Assembly (NCBI GenBank): GCA_025964465.1 | Contig: JAOPYS010000244.1 | Coordinates: 1-46,896, forward strand | Length of the DNA stretch: 46,896 nt | Source of the DNA: Thermoleophilia bacterium | GTDB lineage: Bacteria > Actinomycetota > Thermoleophilia > Gaiellales > SKUG01 | Direction: 5' to 3' | Part shown: piece by piece, positions 1 through 46,896 of the stretch | Layout of the letters: the number at the start of each line of letters is the position of its first letter | Position numbering within the stretch: the stretch's first letter is position 1 | Program-made: the position numbers and the translations under genes | The notes under the pieces: model-generated | Told to the model about the DNA's origin: nothing | The model's input: only the letters and a program-made list of their open reading frames with translations | Database searches by the model: none

Positions 1-1613
1 TCGAGAGCCTGCGCAAGGGCCGCGGCGTCGTGCCGGAGGTCGGGCACACGCTCGTCCTGGGCTGGAGCGAGAAGCTGCACACCATCATCAGCGAGCTGCG
101 GATCGCCAACGAGAACCAGCACCGCTCGAGCGTCGTGGTGCTCGCACCGCACGATCGCGTGTGGATGGAGGACGAGATCAACGCGCGCTTCGGCTCCGGC
201 GCGAGCGGGACGATGAACGGTCGCCGCCTGCTGGGCCTGCTCGCCGGCTTCGTCGGCCGCGGGCCGGCCTCCATGCGCATCGTGTGCCGCACGGGCAACC
301 CGTCGGACCCGGCCGACCTCGAGATCGTCGCACCCACGGCCGCCAAGAGCATCATCGTGCTCACCGACCCCGATTCGCCGGCGCCCGATGCCAACGTCAC
401 CAAGGTGCTGCTCGGCCTCATGAGCTTCGACCGCGAGCTGACCGGCATGCACGTGCTCGCCGAGTTCACCGAGGGCGAGAACGCCGTGGCGATGGAGGAG
501 GCGACGGGCGGCCGCGTGCAGACCGTCGTGTCCAACGACCTCATCTCCCGCATCACCGCACAGATCTGCCGACAGGCAGGTCTCGGCGCGGTGTACCAGG
601 AGCTGCTCGACTTCGACGGTGACGAGCTCTACTTCCACGCCGACCCGCGCCACGACGGCGCGAGCTGGTCGCAGCTGCTGCTGGCCTACGAGACCAGTTC
701 GCCGATCGGCGTGCGCCGCGCGGACGGGCGGATCGAACTCAACCCCGACCCGGACACGCGGCTCGAGCGTGGCGACCAGGTCATCGCGATCAGCGAGGAC
801 GACGACACGCTCGTGTTCGGCGAGCTCGAGGAGCACGTGCCGCGCGACCCCGCCGCGGCGGCGGCGCCGGCACTCGCCCCCGACCACCTGCTGATGATCG
901 GGTGGAACGACCTCGCCCCGCGCGTGCTCGAGCACCTGGCGGGCGCGGTGTCGGCCGGGTCGACCGTCGACGTGGTCGTCGACCCGAGCCTCGTCGACGT
1001 GTCGCAGGGCCAGCTGCCCGCCTCCGCCAACATGACGATCACCCTGACGGAGGCCGACACCTCGCGCATGGAGCCGATGCGCGGCGTGCTGGACCAGCGC
1101 GAGTACGAGCGCATCGTGCTCGTCGGCTACCGCCAGCTCGACCCCTCCGAGGCCGACGCACGCACGCTGCTCGGCCTCGTGCACGCCCGGCGCATCCTCG
1201 AGCCCGGCCACCGCAACCACGGCACGTCGATCGTGGCGGAGCTGCTGGAGCCACGCTCCGTGCAGCTGGGCCAGGTCGCCAACCCCGACGACTTCGTGGT
1301 GAGCGAGCGACTGACGAGCCTGCTCCTCGCGCAGCTGTCGGAGAACGGCGAGCTGCTCGGCGTCTTCTCGGAGCTGCTCGACGGCACCGGCGTGGAGATC
1401 ACGATGCGCCCGGCCGCGCGCTACGCGCCGGAGGGCGCCGAGGGCAGCGTGGAGTGGCGCGAGCTGGTGCGCAGCGCGGCGCGCGTCGGCGAATCCGCGA
1501 TCGGCACGCTCGTCCCGGGCAGCGACGAGGGCGTCGCCGGCGTCGTGGTGAACCCGGCGAAGTCGAGCCGCGTGTCGCTCACCGAGGACGCGCAGGTCAT
1601 CGTCATCGCCTGA
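1..1613 (+). CDS. CASTOR/POLLUX-type ion channel, cytoplasmic RCK (TrkA-like) region; 5' end cut by window edge
   Basis: Listed ORF 30..1613 stays open back to base 3 (ESLRKGRGV precedes the listed GTG). 'GHTLVLGWSEKL..IANEN..VVVLA' resembles the post-pore linker and first RCK fold of CASTOR/POLLUX/DMI1-like channels. GC3-rich. Confidence 0.6.
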   Translation, partial: ESLRKGRGVVPEVGHTLVLGWSEKLHTIISELRIANENQHRSSVVVLAPHDRVWMEDEINARFGSGASGTMNGRRLLGLLAGFVGRGPASMRIVCRTGNPSDPADLEIVAPTAAKSIIVLTDPDSPAPDANVTKVLLGLMSFDRELTGMHVLAEFTEGENAVAMEEATGGRVQTVVSNDLISRITAQICRQAGLGAVYQELLDFDGDELYFHADPRHDGASWSQLLLAYETSSPIGVRRADGRIELNPDPDTRLERGDQVIAISEDDDTLVFGELEEHVPRDPAAAAAPALAPDHLLMIGWNDLAPRVLEHLAGAVSAGSTVDVVVDPSLVDVSQGQLPASANMTITLTEADTSRMEPMRGVLDQREYERIVLVGYRQLDPSEADARTLLGLVHARRILEPGHRNHGTSIVAELLEPRSVQLGQVANPDDFVVSERLTSLLLAQLSENGELLGVFSELLDGTGVEITMRPAARYAPEGAEGSVEWRELVRSAARVGESAIGTLVPGSDEGVAGVVVNPAKSSRVSLTEDAQVIVIA

Positions 1614-1622
1614 CCCTGGTCG

Positions 1623-1925
1623 TCAGCGGGCGTTGGTCCAGCCGCAGGAGTCGCACGTGCTGACGATCTTGCGCGGGGCTTCCTTGGGCGACTGGCCCGG
1701 GGCCGAGAAGCCGACGACCTCGACCTGGGTGACGCCACGCTCGCCGCACTGCGGGCACTGGTCGGTGTGGCGCGAGCACTGGCCGCCGCAGTCGTCGCAG
1801 GAGAGGACGTTGGCGTCGTCGGTGCGGCTCAGGTCCATCGAGCCGCAGGTCGGGCACAGCAGCAGGCCGTCGTCCATGCGGACGGGGGGCAGCGCGTCGG
1901 ATCCAGGTTCGGGGGTCGTGGCCAT
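1623..1925 (-). CDS. small Cys-rich zinc-ribbon protein
   Basis: Four CxxC pairs (CPTC, CDDC, CPQC, CDSC). ATG at 1925 preferred over the TTG at 1943 listed in the ORF track. Confidence 0.5.
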   Translation of the reverse strand: MATTPEPGSDALPPVRMDDGLLLCPTCGSMDLSRTDDANVLSCDDCGGQCSRHTDQCPQCGERGVTQVEVVGFSAPGQSPKEAPRKIVSTCDSCGWTNAR

Positions 1926-1942
1926 GTGGGCATCGTCGCACA

Positions 1943-2776
1943 ATGCACGTCGCCAGCCTGCACCGCTATCCGATCAAGTCGTGCCGTGGCATCGAGATGG
2001 ATGCTGCGACCGTCGAGCGCCGCGGGTTCGAGCTCGACCGGCGCTTCATGGTCGTCGGCGCGGAGACGGGCGGGTTCCGCACCCAGCGCCGTGACCCGCG
2101 CCTCGCGCTGGTGGAGGTGGCCATCGATGGTGACGCGATGCACGTCGCCGCCGAGGGCGTCGGCGCCGTGACGATCGACCTCGCCCGCGCCGACGAGGGC
2201 CCGGAGCTGGCGACCTACGTCTGGCGACATCGCGGCACCTCGGTCGACCAGGGCGACCCAGCGGCCGCGTTCTTCGGTGAGGTGCTCGGCGCCCCCGCCC
2301 GGCTGGTGCACATGCCCGACCGCGCGCGCCGCAACGTCAGTCGCGCGTTCGCGCGCACGCCGGACGACATCGTGGGCTTCGCCGACGGCTACCCCTTCCT
2401 CGTCACCACCACCGCATCGCTCGGCGCCCTGCAGGAGGGGATGGACGAGCCGGTGCCGATGGACCGCTTCCGGGCCAACGTCGTGCTCGACGGCGCCCGG
2501 GCGTGGGAGGAGGACGAGTGGTCGGAGCTGCAGGTGGGCGACGCACCACTGGCCATCACCAAGGGGTGCACGCGCTGCGTGATCACCACCACCGACCAAC
2601 GCACGGGCGAGCGCTTCACCGAGCCGATGCGCACCCTCGGCGCCACGCGCCGCACCAAGGCGGGCGTGGTGTTCGGCGTGTACGCCGTGCCCCGGCAGGT
2701 GGGCGTCACGGTCCGCGTCGGCGACGTCGTCAGCGCAGGTTGCACGGCGCCGGCACCGGGCACGCAGGGTGAATGA
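1943..2776 (+). CDS. MOSC domain-containing protein (YcbX-like)
   Basis: N-terminus 'LHRYPIKSCRG' (MOSC beta-barrel). C-terminal 'GCTRCVITTTDQRTGE' carries the conserved MOSC cysteine. Confidence 0.8.
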   Translation: MHVASLHRYPIKSCRGIEMDAATVERRGFELDRRFMVVGAETGGFRTQRRDPRLALVEVAIDGDAMHVAAEGVGAVTIDLARADEGPELATYVWRHRGTSVDQGDPAAAFFGEVLGAPARLVHMPDRARRNVSRAFARTPDDIVGFADGYPFLVTTTASLGALQEGMDEPVPMDRFRANVVLDGARAWEEDEWSELQVGDAPLAITKGCTRCVITTTDQRTGERFTEPMRTLGATRRTKAGVVFGVYAVPRQVGVTVRVGDVVSAGCTAPAPGTQGE

Positions 2777-3483
2777 CCGACGATCCGAGCACCTCCCCCG
2801 CGCCCGCCACCGTCACCTGGAGCGAGCCGTACGGCCGCTCGTGGACGCCCTCGGGCGAGGGCTCGATGGAGCGCCACGCGCACGCCCTGCGCGTCGGTGA
2901 CGACGTCTGGGTCATCGACCCGATCGACGCACCCAACCTCGACGAACTGCTCGCCGAGCTCGGCGGCACCGTGCGCCACGTCGTCGTGCTGCTGGACCGC
3001 CACCTTCGCGACGCGGCGGCGGTCGCCGAGCGTCACGGCGCTGCGCTGCACGTGGTCGCCGGCAACATCCGTCAGGAGCTGCCGGCGGGGGCGCAGCGCT
3101 TCGACACCGAGCTCGCAGGCTCGCCCTTCGCGGTGGTGCCGGTGCGCGACCAAGGCAAGGTGTGGTGCGAGCGCGCCCTGTGGTGGCCCGAGCACGACCT
3201 GCTCGTCGTGGCGGAGTCGCTCGGCTCGGCGGGGGGTTTCACCGCGGGCACCGATGCCGCCCTCGCGGTGCACCCGGTGCTGCGACTGACACCACCGCGC
3301 GCCGCGTTCGCCCGCGCCACGCCCCGCACCATCCTGCTCGGCCACGGGCGACCGGTCACCGACGAGGCAACCGCAGCGGTCACCACCGCACTTGCGGAGT
3401 CACGCCGCGGCGCGCCGAAGTTCGTGGCCGAGACCGCGAGCGCCGCCATCTCGGGCGTGCTCGGTCGCCGCACCGACGACTGA
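2773..3483 (+). CDS. hypothetical protein, possibly a degenerate MBL-fold protein
   Basis: ATGA start/stop overlap with the MOSC gene (2773-2776). 'VVVLLDRHLRD' sits where HxHxDH would be, and 'LLGHG' lies near the C-terminus. Function unclear. Confidence 0.45.
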   Translation: MTDDPSTSPAPATVTWSEPYGRSWTPSGEGSMERHAHALRVGDDVWVIDPIDAPNLDELLAELGGTVRHVVVLLDRHLRDAAAVAERHGAALHVVAGNIRQELPAGAQRFDTELAGSPFAVVPVRDQGKVWCERALWWPEHDLLVVAESLGSAGGFTAGTDAALAVHPVLRLTPPRAAFARATPRTILLGHGRPVTDEATAAVTTALAESRRGAPKFVAETASAAISGVLGRRTDD

Positions 3484-3497
3484 GGCCGCGCCCCCGG

Positions 3498-4175
3498 TCA
3501 CATCCCGCCGTAGTAGCCCAGGTCGATGATCCGGATGAGCGACACGACCAGGATCAGCGTGCCGACGCCGGATGCCGCGAGACGGATGCTGCGCACGCGG
3601 AAGACCGACGACACGCCGAACATGAACAGGGCGACGGCGAGCAGCACCGTGGTGAGGTCGAACTTGCCGCTCTTGTTGCCGAGCTTGCCGGCCTTGTCGA
3701 ACTGCTTCTCGGCGACCGTGTCCAGGCGCGCGCCCTCGTCGTACCCGTCGATCGTGTAGTCGGGGTCCTGGTCCACGAAGGGCGAGTCGGCCGAGTCGTC
3801 GTCCTCGTCCGTGCCGGCCCACCAGTCGACGCCCGCGACGAGGTTGTCGTCCATCAGGCTGCCCTTGAGGTACTCGGCGGTGTCCGTCTCCCCGCCCTGC
3901 AGCGCCTTGGCGTACTCCAGGAACAGTGCCGTGTCGGAGGTCACCTGCTGCGTGCCCTCCGTGTACTGCTGGCTCGCCTCGTCGCTCGTCTTGATGGACT
4001 TGTTCTGGAGGGTGAGCGCGTCACCGCTCAGCGAGCCGCTCTGGAACGCCGACCACGCGGCGGCGATGGCGGCCAGGCCCAGCACGATGGCGAGGTAGGC
4101 GTCGAACTTGCCGCCCGTGTCCTCGCCGCGGACGATGTCGTCGCTCTCGTCGATCACCTTGACGTCGTCGGCCAT
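3498..4175 (-). CDS. membrane protein, unknown function
   Basis: 225-aa ORF with GC3-rich codons. One N-proximal and two C-terminal hydrophobic helices (LAIVLGLAAIAAAW; TVLLAVALFMFGV; VGTLILVVSLI). Confidence 0.55.
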   Translation of the reverse strand: MADDVKVIDESDDIVRGEDTGGKFDAYLAIVLGLAAIAAAWSAFQSGSLSGDALTLQNKSIKTSDEASQQYTEGTQQVTSDTALFLEYAKALQGGETDTAEYLKGSLMDDNLVAGVDWWAGTDEDDDSADSPFVDQDPDYTIDGYDEGARLDTVAEKQFDKAGKLGNKSGKFDLTTVLLAVALFMFGVSSVFRVRSIRLAASGVGTLILVVSLIRIIDLGYYGGM

Positions 4176-4257
4176 GGTCGTGCTCCTGTGCGCGGGACCC
4201 GGCGACGCCGAGGCGGTCCAGCAGGCTACCTGACCCGTCGCCGTCGGCCCGTGACGG

Positions 4258-5592
4258 TCAGGCGACGTCCGGGGCGATGACGTCGACGCGCCCGTCGACC
4301 TGGACGCGCCGCAGGAACGGGATGCTGAGCAGCATGGCGCCCGCCACGATGATCCACATCGCGCCGTAGCCGTGGGTGGAGCCGTACCACGGGTCGAGCA
4401 GGTCGATGACGATGCCGGCGCACAGCGGCCCGGCCACCACGCCGACGCCGCGGCTGACGCTGAACAGGCCGGCCGCCACGCCGTGCGAATGCCCCGGCAC
4501 CGCCTCGATCAGCAGGCCGTACGGGAGCGCGTTGACGATCGCGCCACCCGTCGCGACGAACGGCATGACCGCCCCGACCGCCCAGGGGTTGGTGGTGAGC
4601 CCGGGGATGAGCAGCCCGATCCCGTAGAACACGACCGCGAACTCGAGCGTGCGGTGCACGCCCACGCGGTCGCCGAGCTGCCCGACGAAGAGTGACGAGA
4701 CGACCATCACGCCGGCCACGACGCCGATGCCCAGCGACGCCTTGGGGTAGCTCAGCCCGATGCCGGTCACGAGCCACAGCAGCACGAACGAGCGCAGCGC
4801 GGCGAGCGACATCTCCCACAGGGCGTTGGCCAGCAGCAGGTTGCGCAGGGAGGCGTCGTCGCGGAACAGGCGCAGCCCGACCCGCAGCGTGTCGACGGAC
4901 GCATCGTCGACGGCGTCGTCGGTCGCGCGGCGACCCGCCTGCACGCCGACGATGCGTCGGCCCACCGCCATGCAGAACACGGCGGTGGACGCGGTGATCG
5001 CAGCGCCCGCGACGATGAACGGCAAGGGGTGCCACACGTCGACGAGGAGCACGCCGCCGACGACCGAACCCGCCAGCCCGAGCCCGCGCCAGAACGCCTG
5101 CCCGCCCTGCGAACGCCCGGCGAGGGCGGGGGGCACGAGGTCCGGATAGAGCGCGTTGTAGGGCGGGTAGTAGGTGAAGTAGGCGACGTAGAAGACTGCC
5201 ACGAGCAGGCAGATCGCCCAGAGCGACCCGACGAACGGCATCAGCACCAGCGCGGCCACCGCGAGCGGCGTCGCGCCGAGCATGTACGGCAGCCGTCCGC
5301 CGATCCGGGTGCGCGTGCGGTCCGACAGCGCGCCGACGAGCACGGGCAGCGCCACGGCGAAGACTCCCTCGCCCCCGATGATGAGCCCCACGATGGTGCT
5401 CGAGTCGGTGTAGCGGTGCAGCAGCACCGGCAGCACGGTGGTGACGACGCCGATCGACAGGGCGAGCCCGAAGTTGGGAGCGCCCATGAACAGGAGCCGC
5501 GCGCCTGCGAGCGGGGCCCGGCGGTCGGTGCGGCCTGCGGCCGCCGGGGCGACCGTGTCGTCATCGACGGGGAGTGTGCACGGGGGCGCCAT
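4258..5592 (-). CDS. MFS transporter
   Basis: About 12 hydrophobic segments. Loop motif 'GALSDRTRTRIGGRLPYM' matches the MFS loop 2-3 signature of GPH/SLC45-like members. Confidence 0.75.
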   Translation of the reverse strand: MAPPCTLPVDDDTVAPAAAGRTDRRAPLAGARLLFMGAPNFGLALSIGVVTTVLPVLLHRYTDSSTIVGLIIGGEGVFAVALPVLVGALSDRTRTRIGGRLPYMLGATPLAVAALVLMPFVGSLWAICLLVAVFYVAYFTYYPPYNALYPDLVPPALAGRSQGGQAFWRGLGLAGSVVGGVLLVDVWHPLPFIVAGAAITASTAVFCMAVGRRIVGVQAGRRATDDAVDDASVDTLRVGLRLFRDDASLRNLLLANALWEMSLAALRSFVLLWLVTGIGLSYPKASLGIGVVAGVMVVSSLFVGQLGDRVGVHRTLEFAVVFYGIGLLIPGLTTNPWAVGAVMPFVATGGAIVNALPYGLLIEAVPGHSHGVAAGLFSVSRGVGVVAGPLCAGIVIDLLDPWYGSTHGYGAMWIIVAGAMLLSIPFLRRVQVDGRVDVIAPDVA

Positions 5593-5622
5593 CGTGGCGC
5601 AGAGGATACGCGGCGCGTCGGC

Positions 5623-5898
5623 TCAGGCGACGGGGCTGCTGGCTCCGTGCTCGATCCGCTCCTGCGTCGGCCCGTCGACGGCGACCCCGCCGAGCGCCTC
5701 GGCCTGCTGGACGACCTCGTCGATGCGTCGCGCGAGCTCCGCATCCTCCCCGGCGACCATCACGGCCACCTGGGTGGCGGCGCGGGGCATCGACTGGCGC
5801 AGGTACCAGCGCACGGAACCGGGCGACTGCGCACGGGTGCCGGGCACCTCGGTCCACTCGGCGCCGTCGGGAAGGAGCACGTACACGGGATAGGCCAT
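5623..5898 (-). CDS. hypothetical small protein
   Basis: 91-aa ORF with GC3 bias. No recognisable motif. Confidence 0.35.
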   Translation of the reverse strand: MAYPVYVLLPDGAEWTEVPGTRAQSPGSVRWYLRQSMPRAATQVAVMVAGEDAELARRIDEVVQQAEALGGVAVDGPTQERIEHGASSPVA

Positions 5899-5934
5899 GG
5901 GCTCCCTGTACCCCGGACGGGCGTTGCGCAGGCC

Positions 5935-7266
5935 TCAGGCGGCGCGGACGACCTCGCACGCCACGGTGACGTCGCCGCGATCGACGAGCGCGGTGTCGCG
6001 ACCGGGGCCGCAGTTCACGGCGTCACCGCGGGCATGGTCGCGTGCGTTGACGACGTCGTTGCCGGCACCGCCGCGCAGGACGTCCTTGCCCGGGCCACCG
6101 GTCAGCGTGTCGTTGCCCGCGCCACCGTCGACGGCATCGCTGCCGTCATCGCCGTAGAGCCGATCGGCGCCGAGGCCGCCGAAGAGCCGGTCCGCACCCG
6201 GGCCACCGCGCAGCAGGTCGTTGCCGCCGAGCCCGGTGAGCGTGTCGTTGCCGCCGCCCGCGTCGAACGTGTCGGCGCCGTCGGTGCCGGTGAGCGCGCC
6301 GCCTCGAGCGGTGCCGATGCACGTCCGCGCGTCGTCGACGGCCGAGGCCGCGGGCAGCGTCGCCTGCGCGCCGGCGAGGTTGCTGCACCGGTCGACGGGC
6401 GGAGCGGGCGGTGCCGGCGTGACGGGTGGCGCCTTGACGGTGACGGTGACCGTGGTCTCGGGCCCGTACGGGCTGCCGTCGCTCGGGCGGTAGGCGAACG
6501 AATCGAGCCCGGCGAACCCGGCGTGCGGCGTGTACGTGAACGAGCCGTTGGAGTTCCAGGCCAGGTCGCCGTTGAGCGGCCCGCGCGTGAGCTGCGCCGT
6601 GAGTACGTCGCCGTCCGGATCGGAGTCGTTGGCGAGCACGCCCGGCACCGCGACGAGCGCGGTGCCGGAGGTCGTCTCGTACGCATCGACGGCCGAGAGG
6701 GGGCTGGTCTCCCAGGTCAGGTCGTCGAACACGGCCGACGCGGAGCCCGTGAAGGCGAGCTGGACGCTCGTGATGCGCGGGGCGCGGACGACGAAGGGCG
6801 TCAGGGCCGGCGTCGACGCGCGCGTCACCGCCGACACCGCTGTGGTCCCGTCGTACGCCGTGACCGTCATCGTCCCGCTGGTGCCCTGGCCCCCTGCGAT
6901 GGAGACCGAGTGTGCGGGTGACGCGAACGTGATGGTCTCGGGGCCGCCGGTCGACCCCCCACCGGGATAGCCCACGCCGGTGTTGAAGGCGAGGAAGTTC
7001 GGCGCGCTGAACCCGGTCACGCCGAATCCGCCGCCGGAGTTCAGTCGCGCGCCGCCCGAGCCGGGGCCCGATCCGGCGAACGAGACGCCGAGCGCCGCGT
7101 ACTCGCTGCCCAGCGGTGTGGTGCTCGCGAACGAGCTCGGCGCCGCGGCTTCGTCGAAGTTGATCGTCCGAGATGCCGCCAGTGCCTGGGTCGCGGTGCA
7201 TCCCCAGCACACGATCGCCAAGGCCATCGTCGCCAGTGTCCGAGTTCGTCCTGCCAGCCGTTCCAT
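5935..7266 (-). CDS. secreted protein with cadherin-like domain and RTX-type Ca-binding repeats
   Basis: Signal-peptide-like N-terminus ([21 protein letters not shown]). '[29 protein letters not shown]' is cadherin/VCBS-like. The C-terminus has tandem GGxGxD nonapeptides ([41 protein letters not shown]..). Confidence 0.8.
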
Positions 7267-7371
7267 GTCGAGATCCTCCGTCGCCGCTCCGCAATCGCCA
7301 CCCTATGGGAACCGGGGTCGCGGCCCGCGCGTCGAACCTGTCGACAGCGCACTTCACCAAGGAGCAGCACG

Positions 7372-8121
7372 ATGTCCCAGGACCGCACCAACCGCACACT
7401 GCAGGCGTCACTCATCGCGTTCGTCGCGCTCGCGGTGGGAGCGCTGCTCGCCTGGGCCGTGTGGTCCGGTTCGGATTCCGAGGCGTCGGCGGCACCAGCC
7501 GGCGGGCAGGCCCGACTGCTCACCTTCACCGGCACGGGCACGGCGCACGTGCAGCCCGACGGCGCCTCGATCTCGGCCGGGGTCTCCACCAAGGGCGCGA
7601 GCGCCGACGCGGCGCAGGACGCGGCGAGCCGCCGGATGGCTGCGCTCGTGAAGCACCTGCGCAGTGTGGGCGTGGCCAAGCAGGACCTGCAGACCTCCGA
7701 CGCCTCGGTGAACGAGGACTACGAGCACGAGGGGCGGTTCTCCGCGAACCAGTCGCTCACCATCCGGGTGCGCGACGTGGACCGCGCGGGCGAGCTGCTC
7801 GGCGAGGCGACGCAGGGCGGCGCCGATTCCGTGAGCGGTCCCGCCTTCTCGCTCGAGGACCAGCGCGCGGGCTACGACGAGGCGCTGCGCACGGCGATCG
7901 CCGACGCCCGAGCCAAGGCGGACGCGGCGGCGTCGCACATGGACGCCACGGTGCGGTCGGTCTATGCCATCGGCGAGGCGGGCAGCACCGGCGAGCGGAT
8001 TCCGATGCTCGCGGCGACCGCGGGGATGGCCACGGACGCGAAGGCCGTCGACGTGCCCACCGAGCAGGGGACGCAGGACGTCACGCTGACGGTCGAGGTC
8101 TCGTTCACCTACGACCGCTAG
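7372..8121 (+). CDS. SIMPL (DUF541) domain protein
   Basis: N-terminal TM anchor followed by 'LTFTGTGTAHVQPDGASISAGVS..', typical of SIMPL/BP26-like proteins. Confidence 0.7.
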   Translation: MSQDRTNRTLQASLIAFVALAVGALLAWAVWSGSDSEASAAPAGGQARLLTFTGTGTAHVQPDGASISAGVSTKGASADAAQDAASRRMAALVKHLRSVGVAKQDLQTSDASVNEDYEHEGRFSANQSLTIRVRDVDRAGELLGEATQGGADSVSGPAFSLEDQRAGYDEALRTAIADARAKADAAASHMDATVRSVYAIGEAGSTGERIPMLAATAGMATDAKAVDVPTEQGTQDVTLTVEVSFTYDR

Positions 8122-8130
8122 GTTCTGCGC

Positions 8131-9304
8131 ATGGGTCGTGCGGACGTGATCGTGGTCGGGCTCGGCGCCGTGGGCAGCGCCACCCTGCTGCACCTCGCGC
8201 GCCGCGGCGTGCGGGTGATCGGGATCGACCGGGCCGATCCGCCGCACGAGCTGGGGTCCACGCACGGCGAATCGCGCGTCACCCGGCAGGCCACGGCCGA
8301 GGGCGCGGCGTACGTCCCCCTCGCGGTGCGGTCGCAGGAGCTGTGGCGGGAGGTCGAGGCCGAGACCGGCGCCGACCTGTTCACCGCCTGTGGCGTGCTG
8401 ATGGCGGGCGCGCGCGGCCGCACCGGGACCATGCACGGCGTGCCGGACTGGGTGGACGAGACCGCCACGCTCGCGCACCGGTTCGGGATCGAGCACGAGG
8501 TGCTGGACGGGCCGGCGGCGCGGCGACGGTTCCCGATGCTCGCGCTGGGCGACGACGACGTCGCGTACCACGAGCCGGGCGGCGGGTTCGTCCGGCCCGA
8601 GGCCGCGGTGGCCGCGCAGCTGGGGCTCGCACGGGGCCTCGGCGCGCAGGTGCGCACGGGCGAGGTCGTCCTGGGCGTGCGCCAGCACGGCGACCACGTG
8701 GAGGTCGTCACCGACCGCGAGACCCTCGTCGCCGAGCACGCGGTGCTCAGCGCGGGCCCGTGGATCGGCGACCTGCTGGAGGACGCTGCCGGTACGGCCG
8801 GCCGCCTGCGCGTGCTGCGACAGGAGCTGCACTGGTTCGCCGTCGATCCGGCCCGCGCCGCGCTCGCCGAACCGGAGGCGTGCCCCGTCTTCATGTGGTC
8901 GTTCGGTCCGGGCGAGGCCGACTTCTTCTACGGGTTCCCGGCGCTCGCCGGCACGGAGGGCGGGGTGAAGGTCGCGACGGAGCAGTTCGCGACGAGCACC
9001 ACGATCGACGCCCTCGACCGGACCCCGGACCCGGAGGCTGCCGCGTCGATGTACGAGACGCACCTGCGCGGGCGGCTGCTGACCGTGACGACCCACCACC
9101 TGCGCTCACGCGTGTGCGCCTACACCGCGACGGGAGGACGGCGGCTTCCTCGTCGGGCCGCTCGCCGACGCGGACCGCATCCTGCTCGCGTCGGCCTGCT
9201 CCGGGCACGGCTTCAAGCACTCCGCCGCCCTCGGCGAGGCCATCGCGCGCCAGCTCGACACGGGCGTCGCCGACCCGCTGCTCGCGCCCTTCACGGTGGC
9301 GTAG
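8131..9304 (+). pseudogene. monomeric sarcosine oxidase / N-methyltryptophan oxidase-like FAD oxidase, frameshifted near 9131-9134
   Basis: N-terminal 'DVIVVGLGAVGSA' dinucleotide-binding fold. After '..RVCAYTAT' the listed frame becomes Arg-rich junk ending at 9321. The next frame reads 'EDGGFLVGPLADADRILLASACSGHGFKHSAALGEAIARQL..' and ends at TAG 9302-9304. Confidence 0.7.
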
Positions 9305-9341
9305 GCCTCCCGTCCACCTGACGGCGCCCTGGCCTCGCCCC

Positions 9342-10343
9342 TCAGTGGCCGCCGAGGGCGCGCACCACGTCGGCCGCCGGACCGGGCTGCGCGAGCTCGT
9401 GCCGGGTGCCGGCCCACAGGTTGACGCGGTCGCCGTCCCCCGCCGCGCGGGCCGCGGCACGGATCGGCGCGGTCGCGTGGTGCACCTGCGGGTAGGCGAC
9501 CGGCGCGTCAGGGTGGTCGCGCATGAATGCGTTGACGATGCCGCGCGCCGTGCGACCCGAGAACGCCCGCGTCCAGTCGGTGGGGGCGTTCGACGCGACC
9601 GCCGCGCGGTGGACGGGGTGCGCGCCACATTCGTCCGTGCGCAGGAAGGCGGTGCCGCACTGCACGGCGACGGCGCCGGCCTCGAGCGCGGCACCCACGT
9701 CGCCTGCCGTGGCGACGCCACCGGCAGCCACGACGGGCAGGTCGACGGCCGCCACCACCGCGCGCACGAGCGCCAGCACGCCGAGCGCGCCCTCCCCTCC
9801 GTCGTCGGTGAACGACGAGCGATGCCCGCCCGCCTCGGCGCCCTGCGCGACGAGCGCGTCGCACCCCGTCGCGGCTGCCACCTCGGCCTCCTCCACCGAC
9901 GTCACCGTCACCCACACCTGCGTGCCGACGGCCTGCAGGGCGCGCACCGTCTCGGCCGCGGGGCACCCGAACGCGAACGAGACGACGGCCACGGGGGCGC
10001 GCAGCAGCACCTCGACCTTGGCGGCCAGGTCGTCGTCGTCGAAGCGCGCCTCCCCCACCTCCGCACCGACGAGCTGGGCGTCACGCTCGAGCGACGCCAC
10101 GTACGCGTCGAGCGCGCTCGCGTCGACGGGCGTCCGCGCCACGAGGAAGAGGTTCACGCCGAAGGGTCGGGCAGTCAGCGCCCGCAGCTCCTCGATCCGG
10201 TCGGACATCGCCGCCGCGCGCAGGTAGCCGCTCGCCAGGTACCCGAGGCCGCCCGCGTCGCTGACCGCCGCCGCCAGCTCGACCGTGGACGGGCCGCCCG
10301 CCATGGGTGCCAGTACGACCGTCGGGATGTGGGGCTGCGGCAT
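9342..10343 (-). CDS. nitronate monooxygenase (NMO / 2-nitropropane dioxygenase family)
   Basis: 'VVLAPMAGGPSTVELAAAVSDAGGLG', 'PFGVNLF' and '..VVAAGGVA' are typical NMO TIM-barrel motifs. ATG at 10343 chosen to avoid overlap with the upstream MarR gene. Confidence 0.8.
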   Translation of the reverse strand: MPQPHIPTVVLAPMAGGPSTVELAAAVSDAGGLGYLASGYLRAAAMSDRIEELRALTARPFGVNLFLVARTPVDASALDAYVASLERDAQLVGAEVGEARFDDDDLAAKVEVLLRAPVAVVSFAFGCPAAETVRALQAVGTQVWVTVTSVEEAEVAAATGCDALVAQGAEAGGHRSSFTDDGGEGALGVLALVRAVVAAVDLPVVAAGGVATAGDVGAALEAGAVAVQCGTAFLRTDECGAHPVHRAAVASNAPTDWTRAFSGRTARGIVNAFMRDHPDAPVAYPQVHHATAPIRAAARAAGDGDRVNLWAGTRHELAQPGPAADVVRALGGH

Positions 10344-10368
10344 GTCGGCGCACCCTATCGAGCCGGCG

Positions 10369-10866
10369 TCAGCGCTCGGGGGCACCGAGTCGCAGCGCCG
10401 CGCTGCGCTCGTCGGCGATCTCGGCGGCGCGTACGAGGAAGCCCACGACCGAGGTCGCCTCCGCCAGGTCGGCGGTCATCTCCAGGATGGTGTCGGCGAG
10501 CTGCCGTGCAGCGGCGAGCCCGCTCGACGTCGCACGGACGGTGCTGTTGGCGTCGTCCGGGTCCTCGCTCCACTCGAGCGTGACGAGCCCCGCTCGACGC
10601 AGGGCGTCCAGCGTCACGGCGACGGGACCGGGCTCCATCCCGGTGACGAGGACGAGTTCGTCCGAGGTCGTCGGGACGGCGAGGCACGCGAGCACCCGTC
10701 GCTCGTCGGGCAGGATGCCCACGCTGCGCTCCCAACAGCCGGTGAGCCGGTCGTAGGCGCGCATGAGCCGCAGCATCGCGTGACTCGGCTCGGTGATGCT
10801 GGACGCATCGGGCCACGCCGGCGCGTCGTCTGTCGTCTGGTCGTCCACCGTGCTCCGAGTGGGCAT
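10369..10866 (-). CDS. MarR-family transcriptional regulator
   Basis: Winged-helix segment 'RRVLACLAVPTTSDELVLVTGMEPGPVAVTLDALRRAGLV'. Confidence 0.7.
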   Translation of the reverse strand: MPTRSTVDDQTTDDAPAWPDASSITEPSHAMLRLMRAYDRLTGCWERSVGILPDERRVLACLAVPTTSDELVLVTGMEPGPVAVTLDALRRAGLVTLEWSEDPDDANSTVRATSSGLAAARQLADTILEMTADLAEATSVVGFLVRAAEIADERSAALRLGAPER

Positions 10867-10881
10867 CGTGCGATGCCGACG

Positions 10882-10960
10882 CGGGGGCGTGGGTTGTCCC
10901 CGACAGTGTTCGGCGCTCGCGTCGGGGGCGTGGGTTGTCCCCGAGCGGTCGCCGCTCGCC
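10882..10960. repeat. two tandem copies (period 41 bp) of a 38-39-bp unit in the ANTAR-MarR intergenic region
   Basis: CGGGGGCGTGGGTTGTCCCCGA occurs at 10882-10903 and again at 10923-10944, each followed by a similar ..CG(G/C)CGCTCGC tail. Each core can fold as CGGGG/CCCCG with an 11-nt loop. Confidence 0.85.
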
Positions 10961-10993
10961 CACGCAGCACGCGTGGACGATCGAGTTGCCAGC

Positions 10994-11602
10994 TTACTCC
11001 CCCGCCCCCCGCGACAGCAGGGCGTTGCTCTCGATCAGCGCGGAGGCGACGTCGTGGATGCGGCGCCCGCTCGACTGCGAGTGCTCGCGCAGCACCGCAA
11101 ATGCGTTCTCCGCCGTCAGGCCGTCGCGGCCCATGAGGATGCCCTTGGCCTGCTCGAGCACCGCCCGGCGACCGAACGCCCCCTGCAGGCCTGCGTACGA
11201 GCGGAACCGCTCCAGCGCCACGGCGATCGCGCCACGCAGCTCGGTCTCGCTCGGGTCCACGATGCACGCGAACACGCCGCGCTTCGCCGCTTCCTGCACG
11301 TAGGCGTGGTCGTCGGTCGCGAGCACCGCGATCACGGGCGACGACGCCTCGCGGACGAGCTCCCCGATCAGGTCGAGCGCGTGGGCGGTCGATTCACCGA
11401 GCATGACGAGGGCGACGTCGGGGAGGGTGCTCGCCGTCAGTGCGGCGACCTCCGCCACCTCCAGCGAGGTGGCGACCACCTCGTGCCCGAGCGCCTGCAC
11501 GTCGAGGCGGAGGCGCTCGAGCTTGGCGGGCGTCTCGTCGGCGATGAGCACCCGGAGGCCTTCGGGAGCGTGTGGGGGCGGCGGGAGGATGGGATCAGCC
11601 AT
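10994..11602 (-). CDS. ANTAR-domain response-regulator-like protein (PdtaR/AmiR class)
   Basis: CheY-like N-terminus (RVLIADE..). C-terminal ANTAR 'RRAVLEQAKGILMGRDGLTAENAFAVLREHSQSSGRRIHDVA'. Confidence 0.85.
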   Translation of the reverse strand: MADPILPPPPHAPEGLRVLIADETPAKLERLRLDVQALGHEVVATSLEVAEVAALTASTLPDVALVMLGESTAHALDLIGELVREASSPVIAVLATDDHAYVQEAAKRGVFACIVDPSETELRGAIAVALERFRSYAGLQGAFGRRAVLEQAKGILMGRDGLTAENAFAVLREHSQSSGRRIHDVASALIESNALLSRGAGE

Positions 11603-11705
11603 GCGGTATCACTAGCACCTCCCGCCAGCGCGCGTCGCCATCTCGCAGGTGCGCCGCGACATCCCTTCGACGTTCGATGGGCCGTGCATCGGGTAGCCGC
11701 GTTCC

Positions 11706-12692
11706 ATGCCTTCTCCTGCACCCGCACCCCACCCCCTCGTCACCATCCCGACCACCGACATCCGCACGCCGCCGATCGCCCTCGGCGGCAACGTGTTCGG
11801 CTGGACGGCGGACGAGGCCGCGTCGATCGCCATCCTCGATGCGTTCGCGGCGGGTGGCGGCCGGATCATCGACACGGCCGACATGTACTCGCAGTGGGTC
11901 CCGGGCCACGAGGGCGGCGAGTCGGAGCGCACCATCGGGCGGTGGCTCGCCGGCTCGGGGCGGCGCGGCGACGTGGTGGTCGCGACCAAGGTCGGCAAGC
12001 TCGACGGGCGGCGCGGGCTCGCGCCCGACAACGTCTCAGCGGCTGCGGACGCGTCGCTCGAGCGGCTCGGGATCGACGCGATCGACCTCTTCTATGCGCA
12101 CGAGGACGATGCGTCGCAGACGATGGAGGAGATCGTGTCCTCGTTCGACGCGCTCGTCCGCGCGGGGAAGGTCCGGTACTGGGCGCTGTCGAACGTGTCG
12201 CCCGAGCGAACCGACGAGGCGGTGCAGGTGGCGGAGCGCGAGGGGTTGGCGCGCCCGGTGGCGGTGCAGCCGCACTTCAACCTCGTGCACCGCGCCGAGT
12301 ACGAGGACGGGCTCGCGCAGGTGGTCGAGCGCCACGACCTCGCGGTGCTGCCGTACTTCGGGCTCGCGAGCGGGTTCCTGACCGGCAAGTACGACCGCGA
12401 CAGCGCGCGCCGGCAGGCCGAGGGTGCCGCGCGGGGCGGGGCCGTCGGCCAGTACTTCACCGAGGCTGGGTTCGGGGTCGTCGACGCGTTGCGCGACGTG
12501 GCCGACGACCTCGGCACCGAGCCCGCCTCCGTGGCCCTGGCGTGGCTCGCCGCGCAGCCCGGCGCCGTCATCCCGATCGCGAGCGCGAGCCGCCCGGACC
12601 AGGTCGAGGGCCTGCTCGCGGCTGCGCACCTGTCGCTGCGTGACGACCACCTCGCCCGGCTCGACGAGGCGTCGCGCGGAGTCACCGCCTGA
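11706..12692 (+). CDS. aldo/keto reductase
   Basis: 'GGNVFGW', 'IDTADMYS', '[11 protein letters not shown]' and 'VVATKVG' match AKR family signatures. Confidence 0.85.
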
Positions 12693-12724
12693 TCCGCACG
12701 CCCCGGCGCCGGTAGGGTCGCGGC

Positions 12725-13954
12725 GTGTCCTCCCTCCTCTACATCGCCTCGATCGTCGCCCGTGCCGGTGGCGGCGGCAGCGGCGGGGGCGGTGGCGGCG
12801 GGGGAGGCGGCGGTGGCGCGCTCTTCTACCTGTTCCTGATCCTGCCGTGGTGGATGAAGATCATCGTGGTCATCGCGGTGATCTGGGCCGCGGTCGCGAG
12901 CTCACGGGCCGCGGCGCGGAAGCTCGCGGAGCGCCGGGCGCGCATCGCGGGGGAGCTGGCCGCCGCGGCCAGCATGGATTCGACGTGGAGCGCGGAGCTG
13001 ATCGACCGCGTCGTGCAGCGCACGTACGCGCCGCTGCAGGCGGCGTGGAGCGCCCTCGACCTGTCCACGATGCAGCTGCTGCTGACGCCCCGCCTCTACG
13101 AGAAGATGCGCCTCGAGCTGCAGGCGCTCACCGAGCTGGGCCGCCGCAACCTGATCAGCTCGCCGACGCTGCTGTCGCACGAGGTGATCGAGGTCGCCGA
13201 CGAGCAGGACGATGCCCGGGACCGCTTCGTGGTCGAGGTGCGCGCCACGGCGGACGATCGCCTCGTCCGCGCCGACACGGGCGAGCAGCTGCTGCGGGAC
13301 CGCTCCGCCTTCACGGAGTACTGGACCTTCCTGCGGGCCGGGTCGACGTGGCGCCTCGATGCGATCGAGCAGTCGACCGCCGACCCGAGCATGGAGGTGA
13401 CGGCGCTGCGCGAGTTCGCGGCGCGCAACGGGCTGCACTACGACGGGGACTTCGGCCGGATGCTGCTGCCCGAGCGCGGCGTGCTGTTCGGGGGCGCGTC
13501 GATGACCGACAGCGACGTCAACAACCACGTCATCGGCGAGGTGCGGGGGCGCCTCGTGCAGCTGTACACGTACTGCGAGTCCCCCGACGGCGAACGCTCC
13601 GGCTACACGACGGTGGTGCAGGCGGCGCTCCCGCGCACGTACGGCGACATCATCGTGCGCCGCCGCAAGCTGCTGCAGCGCACCCCGCGCGGGCTGCGCG
13701 AGTACGAACTCGAGAGCACCGAGTTCAACGAGCGCTACCGCGTGTACGCGGCGCCGGGCGACGACGTGTCGGCGTTCGAGCTGCTCAACCCCGCCTTCCT
13801 GGAGCGGCTCACCCTGCTGCTGGGCGAGGCCGGCATCGAGGCGGTCGGCAACTCGCTCTACCTGTTCGACGATTCGCGTTCGGGCGCCCTGGGCGTCCAG
13901 TACGAGACGATGCTCGGGCTGCTGCACACCGCCTTCGACGAGCTGCGGATGTGA
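12725..13954 (+). CDS. membrane protein with poly-Gly tract, Tim44-like middle and DUF3137-like C-terminal regions
   Basis: G/S run (12767-12817), then TM '[25 protein letters not shown]'. Domain assignment is from memory of family sequence patterns only. Confidence 0.5.
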
Positions 13955-14364
13955 CGGGGGCGGTGGAGGAGCCCGCACATGCCCCGTCGAGGTGGCAGCG
14001 CGTCCAGGCGCGTGCCCGCGCGCTGCGGCAGGAGGTGCTCGCGCTGTACCTCGCCTGCCGCGATCCCGAGACGCCGAGGCTGGCGCGCGTGCTCGCCGGG
14101 GTGGTCGTCGCGTACGCGTTGAGCCCGATCGACCTCATCCCCGACGTCATCCCCGTGCTCGGGTACCTCGACGACCTCATCCTGCTCCCGCTCGGCATCG
14201 CCCTCGTGCTGCGGCTGATCCCCGCCGAGGTGATGGTGCGCAGCCGGGCGCGTGCGGCGGAGCTGCACGATCGGCCGGTCTCGCGGGGCGCGGCCGTCGC
14301 GGTCGTGGCCACATGGCTCGTCCTCGCGGGCGTCGCTGTCTGGGTCGTCCTGCGGCTCAGGTAG
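13951..14364 (+). CDS. DUF1232 (YkvA-like) membrane protein
   Basis: Tail of spurious long ORF 12424..14364. '[29 protein letters not shown]' is the DUF1232 signature. GTG 13951 overlaps the upstream stop (ATGTGA). Confidence 0.65.
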
Positions 14365-15118
14365 CGCGGCGGGTGCGGTCGGCGAGCCCGTCCACGAGCA
14401 GGCCGAGGCCGAACTCGAAGCGCTCGTCGTCGCCGCCGCCGGTGAGCTCCTCCTGCATCGCGGCGATGTTGGGGAACCGCTCGCGCGGGAGGTCGTGGTA
14501 GTACTGGCGGATCTCCCGGAACCACTGCATGCCGGCTTCGTGGTCGCCGCCGAACCGGCGACCGAGGATCGCGCCCTCCACCGAATCCGCGTCGATGTAC
14601 TTGGCCAGCTGGTCGATGAACCAACCCGCGAGCTGCATGGGCACGCCGCCGGCGAGCATGATGCCGAGCAGCCGGTCGCTGAGCCGCAGTACGTTGGGCG
14701 TGGTGGGGATGTTGCCGAGCGAGATCACCGCGACGTCGTTGTGGGGCTTGTACGCCTGGCGGATCGCGCGGGCCACGTCCTTGAGCTGCTCCTGCCACCG
14801 CGCAGGGTCGGGGTCGGGCACGTCCACCGCGCCGAGCACCTCGTCCAGGACGAGGTCGAGCAGCTCCTGCTTGTCGCCCACGTGCGCGTAGAGCGAGGCG
14901 GGGCCGGTGCCCAGCTCGGTCGCGACGCGGCGCATGGAGACTGCGTCGAGGCCCTCTGCGTCGAGCACCTCGATGGCCGCCGCGACGATGCGCTCGCGCG
15001 ACAGGGTCGTGCGGGAGGTGGCGTGCGCGTCGTGGACGCCGCGTGCGCGGCGGTGCGCGCGCGAGCCCGGGCGCGGCGGGAGCGCGAGGTCGTCGGGAAC
15101 GGCACGGTCGGAGGTCAT
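14357..15118 (-). CDS. TetR-family transcriptional regulator
   Basis: '[42 protein letters not shown]' is a TetR HTH. ATG 15118 chosen inside listed ORF 14357..15373. Divergent from the efflux gene. Confidence 0.85.
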
Positions 15119-15156
15119 TCGAGCCTCGAGGTTGCGCGACGCGGTCGCCGCGGGTA

Positions 15157-15186
15157 CAGTGTTCGACAGAGAGCGAACAGTGTTCG
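15157..15186. promoter_or_regulatory. putative TetR operator (nested inverted repeats)
   Basis: TGTTCG (15160-15165), 8 nt, then CGAACA-G-TGTTCG (perfect 13-bp palindrome 15174-15186). Lies in the 112-bp TetR/MFS divergent intergenic region. Confidence 0.6.
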
Positions 15187-15230
15187 TGCAGTGGCGATCA
15201 CCGTTCGCATCCAGTCTACCCGAGGCCGTC

Positions 15231-16715
15231 ATGACCGACACCGTCGCCGCAGCGCAGTCCTCCCCCATCTCCGACGAGCCCGTCCACGAGCCGTGGCCGC
15301 TGCGCTGGATCGCGCTGTTCGTGATCCTCTGCGCCGAGGTGATGGACCTGCTCGACGCGCTCGCGACCAACATCGCGGCGCCCTCGATCCGCGCGGACCT
15401 CGGCGGCAGCGAGACGCTCGTGCAGTGGCTCGGCGCGAGCTACACGCTGGCGATGGCGATCGGCCTGCTCACGGGCGGTCGCCTCGGCGACATCTTCGGC
15501 CGCCGCCGGATGTTCGCGATCGGCGCCGCCGGGTTCACCCTCGGATCGATCGGGTGCGGCCTCGCCGCCGACCCGTCCGTGCTCGTCGCAGCACGCCTGG
15601 TGCAGGGCCTGTTCGGCGCGATCATGCTCCCCCAGGGGCTCGGGATGATCCGCGAGATGTTCCCGCCGGCCGAGCGGGCCAAGGCGTTTGGGCTGTTCGG
15701 CCCGGTCATGGGGCTGTCGAGCATGGGCGGGCCGATCCTCGCCGGGTGGCTCGTCGACGCGGACTACTTCGGGTGGGGATGGCGGATGATCTTCCTCATC
15801 AATGTGCCGCTCGGCATCGCGGCGGTCGTCGGCGCCCGATACGTGCTGCCGGCGGGCCGCGGCGAGCGGCGCGTGCGGCTCGACCTGGTGGGCGCGGGCA
15901 TCGCATCGGTGGCGTCGGGCCTGCTGGTCTATCCGCTCGTGCAGGGGCGCGAGCACGACTGGCCGTGGTGGTCGTTCGCGATGCTCGCCGCGTCGGCCGT
16001 CACCTACGTCGTGTTCGCGCGCCAGCAGGTCAGCCGCTCACGGCGCGGGCTCGATCCGCTGGTCGAGCCGTCCCTGTTCCGCAAGCGCGCCTTCACGGGC
16101 GGGCTGCTGACCGGGCTGCTGTTCTTCGCCGCGCTCATCGGGTTCAGCCTGACCTTCACGCTGTTCCTGCAGGTGGGTCTCGGGTGGTCGCCGCTCAAGG
16201 CAGGCCTCGCCGGCATCCCCAACTCGCTCGGCACGGTGCTGGGCTTCGCACTCGGGGCGGGGCTCGCCGCGCGGATGGGCAAGCGCATCATGTACATCGG
16301 CGCGACCCTGTTCGGGGTCGGTGTCGCCGCGATGGCGCTGGTCGTCGCCGGCACGCACGACACGCCGACGATCTGGCAGCTGGCGGCGCCGATGGCGCTC
16401 GGCGGCGCCGGCATGGGCCTGTTCATGATGCCGTTCTTCGACCTCGTGCTCTCGAGCGTCGACGACCACGAGAGCGGATCGGCGTCGGGCACCATCAGCT
16501 CGGTGCAGCAGTTCGGCAGCGCGATCGGCATCGCCATCCTCGGCACCGTGTTCTTCCAGGTGGTGGACGGCCACGTGCGCACGGACGGCAGCGAGCATGC
16601 GTTCGGCCTCGCGATGCAGGTGGCGCTCTGGTGCGTGGTCGGCATCACGGTGCTCGCCGCGCTCTGCGTGAGCCTGCTGCCGATGCGCCCGCGCGAGGGT
16701 GTCAGTCCGCACTGA
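15231..16715 (+). CDS. MFS efflux transporter, DHA2 (EmrB/QacA, 14-TMS) type
   Basis: 'LDALATNIAAPSI', 'GRLGDIFGRRRMF' (motif A) and 'GPILAGWL' (motif C). About 14 hydrophobic segments. ATG 15231 chosen inside listed ORF 14907..16715. Confidence 0.85.
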   Translation: MTDTVAAAQSSPISDEPVHEPWPLRWIALFVILCAEVMDLLDALATNIAAPSIRADLGGSETLVQWLGASYTLAMAIGLLTGGRLGDIFGRRRMFAIGAAGFTLGSIGCGLAADPSVLVAARLVQGLFGAIMLPQGLGMIREMFPPAERAKAFGLFGPVMGLSSMGGPILAGWLVDADYFGWGWRMIFLINVPLGIAAVVGARYVLPAGRGERRVRLDLVGAGIASVASGLLVYPLVQGREHDWPWWSFAMLAASAVTYVVFARQQVSRSRRGLDPLVEPSLFRKRAFTGGLLTGLLFFAALIGFSLTFTLFLQVGLGWSPLKAGLAGIPNSLGTVLGFALGAGLAARMGKRIMYIGATLFGVGVAAMALVVAGTHDTPTIWQLAAPMALGGAGMGLFMMPFFDLVLSSVDDHESGSASGTISSVQQFGSAIGIAILGTVFFQVVDGHVRTDGSEHAFGLAMQVALWCVVGITVLAALCVSLLPMRPREGVSPH

Positions 16716-16726
16716 CGGCGCGGCTC

Positions 16727-16764
16727 CCCCTGCCGCTCGACGGGTGCTCGCCGAGCGGCAGGGG
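16727..16764. terminator. bidirectional stem-loop terminator between convergent genes
   Basis: Perfect 13-bp stem CCCCTGCCGCTCG / CGAGCGGCAGGGG with a 12-nt loop. Confidence 0.6.
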
Positions 16765-16781
16765 AGGCAGGCGCGCGGGGG

Positions 16782-17384
<603 letters not shown>

Positions 17385-17530
17385 GGAGGTACTCCTGTGT
17401 GGTGCGGGCCGCCGGCGGCGGTTCGCTGTGTCTGCCACACAGTCGCGGACGACGGGTCGCTCGCGCCACGCGACATTGGTCGTAGGACCCGCCTCGATCC
17501 CACCGACGCCGCGCCTCTAGGATCGCCGCC

Positions 17531-17938
17531 ATGCCGTTCACGCACGCGAACCTCGTCGATGACATCACGGACGTCGGCTCCAACTTCGACGGGCCGCCCG
17601 AGCTGGAGTTCCACCTGGCCACGAAGGAGCTCGGCCTCGAGCAATCGGGCCTGTGCCTGCAGCGCATCCCGCCGGGCTACCGCTTCCCCTACGGGCACAC
17701 GCATGCCACGCAGGAGGAGGTGTTCGTCGTCGTGGGCGGCTCGGGGCGCATGAAGCTCGACGACGAGGTAATCGAGCTGCGCAGGTGGGACGCCGTCCGC
17801 GTGCCGCCCGGCACCTGGCGCGGCTACGAGGCCGGTCCCGACGGCCTCCAGCTGATCGTGTCCGGCGCCCCCAACCTCGGCGACGACCCCCGGGGCGACG
17901 TCACCGGCACTCGCGACTGGTGGACCGACGGGGAGTGA
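17531..17938 (+). CDS. cupin-domain protein
   Basis: 'GHTHATQEEVFVVVGGSG..' and '..VRVPPGTWRG' match the two cupin motifs. Confidence 0.7.
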   Translation: MPFTHANLVDDITDVGSNFDGPPELEFHLATKELGLEQSGLCLQRIPPGYRFPYGHTHATQEEVFVVVGGSGRMKLDDEVIELRRWDAVRVPPGTWRGYEAGPDGLQLIVSGAPNLGDDPRGDVTGTRDWWTDGE

Positions 17939-17947
17939 TCCCGCGGC

Positions 17948-17965
17948 GGGACCCACCATGGTCCC
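17948..17965. terminator. weak stem-loop between convergent cupin and AI-2E genes
   Basis: GGGACC-CACCAT-GGTCCC. Confidence 0.3.
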
Positions 17966-17970
17966 CGGCG

Positions 17971-19176
17971 TCAGCTGGGCGCGGGCTCGGGCTCGGGTTC
18001 GGGCTCGGGCTCTGGCGGATGGATGGACGGCACGGGGACGGTCTCGACCTCGCCCGCGCGCCGGCGCAGGCGGTCGCTGATCACGATCTGCGCGATCCCC
18101 GCGAGCGGGATGGCGAGCACGATGCCGATGATGCCCAGCAGCTTGTCGCCGAGCAGGATCGAGATGAAGACGAAGAACGGTGACAACGCGATCGCCCGGC
18201 CGACGATCGCCGGATGCATGATCGCCCGTGCCACGAGGTGGTAGGCCAGCGACAACGCCAGCGCGACGAATCCCTGGACCGGCCCGACGCTGAACGCCGC
18301 GGCGATCGCCGGGATCGAACCGATGACCCCACCGACCACCGGGAGCAGCCCCCACACGCTGGCCCACAGTGCGATGGGGAGCGCGAACGGCGCGCCGATG
18401 ACCTCGAGGAGGATGAGGACCGCGATGCCGTCGATCAACGCGACGAGCAGCGTCCCCGCGACGTACCCCCCGATCGACGCGTACGACTCCTGCACGAGGC
18501 TCCACCAGCGCCGCTTGGCGAGCTGTGGCCAGACGTTCACGAGCCCCTGCGTGATCGCGCCCCCCTCGATCAACAGGAAGGCCGTCAACAGCACGAGCGT
18601 GAAGAACCCGGCGATCCCGCTGAGGGCGACGGCCAGCACGCTGCCGGCCTGGTCCACGAGCAGCCTCGGGAGACGCTCGGCGCTGTTCGACGCCTGGTCG
18701 ATCAGGTCATAGCGGTTGTCGAGCCGCGCGATCCAGTGGTGCGTGCGCAGGTCGTGGCCGAGCTGGGGCGCCTCTCGCGCCATCGCCGTGGACTGGTCGA
18801 CCAGTGGCGGGACGAGCGCGGAGACGAATCCCACCATCGCCGCTGCCCCCAGGATGAGGATGAGCGCAATCGCAGCCATGCGTGGTAGTCGCAGGGTGCG
18901 CTGGAACAGCCGCACGGCGGGGTCCAGCGCGATCGCCAGGAAGGTCGCGACCACGAGCAGGATCAGCACGCTCGCGATCAGGTGCGCCGCGGACACGACG
19001 AGCGCCGCGAGGATGACGTACGCGAGCACCTTGATGATCGTGCGATCGGGGATCTCGAGGCGCACCGTGCCGAGCACACCGTCGTCGTCCAGGTCGCCCG
19101 GCAGCTCCGAGGCGCGGTTCCGGTTGACGGGCCGGGGCAGCTTCACGATGCGGGTTCCGAGGTCATGCGAGGCCAC
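17971..19176 (-). CDS. AI-2E family transporter (PerM/UPF0118)
   Basis: Multi-TM protein with PerM-like helix spacing and a '..VPVVGGVIGSIPA..' region. The C-terminal (PE)n tail is encoded by a GGGCTC hexamer repeat at 17983-18012. Confidence 0.75.
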   Translation of the reverse strand: MASHDLGTRIVKLPRPVNRNRASELPGDLDDDGVLGTVRLEIPDRTIIKVLAYVILAALVVSAAHLIASVLILLVVATFLAIALDPAVRLFQRTLRLPRMAAIALILILGAAAMVGFVSALVPPLVDQSTAMAREAPQLGHDLRTHHWIARLDNRYDLIDQASNSAERLPRLLVDQAGSVLAVALSGIAGFFTLVLLTAFLLIEGGAITQGLVNVWPQLAKRRWWSLVQESYASIGGYVAGTLLVALIDGIAVLILLEVIGAPFALPIALWASVWGLLPVVGGVIGSIPAIAAAFSVGPVQGFVALALSLAYHLVARAIMHPAIVGRAIALSPFFVFISILLGDKLLGIIGIVLAIPLAGIAQIVISDRLRRRAGEVETVPVPSIHPPEPEPEPEPEPAPS

Positions 19177-19219
19177 CTACCCGCTCCGGGCCACGGTGAT
19201 CACGCGCGCCCCGCGGAGC

Positions 19220-19852
19220 CTAGGCGACGACGATCGTGTAGTTCTCGAAGTCGGTCTGCCCGAGCCGGTCGGTCACCTGCAGCTGGAAGGTGTACGTCCC
19301 CGCGAGGGTCGGCGTGCCGATGATGTTCGCAGAGTCCGGGCCCTGCAGGTTGGGGCCTGACATCCCGACCGGGATCGAGCCGCCGGTGACCACGAAGCGC
19401 AGGTCGCCGAAGCCGTTGGTCGCGCAGCCGGTCGTCGGGAAGTAGAGCGTGCTGTTGGTGTTGCGCGTGAAGGTCGTCGCGCCCGCGGGCGTCACGAGCC
19501 GGCACGTGCCGCTCGACGCCGGAGGCGGGGTCGTGACGGGCACCGTCGTCGGCGTGCATCCGGAGATGCGGACGGTCGCAGAGGGCGTCTGTCGGTCGCT
19601 GACCACGATCGTGCAGTCGGGCGCCGTGAAGTTGGTGGCCTGGATCTTGAACTGGCCCTTCGTGTCGGAGCGGATGCCGGCGGCGCTCGTCGTGGACTCG
19701 GCGGTCGTGAAGATCCCCGGCGCGGCGTTCGAGCCCTCCACACGGAGCTGGCCCGCGGAGAGCGATGCCTTCGAGACGGTGACGGCGGAGGCCGTGGTGG
19801 GCAGGGCGAGCGCCGCGAAGGCGGCGACGAGGATGAGGAGCGAGCGATGCAT
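19220..19852 (-). CDS. secreted protein with He_PIG-type Ig-like domain
   Basis: Signal peptide 'MHRSLLILVAAFAALALPTTASA'. C-terminus 'IIGTPTLAGTYTFQLQVTD'. Confidence 0.6.
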   Translation of the reverse strand: MHRSLLILVAAFAALALPTTASAVTVSKASLSAGQLRVEGSNAAPGIFTTAESTTSAAGIRSDTKGQFKIQATNFTAPDCTIVVSDRQTPSATVRISGCTPTTVPVTTPPPASSGTCRLVTPAGATTFTRNTNSTLYFPTTGCATNGFGDLRFVVTGGSIPVGMSGPNLQGPDSANIIGTPTLAGTYTFQLQVTDRLGQTDFENYTIVVA

Positions 19853-20026
19853 GACGGGTGATCCTTCTCGGAGTGGCCCGCGGCGGTTTCCGCAGGTGCC
19901 ACCGCATCATCGCGACGGACCGCCGACCGGTCCATGGGACCTTGGTCGTACGACCCGGAGGCAGGTCGCGCACGACGATCGCCCTGCGCGGCTACAGGTC
20001 GGGGCTGGCGGGCCGATAGTTCGACC

Positions 20027-21862
20027 ATGCCCCCTGCGCTGCCACCCGTGCTGCTGCGTGCCCTCGGGGTCCTCGCGGCGTGCGCGGCTATCGGTGCAGC
20101 CTCGCCGGCCTCGGGCGCCACGTCGTCGACGGTGGTCACCGCCACGGTGCCCAGCGCGACGTCGCTCGACAGCGCGACCGGGTGCCCGGAGGGCATCGCC
20201 GGCCAGACGGCGCTCGGCGTGGTGCTGCCCGGCTCGCAGGTGATCTCGTCGATCCCCTGCACCGTGACGTGGGGCTCCTCCAACGATTCCTCCATGATCC
20301 GCGCGTTCCAGGGGGACGGGCGCGGCGCCGGCATGTACCGCATGACCGACGGCACGCGCGACACGACGTTCGACAGCGATGGATCGTTGGTGTCGTCGCT
20401 GATCGCGGGCAACGAGATCCAGCGCATGCACCACACCGTCGCCGTCCAGACCGACGGCAAGGTCGTCGTCGCCGTCAGCGATGCCGCCAACACGGGCTTC
20501 CGCATCGCCCGTTTCAACGAGAACGGCACGATCGACAGCGCCTACGGTGGCGGTGGCACGGGCCGGCGCACCACGACCGTCCCCGGCAGCGCCGCCGCGC
20601 AGGCGTATGCGGTCGCGCTGCAGCCGGACGGCAAGCTCGTGGTGGCCGGGTGGGCGACCGGCAAGGACTTCGTCGTCGTGCGCTACGACGTCAACGGCAT
20701 CGAGGACGCCAGCTTCGGCACGGGCGGCATCGCCAGCGTGAATCCCGGCACGGGCTCGGGAGGGGCGTACGACGTGGCGATCCAGCCCGACGGCAAGATC
20801 GTGCTCGTCGGCCGCGCCGACCTCTCCGGGACGATGGAGGTCGCCGCGGCGCGCCTCGCAGCCGACGGCACCCTCGACACCACGTTCAACGGGGGCCTCG
20901 GGCACATCCGCCTCTCCGTCTCGGCCTTCTCCGACGCAGGGCTCGCGGTGGAGCTGGCGCCGGACGGCAAGATCGTCATCGCCGGTGAGACCGACTTCGT
21001 CGGCACTCCCGCCAACCGGTTCTTCCTGCTGATCCGCCTCCGTGCCGACGGCACGCTCGACTCGCCGGGGTTCAACGGGAGCGGGTACCGCACCCTCGAC
21101 TTTCCCGCGCAGAACAACGAGCGGGCATACGACGTGGTCGTGAACCCCGACCTGTCGATCGTCGTCGCAGGCACGTCCGGCCTCAACAACTTCGCGGTCG
21201 CCAAGGTCAACGCGGCCGGCGCCGTCGACACCACGTTCGGCACCTCCGGGTACGTCGGGTTCCAGTTCGCGGCGAGCTCCCAGGGCATCGCCACCGGCAT
21301 CCTGCGCCAGCCGGACGGCCGGTACCTCGTCGGCGGCGACGCGCAGCGCGGCGCGGCGGACTACGACGCGGCCTTCGCGCGCCTCATGCCGGACGGCAGC
21401 TTCGACACCACCCTCAACGGGACGGGGAAGCTGATGGTCGACATCCCGGTCACCAGCGACGAGACCGCCGGCGGCCTCGGCTTCGCGCCCGACGGCTCGG
21501 TCGTGCAGGTCGGCGAGAAGGTCGTCGGCGCCAACGCGGACACCTACGTCATGCGTCTCGTCGGCACGACGATGCCGGACTACGGTGGGGCCAACACCTG
21601 GCTGTCCACCAACGGGTTCTTCGCGGTGTGCGTGGGCTCGGTCGGCGGCGGCAGCACGGCGGACGTGGCCACCGGCACCTGTTCCGCGGCGGACGGTGCG
21701 CACTGGCGCGCTGCGCCGACCGCCGCGTTGAAGCTCGCGCACACCCTGGCCCCCGGCTCGTCGAGCGTCTCGCTCCAGTTCGGGCTCCGGGTGCCAGCGG
21801 CCCAGCCCCCGGGCTCCTACGTCGCGCCGATCACGTTCGAGGTGATCGCCCCGGCGAGCTGA
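20027..21862 (+). CDS. secreted delta-60-repeat (beta-propeller-like) protein
   Basis: Signal peptide from ATG 20027. Repeated '..QPDGK(I/L/V)V(V/L)AG....(V/A)(V/A)RY..DG(S/T)(L/I)D(T/S)(T/S)FG' units occur at least 7 times. Confidence 0.7.
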   Translation: MPPALPPVLLRALGVLAACAAIGAASPASGATSSTVVTATVPSATSLDSATGCPEGIAGQTALGVVLPGSQVISSIPCTVTWGSSNDSSMIRAFQGDGRGAGMYRMTDGTRDTTFDSDGSLVSSLIAGNEIQRMHHTVAVQTDGKVVVAVSDAANTGFRIARFNENGTIDSAYGGGGTGRRTTTVPGSAAAQAYAVALQPDGKLVVAGWATGKDFVVVRYDVNGIEDASFGTGGIASVNPGTGSGGAYDVAIQPDGKIVLVGRADLSGTMEVAAARLAADGTLDTTFNGGLGHIRLSVSAFSDAGLAVELAPDGKIVIAGETDFVGTPANRFFLLIRLRADGTLDSPGFNGSGYRTLDFPAQNNERAYDVVVNPDLSIVVAGTSGLNNFAVAKVNAAGAVDTTFGTSGYVGFQFAASSQGIATGILRQPDGRYLVGGDAQRGAADYDAAFARLMPDGSFDTTLNGTGKLMVDIPVTSDETAGGLGFAPDGSVVQVGEKVVGANADTYVMRLVGTTMPDYGGANTWLSTNGFFAVCVGSVGGGSTADVATGTCSAADGAHWRAAPTAALKLAHTLAPGSSSVSLQFGLRVPAAQPPGSYVAPITFEVIAPAS

Positions 21863-21874
21863 CCGCTCGGCGCG

Positions 21875-22516
21875 TCAGGTCCGCAGCAGCTCGCGCAGGC
21901 CGACGACCACCTCGGCAGCACGCGCGGCGCCGCGGGACGCGTGGTGCTGCGCGGTGCGCGTGTCGCCCGAATCGAGTGCGGACTGGATCGAGACGAGGTC
22001 GTCGATCAGCCCCTCGTTGACGGACCGCAGCTGCGCCTCGACGCGCGCTCGGCGCTCGAGCTGTTCCTGCGCCATGGTCAGGCGCGCGGCGTTGGCGTGC
22101 TGCGCCGTCCGGTCGTGCGAGACGGACAGGACCTGGTCGCCGCCGAGCGGGATGGCGACCACCTCGAGCACGACGTCGTACTTGACCCCGTCGTACTCGC
22201 CCGTGAGCCGAACATCGTCCTGGCTGTAGGGCTGCTGCTGCTCGACCACCTCGACGAAGCGCTCGAACAGCCCCGATTCGGCGAACGACGGGATCACCTC
22301 GAACAACGGGTCGCCGTAGTGGCGGGTGCGATCGTCGGTGCCCGCCCCCGCCGCGCGGTTGGAGTACTCGATGCAGAAGTCGACGATCTCCCCGTCGCGG
22401 CGCATCGCCGACACGATCGACGCCGACACCGGCACGTGCTCGAACGCGAGCACCGCGGCGGGCACCCCGTCGATGTCGGGCAGCTTGCGGAGGGCGGCGA
22501 TCGCGTCGTCATGCAT
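21875..22516 (-). CDS. PAS-like sensor domain protein with C-terminal helical region, no output domain
   Basis: 'IVDFCIEYSNRAAGA..PLFEVIP..FERFVEVVEQQQPY..VLEVVAIPLGG..LSVSHDRT' looks like a PAS fold, followed by a predicted coiled coil. Confidence 0.45.
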   Translation of the reverse strand: MHDDAIAALRKLPDIDGVPAAVLAFEHVPVSASIVSAMRRDGEIVDFCIEYSNRAAGAGTDDRTRHYGDPLFEVIPSFAESGLFERFVEVVEQQQPYSQDDVRLTGEYDGVKYDVVLEVVAIPLGGDQVLSVSHDRTAQHANAARLTMAQEQLERRARVEAQLRSVNEGLIDDLVSIQSALDSGDTRTAQHHASRGAARAAEVVVGLRELLRT

Positions 22517-22573
22517 GCGGGCAAGCCTATCGGCCGATCCGGGAGGCCGCTCCGGGGTGAGCGTGGCGCCGCC

Positions 22574-22840
22574 TCAGCCAGCGATGCGCGCTCCGCTGTC
22601 GTCCAGGACGTCTCGCACGTCGGACGTGCGGAAGAACCCGACCGGCGCACCCTCGACCTGCGGGCTGATGTTCGTCGTGACATGCGCGAACTCATCGCCC
22701 ATGTCGTATCCCCACGCGATGTTCCAGACCGTGTGCCGCGTGCCGTCGGCGGTGACGACGATCGTCCGCTGCCCGTCTCGCTTCCGAAGGGCGTCGATGA
22801 GGTCACCGTCGAGGGGCACGGGTTGATCAGCAGTCATCAC
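22574..22840 (-). CDS. hypothetical small protein
   Basis: 88-aa GC3-rich ORF. No motif recognised. Confidence 0.4.
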   Translation of the reverse strand: MMTADQPVPLDGDLIDALRKRDGQRTIVVTADGTRHTVWNIAWGYDMGDEFAHVTTNISPQVEGAPVGFFRTSDVRDVLDDSGARIAG

Positions 22841-22996
22841 CCGGATATCCCCGGCACTTCCCTGCTCGACACGCTGGACCAGGACTGCTCAGAGGGGGGG
22901 GAGGACCTCACGCCCGCGCTCCATGCAGGCGGAGCGAGGAGCGGCGCACGCTTCAGCGCGAAGCGCGGACCGACACGCGGCGCCGCGGGCGCGAAG

Positions 22997-23045
22997 TGGA
23001 GCTGGACGGGATCGAACCGACGACCTCATGCTTGCAAAGGATGCG
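22997..23045 (-). tRNA. 3' fragment of a tRNA-Ala(UGC)-like gene (anticodon loop to discriminator); probable prophage att core
   Basis: Minus strand reads CATCC-TTTGCAA-GCATG-AGGTC-GTCGG-TTCGATC-CCGTC-CAGCTCC-A. This is anticodon loop (TGC), variable loop, T-arm and acceptor 3' strand. The sequence 5' of it has no D-arm and cannot pair with the acceptor strand. Confidence 0.65.
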
Positions 23046-23120
23046 TTGGACGGCTGCATGCGGGTTTCCTTCGTTCGGGCGTGACGATGGAATGCGGGAT
23101 TGCGGTGGTTGCCGGGGCTG

Positions 23121-23141
23121 AGCGTGGGCAAAGCGTGGGCA
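23121..23141. repeat. tandem 10/11-bp repeats in the att-int spacer (candidate arm-type integrase sites)
   Basis: AGCGTGGGCA at 23121-23130 and 23132-23141. ATGCGGG also occurs twice (about 23058 and 23092). Confidence 0.5.
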
Positions 23142-23163
23142 GTCGACGCTCGGTCCGGGGCGT

Positions 23164-24216
23164 TCACCCGATCCGTTCCATGACTGCGTGCGCGTCCTCG
23201 TCGAAGAGGTACGCGTAGTGCTTCGCGGTCGTCGCGATCGACGAGTGCCCCATCCACCGGCTGCACTGCAACAGCGACGCGCCGGCTGACGCGCACGCCG
23301 CCGCGTAGTAGTGCCGCCACGCGCCCCAGTCGAGATTGGGAACGCCGGCTTCGATGCGCCAGGGGTACCAGATGTCGATGCGGAAGCGCGACGGGTTGAG
23401 GAACACGCCGTGGGGAGTGGCGAACACGGGGTCCGTGGAGCGGTGGTGACGCGTCGCGCGTTGCAGCTCGTCGAGCACGCTGCGCGCGGCGCTGGCGATC
23501 GGCACGGTGCGGTTGGAGTTGCGCGTCTTCGTGGCGCCGATCCGCCCGTTCATCTTGAGCGACTGCTCGACGCGGATCGTCTCGTCGTGCACGTGCCGCC
23601 ACTCGAGCGCGAGCTGCTCGCCCGGGCGCAGGCCGACGGTCGCGGCCACGACGAGCCGGGCGCGCGCGGTGAGCGTCGGCGCCGTGATGCCGACGGCGGC
23701 TGCGTGCTCGCGGGTCGGCACGACGATGCTCGTCGCGGGCTCCGTGAGGCGCGGCACGGCGCGCACCGGGTTCGCTTCCACGGTGCCCCACTCGAGTGCG
23801 CGCTGGTACACGCTCGACAGGATCTTGAGGCAGTCGTTCACGAGCCGCGGCGTGAGGTACGCCGCCAGGTCGTCGCGCCACGCGATCAGCGAGGGGGTGC
23901 TGAGGGTGCTGGCGTCGGTCTCGCCGATGCTCTCGAAGATGCGGCGCGCGGGGGTCTGGTAGTTGGTGCGGGTCGACGCGTCGAGCGTGAGGACGTAGTC
24001 GTCCCACCAGCGCAGGGTCAACTCGCGGACCGAGACCGCTGCGCGTACTCCGGGAAGACCGCTGCGGAGCCGTGCCTCGATCTCGAAGCGGCGACGCTCC
24101 GCCTCCGCTTCCGTGGCGTGGCCTCGCTCTTCGCGTTGGCGGCCGTGCTCGCGCCATCGGACGCTCCACTTGCCGGGGGTTCGCTCGGTGATGGTGACGC
24201 TTGGGACTCGGGGCAT
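23164..24216 (-). CDS. int: tyrosine recombinase / phage integrase
   Basis: ATG 24216 lies inside listed ORF 23164..24879. Arm-binding-like N-terminus 'GKWSVRWREHGRQRE'. Catalytic region 'GLRPGEQLAL', 'WRHYYAAA' and 'MGHSSIATTAKHYAYL' (R..HxxR..H..Y). Confidence 0.9.
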   Translation of the reverse strand: MPRVPSVTITERTPGKWSVRWREHGRQREERGHATEAEAERRRFEIEARLRSGLPGVRAAVSVRELTLRWWDDYVLTLDASTRTNYQTPARRIFESIGETDASTLSTPSLIAWRDDLAAYLTPRLVNDCLKILSSVYQRALEWGTVEANPVRAVPRLTEPATSIVVPTREHAAAVGITAPTLTARARLVVAATVGLRPGEQLALEWRHVHDETIRVEQSLKMNGRIGATKTRNSNRTVPIASAARSVLDELQRATRHHRSTDPVFATPHGVFLNPSRFRIDIWYPWRIEAGVPNLDWGAWRHYYAAACASAGASLLQCSRWMGHSSIATTAKHYAYLFDEDAHAVMERIG

Positions 24217-24416
24217 GGGGGCTCGGGCGTTGGCGTGGGCGGGGCGGGGGCGGCGCCGGGGGGCGTGACGCCACGGTCGGTGAACGTGCTCGGCGGGAAG
24301 CGCCAGCTGTTGCCGACCTGGAACCCGCCGAGGTCGGGGGCGTGGTTGCGGACGGTGCCCTCGCTGACGGCGAAGGCGTGCGCGACTTCCTGCACGGTGT
24401 ACGCACGGGCCGTCAC
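24018..24416 (-). CDS. xis: excisionase-family HTH protein with Pro-rich tail overlapping int
   Basis: GTG 24416 overlaps the upstream stop (GTGA). 'YTVQEVAHAFAVSEGTVRNHAPDLGGFQVGNSWRFPPSTF' matches the excisionase/MerR-type HTH. The frame only closes at 24018, 199 nt inside int. Confidence 0.6.
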   Translation of the reverse strand: MTARAYTVQEVAHAFAVSEGTVRNHAPDLGGFQVGNSWRFPPSTFTDRGVTPPGAAPAPPTPTPEPPCPESQASPSPSEPPASGASDGASTAANAKSEATPRKRRRSVAASRSRHGSAAVFPEYAQRSRSAS

Positions 24417-25177
24417 GACGCCCGCTCCAGCCGCGCCGGGGGTGACGCCACGAGCTGGGCGAGGAGCGCTGCGGTGCGGGGGGTGAGCTGCTGGTCGTCC
24501 CCGTGGTAGCGCACGAGGTTTCCGAGCGTGGTGCGGTTGATACCGCAGGCCTGCTCGGCGGCCTTGTACGCGCCGTGGCCGTACTCCTGCGCCCACTCGG
24601 TGACGGCGGCGCGGTACGTACCCCACCGAGGCCGCTTTGCGCGCATCGCGAGACGTCGCGCGTCCTGCGCGGCGCGCGCACGATCGGCGTCGTGGAAGGG
24701 GCAGCGATCGCTGGCGGGCGAGGCCCACTTCTGGCACGGCGATCCGTCGACGTTGCTCCCCGCGCACCGGCGGGATCCGAGCTTCTCGCGGAAGTGCTGC
24801 CGGCGCCGCTCGGGGTCCGCGAGCGCTCCTGACGTGGTGCGCACGAAAGCGCCGTGCTTCTTCGGGGCGTGCTGGTCACGCGTCGTCAGCTTGCGTGCGT
24901 GGAAGGCTCGGTAGATCGCACGCTGGCAGGTCGCGGCAGTAGGGAACCCCGCGGATTTCCAGACCTCCTCGGCGATCGATGGGACGGAGCGCCCCGACTT
25001 GTACGCCGCCCAGATCCGGTCGACGTGATCGTCGTTGAGGCGGAGCGTGCCGAACGACTGGCGCGTGGCGGTGCGGTTTCTTACGCGCCCCCCGCACCAG
25101 GCGCACGCGCCGGCGTGGTCGGTGCTGACGTAGTCGTCGCAGGCGGCGCAGAAGGTGCGCCATGAGCGGGCAGTCAT
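24413..25177 (-). CDS. phage Zn-ribbon / HTH protein, unknown function
   Basis: ATG 25177 (GAGGA SD upstream; ATGA overlap with the rusA stop). Has an N-terminal CAAC..CAWC pair, a central 'CAGS..C..C.FH' cluster and a C-terminal HTH-like 'GINRTTLGNLVRY'. Confidence 0.6.
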   Translation of the reverse strand: MTARSWRTFCAACDDYVSTDHAGACAWCGGRVRNRTATRQSFGTLRLNDDHVDRIWAAYKSGRSVPSIAEEVWKSAGFPTAATCQRAIYRAFHARKLTTRDQHAPKKHGAFVRTTSGALADPERRRQHFREKLGSRRCAGSNVDGSPCQKWASPASDRCPFHDADRARAAQDARRLAMRAKRPRWGTYRAAVTEWAQEYGHGAYKAAEQACGINRTTLGNLVRYHGDDQQLTPRTAALLAQLVASPPARLERAS

Positions 25178-25668
25178 GCGGTCCTCGTGGCTGGTCGGAG
25201 TTGGATGCGGCAGCCTTCGGCGCCAGCGGGCCCATCGGCCCACAGCTTCCGGGCGTGCAGCTGGACGATGATCGCGTCGTCGGTGATGACGTTCGCGTCG
25301 GTGAGCGCGTCGAGCGCGGCGCGGCACAGCTTGTCGATGTCGCCCTGCCCCCGATTCATGGGCGCGCTGGGCGAGCTCGGCTTGAGGATCGCGGCGTTGC
25401 GCCCGCTGCCGTAGTGCGCGGCGGGGCGACGGAAGACGAAGTCGATCATCGCCTCGACGGGTGTCGTGAGTGGACCGGCGCCGCGCGCGTCCGCAGCAGC
25501 CGACGAGACGGCGGCGCGCCACGGCTTGAGGATCTTGTCGTTGGCGCTGCGCACGCCGAGACGGGGGCCCTTGCGGATGGGCGTCATGCTGCCCTGGGGG
25601 GCGGGGCGTCCGGGGATCCATACGTCGAAGGCGGCGCGACGGCGCGCGGAAGTGTGCGGGTTGATCAC
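25174..25668 (-). CDS. rusA: RusA-family Holliday junction resolvase
   Basis: 'FDVWIPGRPAPQGS', '..KPW..AV..' and 'GDIDKLCRAALDALTDANVITDDAIIVQLHARK' are classic RusA motifs. GTGA overlap with the upstream stop. Confidence 0.85.
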   Translation of the reverse strand: MINPHTSARRRAAFDVWIPGRPAPQGSMTPIRKGPRLGVRSANDKILKPWRAAVSSAAADARGAGPLTTPVEAMIDFVFRRPAAHYGSGRNAAILKPSSPSAPMNRGQGDIDKLCRAALDALTDANVITDDAIIVQLHARKLWADGPAGAEGCRIQLRPATRTA

Positions 25669-26816
25669 GATGCCTCCGGGGTGAGCAGGGATTGCTGGGC
25701 GAGGCGTTCGGCGGCGATCCGCAGGTAGTCGGCATTCAGGTCGATGCCGATGGCGCGACGGCCGTGCAGGCGGGCAACGGCGGCGGTGGTGCCGCTGCCC
25801 ATGAAGGGGTCGAGCACGAGATCCGGAACCGGGGCGCCTGCGTCGCATGCGCACGTCGGCTCCCATCCTTCGGTCACGCGGTTCACGCGCCGACCGAACG
25901 TCGCCGAGTCCCGACCGTTCCGACCCTGCTCGGCGATCGAGACCGCTGGCACGAGCGGCGACCGCCGCGGCGCGCTCGAGGAATCCACCTCGCTTCGGGC
26001 GATGCGCCTCCATGGGGCCGAGCACTTCGGGCATTGGCCGCGGGCGCTCGTGCCGGCGAGGATGCACGGCGTGATCAGCTCGAGCGGAAACGTGGCGAAG
26101 TGCGCGCCGGGAAACCGGGACGTCGGAACAGTCCAGACGGTGCGCTTCGCGCGGCCCCTGGGGTTCGGGTCGTACGTCTCGCCCGTGAGGTCTCGGCGGC
26201 CGTCCTTCCAGCCGGGCTGGTGCTGCTGCCGACGTCCCCCCGTGGCGCTACCGGGACGGCCCACGCGCCCGATGCTGCCGGGAGCGAAGGGCTCGCGGAT
26301 GGCGTCGCCGTCGTAGAAATACCGCGGGGACTTCGCGAGCAGGAACAGGAACTCGTGGGACCGGCTCGGGCGATCGAGCACACTCTCGGGCATCGCGTCG
26401 GGCTTCTCCCACACGATGTCCGTGCGCAGGATCCACCCGTCGTCCTGGAGTGCCAGCGCGAGACGCCACGGCTGGCCGACCAGGTCCTTCGGCTTGAGGC
26501 CGCTCTCGGACGCGCAGCGCCGCGTGCGATTGATCGCCTGGCGCTTCTGGTTCGCGCCCGGACCGTTCAACCGTTTCGAGTCTGTGAAGCACACGTCCTC
26601 GCCGCGCTGCTTGCCGGCGTAGCTGTCGCCCATGTTCACCCAGATGGTGCCGTCGTCGGTGAGCACGCGACGCACGGCCCTGAACACGTCGACCATGCTG
26701 TCGATGAACTCGGTGAGCGTCGGCTCGAGCCCGATCTGGCCGTCAACGCCGTAGTCGCGCAGGCCCCAGTAGGGCGGACTCGTCACGCACGTCCGGGCGA
26801 TGCCGGTGGCGGTCAT
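25665..26816 (-). CDS. beta-class N4/N6 DNA methyltransferase (SPPY), orphan
   Basis: Motif IV 'TSPPYW' lies 12 aa from the start and motif I 'LDPFMGSGTTAAVA' near the C-terminus (order IV->I). ATG 26816 overlaps the upstream stop (ATGA). Confidence 0.85.
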   Translation of the reverse strand: MTATGIARTCVTSPPYWGLRDYGVDGQIGLEPTLTEFIDSMVDVFRAVRRVLTDDGTIWVNMGDSYAGKQRGEDVCFTDSKRLNGPGANQKRQAINRTRRCASESGLKPKDLVGQPWRLALALQDDGWILRTDIVWEKPDAMPESVLDRPSRSHEFLFLLAKSPRYFYDGDAIREPFAPGSIGRVGRPGSATGGRRQQHQPGWKDGRRDLTGETYDPNPRGRAKRTVWTVPTSRFPGAHFATFPLELITPCILAGTSARGQCPKCSAPWRRIARSEVDSSSAPRRSPLVPAVSIAEQGRNGRDSATFGRRVNRVTEGWEPTCACDAGAPVPDLVLDPFMGSGTTAAVARLHGRRAIGIDLNADYLRIAAERLAQQSLLTPEAS

Positions 26817-27193
26817 GCCGCCGCCCGACCGTGATCCATGAGCCACAGCGCATGGTTGAAGGCGTCGCGACCAGCCGGCGTCATCGTGTAGACCGACAGG
26901 CGATTCGTCAGCACCTCGTCGGTGAGCGGAACCTCGGTCAGCTCGACCATCGCCGACGTGATGATGCCGGCGTGCACGAACTTCCAGAAACGCCGACCGA
27001 TGATGTCCTCGTGCACGCCCTCGCGTGCGGCGAGCGAGCGGAGCGAGGCTGATCCGCCCATGATCTCGAGCGAGTCGAGCGCGTCGAACTCGGCGGTGGT
27101 GAGCCGCCCGATTCGCTGACGGCCCCCCTTCCAGTCGTCGTCGCGCTTCGTGATGTGGACGATGGGGTGTCGTGTGATGCGGGGCGTTTTCAT
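26813..27193 (-). CDS. winged-helix (MarR/PadR-like) phage protein
   Basis: 'SLRSLAAREGVHEDIIGRRFWKFVHAGIITS..YTMTPAGRDAF'. ATGA overlap at 27190-27193. Confidence 0.5.
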   Translation of the reverse strand: MKTPRITRHPIVHITKRDDDWKGGRQRIGRLTTAEFDALDSLEIMGGSASLRSLAAREGVHEDIIGRRFWKFVHAGIITSAMVELTEVPLTDEVLTNRLSVYTMTPAGRDAFNHALWLMDHGRAAA

Positions 27194-27672
27194 GCGGTCC
27201 TCCCAACCGATGATGGGCGGCACGTCGCTGAGTGCTCGACGTGCCCGAACTGCCGATCCCGGTCATACGTAGCGACCACGATCGGAACGTCTCCCGCGCC
27301 CAGGGCTGGGGCGAGGCGGATGCGGCCGGAGCCGGTGTAGCCCGCGTCGACGACGATGCGCCGAGCGCGGTGGCCCTGCAGCTGCGCGACCACGACGGGC
27401 ATGTCGCACGTCTCGCAGTACTCGACGGGGTAGTCGAGCCGGCGGTGCGGGACCTGCGCGGTGGGCTGCGCGATGGGCGCGAGCTCGTACCGCGGGGTGT
27501 GGAGGATGCGAACCAGCTGCACCCATCGGCCACCCTCGGGCGACACGTAGACGGGTTGGTACAGCCCGCAGAACTCCACGCGCTTCCAGCCGCGGTCCTC
27601 GAGCGCGCGCATCGCGGCGGTGCGCGCGGCGGTCATCTCGGCGCCGGTGTACGGCGGCTCGAGGCGCTTCAC
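27190..27672 (-). CDS. hypothetical phage protein (CxxC..H..H..C)
   Basis: GC3-rich ORF. GTG 27672 overlaps the upstream stop (GTGA). An ATG at 27636 is an alternative start. Confidence 0.5.
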   Translation of the reverse strand: MKRLEPPYTGAEMTAARTAAMRALEDRGWKRVEFCGLYQPVYVSPEGGRWVQLVRILHTPRYELAPIAQPTAQVPHRRLDYPVEYCETCDMPVVVAQLQGHRARRIVVDAGYTGSGRIRLAPALGAGDVPIVVATYDRDRQFGHVEHSATCRPSSVGRTA

Positions 27673-28385
27673 GACGCCACCTGCTCGGCGTCCAACTGCT
27701 CGAGCCACGCGAGCGCCATCCCGACCATGTCCTGCACGGCCTGCCGGCGCTCCGCCGGCGATGCGGCGTCAGCGATGCAGTCGACCTGGAAGCGGAAGTC
27801 CGCGACCGCAGCATCCGGCGACGCGTACACCGCTTGCCGAACGTGCGACGCGGTCACCGCACGCGGCGTGCGCCCCTTCGGGCGGCTGGCGTAGCCGGCC
27901 GCCTCGAGGCCCGCGCTCCACGACCCGAACAGGCGCTCGACGGTGTCCTGCCCCGGGTAGTCGCCTTCCTTGAACGCCGCGATGCCCTCGAGCCACACCC
28001 GGCTCTTCGCCATGGCGGCATCCGCAAAGCTCTGCGCGCGCGCCGGGTTCCACTGCGACGCCGCTGGCGGCTTGCCGTGCTGGTGCGTCCACTCGCGGAT
28101 CCGCTCGAGCACCTCGCCGCGCGTCCACGCGCCAGGGCGCCCCTCGTCTACCACGGCGTCGGGCAAGTTCGTTTCGAGCTCGTCGAGGCTCGTGCCCATC
28201 GCGACCGCAAGGCGGTCCGCGACGTCGATCGCCGTACCACCGCGCTCCCGCTTCCGGATCGCGAGGATGGTTCGCGGGGGCACGCCCGACTCGTGCGACA
28301 GGTTGTCGATCGTCTCGCTGCGCAGGTACCGCTCGACGGCGTCCGCGAGCGGCGTGGTGGCGACGAGCCCGTAGCGCGCGCTCAT
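27669..28385 (-). CDS. HTH protein with homing-endonuclease-associated repeat, no nuclease domain seen
   Basis: N-terminal HTH 'IDNLSHESGVPPRTILAIRK'. 'WTRGEVLERIREWTHQHGKPPAASQW....TVERLFGSWSAGLEAAGY' matches the HNH-associated repeat pattern. ATGA overlap at 28382-28385. Confidence 0.55.
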   Translation of the reverse strand: MSARYGLVATTPLADAVERYLRSETIDNLSHESGVPPRTILAIRKRERGGTAIDVADRLAVAMGTSLDELETNLPDAVVDEGRPGAWTRGEVLERIREWTHQHGKPPAASQWNPARAQSFADAAMAKSRVWLEGIAAFKEGDYPGQDTVERLFGSWSAGLEAAGYASRPKGRTPRAVTASHVRQAVYASPDAAVADFRFQVDCIADAASPAERRQAVQDMVGMALAWLEQLDAEQVAS

Positions 28386-28966
28386 CGCTTCCACCAGCCC
28401 GCGTCGAGGCGCGTGATGCCTTCCGCAAGATCCGCCAACCGCCGAGCGATCGCCGCGCCGTACACCTGCGCGAGCTCCTGCAACGACAACTCCGTCGAGA
28501 CGAGCAGGATGCGCTCATCCATGTACGCCCCGTTGACGAGCTTGAACACCTTCTCCAGCACGAACGGGTTCACGCGCCCCTTGCCGAGGTCGTCGATCAC
28601 CACGACGGGTGATGCGAACGCCGCATGCGGCATCGCCTCGGGGTCGCGCTCCGCGGTGCGCAGGCGGTCGATCAGGTCGATCGCGTCGAACCATGCGACC
28701 GAGCGGCCGGCGGCGTCCTCCAGCTTCGCGGCGAGCGCGAGCTGGTGGCTCTTCCCAGACCCGCTGGGCCCGGTGAGCACGATGCTGCGCCCCTTGCCCG
28801 CAGCGGCGCGCACGAGCGGGTGCAGCTGCGTCTCCGGGTCGGCGAGCCGGTACCGCTTCGGCAGCTGTCGCTCGAGGTGGTTCGCGCGGTACTCGGCGTG
28901 CAGCGCGTGCCACTCGTCGAGGTAGGCGGCGTCGATCTGCGCGCGGTGCGGGTGGGCGGCGGTCAC
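28382..28966 (-). CDS. DnaC/IstB-like AAA+ ATPase (helicase loader)
   Basis: Walker A 'GPSGSGKS' and Walker B 'VVVIDDLG'. GTGA overlap at 28963-28966. Confidence 0.75.
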   Translation of the reverse strand: MTAAHPHRAQIDAAYLDEWHALHAEYRANHLERQLPKRYRLADPETQLHPLVRAAAGKGRSIVLTGPSGSGKSHQLALAAKLEDAAGRSVAWFDAIDLIDRLRTAERDPEAMPHAAFASPVVVIDDLGKGRVNPFVLEKVFKLVNGAYMDERILLVSTELSLQELAQVYGAAIARRLADLAEGITRLDAGWWKR

Positions 28967-30012
28967 GAGGCGGCCTTGCGTGCGGCGATGCGCTCCGCGG
29001 CGCCGGGGGCGCCCGGGTCGTAGTCGTCCCACATCGCGATCAGCGCGGGATCCTCGCTCGACGCGGGAGCGGTGCCGACCGGGCGGACCTTCTGCTTCTG
29101 GTGCGTGGCGATGCACGCGTCGAGGTACGCCATGCCGGGCTTGCCGTACTCGTTCGCCTTGGCGAGGCCGTAGCTGAGCGACTCCGGGCCGTGCTCGTGC
29201 AGGCGGGCGACGAGGGGCTCCCACAGCTCGACGAGCTCGGCCTGGTCGTCCATGCGCCGAGGGAGGCGCTCCTCGACGGCAGCGCCGACGAAGGCTTCGG
29301 CTGCGGTGGTGAGGCTGCCGAGCTCTCGTCGTGCTCGACCGATCCGACCTCTCGCCTTCCCGATGATGGTGAGGGGTGACGGGCCCGCCTCGCGGGCGGG
29401 CGCGCTCACGTGCGCGAGGCCCACCATTGGTTGGGTGGTATGGGTGGGTGGGTGGGTGGGTGGGTCCTCGTCACTCGTCACCCCCGACGTCACCGGTGAC
29501 GGGCTCGCGTTACCCCCGTCACCCAGCGTCACCACGGCGGCGACGTCGTCACCCGGCGTCACCTTCTGTCGCGCCTTCCACTCTGCGGTGCGCTGGGCGC
29601 CGGACTTCGGCGGCCGCCGCGGAGCGTTCACGTCGGCGACCCCGAGGACCCGCACGCGGAACTCGGACGGCAGCCCGTGGTCGTCGACCGCGCTCGGGTC
29701 GCCCGCCACGATCTCCACGACCTTCGCCGCCGCGAGCATCCGCCACGCGTCAGCCAGGAGCGCGTCCTGCAGCACGTCCTCGTCCGTCGACCCGTACCGC
29801 GGCGGCTCCCCGACGGCCTCAACGAAAGCGCGCACGTCCGTCGTGAACTCGCCGAAGCTGGCGGCGTTGCTCGCGATGTCGTGCATCACCGCGTACCACG
29901 CGGCGAGCATGGTGGCGCCGACACCGAGGGCGCGCGCACGGCGCATCCGGTACCGGTGCACGAACGATCGGTGCAGCGCGTAATACGGCTCGTTCTGGGT
30001 GTTCTGCGACAC
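28963..30012 (-). CDS. phage replication protein / replisome organizer (DnaD-like C-terminus)
   Basis: Sits directly upstream of the DnaC-like loader. C-terminus 'YGLAKANEYGKPGMAYLDACI' is DnaD-like. GTG 30012 has an AGGAG 7 nt upstream. Confidence 0.55.
   Translation of the reverse strand: MSQNTQNEPYYALHRSFVHRYRMRRARALGVGATMLAAWYAVMHDIASNAASFGEFTTDVRAFVEAVGEPPRYGSTDEDVLQDALLADAWRMLAAAKVVEIVAGDPSAVDDHGLPSEFRVRVLGVADVNAPRRPPKSGAQRTAEWKARQKVTPGDDVAAVVTLGDGGNASPSPVTSGVTSDEDPPTHPPTHTTQPMVGLAHVSAPAREAGPSPLTIIGKARGRIGRARRELGSLTTAAEAFVGAAVEERLPRRMDDQAELVELWEPLVARLHEHGPESLSYGLAKANEYGKPGMAYLDACIATHQKQKVRPVGTAPASSEDPALIAMWDDYDPGAPGAAERIAARKAAS
29433..29465 (+). repeat. (GGGT)n tetranucleotide microsatellite / G-quadruplex motif inside the replication gene
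   Basis: GGGT at 29433-29436, then six perfect tandem GGGT units at 29442-29465. The minus strand encodes ..THPPTHPP... Confidence 0.9.
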
Positions 30013-30060
30013 GCTGACGCTCCTCTCGGGAGATCGAGGCTTCGAACAGGGGAATGGAGG

Positions 30061-30102
30061 GCGGCGCCGGCGGCCCGAAGGGGGATCCGCCGCCGGCGCC
30101 GC
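30061..30102. other. GC-rich 13-bp stem-loop between recT and the replication gene
   Basis: GCGGCGCCGGCGG pairs with CCGCCGGCGCCGC across a 16-nt loop. Confidence 0.5.
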
Positions 30103-30104
30103 TA

Positions 30105-31196
30105 CTACGCCGCGGCAGGCGAAGTGGGGGAACGCCGCCGCGACGAAGATGTAGTGGGCGCGTCCTGCGCCGCGTCGACCGCGCCCGCGAGATCCGCGAA
30201 CTCGGCATCCATCGCGACCTGCTCCGCAGGCGCCAGCTCCTCGCCCGCGTCGGACGCCTCCTCGAGGTCACCCTCGAGCAGCGCCGTCTCCTCCTCGGAG
30301 ACCGCGGGCGGCGTGAACTGGTCGATGCGCTCGCTGACCGCGTTGGCCTGCGCGACGGTCCAGGCGTCGTGGTCCTTCCAGCGGAGGCCGTGCGCGGCGC
30401 TCCACCCCACGAGCTCGGCCTTCTCGTCGTCGGCGAGGGTCGACGCTGCCGTGACGAGGTCGCCGAACCAGCTGTCCGGGAGGACGTCGTTCGCGAGCGC
30501 CACGACCTGGGCGTCGGCCGCGGCCGGCTCGGCCGGCGCTGGGGTTGGCGCGGGCCGACGCCGGGTCGCGGGCCGCTTCGCGGGACCGGTCCCCACCGCC
30601 GCCAGAGCCGGCTGGTCGTCACGCACGACCTCCACCTCGCCGGCCGGCACGGCGTCGACGATCTCGTCGCTCGTGTACAGGCCGCTCAGGTCGTTCGGGA
30701 ACGCCTTCCGAAGCGCGATGGCCTCGGTCGCCTTCGCCAGCATGTGGGCGGGCATCTTCCGCTGCATGTGGCTCGCGCTCCCTCCGGTGTACTCCGTCCA
30801 CGTCAGCGGAACCGTCATCGGCTCGTCCCAATCGTGCCGCAGCACGGACACGCGGCAGGCGGCGGGTGGGGTGGGGTTGATCCACACGTCGACCCACTCC
30901 CGCCCGTCGGCCGTCCACTCGGGGGGGCGCTGGCCGGCGTACTGGCCGCTGCGCTGCGCGATCAGGCGGAAACCGTCGATCGACGTGATCGGCGTGAGCT
31001 TCCCCCCCGTCTTGGTGGCGTAGATCTGTCGGCTGAACGGGTCGAGCGCGTACTTCTGGCACATGGCCAGGAAGAGGCTCAACTCGGCGTCGTTGAGCTC
31101 GCGACAGATCGTGGAGCGCATGACGTCGACTTGCTCGTCGGTGAACGAGATCAGTTCGGCGTTCTGCTGGCGGCGTTCGAGTGCGGTGCTGGTCAT
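30105..31196 (-). CDS. recT: RecT/Bet-family single-strand annealing protein with long acidic C-terminal extension
   Basis: 'FTDEQVDVMRSTICRELNDAELSLFLAMCQKYALDPFSRQIYA...ITSIDGFRLIAQRSGQYAG' is a RecT signature. Confidence 0.85.
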   Translation of the reverse strand: MTSTALERRQQNAELISFTDEQVDVMRSTICRELNDAELSLFLAMCQKYALDPFSRQIYATKTGGKLTPITSIDGFRLIAQRSGQYAGQRPPEWTADGREWVDVWINPTPPAACRVSVLRHDWDEPMTVPLTWTEYTGGSASHMQRKMPAHMLAKATEAIALRKAFPNDLSGLYTSDEIVDAVPAGEVEVVRDDQPALAAVGTGPAKRPATRRRPAPTPAPAEPAAADAQVVALANDVLPDSWFGDLVTAASTLADDEKAELVGWSAAHGLRWKDHDAWTVAQANAVSERIDQFTPPAVSEEETALLEGDLEEASDAGEELAPAEQVAMDAEFADLAGAVDAAQDAPTTSSSRRRSPTSPAAA

Positions 31197-31238
31197 GGGC
31201 GATCTCCGGGGTGCTGAGGGTTGGGGCGAGGACGGGGG

Positions 31239-32198
31239 TTAGAGGAAGGGGTACGCGTCGGCGGCCGCAGCCACCTCGGACTCCTTGATGACGCGGCGCA
31301 ACTCGCCGCCGAGCGCCTTGCGATGCGCGTACACCCCGAACAGCGCCGCGAAGACGCGGAAGTCGGCGCGGTACTCGCGAGCGGTGCGCGTGATCGTGCT
31401 GACCGGGCGCCCGTCCTTGTGGCACCACACCACGGCGGTGCCGCTGATCGTCACGCCGATCTCCTCGCGCAGCGCCTTCGCGTACGCGGCGAGCTGGAGC
31501 ACGTGCTCGAGGTACACCGAGTTGCTCGTCTTGATATCGAGCACGAGCAGGCGGCCACGGGCGTCACGCACGAGCAGGTCGAACCGGCCCGCGTAGCGCG
31601 CGTGGTTGTCCACGACGATGCGCTCTACCTCGACCACCGTGTAGCCCGTGGAGCGCCACCACGTGACGTACGCCTCACACGGCCCGCGCAGCTCGGGGTC
31701 ATCGGGCAGGGGCGTATCGAGGATGTCGGCGCCCGCCGTCGTGATCCAGTCGTGCACGCGCGTGCCGATGTCGGCAGCCTCGTCCTTCGCGTTCTTGTGC
31801 GCGTCCTGCGCCAGCTGGCAGACGAGCGCGAACTCGGACGCGGGGATCACGGCTGCGAGGTCGAGGCGCTCGGCGCCGCGGCGCTGGAGCTCCTCCGCGA
31901 CCGCGTCGGCGGCCATGCGGGCTGCCCAGTGCACGAGGGCGGGCTTGTTCAGCTCCGACAGGATCGTGCTGACGGCGGGCACGCGCTCGAACTTCGCGCC
32001 CTCGCCCTTGCAGGCGGTGCACTTCTTCGTCGTGCCGGGTCGCACGCCGGGGATCGTGCCGGTCTCGAGGCACGTCGCGCACTCGTAGCGCAGGCGGTAG
32101 CTGTGGTCGCTGTCGCGGTACACGACGCGCGTGACGGGGTGCACGGGCGTCGCGACGGTAGGGGCGGGCGGGGCTGGGGCGATGGCGAGGGCGGTCAT
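31239..32198 (-). CDS. PD-(D/E)XK exonuclease (Cas4/RecB-like fold), RecT partner
   Basis: 'GRFDLLV....LLVLDIKTS' gives D..(D/E)xK, with 'QLAAYA' downstream. N-terminal CATC..CTAC zinc-ribbon-like pair. Confidence 0.7.
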   Translation of the reverse strand: MTALAIAPAPPAPTVATPVHPVTRVVYRDSDHSYRLRYECATCLETGTIPGVRPGTTKKCTACKGEGAKFERVPAVSTILSELNKPALVHWAARMAADAVAEELQRRGAERLDLAAVIPASEFALVCQLAQDAHKNAKDEAADIGTRVHDWITTAGADILDTPLPDDPELRGPCEAYVTWWRSTGYTVVEVERIVVDNHARYAGRFDLLVRDARGRLLVLDIKTSNSVYLEHVLQLAAYAKALREEIGVTISGTAVVWCHKDGRPVSTITRTAREYRADFRVFAALFGVYAHRKALGGELRRVIKESEVAAAADAYPFL

Positions 32199-32223
32199 GT
32201 GATCGGGCTCCTGGGGCGAGGGG

Positions 32224-32427
32224 TCAGGCGGCGGGCGGCAGTGAGCCGTCGTCGTCGTGGTCGAGGACGCAGCACGGACCCGCGCCGCTGGTGGTGAGGA
32301 GGGCGGGGTGCCACTTCTCGCCGCAGCACCAGCAGGACTCGGCGAACGGCACGACGACGTTCTGCGGCGCGCGGGCGATGGTTGGCACGGCGGGCAGCGG
32401 CCGCAGTGGGCGGGGGGCGTACGTCAT
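32224..32427 (-). CDS. small Cys-rich phage protein
   Basis: 67 aa, GC3-rich. ATGA overlap with the upstream cro-like gene (32424-32427). Confidence 0.5.
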   Translation of the reverse strand: MTYAPRPLRPLPAVPTIARAPQNVVVPFAESCWCCGEKWHPALLTTSGAGPCCVLDHDDDGSLPPAA

Positions 32428-32717
32428 GCGGCCAGACCAACGGCCGCGAGGTCGACCTCGACCGGCTCACCGATCAGGGTCCGGGGATCCATGCCCGCGA
32501 ACTTCACCAGCTTGCAGAGCGTCACCCAGTCGGGGCGCTTCGGCTTCGCCTTCTTCTCGTCCTCGGCCTCGGGGTCGGGGATGACTTCGAGCGCTCGGAT
32601 GGTGGCCGGGTCGAGGCGGCATAGCCGGGCGAACTTCGCGTGGGAGAGGCCGAGCTCGGCGCGTCGCTGTCGGATCGCGGCGGCGGAATCGGGGTCTGGG
32701 TTGGGGGCAACTGTCAC
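32424..32717 (-). CDS. XRE-family HTH protein (Cro-like early regulator)
   Basis: 'IRQRRAELGLSHAKFARLCRLDPATIRALE'. GTG 32717 has GAAGGA 7 nt upstream and was chosen inside listed ORF 32424..33119. Confidence 0.7.
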   Translation of the reverse strand: MTVAPNPDPDSAAAIRQRRAELGLSHAKFARLCRLDPATIRALEVIPDPEAEDEKKAKPKRPDWVTLCKLVKFAGMDPRTLIGEPVEVDLAAVGLAA

Positions 32718-32828
32718 TGGACGATCCTTCGTGTCGGAACCGCGTGGAATCACGGTTGTGAAGTAAAGCATGACTAGCGGATACTCGTCAACTGATTCAT
32801 CGGAATCGTTACCGATATGTGATCCGAT
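32718..32828. promoter_or_regulatory. prophage immunity switch region (divergent promoters/operators)
   Basis: This is the AT-richest stretch of the window. TTGACG lies on the minus strand. ATCGG-N8-CCGAT is an inverted repeat (32799-32816). CCGATATG is a direct repeat at 32812 and 32824, with CCGAT again at 32844. Confidence 0.6.
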
Positions 32829-33200
32829 ATGAACGGGTCTATGCCGATGACCGACAACGTTCAGTCGCCCGTACACGGCGACCGCATCCACGCCCTGCGG
32901 GTCGCCCAATCCAGCGACGCTCGCCCGAAGTGGGCCGCGCTCCACGACATCTCGGATGCGACGCTGGCGCGGGCCGAGCGGTCCGATCCGCGTGTGACCG
33001 CCCGGTCGCTGCGCAAGATCGCGGCGGCGCTCGGCGTTCACCTCAGCGAGATCTACACCGATGCGCCCGACGACCTCGGGGGCACCCCGGGCGGACCGCC
33101 TGCGTGGTTCTCGTCGCACTGGGAGCAGCTCGAGGCGCGGTTGGCAGACATCGAGCGGCAGAACGCCGAGCTGCTCCGCGAGCTAAGGAAGCGACGATGA
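32829..33200 (+). CDS. XRE-family HTH repressor (CI-like, no S24 peptidase domain)
   Basis: 'WAALHDISDATLARAERSDPRVTARSLRKIAAALGV' HTH with a C-terminal coiled coil 'WEQLEARLADIERQNAELLRELRK'. Confidence 0.7.
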   Translation: MNGSMPMTDNVQSPVHGDRIHALRVAQSSDARPKWAALHDISDATLARAERSDPRVTARSLRKIAAALGVHLSEIYTDAPDDLGGTPGGPPAWFSSHWEQLEARLADIERQNAELLRELRKRR

Positions 33201-33982
33201 TCCGCGCAGCACTCGCACTACTCGTCGCGACGATCGGGGTCGCGGTCAGCGCCCCGACGATCGCGGCTGCTGAGCCGGCGATGCCCACCACGCCGGGTGG
33301 TTTCGTGACGATCCTGAACCACCCGGTACTGTCGTGGACCCTGCCCGCCGGCGCCACGCTCGAGTACCTTCGCGTCTCCACCAGCGCGACGGTCGACGGT
33401 GACGGTCGCCTCGTCGGCCCAGGCCTGTCGATCGTCACCCCCACCGAGTTGGACCCGCTGTGCTGGGTGGGCGACGACGAATACTGCGACGAGGAGTCGG
33501 TGGTGACGATCCCGCCGACAGACACGTCATCATGGGACCCGAGGCGCAACATCCAGTTTCCTGGCGCCCACTTCTGGCAGGTCGAGACGAGCAGCATCGG
33601 CGATGCCGGGCAGGTCGTCCGCGAGTTCAGTCGCCCCCGCCGGTTCGTCGTCCGCCGCAACTTCCAGAAGCCGCGGCTCCCGAATCGGCTGAGCGGGACC
33701 GACGACGGATCCGTCGTGTCGCTCGAGCTCCCCTTCTCGATTGCCACCAACACGCGGTTCACGCCAGTTACGCTGGTGGCTCGGCATGCCGGCAAGGTCG
33801 CCTGCAAGCGCACCCACCTGCTTCGCAAGGTCGACGCGTACCCCACGACCTCCTACACCGCCTACTGCGACTTCGGGCGAGCCCTGCGCGGGCGAACAGT
33901 GTCGTACCGCCTCACGATTGGCTCCAAGGCGTCGACAGGCTTCGCGTGGATCGCCAACGGCGAGTTCACCCTGCCGACCTAA
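33197..33982 (+). CDS. secreted protein of unknown function, translationally coupled to the repressor
   Basis: ATGA overlap at 33197-33200. Signal peptide 'MIRAALALLVATIGVAVSAPTIAAA'. Beta-rich mature part with no recognisable domain. Confidence 0.65.
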   Translation: MIRAALALLVATIGVAVSAPTIAAAEPAMPTTPGGFVTILNHPVLSWTLPAGATLEYLRVSTSATVDGDGRLVGPGLSIVTPTELDPLCWVGDDEYCDEESVVTIPPTDTSSWDPRRNIQFPGAHFWQVETSSIGDAGQVVREFSRPRRFVVRRNFQKPRLPNRLSGTDDGSVVSLELPFSIATNTRFTPVTLVARHAGKVACKRTHLLRKVDAYPTTSYTAYCDFGRALRGRTVSYRLTIGSKASTGFAWIANGEFTLPT

Positions 33983-34272
33983 CCGGCGAATCCCGGCCGG
34001 AGCCCATCCTCCAACTCGCCGGCCGCGCTCACCGCCGCGTCCCCGGCGGCGCGGATCCGGAGCGCGGCCCACGCGGCCCCGCCACGCACGCGGCGGAGTT
34101 CGTCCTCGAGCTCGACGATCCGCGCGGTGCGTTCGGCGACGACCGCGCAGCAGCGATGGCACGCATCGACGCAGTCCTCGTGCCTCACCGTCGTCGCTCC
34201 CAGTTCGTTCCCTGCAACGTATTCGCCCAATATCTGATGATTCCTCGCACGTGCTTGCCATCGAACGAACAT
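33979..34272 (-). CDS. hypothetical small coiled-coil protein
   Basis: ATG 34272 lies inside listed ORF 33979..34428. The distal two-thirds has high GC3 and the first ~25 codons are AT-rich. Its stop overlaps the stop of the convergent gene. Confidence 0.45.
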   Translation of the reverse strand: MFVRWQARARNHQILGEYVAGNELGATTVRHEDCVDACHRCCAVVAERTARIVELEDELRRVRGGAAWAALRIRAAGDAAVSAAGELEDGLRPGFAG

Positions 34273-34350
34273 CGTCTCGGCGAGCAGCACACGACAGTCG
34301 TCGAGCAGGACGACGCCTCGACCATCACTCGATCGAGGAGCAACACCACC

Positions 34351-34755
34351 ATGGCGCACTACAGCCTCAACGGCCTCCGCTACACCGCCACGCAGCAGCC
34401 CAACGGCAGCGTGCAGATCCAGACGCACCAGGACGCGAGCATGAAGCTGCTCACCAGCGCCGTGATCCCACCGGAGGCGCTCCCGACGATCGTCGGCGTG
34501 CTCACCGACGCGAAGGCCGCGGCCGCTGCAACCGTCGAGCGCGAAGCCGCCGAGGCCGCGATCGACCTCGTTGAGCGCGCCGTCGAGCAGGGCGACGCGA
34601 AGCCCGTGCCCGCCGAGGCGCAGTCATCTCCGGTCGCGTCGCTGCCGGAGCGGCCCGCGGATGGCGCGACCGTGACGCACATCGTCGACGGCGCGAAGGA
34701 CCGGCCCGCCGGCGCACCGCGCCGCGCGCGCCCCGCTCCGACGAAGGCGAAGTAG
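34351..34755 (+). CDS. hypothetical protein
   Basis: ATG 34351 has a GAGGAG upstream (34335-34340). 134 aa with an Ala/Glu-rich middle and a basic tail. Confidence 0.55.
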   Translation: MAHYSLNGLRYTATQQPNGSVQIQTHQDASMKLLTSAVIPPEALPTIVGVLTDAKAAAAATVEREAAEAAIDLVERAVEQGDAKPVPAEAQSSPVASLPERPADGATVTHIVDGAKDRPAGAPRRARPAPTKAK

Positions 34756-34767
34756 CCCGGGAACGAG

Positions 34768-34799
34768 CGAGGGGACCGGCACGCCCGCGCCGGTCCCCT
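34768..34799. terminator. bidirectional terminator hairpin
   Basis: Perfect 12-bp stem GAGGGGACCGGC / GCCGGTCCCCTC with an 8-nt loop, between convergent genes. Confidence 0.7.
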
Positions 34800-34866
34800 C
34801 AGATCCCCCTGCCCAGTGGGGGCGCCTCTCGCTGCTACACCGTCCGGCGAGCAGAAGCCTGCGTGT

Positions 34867-35592
34867 TCAGCGCGTGACGCGCACCACTCGGTCGACAAGC
34901 GTGAGCGGGCGGATGCGCTCGAACACGCCATCCGCGCCGTTGCCGTCGCTGACCGCGCCACCCGAGCTGGTGTTGCCCTCGATGGTGTGCACGTGCGTTG
35001 CCACCCGCCCGGGCGCGGGGTCGCCGTGCTGGTTGCAGTAGCCCACGAGCAGGCCCGTGTGGTCGAACGTGAACGCCACGATGTCGCCCGCGAGCCCCGC
35101 GCGCTTCGACCCCAGCACGTACATGCCGGCGAGGCGTCCGAGGTTGCGCACGGCGGCCCAGGCGCGCGTGACCGCCTTCGACCCGGCGGCGAGGTAGGCG
35201 GCGGCGTCCGTGTCGGCGCACCACGGCTCGCCCGGCACGCCGCCGTTCGCGCGGATGATGCGCTCCACCTCGGGCCCGCGGTTGTTGCCGCCCTGCTCGC
35301 GCACGTCGAGCCACTTCCGAAACTCGGTGAGCGCCCGCAACCGGAGGGGCATGCGCTTCCACTGGATCGCGTCGTCGTACAGCTGGACGGCCTTCTCAGC
35401 CACCGCGACGCTCTGCTGCTGCCGCGATACCAGCTTCGGCTTCTCCGACGGAGTGAGCTTCGTGCGCGGCGTCCAGCTAGTGAGCGTCCCACGCGTCCTC
35501 GCCAGCGCGCGCCGACGAGCCGCGAGCCGCACCACCCACTTCGCGCGGTTCGCCTGCAGCGTGACGAGCGACTGGTCGCGGAGCGCCTTCAC
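34867..35592 (-). CDS. CHAP/NlpC-P60-type peptidoglycan hydrolase (endolysin)
   Basis: 'GGNNRGPEVERII..GEPWCADT' (catalytic Cys), 'GDIVAFTFDHTGLLVG' (His) and 'HTIEGNTS'. GTG 35592 overlaps the upstream stop (GTGA). Confidence 0.75.
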   Translation of the reverse strand: MKALRDQSLVTLQANRAKWVVRLAARRRALARTRGTLTSWTPRTKLTPSEKPKLVSRQQQSVAVAEKAVQLYDDAIQWKRMPLRLRALTEFRKWLDVREQGGNNRGPEVERIIRANGGVPGEPWCADTDAAAYLAAGSKAVTRAWAAVRNLGRLAGMYVLGSKRAGLAGDIVAFTFDHTGLLVGYCNQHGDPAPGRVATHVHTIEGNTSSGGAVSDGNGADGVFERIRPLTLVDRVVRVTR

Positions 35593-36095
35593 GAGAACAC
35601 GCCCAGCGCCAGCAGCACGCCGTCGACGATGACGACCATGACGGCGGCGATCGCGACGATGCCGAGCCAGTCGCCCCGCACCGCACCTTCCTCGCGCGGC
35701 GGGAGCGGCGTGACGCCCCGCGGCGGGCCGCCGAACAGCGGCGTCGTGTTCACGACCGTCGTCGGCGCCGCCTCCCTCACCGCCTCCAGCAGACCCGAGC
35801 GGCGAGCATCCGCAGCCATCACGGCACCGCGCCCAGCCACAGCCTCCTTGCGCAGCAGGTACCGCCCGATGGTCACGAGCGCCGGAAGGCCGATCGCCCC
35901 GGCCACGACGGCGATCCGATCGAGGGTGCGATCCCACAGCCACGGAGGCGCAGCGAGGGCGAAGATGACGACGGTGAGCGCGACGGCGTACGCGATGAGA
36001 GCGTCCGGATCGCGGCGGATGTGCTTGACGGCGAGCGGGTCCACGAGGGCCTCCACGTTCGGGGGTACGTGGTGGCGGCGTCCGCGAGGTGTCAC
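35589..36095 (-). CDS. 3-TM membrane protein, holin-like by position
   Basis: Hydrophobic helices ALIAYAVALTVVIFALAA, IAVVAGAIGLPALVTIG and WLGIVAIAAVMVVIVDGVLLALGV. Lies immediately upstream of the endolysin. Confidence 0.55.
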   Translation of the reverse strand: MTPRGRRHHVPPNVEALVDPLAVKHIRRDPDALIAYAVALTVVIFALAAPPWLWDRTLDRIAVVAGAIGLPALVTIGRYLLRKEAVAGRGAVMAADARRSGLLEAVREAAPTTVVNTTPLFGGPPRGVTPLPPREEGAVRGDWLGIVAIAAVMVVIVDGVLLALGVFS

Positions 36096-36289
36096 AACTT
36101 CGTGACGATCCCGCGCGCAGGGTTGCGCGGCGCCAGCGCGACGCGCACCATCACGGCATGGACGATCACGACCGCCCCAATCGCACCGAGCTCGCCGGCG
36201 CCGCCCTGCTCGGCCTGCTCCTCGCGGGCGCCGTGCTCACGGCCGCCTGGCGCGTGCTGGCGTAGAAGACGAAACGGCCGGAGGCGCAA
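36092..36289 (-). CDS. tentative small single-TM protein
   Basis: GC3 is about 90% in this frame. Its stop overlaps GTG 36095 (GTGA). TTG 36289 lies 5 nt after GGAGG, and the start sits in the loop of the 36273-36306 hairpin. Confidence 0.35.
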   Translation of the reverse strand: MRLRPFRLLRQHAPGGREHGAREEQAEQGGAGELGAIGAVVIVHAVMVRVALAPRNPARGIVTKL

Positions 36290-36306
36290 CACGCCCTCCG
36301 GCCGTT
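36273..36306 (-). terminator. strong stem-loop, likely late-operon terminator/attenuator
   Basis: Perfect 12-bp stem AACGGCCGGAGG / CCTCCGGCCGTT with a 10-nt loop. On the minus strand it is followed by TTCGTCTTCT. Confidence 0.55.
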
Positions 36307-36639
36307 CCTGATGTTGCCGCCCCCTCCGCGCCATTCGGCGGGCAGCTGGCGGGTCTCCTTGTGGTGCGTCTCGGTATCCACCGTGTCGCGCCTTCTCAGC
36401 GCGTCGAACAATAGCGGAATGCGTCGGACGCTGTGGCGCCTGCCAACACAGTGTCGCCGAATCCCGCTCTGAGCGAGAAATCCGGCCAATCACACCGCCG
36501 GACCGGTAGTCGGGGGCTACTCAGTCCGGCACGGCCAGTAGGATCGGCATGACGCCTGCGGAGTCTCGTCTTCTCAGCGGAATGCGCAGGTAGCTGCGGG
36601 CGTCATCGCCATCCATCCACCGAACCAAAGGAGCAGGCC

Positions 36640-36780
36640 ATGAGCCTGAACCAGCCGCCGGGGGCATCCCGGCACTTCGAGCCGATCGACCAGCCAGTGC
36701 ACATCTACGCGCCCTCGGGACGCGTGATGTGGACAGTGATGCCGCCGGGTGACCGCCCGGTGATCATCATGGCTCGCTGA
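36640..36780 (+). CDS. 46-aa mini-protein on the opposite strand to all flanking late genes
   Basis: AAAGGAG lies 6 nt before ATG 36640. GC3 is about 87%. Sequence MSLNQPPGASRHFEPIDQPVHIYAPSGRVMWTVMPPGDRPVIIMAR. It is below the ORF-track size cutoff. Confidence 0.5.
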   Translation: MSLNQPPGASRHFEPIDQPVHIYAPSGRVMWTVMPPGDRPVIIMAR

Positions 36781-36800
36781 TCGTCTCGCACGCAACCAAC

Positions 36801-36824
36801 GGGGGTCGGCTTCGGCCGGCCCCC
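36801..36824. terminator. 10-bp stem / TTCG tetraloop hairpin downstream of the mini-gene
   Basis: GGGGGTCGGC-TTCG-GCCGGCCCCC (one G-U pair), 20 nt after stop 36780. Confidence 0.45.
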
Positions 36825-36948
36825 CGCGGTGCGAGCGCCATCGGCATCGAGCGCCCGCAACCTTGAGTCCTTCGTCACCGTCCGACGCGTCTGACGCGTC
36901 CGACACCCCCGTCTTCGAGTCCGGGGATCGAACTCCTGCCCCACCGGA

Positions 36949-37242
36949 TCATCCCGAAACGGAATCCGCTCCGGCGAGCGCATCCTCACCAGCCGCTCGC
37001 GCCCGCCGCGGCACCAGGTAGAACGCGCCATCCGCGAGCTCGTCGATCGCCTCCGACTCCAGCGCCACCTCGTCACGGTGCCACGTGCGGTCGCCGTACT
37101 CCGCGAGGCCGATGCTCGACACGCGCAGGATCGTGCGCCGGCGGATCTCCGGGCGCCGTGCGAGCAGCAGCGCCGCGAGGTCGTCGAGGGCCGCGTCGAC
37201 GTGCTGCTCGACCATGCGCATCTGCTCGGTGGCTTCGATCAT
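36949..37242 (-). CDS. small acidic protein, last gene of the 4-gene accessory operon
   Basis: ATG 37242 overlaps the stop of the phosphoesterase gene (ATGA 37239-37242). 97 aa, D/E-rich. Confidence 0.55.
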   Translation of the reverse strand: MIEATEQMRMVEQHVDAALDDLAALLLARRPEIRRRTILRVSSIGLAEYGDRTWHRDEVALESEAIDELADGAFYLVPRRARAAGEDALAGADSVSG

Positions 37243-38618
37243 GCTGCCCCGTCCAGCGCGGCGAGGAGTTTCGCCGCCGGCTGGTCCGATTCCATCGCGC
37301 CCCACGCGTACCGGCTCTTGCCCGCGCCGATCGACGTGAGGTCGATGGGGTGCTGCGCGATCAGGTCGTGATCGGGGTGCACCGCCTCGACGAGGAACTG
37401 CGGGGGGCCGTATTTCCCGAGGCTGTCGAGCACGAACGAGTCGACGCCCTTCGGCGACGGGCACAGACCGATGTCCGCCGCGCCAGCGACCCAGTAGAAC
37501 AGCGTGTGGAAGTGGCCGTAGCGACTGTGGCGCACCACGCTGTTGATGGACTCGGCCGCGAGCTGCGCGAGCACCAGGCTCCACTCCCGCGTCGCGTCGT
37601 GCTGCTTCTTCAAGCCGTACGCGGGGATGCCGAGCGACCCACCCCCGCCGCGCGCCGCGTCGCCATGCGAGAACGCCCACCGGCTCGGGCCGATCTGCGT
37701 GGTGATGGTGTACCCCTGCGCGAGCTCGAAGCTGATGTTCGGGATCTTCGACACGAGCGCCGCCGTCATCTCGTGGACGAGCGACTCCCACGACGTCTGC
37801 TGGCGGCTGCTACCCGTCGGCATGCGGTGTGCCTGCGTGCGCGGATGGTTGCCCGTCGTGCCGATGTACCGCACGCGCTTGAATCGGGACGCGAGCTCCG
37901 TGAGGATCTGCGCCTGCACCATCGAGAAGTCGACGGTTTGCTTGCCGGCGCGTGCGTAGTACTCGGCGCTGTCCGGGTGGATGCTGCCGCCGATGCCGTC
38001 GCCGTTCTCGACGTACACGATCTCGTCGACGCCGTGCTCCGCCTCGTAGTTGTCGGCGATCCGCATGATCGTGTCGACCGTGTGCTGCAGCCGCATCGCG
38101 GCGATGTCGGGGCTGTACGCGTTGATGCCCTGGATGGTGCGCGCCTCGACGATCTCGCCCCAGTGGATGTCGGTGGCGTGCCACACCAGCGTCAACGGCT
38201 TGCGGCGCCCTCGGCGCCGCTCCGGGAGGGGCTTCGGTGGGGGCAGTGCGAGGCCGGTGAGCGCGGGCGCCATGAGGTCGCGGATGTCCTCGAGGAGGTT
38301 CTCGCGCTTCGCGAGGTGCTTCACCTCGACGCGCAGGCTGCGCAGTTCCGCATCCTTGCGGTCGATCGCGCGACGCATCGTGACGAGCTCTGCCGGCTCG
38401 ACCTCGCGGACGACCGGAGTGACCGATGGGTCGGCGTCTCCGCCGCCCGGGGTGCAGCGGTGGCCGGACCGGAGTTCGTGCTTCCGGGACCATGTCTGGA
38501 GGGTGTTGCGAGCGACGCCCGTGGCGGCGGCTACGCGGTTCAGGCTTCCGTGCTTCGTCAGTGCTTCGGCGAGGGCGTCCTTGTCCCAGTACCACTGCCG
38601 TGCGCGGGTGTCAGCCAT
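37239..38618 (-). CDS. HTH + coiled-coil + calcineurin-like metallophosphoesterase
   Basis: ATG 38618 (GGAGA upstream) lies inside listed ORF 37239..38993. HTH 'GSLNRVAAATGVARNTLQTWSRKH'. MPP motifs in order: 'ATDIHWG' (DxH), 'ENGDGIGG' (GD), 'TTGNHPR' (GNH), 'FSHGD' and 'YGHFHT' (GHxH). Confidence 0.7.
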   Translation of the reverse strand: MADTRARQWYWDKDALAEALTKHGSLNRVAAATGVARNTLQTWSRKHELRSGHRCTPGGGDADPSVTPVVREVEPAELVTMRRAIDRKDAELRSLRVEVKHLAKRENLLEDIRDLMAPALTGLALPPPKPLPERRRGRRKPLTLVWHATDIHWGEIVEARTIQGINAYSPDIAAMRLQHTVDTIMRIADNYEAEHGVDEIVYVENGDGIGGSIHPDSAEYYARAGKQTVDFSMVQAQILTELASRFKRVRYIGTTGNHPRTQAHRMPTGSSRQQTSWESLVHEMTAALVSKIPNISFELAQGYTITTQIGPSRWAFSHGDAARGGGGSLGIPAYGLKKQHDATREWSLVLAQLAAESINSVVRHSRYGHFHTLFYWVAGAADIGLCPSPKGVDSFVLDSLGKYGPPQFLVEAVHPDHDLIAQHPIDLTSIGAGKSRYAWGAMESDQPAAKLLAALDGAA

Positions 38619-39063
38619 CCGTCTCCGATGTGGGGGGTGGATCGGTAGCCCTTCGCGGGGCGCGCGGCATCGGCACCGGCACCACCGCGGGGATCGCCGG
38701 CGCGACGTTGCGCAGCTCGTCGATGCGTCCCTGCAGCTCGCGCGCCATCGCCTCCGACGCGACGCGCGCGTCGTGCTCGATCTCGTAGCGCGCCTGCCAC
38801 GCCGCCGCCTCACGCTCTGCCTGGCCACGCTCCCCGCGGAGCGCGTCCATCTCGAGTTCCATCTCGCGTTGCTTCGTCTCGAGATCCTCGATGCGCTGCA
38901 AGAGCTGCGCGTTGAAGCCGACGGCGTTGTCGACGAGATCCCCGCGGCGCACGGTGCGCTCGTTCCGGCTGGCACGCAGCGCGGCGCGCACACCGAGCAG
39001 CGTCAGGAGCATGGTGAGGAACATCCCCGCCGTCGTCAGCATCGTGGTGATGACGGCGCTCAC
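38611..39063 (-). CDS. single-TM, coiled-coil membrane protein
   Basis: GTG 39063 overlaps the upstream stop (GTGA). TM 'VITTMLTTAGMFLTMLLTLLGV', then heptad-like 'LLQRIEDLETKQREMELEMDALRGERGQAEREAAAWQARYE'. It overlaps the next gene by 8 nt. Confidence 0.6.
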   Translation of the reverse strand: MSAVITTMLTTAGMFLTMLLTLLGVRAALRASRNERTVRRGDLVDNAVGFNAQLLQRIEDLETKQREMELEMDALRGERGQAEREAAAWQARYEIEHDARVASEAMARELQGRIDELRNVAPAIPAVVPVPMPRAPRRATDPPPTSETDG

Positions 39064-39479
39064 CGCGGCGCCCCGCGCAGGTACGGGTACCGGCTCAGCT
39101 CGATCAGCAGCAGCCCAACGGCGGCGTACACGAGCGGTGTGCCCAGCAGCGACGACCAACCGAGCGGGATCGGCGCGGTGACCGGCTCGACGCCGAGCGC
39201 CGTGGCGACGACGCGCGCGACGAACCCGAGGCTGTGCACGATCCACGCGACGCCCGCGAGGACGTACCCGACGCGCTCGAACTCCTCGCCGTGCTTGAGG
39301 GTGCCGATGGCGGCGAGGATGGCGCCGGTGAGCATGACGATGCCGATGGCGTCGTCGACGCGGCCGACGCCGAGGCTGCCGTAGTAGCTGTAGAACGGGG
39401 AGAGGTCGCGGACGAAGGCGAAGTCGAACCCGACCCACGCGCTTGCCAGAATGACCGATCGACGCACCACGCGCCCCAC
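39060..39479 (-). CDS. 4-TM small membrane protein
   Basis: 139 aa with four hydrophobic helices. GTG 39479 lies 29 nt downstream of the minor tail gene stop. Confidence 0.6.
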   Translation of the reverse strand: MGRVVRRSVILASAWVGFDFAFVRDLSPFYSYYGSLGVGRVDDAIGIVMLTGAILAAIGTLKHGEEFERVGYVLAGVAWIVHSLGFVARVVATALGVEPVTAPIPLGWSSLLGTPLVYAAVGLLLIELSRYPYLRGAPR

Positions 39480-39508
39480 CCCCTTGAGGCCGCGTCCGTG
39501 ACGCCCGG

Positions 39509-41581
39509 TCAGCGCGTCGCGGCCGACAGTCGGGCGCGGACGACGCTGATGAAGTCCTGGGGGTCGTCGATGCCGATCTCGACGGTGTCAGTCGCCTCGG
39601 TGTACTTGGCGGTGCGGATGATGCCCTGCCGCCCGAACGCGCCCGTGTTCGGGTCCTGCAGATTCTCGATCAGCAGCGAGTCGAGCACGCGCGCTGGGAG
39701 GGCGCTGACCGCGATCGAGCCGCCTCCCTTCGTGCGGATGCGGCCGGTGACCGAGATGGTGCCCTTGAACGGGGGGAACTGCGCGGCGTCGAGTTCCAGC
39801 TGCGCGACCTGGAGGGCGGCGGCGGCGGTGCTGCGTCCGTCCATCGCCTTCAGTGCGGTGCGCCGCATGCCGCGGCGGTCGACTACCGTCGCGGCCCCCT
39901 CGTACAGCTCGACGTCGTCCATGTAAAGCACGACGCCCGCGAATCCCGACCCGCCGGGCAGCAGACAGTCGAGGGAGAGCTTCACCTCGCCGCCAACCGC
40001 GGTAGTGATGGGCACGTCCACGGTCACCCAGGTGTTCACGGGCGCGGCGTCGACGATCGGCCCGATGTTGTAGCCCGCGGCGCCCGAGGTGGTGTTGATC
40101 GTCGTGACGGTGGTTCCGAGCGCGCCGCGCACGATGAGTTGCCCGATCGCGGTGGTGCGGTAGAGACGCAGACGAACGGTCTTCTTCGCTTCGCTCTGGC
40201 CGGTGAGGATGGTGGGGCTGATGAAGCCGAAGGTGCCGAACGCGGTGGATAGCTGCGCGGAGTACGAGCCGGTGAACGCGACGGTCGTGGATGCCGCGAT
40301 CGATCCGCTCGTGGCCGTCCAGCCGGCGGTCACGCCTCCCTCGAACGATCCGGTGTTGAACTGGAATCGCGATGCGATGTACGGGTTCTCGGCGGTGGCG
40401 TACGATCGGACGCCTGCCGCGTCCTCGAACTCGCTGATGACGCGACTGAACACCGAGCGCCCGTCCTGCGCCGCTGGCTCTGCGAGGCGGTACTCCTCGG
40501 CGCCGACGACGAAGCTGTAGTCGCTGTCGAGCGGACCGAACTCGGCCACCGGCACTGGGTCGGGGGAGAGGCGGAAGCCGTAGCCGTGGTAGGCGTTCGC
40601 CGCGTCGATCAGCTCATTGCCGTATCGCCAGCCCGGGCTTCCGGGGAAGTTGGGGATGCCGAACGTGGTCGCCTGGATCTTGGAGCGGTCGCTGCTGATG
40701 TTGGGGCACACCGCAGCGAGTACGTCACTGATGACGGTGGGGGCCTTGAGGATCGACAGGTCGCCTGATTCGTCCGCGGCGTTCGTGAACACCTTGAGGC
40801 TGGTGATCTTGAACCACACGTCGGCGCCCGGTGTGTAGCCGGCCGTGGTGTACATGTAGATGTGCACGTAACGCGTCGCCGGCGATGTCGTCCACCGCAA
40901 CGTCCCCGACGCGGCGGCGCTATTCAGGACCGACGTGCCCGTGCCGGACCCGGTCCCGTACAGGTCCGCGTTCGAGTAGCCCTGCATGTACAAGCCCTGA
41001 TTCGCCGTGTTGGCGCTGCTTTCGTAGGTGGCGACGAACCGTGTCGCAAGGTTGTTCGGCCCGAGGTCGAGCGTCACACACGCAGCGCCGCCCGTAGTGA
41101 GCGGTGATCCGCTGGGCGACATGAGCGTCACGGACCCCTCGCCGACGTTCACCTGGGCCCCCGCGTAGCATTTGGCGAGCCCCAGCTGCGCGCTCGGGAT
41201 GGACCGCTGATCCACCAGCCGCGACAGGTCCGCGATCACCCACTCGCGATCGGTGCAGTCGTCCTTCGTGTGCTGCCCCCACCCCTGGCACTGCACCACG
41301 ACCTCCGCGTCCTCCGCGAACGTCGTCGGCACCGCGATGATGCGCCCGCTCCAGCGGTCGTCGTTGCCGTCCTTGATGACGACGGGGGTGAACTGCTCGA
41401 GGATCGCGCGCGGCCACCGCGGGTTGAGCTTCAACCGGAACGACGCCGACAGGCACCCGTACTCCGACGCGTCGCCATCGAACTCGATCGAGCAGGGCAC
41501 GACGCCGTACCCGCCGTCCTGCTGTGTGCCGAGCTTGACCCATCCCGCATCGCGGGGCTGTAGTTCCACGGAGAGCGACAT
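39509..41581 (-). CDS. minor tail protein (Tal-like by position) with C-terminal carbohydrate-binding-like module
   Basis: ATG 41581 lies inside listed ORF 39509..41779. It is the second gene after the tape measure. 'FEGGVTAGWTATSGSIAAS..FTGSYSAQL' resembles CBM4/9-type modules of phage tail proteins. Confidence 0.65.
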   Translation of the reverse strand: MSLSVELQPRDAGWVKLGTQQDGGYGVVPCSIEFDGDASEYGCLSASFRLKLNPRWPRAILEQFTPVVIKDGNDDRWSGRIIAVPTTFAEDAEVVVQCQGWGQHTKDDCTDREWVIADLSRLVDQRSIPSAQLGLAKCYAGAQVNVGEGSVTLMSPSGSPLTTGGAACVTLDLGPNNLATRFVATYESSANTANQGLYMQGYSNADLYGTGSGTGTSVLNSAAASGTLRWTTSPATRYVHIYMYTTAGYTPGADVWFKITSLKVFTNAADESGDLSILKAPTVISDVLAAVCPNISSDRSKIQATTFGIPNFPGSPGWRYGNELIDAANAYHGYGFRLSPDPVPVAEFGPLDSDYSFVVGAEEYRLAEPAAQDGRSVFSRVISEFEDAAGVRSYATAENPYIASRFQFNTGSFEGGVTAGWTATSGSIAASTTVAFTGSYSAQLSTAFGTFGFISPTILTGQSEAKKTVRLRLYRTTAIGQLIVRGALGTTVTTINTTSGAAGYNIGPIVDAAPVNTWVTVDVPITTAVGGEVKLSLDCLLPGGSGFAGVVLYMDDVELYEGAATVVDRRGMRRTALKAMDGRSTAAAALQVAQLELDAAQFPPFKGTISVTGRIRTKGGGSIAVSALPARVLDSLLIENLQDPNTGAFGRQGIIRTAKYTEATDTVEIGIDDPQDFISVVRARLSAATR

Positions 41582-41600
41582 GAAGCCGCGTCCGCGCGCC

Positions 41601-44144
41601 CTACGATTGGCGTAGCAGGTGCACGCGCGGCTCGATCGCGACCTGCACGCATGCCGCGTACGTCTTCGCGCTGCTCGCGGTCGAGGCGTCAGTGAGGTCG
41701 ACGACGACATCGCCCGGCCACACGAGCAGCTCGGCGCCGTCCGGAGGGATGCGGAGCGGCTCGCCGCCCAAGCCATCATCGGGGGTCTGCGCTCGCGTCC
41801 CCGGCTCGATGATGGCGCCGCTCAGGTCGGAGCGGATGAGCTTCGTGGTCTCTGCCGCTGACACGATGAACTTCGGGACGATGCTCGCGCTCGACCCCGA
41901 GCGGCTGCGTGCGATGGAGCGCGCGGGCACGAGCACGATGTGATCGAGGGCGAAGGAGTTGGTCGCCGATCCGCTGTTGGTGAACCCGAGACGCAACCAT
42001 TCGCGCCGTGGGCGCGCGCGGTCGACTTTCAAGGTAATCGTCCCCAGGTAGTACTGCCGAAACCCAGCCGCGGTGGGCAGCTTGAGCGTCTTGCCCGCTG
42101 CCCGGAAGTTGCCGTAGCGCCGTGCGCCGTAGTTGGTGCCTCGCTCGGGCGCGATGCTCAGGGCGCAGGCAAGGCCGGTCTGTGTGGTGTCCGCGTACAC
42201 CCGCCCGAAGATGGCGACGTCGACCTCGTCGCGCGTGTAGTCGTCGGGCGTGAACAAGTGCGGCAGGATCGGCAGCTCCATGTTCGCGTTCGCGCCCGCA
42301 GCGCCCGACACGAAGAACGAGGTGCCCAACAGGTAGACGGCGTTGGTGCCCGTCGATGCCCACGCCGTGCCGGTCAGGGAGGCCGCCGCGGTGTTCATGG
42401 CCGCGCCGGGGATGATGCCGGGCCCGAACCCGCCGAGGTCGCTGGCGGGGGCCGTGGTGCCCTCGTAGACCTGCACGTCGTCGAACTGGAAGGTGGTCGC
42501 CGTCGCGGCGGCTGTGACGATCGCGACGTAGGCGAGGTCGGTGTCGGCCGTCGGCGTCCACGTGACGGAGACCGGCGTCCATGCGGTCGACAGCGCGGTG
42601 GCTGTGCTCAGGTTGGACGAGGTCGCGTTGCCGAGCAGCACGTACATGAGGGTGGTGCTCGCAGCCGAGCGCATGCGCGCCTTCGCCGTGTAGGTCACGC
42701 CCTTTCGGAACCCGCCACGACGGTAGATCGGGAAGTTGGGGCCGCTCGATCCGGTCGCCGGGGTGACGGCCTCGAAGCTCGCCGTGCCGGCGTAGATGGC
42801 GGCCGTTTGGCGAACCACGCTGGTCGCCGCGTTGGTGACACTGGTGATACCGGCGGGCGTCCACCCGTACGCGGTGGTGGTGACCGCGCCGACGACCTCC
42901 GCCGCACCGTTCCAGACGTAGTTGTGAGCCGGCAAGCGCGGCCACCACGCGTACAACATCACCAGCGCCGTGTTCGTCCCCGTGTACGAGATCGCCGCGT
43001 AGGCATCCACCGTGCCGCCCGGTACATTCCCCAGGCGCAGCACGTCCGGGAACGCTCGGATCCCGTATGTGCACGCCGCCGCGCGGAAGTCGTCCAGCGC
43101 CGCCGCGGACTGCTGCGGCGCCCACACGAACCCCACCCGTCCGCGGATCCCCGCGCCGAACAGGGCGGCGTCCGCCGTCGAGAGGGTCGCGCCCCCCGCT
43201 GCAGTCGGCAGGCCCATCGGCGTCGGCTCCGACGTCCACAGTTCCGCGAACAGCACGTTGCCCTCGATGCGGCCCAGCACCCAGTACGTCGTCCCCGTTG
43301 CGAGCCGCGTGCTCAGTGGCACGCTCGAGAGATTCGTCACCACGCCCGCGACGACCTTGTCGATCCGCAGCCGGCTGGTAGTGCCGTTGTCGTCGACGTA
43401 GCTCGTGATGTAGTTCGACGCGTCCAGGCGCGTGTGGATCACGCCCGCCTTGTACGCGCTGATCGTCGACCCGAGCGTGTGCTTCACCACCACCTGCACG
43501 TCGCCCAGCAGGTTCGAGTTGCCGGTGTGGATCACGTGATTCTCGGTCGTGACGTTCGCCGCCGCCGTCACCACCCCGCCCACCACGGCCATGTTCGTCA
43601 ACGCGCCCGCGTCCGCCGTCCAATCCGACCCGCCGCGGTTGAAGCGACCCGCCGTCGTCATCGTCGCGAATGAGAAGTCGTCGAAGATGTCGAGCGGGTC
43701 CGCGAACCCGTACGGATCCACCACCAACGACACCGAGAACCGCGCGCGATCGAACCGCTCGTACTCCGCCAGATCCACCGGGCTGCGCTTCGCCGCCGCC
43801 ACCCGGAACGTCGTCATGTACGACGCGCCCTCCGACCGGTACCGCAACACCCCGCCGCCCTGCGTGGTGATGTCGTCCAGCACGCGGTCGAGCGCATCCA
43901 GGCGCGTCTGCAGCTGCGTGAGGCTCGACGCCGTAATGATGAGCGCGAACTGCTGCTCACGCGCATCCTTCGGCGCGCCCGTGACCGTCACACGCTCCCC
44001 GTCGAACGTCTGCGAGTACATCGGACGCTCCACGGGGTGCCCGAGGCTCGAACCATCCCCCAGCACGCTGCAGCCGATGGTCGCGTCGAGCGCCTGCACA
44101 CGCCCGCTGTAGTTCGCTTCGAGCTCGACGAGTAGGGATCCCAT
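41601..44144 (-). CDS. large minor tail protein (Dit position) with LamG/CBM-like insertions
   Basis: 847-aa gene directly after the tape measure. Internal 'YGWTPAG..ASFEAVTP..' and 'FQFDDVQVYEG' are CBM-like strands. Confidence 0.6.
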   Translation of the reverse strand: MGSLLVELEANYSGRVQALDATIGCSVLGDGSSLGHPVERPMYSQTFDGERVTVTGAPKDAREQQFALIITASSLTQLQTRLDALDRVLDDITTQGGGVLRYRSEGASYMTTFRVAAAKRSPVDLAEYERFDRARFSVSLVVDPYGFADPLDIFDDFSFATMTTAGRFNRGGSDWTADAGALTNMAVVGGVVTAAANVTTENHVIHTGNSNLLGDVQVVVKHTLGSTISAYKAGVIHTRLDASNYITSYVDDNGTTSRLRIDKVVAGVVTNLSSVPLSTRLATGTTYWVLGRIEGNVLFAELWTSEPTPMGLPTAAGGATLSTADAALFGAGIRGRVGFVWAPQQSAAALDDFRAAACTYGIRAFPDVLRLGNVPGGTVDAYAAISYTGTNTALVMLYAWWPRLPAHNYVWNGAAEVVGAVTTTAYGWTPAGITSVTNAATSVVRQTAAIYAGTASFEAVTPATGSSGPNFPIYRRGGFRKGVTYTAKARMRSAASTTLMYVLLGNATSSNLSTATALSTAWTPVSVTWTPTADTDLAYVAIVTAAATATTFQFDDVQVYEGTTAPASDLGGFGPGIIPGAAMNTAAASLTGTAWASTGTNAVYLLGTSFFVSGAAGANANMELPILPHLFTPDDYTRDEVDVAIFGRVYADTTQTGLACALSIAPERGTNYGARRYGNFRAAGKTLKLPTAAGFRQYYLGTITLKVDRARPRREWLRLGFTNSGSATNSFALDHIVLVPARSIARSRSGSSASIVPKFIVSAAETTKLIRSDLSGAIIEPGTRAQTPDDGLGGEPLRIPPDGAELLVWPGDVVVDLTDASTASSAKTYAACVQVAIEPRVHLLRQS

Positions 44145-44159
44145 GCCCCCGCGTCCGCG

Positions 44160-46896
44160 TTACGACCGTCCGCTGTAGAGCCGATCGGCGTTGCCACCCA
44201 TCGCGTTGCCCCCGTTGGACGCCGCCGCCATCGCGCCCTGCACCGCCGGGTCGTACCCCGAGAGCGCGTTGATGTTGTAGATCACCTGGGGGCGCGCGCC
44301 GGCGCCGCCCGCGAGAGCGTTGTAGCCGCCGCCGTACCCGATGTCGCCGCTCGAGCTGAGCGCGCCCAGCGATGCCTCGGAGAGGCGGGCCTGCTCGGTC
44401 GCGACGTCGAGCTTGCGCTGCATCTGGTCCTTCTGCGCCTGCATGTCGGGCGTGACCTCGGACTCGATGTCGTGCACCGTGTTGTGCGCCGCGGTCGCCG
44501 CGCGCGTGGCCGACGTGCCCGCCGTGACCACGCTCGTGCGGTCGCTGCCCGTGAGGCCCGCACCCGCGCCGGAGAGGAACGACGCCGCTTCGCCCGCGAT
44601 GCCCGTCTCGAGGCCCTCGATGCGGCCGTACCAGAGCCTGTCGTCGTCCTTGCCCTCGGTGGCCTCTGCGGCGGCGAGGCCCGCGTCGAGCTCGGCGCGG
44701 GACGCATCCCACCGCTCCTGCATCTTCGAGAACGCGTCGAGCGCCGGGTTTCCAGCGTCCGGCCCGACCGAGTCGTTCACGGCCGAGTTCATGTCGTCCT
44801 GCAGCGACCGGCGCGTCTCAGGGTCCAGCGCCGCAGCGTCCTTCAACAGCTTCGTCTGCCCGCTCAGGATCTTCCGCACTGCCGCGGCCCGCGCCGCGGC
44901 CACGTTCCGGATGTCGGCCTCGGCGGCGGTGTCGTCGTCCGTCCCGGGCGTGAGGCGCGCCGCCGCGAGCCGCTGCTCCGCGTTGCCCTTGTCGCGGTCG
45001 AACTCGCTCGTGATCGCGCCGATCTGCGCGTCCCGCAGGTTCGTCGCGAGGCCCGTGAACGCCGACGCCGCGCCACCACGATCGCGGCGGTACCCGTCGA
45101 TCAGGTTGGTCTGGTCGACCACTCGCTGGTTGAGGCCGTCGAGCTTGTCCTTCTGCGTGCCGCGCGCGGTCTTCTGCGCCGCTGTCTTCCCCGGCATGCC
45201 CTTGAGCTTCGCCGCCGCCGTGTTGCGCGCCGCGATCAGGTCGGCGCGCACCTGGAGCGCCTTCTTCTCCTTCGCGAGGAGAGTCTCCATCGCCTTGCGC
45301 TGCGCGTTGAGCTTCGTCTGGATGTCCGCCGTGGACTGGGACGCCTCGAGCTCGGCGGCGGCGAGGTACGTCGCGGAGGGCGTGGGCTTCGGCGCCTTCG
45401 CATGGTGCACGGCGGGCTTGTGACCCTTCCGCGCGACGGCCCCGCCGGCGGCGTACTTCGGCACGTCGCCAGCGACCGCAGCGGCGCGCCATCGCTCGAC
45501 CGCCGCATGACCGCCCATCATCGCGACCTCGCGAGCGGTGAGGACGTGCTCACCATTCGAGAGGCGCGCCAGGATGCTGTCGCTCGTTCCGGTGCCCGGG
45601 CCCGTGATGGCACCGCCGGCCGCGTGCCCCTTCCCCTTGCCGCCGCCGAGCACGTTCGTCGGGTCGAAGTGCGGGATCGTTCCCACCGTCGAGATGCGGT
45701 ACGTCACGGGGACGTTGATGGGCTGCGCCGTCGCTCGCGCGGCCGCGTAGTCCGCCGCGAACGCCGTGACCCACGCTCGGCTCGGGGGCGTCGTGCCGAT
45801 GCGCGCGATGATCTGGTTCACGTTCGACGTGCCGAACGCCGCGACGCGCTGCGCCGACGACATCTCCGTCACGAGCGCCTTCGCGACACGCATGTTCATC
45901 GGGGTGCGCGCCATGCCCTCGATGTGCTTCTTCACGAAGTCGGCGCCCAGCCCAGCCTTCTGCCAGCTGTCGAGCATGTCGCGCGCCGACGCGCGCGCCG
46001 CCTTCGACGGGATCCCCAGCGCGTTGCCGAGCTTGTCGGCCTCGACCTGCGCCTTCCGCACCTCGGTGGTGTGCTTCGCGACCGCCGCGCGCGCATCGCT
46101 GATCTCCTTCTGCGCGTCACGAAGGCGGCCGTTCTGGTGCTCCACGCCCTTCGCGAACTCGTCGGCGCTGACCTTCCCGTCCTTCCACTTCCGGTTCAGC
46201 TCCCCGAGCTTCTTGTTCGCATCGGCGATCGCCTCACCGCCACGCATGTCACCCGGCGAGTTCGCGACGTGGCTGGTCTCGTGCGACACCGGATCGGTGT
46301 AGCTGTGACCGCGGTCGTTCTGCAGGTGGTTGAGCTTCACCCGCGCCTGCAGTTGCTTCTCCGTTGCCGCGGTGACGCGCTCCTCCGCGCGCACGCGCTC
46401 CGCTGCCAGCGTCGCCTCCTCGCCCGCGGTGAGCCGACCCGCAGCGGCAGACGACACCGCGCCCTGGGCGCGCACTGCCCCGGGCGCCACCGCGTTCGTG
46501 GCGTCCTTCGTGGCCGTGTTCACCTCCTGCTGGGCGGCCGCCTGCCGCTTGACCGCCGCGGTGTGCACATCCATCGCCGCCGCGTACTCCGGCGACTTCT
46601 TGCCGTGCGCATCCGCCGCGCGATCAGCAGCGTCCTCAGACGCCGCGAGCTTGCGATTCGCGTCGTCCAGGCGCATCGCGGCGCCCTGCCGCACCTCGAC
46701 CGCCTGCGCGAGATCCAGCGCCGTCGACGTGTGCCGCTTCGACGCCTTCTGTTCCGCGTCAGCCGCCGCCTCCTGGCGGTGCTGGTAGTACTTCCACCCC
46801 AGCTCCGCGACGACCGTGCCGGCGCCGAGGATCGTCAGGGACCGCGCCGCCATCCCGGCGCCCGCGGCGAACCGGCCGAGCACCGGCACCGCGCGC
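44160..46896 (-). CDS. tail tape measure protein, 5' end beyond the window
   Basis: More than 909 aa, Ala/Gln/Lys-rich and helical. Contains 'GPGTGTSDSILARLSNGEHVLTAREV', a motif common in tape measure proteins. The listed start is a GTG 7 nt from the window edge with the frame still open. Confidence 0.8.
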   Translation of the reverse strand, partial: RAVPVLGRFAAGAGMAARSLTILGAGTVVAELGWKYYQHRQEAAADAEQKASKRHTSTALDLAQAVEVRQGAAMRLDDANRKLAASEDAADRAADAHGKKSPEYAAAMDVHTAAVKRQAAAQQEVNTATKDATNAVAPGAVRAQGAVSSAAAGRLTAGEEATLAAERVRAEERVTAATEKQLQARVKLNHLQNDRGHSYTDPVSHETSHVANSPGDMRGGEAIADANKKLGELNRKWKDGKVSADEFAKGVEHQNGRLRDAQKEISDARAAVAKHTTEVRKAQVEADKLGNALGIPSKAARASARDMLDSWQKAGLGADFVKKHIEGMARTPMNMRVAKALVTEMSSAQRVAAFGTSNVNQIIARIGTTPPSRAWVTAFAADYAAARATAQPINVPVTYRISTVGTIPHFDPTNVLGGGKGKGHAAGGAITGPGTGTSDSILARLSNGEHVLTAREVAMMGGHAAVERWRAAAVAGDVPKYAAGGAVARKGHKPAVHHAKAPKPTPSATYLAAAELEASQSTADIQTKLNAQRKAMETLLAKEKKALQVRADLIAARNTAAAKLKGMPGKTAAQKTARGTQKDKLDGLNQRVVDQTNLIDGYRRDRGGAASAFTGLATNLRDAQIGAITSEFDRDKGNAEQRLAAARLTPGTDDDTAAEADIRNVAAARAAAVRKILSGQTKLLKDAAALDPETRRSLQDDMNSAVNDSVGPDAGNPALDAFSKMQERWDASRAELDAGLAAAEATEGKDDDRLWYGRIEGLETGIAGEAASFLSGAGAGLTGSDRTSVVTAGTSATRAATAAHNTVHDIESEVTPDMQAQKDQMQRKLDVATEQARLSEASLGALSSSGDIGYGGGYNALAGGAGARPQVIYNINALSGYDPAVQGAMAAASNGGNAMGGNADRLYSGRS

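What the first reader, a model, noticed from the sequence alone, without database searches (positions are those of the whole stretch)
36949..39479. Coupled 4-gene operon (4-TM protein, TM/coiled-coil protein, HTH-metallophosphoesterase, small acidic protein) between tail and lysis genes: candidate uncharacterised prophage defence or exclusion module
**Seen:**
- Four minus-strand genes follow the last tail gene after a 29-nt gap.
- They are chained by start/stop overlaps: GTGA at 39060-39063, an 8-nt overlap at 38611-38618, and ATGA at 37239-37242.
- The third protein joins an N-terminal HTH, a heptad-like segment and a complete metallophosphoesterase motif set (DxH, GD, GNH, H, GHxH). It therefore looks catalytically competent and DNA-directed.
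- The operon is separated from the lysis cassette by about 850 bp of mostly non-coding DNA with hairpins.

**Established:** The tail-to-lysis junction of temperate siphoviruses is a recurrent insertion point for morons and anti-phage cargo. Mre11/SbcD-type phosphoesterases act as nucleases.

**Inference:** Two small membrane proteins plus a DNA-binding phosphoesterase and a small acidic partner (possible inhibitor or antitoxin) suggest a membrane-sensor/nuclease-effector system. It is analogous in architecture only to Kiwa or Zorya. I cannot match it to any named system from memory.
Basis: partly seen in the sequence, partly recalled or inferred. Interest (0 to 1): 0.78.

Follow-up and report, generated by a model that had tools for sequence, protein, structure and literature searches.

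The report
Phage HTH-phosphoesterase with small acidic partner
The four genes are real, but only two of them (a DNA-binding metallophosphoesterase and a small acidic protein) travel together, as an accessory pair found only in phage-like DNA, so this looks like a phage nuclease module of unknown role rather than a four-part bacterial defence system.

Summary
**Observation:** confirmed. Four tightly coupled minus-strand genes lie between the tail genes and the lysis genes of a prophage in a Thermoleophilia MAG contig. The "non-coding" gap, however, holds two small opposite-strand ORFs.

**What is conserved:**
- Only g3 (HTH, long helix, metallophosphoesterase = MPE) and g4 (97 aa, acidic, three helices) form a recurring pair.
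- g1 has no detectable homologue. g2 has only architectural analogues.
- g3 belongs to PHROG 284 ("exonuclease"; SPbeta YonJ-like). All metal-binding motifs are invariant in 42 homologues.
- No protein matches any PADLOC defence model.

**Where the pair sits:** always in phage-like contexts, at module boundaries. It is found next to lysis genes, before the immunity/early region, or between TerS and TerL.

**Domain swap:** two syntenic relatives keep the HTH and g4 but carry a different MPE domain. That domain is PHROG 221, the family of the mycobacteriophage cluster A MPEs, to which the published DNA-degrading counter-defence enzyme Gp48 is reported to belong.

**Best reading (about 0.45):** a late-expressed, DNA-directed phage nuclease with a cognate modulator. 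The four-gene sensor/effector defence reading is not supported, but a conflict role is not excluded. Interest is modest.

The parts
39060..39479 (-). g1: 139-aa membrane protein with 3-4 hydrophobic segments. ORFan. Not part of the conserved module.
   Evidence: GC3 frame signal. Hydropathy. Only itself found among 5.8 billion proteins. Absent from the related loci tested by tblastn.
38611..39063 (-). g2: 150-aa protein with an N-terminal TM, a coiled coil and a Pro-rich tail. Lineage-specific. Proteins of the same architecture but no detectable sequence similarity occupy the same slot in L026 (154 aa) and L020 (97 aa, TM at the C-terminus).
   Evidence: TM and coiled-coil-type weak hits. (no IMG/VR relative). 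(singleton cluster). (analogous proteins, BLASTP not significant).
37239..38618 (-). g3: 459-aa HTH / long-helix / metallophosphoesterase protein, a PHROG 284 family member.
   Evidence: PHROG 284 E = 5e-39 over aa 78-428. 42 homologues with invariant metal-binding motifs. AF2 pLDDT 82.7. Foldseek finds generic MPE folds in PDB and full-length matches to 400-480-aa phage proteins in BFVD.
38481..38582 (-). g3 aa 13-46: three-helix HTH of the transposase / homeodomain-like type.
   Evidence: AF2 helices 13-23, 26-33 and 37-46 at pLDDT about 93-95. Weak Pfam HTH_Tnp_1, HTH_17 and MerR_1 hits. Homologues carry precomputed HTH_23, HTH_28, HTH_8 and HTH_50 hits. This segment is 48% identical to the N-terminus of the L020 protein, whose catalytic domain differs.
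38253..38396 (-). g3 aa 75-122: single long helix, a probable dimerisation coiled coil.
   Evidence: AF2 secondary structure. Coiled-coil-type PDB profile hits.
37341..38195 (-). g3 aa 142-426: metallophosphoesterase sandwich with D150xH152, G206D207, G256N257H258, H318 and H369FH371, plus the family-specific GGGG 324-327 loop.
36949..37242 (-). g4: 97-aa acidic (pI 4.7) three-helix protein with the motifs G..EYGD..[WF]H and EELADA.FY. The conserved partner of HTH-MPE genes.
   Evidence: Adjacent to the MPE gene in the window, L001, L003, L005, L010 (weak), L011, L020 and L026. 133 representative clusters. AF2 pLDDT 93. No Pfam, PDB or Foldseek match.
36640..36780 (+). 46-aa ORF antisense to the operon, with a strong Shine-Dalgarno sequence. 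About 34% identical counterparts lie in the syntenic gaps of L020 and L026.
36089..36265 (+). 58-aa antisense ORF with a C-terminal TM, followed by a perfect 12-bp hairpin at 36273-36306. A small hydrophobic antisense ORF lies at the same place in L020.
35589..36056 (-). 155-aa 3-TM protein overlapping the endolysin start. Probable holin. Homologue in L026.
34867..35592 (-). Endolysin.
   Evidence: PHROG 21825 and 21357 'endolysin'. 53% identical homologue in L021.
39509..41581 (-). Last large late-region protein upstream of g1 (presumed tail or receptor-binding). 42-45% identical homologues precede the MPE module in L020 and L026.
   Evidence: No family hit of its own.

Best explanation
**The unit.** The functional unit is a two-gene phage accessory module, not a four-gene system.
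- g3 is a homodimer-type enzyme (inferred from the 48-residue helix). An N-terminal HTH places a binuclear-metal phosphodiesterase domain on DNA.
- g4 is a small acidic three-helix protein that acts with g3. It is most plausibly a stoichiometric modulator or inhibitor that binds the conserved N-terminal part.

**Expression (inferred).** The pair is transcribed with the late genes: same strand, 29 nt after the upstream late gene, translationally coupled.

**Action (inferred).** It works for the phage during lytic growth. Most likely it cuts DNA that is not destined for packaging, such as host chromosome or competing DNA. This is host takeover or counter-defence in the manner of mycobacteriophage Gp48.

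**g1 and g2 (inferred).** They are lineage-specific membrane proteins of the late/lysis region and not partners of the enzyme.

**Shown:**
- gene structure;
- family membership (PHROG 284);
- motif invariance;
- the MPE fold;
- g3-g4 co-occurrence;
- exchange of the catalytic domain between two MPE families with the HTH and g4 retained.

**Inferred:**
- DNA as substrate;
- dimerisation;
- the role of g4;
- timing of expression;
- the biological purpose.
For: **Family and fold**
- PHROG 284 'exonuclease' E = 5e-39.
- Metal-binding motifs are invariant in 42 homologues.
- The fold is MPE, with SbcD, Mre11 and PolD-DP1 among the best PDB matches.
- The full-length HTH+MPE architecture is shared with many phage proteins. 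The A1 profile matches both the HTH and the MPE parts of the remote homologues L013, L017 and L019.

**g4 linkage**
- g4 is adjacent to the MPE gene in 7 of 10 distinct close-clade loci. The order varies, and the junction is often an ATGA-type overlap.

**Catalytic-domain exchange**
- L020 and L026 are syntenic with the window: tail proteins are 42-48% identical and g4 is 41-72% identical.
- L020 keeps the HTH at 48% identity over the first 60-80 aa, and L026 at 37% over 49 aa.
- Both carry a PHROG 221 MPE domain instead of PHROG 284.
- PHROG 221 is the family of the mycobacteriophage cluster A MPEs (Benedict gp52, E = 1.5e-114).
- A cluster A member, A10ZJ24 Gp48, is reported to be a phosphodiesterase that degrades host DNA, is toxic, and is needed to overcome host defences (PMC12287305).

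**Phage-only contexts**
- All 13 distinct close-clade contexts are phage-like, at module boundaries.
- There are no PADLOC hits.
- There are no relatives in 185,579 representative genomes by pattern-seeded scan.
Against: - No activity, substrate or expression data exist for this family. The 'exonuclease' label in PHROG is an annotation, not a test.
- Pfam Metallophos models do not score g3 at all. PDB fold matches are weak (E about 1e-3), so no specific MPE subfamily, nuclease or otherwise, can be assigned.
- Gp48 is an early gene without an HTH. It belongs to the other MPE family, and I did not score Gp48 itself against PHROG 221.
- Late expression is inferred from gene order only.
- g4 relatives also occur without an adjacent MPE. 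One example lies in a bacterial housekeeping neighbourhood.
- Three close-clade loci lack a detectable g4 (L002, L008, L012).
- The position next to TerS/TerL in L001-L003, SPbeta and phiCD211 would fit a packaging role equally well.
Confidence: 0.45

Rival explanations
1. DNA maturation, recombination or packaging nuclease. The HTH-MPE would process phage DNA itself: branches, hairpins or ends of concatemers. It would be an SbcD/Mre11-like or HNH-like accessory to the terminase, with g4 as a cofactor.
For: - In L001 the order is TerS-like (PHROG 4102), g4, MPE, a 125-aa protein, TerL, portal.
- L002 and L003 also place it just upstream of TerL and portal.
- SPbeta-type YonJ and the phiCD211 homologue lie one to four genes upstream of the terminase.
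- In L005 it follows RusA and an HNH gene.
- S-CBS1 and Dagobah homologues sit among exonuclease, RusA and endonuclease VII genes.
- SbcD, Mre11 and PolD-DP1 are among the best fold matches.
- The HTH is of the transposase/TerS-like kind.
Against: - In the window and at least eight other distinct loci the gene is not near the terminase. It lies beside lysis genes or before the immunity/early region.
- There is no SbcC/Rad50-type ATPase partner and no capping domain in the model.
- The window phage already has a PD-(D/E)XK exonuclease plus RecT pair.
- A core packaging function would not be expected to move around or be absent from related phages.
- hhalign of the HTH with the L001 TerS-like protein is not significant.
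Confidence: 0.25
2. The four genes form a prophage-encoded defence or superinfection-exclusion system. The membrane proteins g1/g2 sense infection, g3 degrades incoming DNA, and g4 keeps g3 inactive.
For: - The four genes are tightly coupled.
- The MPE is catalytically competent.
- The position is variable, at module boundaries, typical of accessory cargo.
- A protein with a TM and a coiled coil occupies the slot before the MPE gene in all three syntenic prophage-like loci (window, L020, L026).
- Exchange of the catalytic domain, with targeting domain and small partner retained, resembles effector swapping in conflict systems.
Against: - There are no significant PADLOC hits.
- g1 is an ORFan.
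- g2-like proteins share no detectable sequence. They are absent from most loci that have g3+g4.
- Similar coiled-coil+TM proteins sit next to endolysins in L010 and L020, which suggests holin-type roles.
- The family occurs in many unrelated phage groups.
- The genes are co-oriented with the late operon and 29 nt from it, with no room for an independent promoter.
- No relatives were found in cellular, non-phage contexts.
Confidence: 0.12
3. Selfish toxin/immunity or addiction-type pair that spreads between phage genomes. g3 would be a toxic nuclease and g4 its antidote, with little benefit to phage or host.
For: - A two-gene cassette with start/stop overlap, found in otherwise unrelated phage backbones at different boundaries.
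- The acidic small partner has pI 4.7, and the family median is 4.9.
- Gene order is variable.
- The Gp48-family MPE is reported to be toxic when expressed (PMC12287305).
Against: - Three close-clade loci have g3 without a detectable g4, which a toxin could not tolerate.
- g3 is large and strongly conserved over its whole length, including a DNA-targeting domain.
- There are no TA-family hits in Pfam or PADLOC.
Confidence: 0.1
4. The substrate is not DNA. g3 would hydrolyse a nucleotide second messenger, a phosphoprotein or a phosphodiester-linked cell-wall polymer. This would mean an anti-signalling role, or a lysis-accessory role given the lysis-cassette neighbourhood.
For: - The MPE superfamily includes cyclic-nucleotide phosphodiesterases and protein phosphatases (general knowledge).
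- The top PDB fold hit is acid sphingomyelinase, a phosphodiesterase.
- In nine distinct loci the gene lies within a few kb of, or right next to, an endolysin gene.
Against: - The conserved HTH points to nucleic acid.
- There is no signal peptide or TM segment.
- The PPP-family motifs GDxxDRG and GNHE are not present; g3 has GDGIGG and GNHP.
- Adjacency to lysis genes is equally explained by both lying at the end of the late operon.
Confidence: 0.08

Closest known systems
PHROG 284 phage 'exonuclease' proteins (Bacillus SPbeta YonJ-type, phiCD211 'exonuclease', S-CBS1 'DNA repair exonuclease', proteins often mis-annotated 'DNA polymerase II small subunit')
   Same: - Significant profile match over the whole catalytic domain.
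- Same HTH + helix + MPE architecture and size (400-480 aa) by fold comparison.
- Phage-only distribution.
- Function not determined experimentally as far as I could find.
   Different: - The window protein belongs to a divergent, metagenome-only clade. It is at most 28% identical to any protein in 50,697 deposited phage genomes.
- It is not scored by Pfam Metallophos models.
- In this clade it is usually paired with the g4 protein, which was not detected next to the remote members.
Mycobacteriophage cluster A metallophosphoesterase (A10ZJ24 Gp48; Benedict gp52; PHROG 221)
   Same: - Phage-encoded MPE with all five motifs.
- In the syntenic relatives L020 and L026, a PHROG 221 domain replaces the PHROG 284 domain behind the same HTH and next to the same g4 partner. 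The two appear interchangeable in this module.
- Gp48 is a phosphodiesterase reported to degrade host DNA and counter host defences (PMC12287305).
   Different: - g3 itself does not match PHROG 221.
- Cluster A MPEs are about 250 aa and lack the HTH and long helix.
- They are early genes of the right arm next to primase and a sigma-like gene.
- They have no g4 neighbour.
SbcD / Mre11 nucleases and the PolD small subunit DP1
   Same: Calcineurin-like fold and metal-ligand motifs. They are among the best PDB fold matches.
   Different: - Matches are weak (E about 2e-3 to 5e-3, TM 0.25-0.35).
- There is no capping domain.
- There is no SbcC/Rad50 or PolD large-subunit partner nearby.
- There is no sequence-level similarity to any PDB chain.
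   Same: Only the loose idea of membrane proteins encoded next to a cytoplasmic effector.
   Different: - No PADLOC model of any system matches g1, g3 or g4 at E <= 1. g2 gives only sub-significant LmuB hits.
- The membrane proteins are not conserved with the effector.

Membership tests
Calcineurin-like metallophosphoesterase superfamily | Five metal-binding motifs (DxH, GD, GNH, H, GHxH or HxH) on a beta-sandwich fold | tested here: met
   - Motifs D150xH152, G206D207, G256N257H258, H318 and H369FH371 are invariant in 42 homologues.
- The top Foldseek PDB hits are all MPE-fold proteins at probability 0.82-1.0.
- Pfam Metallophos models themselves do not score the protein.
PHROG 284 (phage 'exonuclease', YonJ-like) | Significant match to the family profile over most of its length | tested here: met
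   - E = 5e-39, protein aa 78-428 against profile positions 68-395 of 398.
- A SPbeta-type YonJ homologue scores 5.4e-79 against the same profile.
PHROG 221 (cluster A mycobacteriophage MPE, the reported family of Gp48) | Significant match to the family profile | tested here: not met
   - g3 hits only PHROG 284 and 704.
- The positional counterpart in L020 scores 3e-23 against PHROG 221.
- The L026 counterpart is 62% identical to the L020 protein.
- Benedict gp52 scores 1.5e-114 against PHROG 221.
SbcCD / Mre11-Rad50 nuclease complexes | An adjacent SMC-like ABC ATPase partner (SbcC/Rad50) | tested here: not met
   - No ATPase is encoded in 34.8-41.6 kb.
- g2 is a 150-aa TM/coiled-coil protein with only sub-significant LmuB hits.
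SbcCD / Mre11-Rad50 nuclease complexes | A capping domain C-terminal to the phosphoesterase core | tested here: not met
   The AF2 model ends about 30 residues after the last core strand, with only one short helix.
PPP-type Ser/Thr phosphatases (lambda phosphatase) | GDxxDRG and GNHE signature motifs | tested here: not met
   g3 has GDGIGG and GNHP at the corresponding positions.
Known anti-phage defence systems (PADLOC-DB v2.0.0, including Kiwa, Zorya, Lamassu) | A match of the component proteins to the system's models | tested here: not met
   - There are no hits at E <= 1 for g1, g3 and g4.
- g2 gives only LmuB hits at E = 0.005-0.04, which I attribute to coiled-coil composition.
- Neighbours and homologues are also negative.
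- DefenseFinder and newer model sets were not available.
Four-gene operon as one conserved system | Co-occurrence of all four genes in related loci | tested here: not met
   - g3+g4 co-occur in 7 of 10 distinct close-clade loci.
- g1 homologues occur in none.
- g2 has only architectural analogues, in L020 and L026.
MazG-like all-alpha NTP pyrophosphohydrolases (considered for g4) | Profile or fold match to MazG, PRA-PH or DUF550 | tested here: not met
   - One of 60 family members gave PRA-PH at E = 0.055.
- There is no PDB profile hit.
- There is no Foldseek PDB hit for a pLDDT-93 model.
Toxin-antitoxin pair | Toxicity of g3 neutralised by g4 | not testable with these tools
   This needs expression experiments. 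There are no TA-family hits in Pfam or PADLOC.

The most novel reading that the evidence does not exclude
HTH-MPE plus g4 is a previously undescribed two-gene phage conflict module.
- A DNA-targeted nuclease effector has a catalytic domain that can be exchanged between MPE families.
- A dedicated small acidic inhibitor holds it in check.
- The module serves either to exclude competing phages or mobile elements from the infected or lysogenic cell, or to destroy host DNA and defences.
- The conserved antisense micro-ORFs in the adjacent gap could be part of its control.
Probability: 0.25. Interest if true: 0.6.

Novelty: new variant of a known kind. Interest (0 to 1): 0.35.

Why it matters
- PHROG 284 is a large phage protein family, spread from Bacillus SPbeta to Bacteroides, cyanobacterial and actinobacterial phages. 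I found no experimentally assigned function for it.
- Three observations give concrete, testable handles on it:
  - one clade carries a dedicated small partner;
  - the catalytic domain can be replaced by a domain of PHROG 221, the family of the cluster A mycobacteriophage MPEs to which the DNA-degrading Gp48 is reported to belong;
  - the gene sits at late-operon boundaries.
- If the pair proves to be a nuclease-inhibitor conflict module, it would add a new effector type to phage-host or phage-phage warfare.
- If it is a DNA-processing enzyme, it is ordinary phage housekeeping.
- For this scan, the main value is a correction: this is not a four-component membrane-sensor defence system.

Tried and rejected
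1. **Pfam on the four proteins.** Only weak HTH and coiled-coil hits, and no Metallophos hit.
2. **PADLOC.** Nothing significant on the four proteins, the neighbours or the homologues.
3. **PDB sequence searches.** The single-sequence and profile searches for g3, and the profile search for g4, gave no informative hit.
4. **g4 as a MazG/DUF550-like pyrophosphohydrolase.** The idea came from the EYGDxxW and EELADA motifs. It was not supported by Pfam, the PDB profile or Foldseek.
5. **g3's HTH as a TerS HTH.** hhalign against the L001 TerS-like protein was not significant.
6. **Relatives in GTDB representative genomes.** None for the g3 clade or g4's close clade.
7. **Homologues of g1 and g2.**
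   - g1 matched only itself.
   - g2 found none in IMG/VR.
   - g2 against its positional analogue in L026 showed no significant similarity.
8. **The 892-nt gap.**
   - Rfam found no credible RNA family.
   - There are no tRNAs in the window.
   - There are no sigma-70-type promoters, and only one chance-level terminator-like site.
   - There is no DNA-level conservation of the gap with L020.
9. **Literature on YonJ or the family's function.** Nothing functional.
10. **A small acidic neighbour next to remote PHROG 284 genes.** Acidic small ORFs are common there, but none is recognisably g4-like.
11. **The window's own protein in the contig index.** Not on record.

Full report
**1. What the window is**

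The 46,896-bp window is a complete MAG contig of a Thermoleophilia bacterium; its proteins carry JWM98 locus tags.

A GC3-based gene call gives this layout:
- Mixed-strand, host-like genes from 1 to about 23 kb.
- A prophage from about 23.2 kb that runs off the contig end.

Reading the minus strand from the contig end, the prophage contains:
- a tape-measure protein (44160-46889; PHROG tape-measure hits);
- two large late-region proteins (41601-44099, with a weak, below-cutoff CBM_4_9 match, and 39509-41581);
- the four genes of the finding;
- an 892-nt gap;
- a 3-TM protein (35589-36056) overlapping an endolysin (34867-35592; PHROG endolysin).

Next come three plus-strand genes headed by a cI-like HTH (32841-33200). 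A cro-like HTH gene lies opposite it (32424-32717).

After that come a PD-(D/E)XK exonuclease and a RecT and further early genes. The prophage ends with a tyrosine integrase (23164-24021; PHROG 1).

**2.
- The four ORFs, the 29-nt gap after the upstream gene, GTGA (39060-39063), the 8-nt overlap (38611-38618) and ATGA (37239-37242) are all as described.
- The GC3 frame plot supports each frame.
- g1 has 3-4 hydrophobic segments. g2 has one N-terminal TM plus coiled-coil-type weak hits. g4 has pI 4.7.
- The AF2 model of g3 (pLDDT 82.7) shows an HTH at aa 13-46, one long helix at aa 75-122 and an alpha/beta sandwich at aa 142-426.
- DxH, GD, GNH, H and HxH are present and invariant in 42 homologues.

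One correction is needed. The gap is not simply non-coding. It holds a 46-aa plus-strand ORF with an AAAGGAG Shine-Dalgarno sequence (36640-36780; NCBI gene JWM98_1815). It also holds a 58-aa plus-strand ORF with a C-terminal TM (36089-36265), followed by a perfect 12-bp hairpin.

**3. What g3 is**
- Pfam does not recognise the catalytic domain, and no PDB sequence matches it.
- PHROG 284 ("exonuclease") matches at 5e-39 over the whole domain.
- Foldseek against PDB gives only generic MPE folds at E about 1e-3: acid sphingomyelinase, Vps29, PolD DP1, Mre11 and SbcD.
- Foldseek against BFVD gives 41 hits below 1e-3. Many align over 410-480 columns to 400-480-aa phage proteins. Examples are the Bacillus BSP38 "metallophosphatase", a Lactobacillus LfeInf protein and several "DNA polymerase II small subunit" annotations.
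- tblastn with a remote member finds the family in Bacteroides, Phocaeicola and Parabacteroides phages, cyanophages, SPbeta-like and phiCD211-like phages, Ralstonia RSP15, Streptomyces Dagobah and others.

The HTH+helix+MPE architecture is therefore the norm of a widespread, phage-restricted family. I found no experimental function for it.

**4. What travels with g3**

Of the close clade (42 proteins at 39-100% identity, apart from the window's own MAG protein all from unnamed metagenome assemblies), I fetched 13 distinct genomic contexts.
- g4 is adjacent to the MPE gene in seven loci:
  - downstream in the window, L005 and L020;
  - upstream in L001, L003, L011 and (weakly) L010.
- L026 adds another downstream case.
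- g4 is not detected in L002, L008 or L012, nor beside remote PHROG 284 members.
- g1 has no homologue anywhere. g2 has none in IMG/VR or in the loci tested by tblastn.
- The rest of the window prophage shares almost nothing with most of these loci. The g3-g4 pair therefore moves between phage backbones.

**5. Where the pair sits**

Always in phage-like DNA, and always at a module boundary.

| Position | Loci |
|---|---|
| Between tail and lysis genes | window, L020, L026 |
| Directly after endolysin/holin genes and before the cI/cro or early region | L008/9, L029/30, L011/28, L032 |
| Last gene before a cro-like gene, a few kb after the lysin | L012/39; L010/31 also lies a few kb after the lysin |
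| Between a TerS-like gene and TerL/portal | L001, L003; L002 similar |
| After RusA and an HNH gene | L005 |

Remote members vary as well:
- They lie one to four genes upstream of TerL in SPbeta-like and phiCD211 phages.
- One lies between an injection protein and the lysin in a podovirus.
- They lie among recombination genes in S-CBS1 and Dagobah.

**6. The most informative result: a catalytic-domain swap**

L020 and L026 are syntenic with the window. Their tail proteins are 42-48% identical, g4 is 41-72% identical, and a gap with antisense micro-ORFs follows, then a holin-like gene.

In both, the protein in the g3 slot matches g3 only at the N-terminal HTH. That match is 48% identity over 60-80 aa in L020 and 37% over 49 aa in L026. 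The remainder is a canonical MPE with the motifs DAH, GDMLD, GNHD and GHDH. The L020 protein scores PHROG 221, not PHROG 284. The L026 protein is 62% identical to the L020 protein.

PHROG 221 is the cluster A mycobacteriophage MPE family (Benedict gp52, E = 1.5e-114; tblastn). A cluster A member, A10ZJ24 Gp48, is reported to be a phosphodiesterase that breaks down host genomic DNA. It is also reported to be toxic and to be required to overcome host defences in M. tuberculosis (PMC12287305). I did not score Gp48 itself against PHROG 221.

Two different MPE lineages are thus used interchangeably behind the same HTH and beside the same small partner. This argues that MPE chemistry on a DNA-associated substrate is the point of the module. 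It also argues that g4 works with the conserved N-terminal part or in the same pathway.

**7. g4**
- The family has 133 representative clusters at E <= 1e-3 in 1.84 billion proteins. Most members are 85-110 aa and acidic (median pI 4.9).
- Near-invariant motifs are G..EYGD..[WF]H and EELADA.FY.
- The AF2 model is a confident three-helix protein (pLDDT 93).
- Pfam, the PDB profile and Foldseek PDB give nothing, so my MazG-like idea is rejected.
- One relative lies alone among bacterial housekeeping genes. The family is therefore not strictly tied to MPE genes.

**8. Against the defence reading**
- No PADLOC model matches g1, g3 or g4 at E <= 1. g2 gives only sub-significant LmuB hits. Neighbours and homologues give only generic HTH or coiled-coil-type hits.
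- The four genes are not a conserved unit.
- The family occurs in many unrelated phage groups.
- The genes are co-directional with the late operon and 29 nt from it.
- Pattern-seeded scans of 185,579 representative genomes found no relative.
- Proteins with a coiled coil plus a TM, like g2, sit next to endolysins in L010 and L020. A holin or lysis-accessory role for g1/g2 is therefore at least as likely as a sensor role.

What remains in favour of a conflict role:
- the accessory, boundary-hopping behaviour;
- the small acidic partner;
- the catalytic-domain swap.

**9. Verdict**

The finding is a real, tightly coupled gene cluster. Its conserved core is a two-gene phage module: a PHROG 284 HTH-MPE plus a new small partner family.

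My estimates for what it does:

| Reading | Confidence |
|---|---|
| Late-expressed, DNA-directed nuclease working for the phage, with g4 as modulator | about 0.45 |
| Packaging, recombination or repair role | about 0.25 |
| Selfish toxin/immunity pair | about 0.10 |
| Non-DNA substrate | about 0.08 |

It is a new variant of a known kind and of modest interest.

Noticed in passing
window 36640-36780 (+) and 36089-36265 (+); L020 10343-11095; L026 3240-4140: The gap after g4 holds two small ORFs antisense to the late operon. One is 46 aa with a strong Shine-Dalgarno sequence (NCBI JWM98_1815). The other is 58 aa, basic, with a C-terminal TM. Syntenic gaps in L020 and L026 also carry antisense micro-ORFs. 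The 46-aa one is about 34% identical in all three (core G[RK]V.[WT]T[VT]M.P). They could be a lysogeny-expressed moron or a small toxin/regulator pair. L021 lacks the gap altogether.
   Followed up: partly
window 36273-36306: A perfect 12-bp inverted repeat with a 10-nt loop lies immediately after the 58-aa plus-strand ORF. It is a candidate bidirectional terminator between the late operon's end and the lysis genes.
   Followed up: no
window 32841-34755 (+): A cI-like HTH gene (32841-33200) is followed on the same strand by two ORFans (33305-33982, 225 aa; 34255-34755, 166 aa). This is the position of rexAB in lambda, so these are better-placed candidates for lysogen-expressed exclusion genes than g1-g4. 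There are no PHROG, Pfam or PADLOC hits. The 166-aa protein has weak homologues at the same place in L020 and L021.
   Followed up: partly
L022 (Benedict gp51/gp52), L025 (S-CBS1 gp27/gp28), L024 (phiCD211), L018 (SPbeta-like): Remote MPE genes of PHROG 221 and 284 repeatedly lie next to, or a few genes from, phage-encoded sigma factors or the YonO RNA polymerase and HU genes. This may hint at a link with the transcription switch, or may only reflect position at an early/late boundary.
   Followed up: no
L001 4153-8355: In this roughly 34-kb phage contig the g4-MPE pair is inserted between a TerS-like gene (PHROG 4102) and TerL (PHROG 2). That arrangement is otherwise typical of HNH endonucleases in cos phages or of homing-type insertions.
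   Followed up: partly
protein P0052 (JGI sample 3300048101, 38-kb contig; no DNA held): A g4-family protein (E = 3e-15) lies alone between bacterial housekeeping genes (IMPDH, GMP synthase, peroxiredoxin) with no MPE gene nearby. The small-protein family is therefore not restricted to the phage module.
   Followed up: no
window 39060-39479: g1 is a true ORFan by the word-index search: only its own MAG entry was found among 5.8 billion proteins. It nevertheless has a strong coding signal (GC3 up to 0.97).
   Followed up: yes
window 23164-32717: The early region of the prophage has a RecE-like PD-(D/E)XK nuclease (31239-32144), a RecT (30105-31196), a RusA-like gene (25174-25587, homologous to L005 RusA) and a terminal tyrosine integrase (23164-24021). 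No tRNA gene was found anywhere in the window, so the attachment site is not at a tRNA within this contig.
   Followed up: partly
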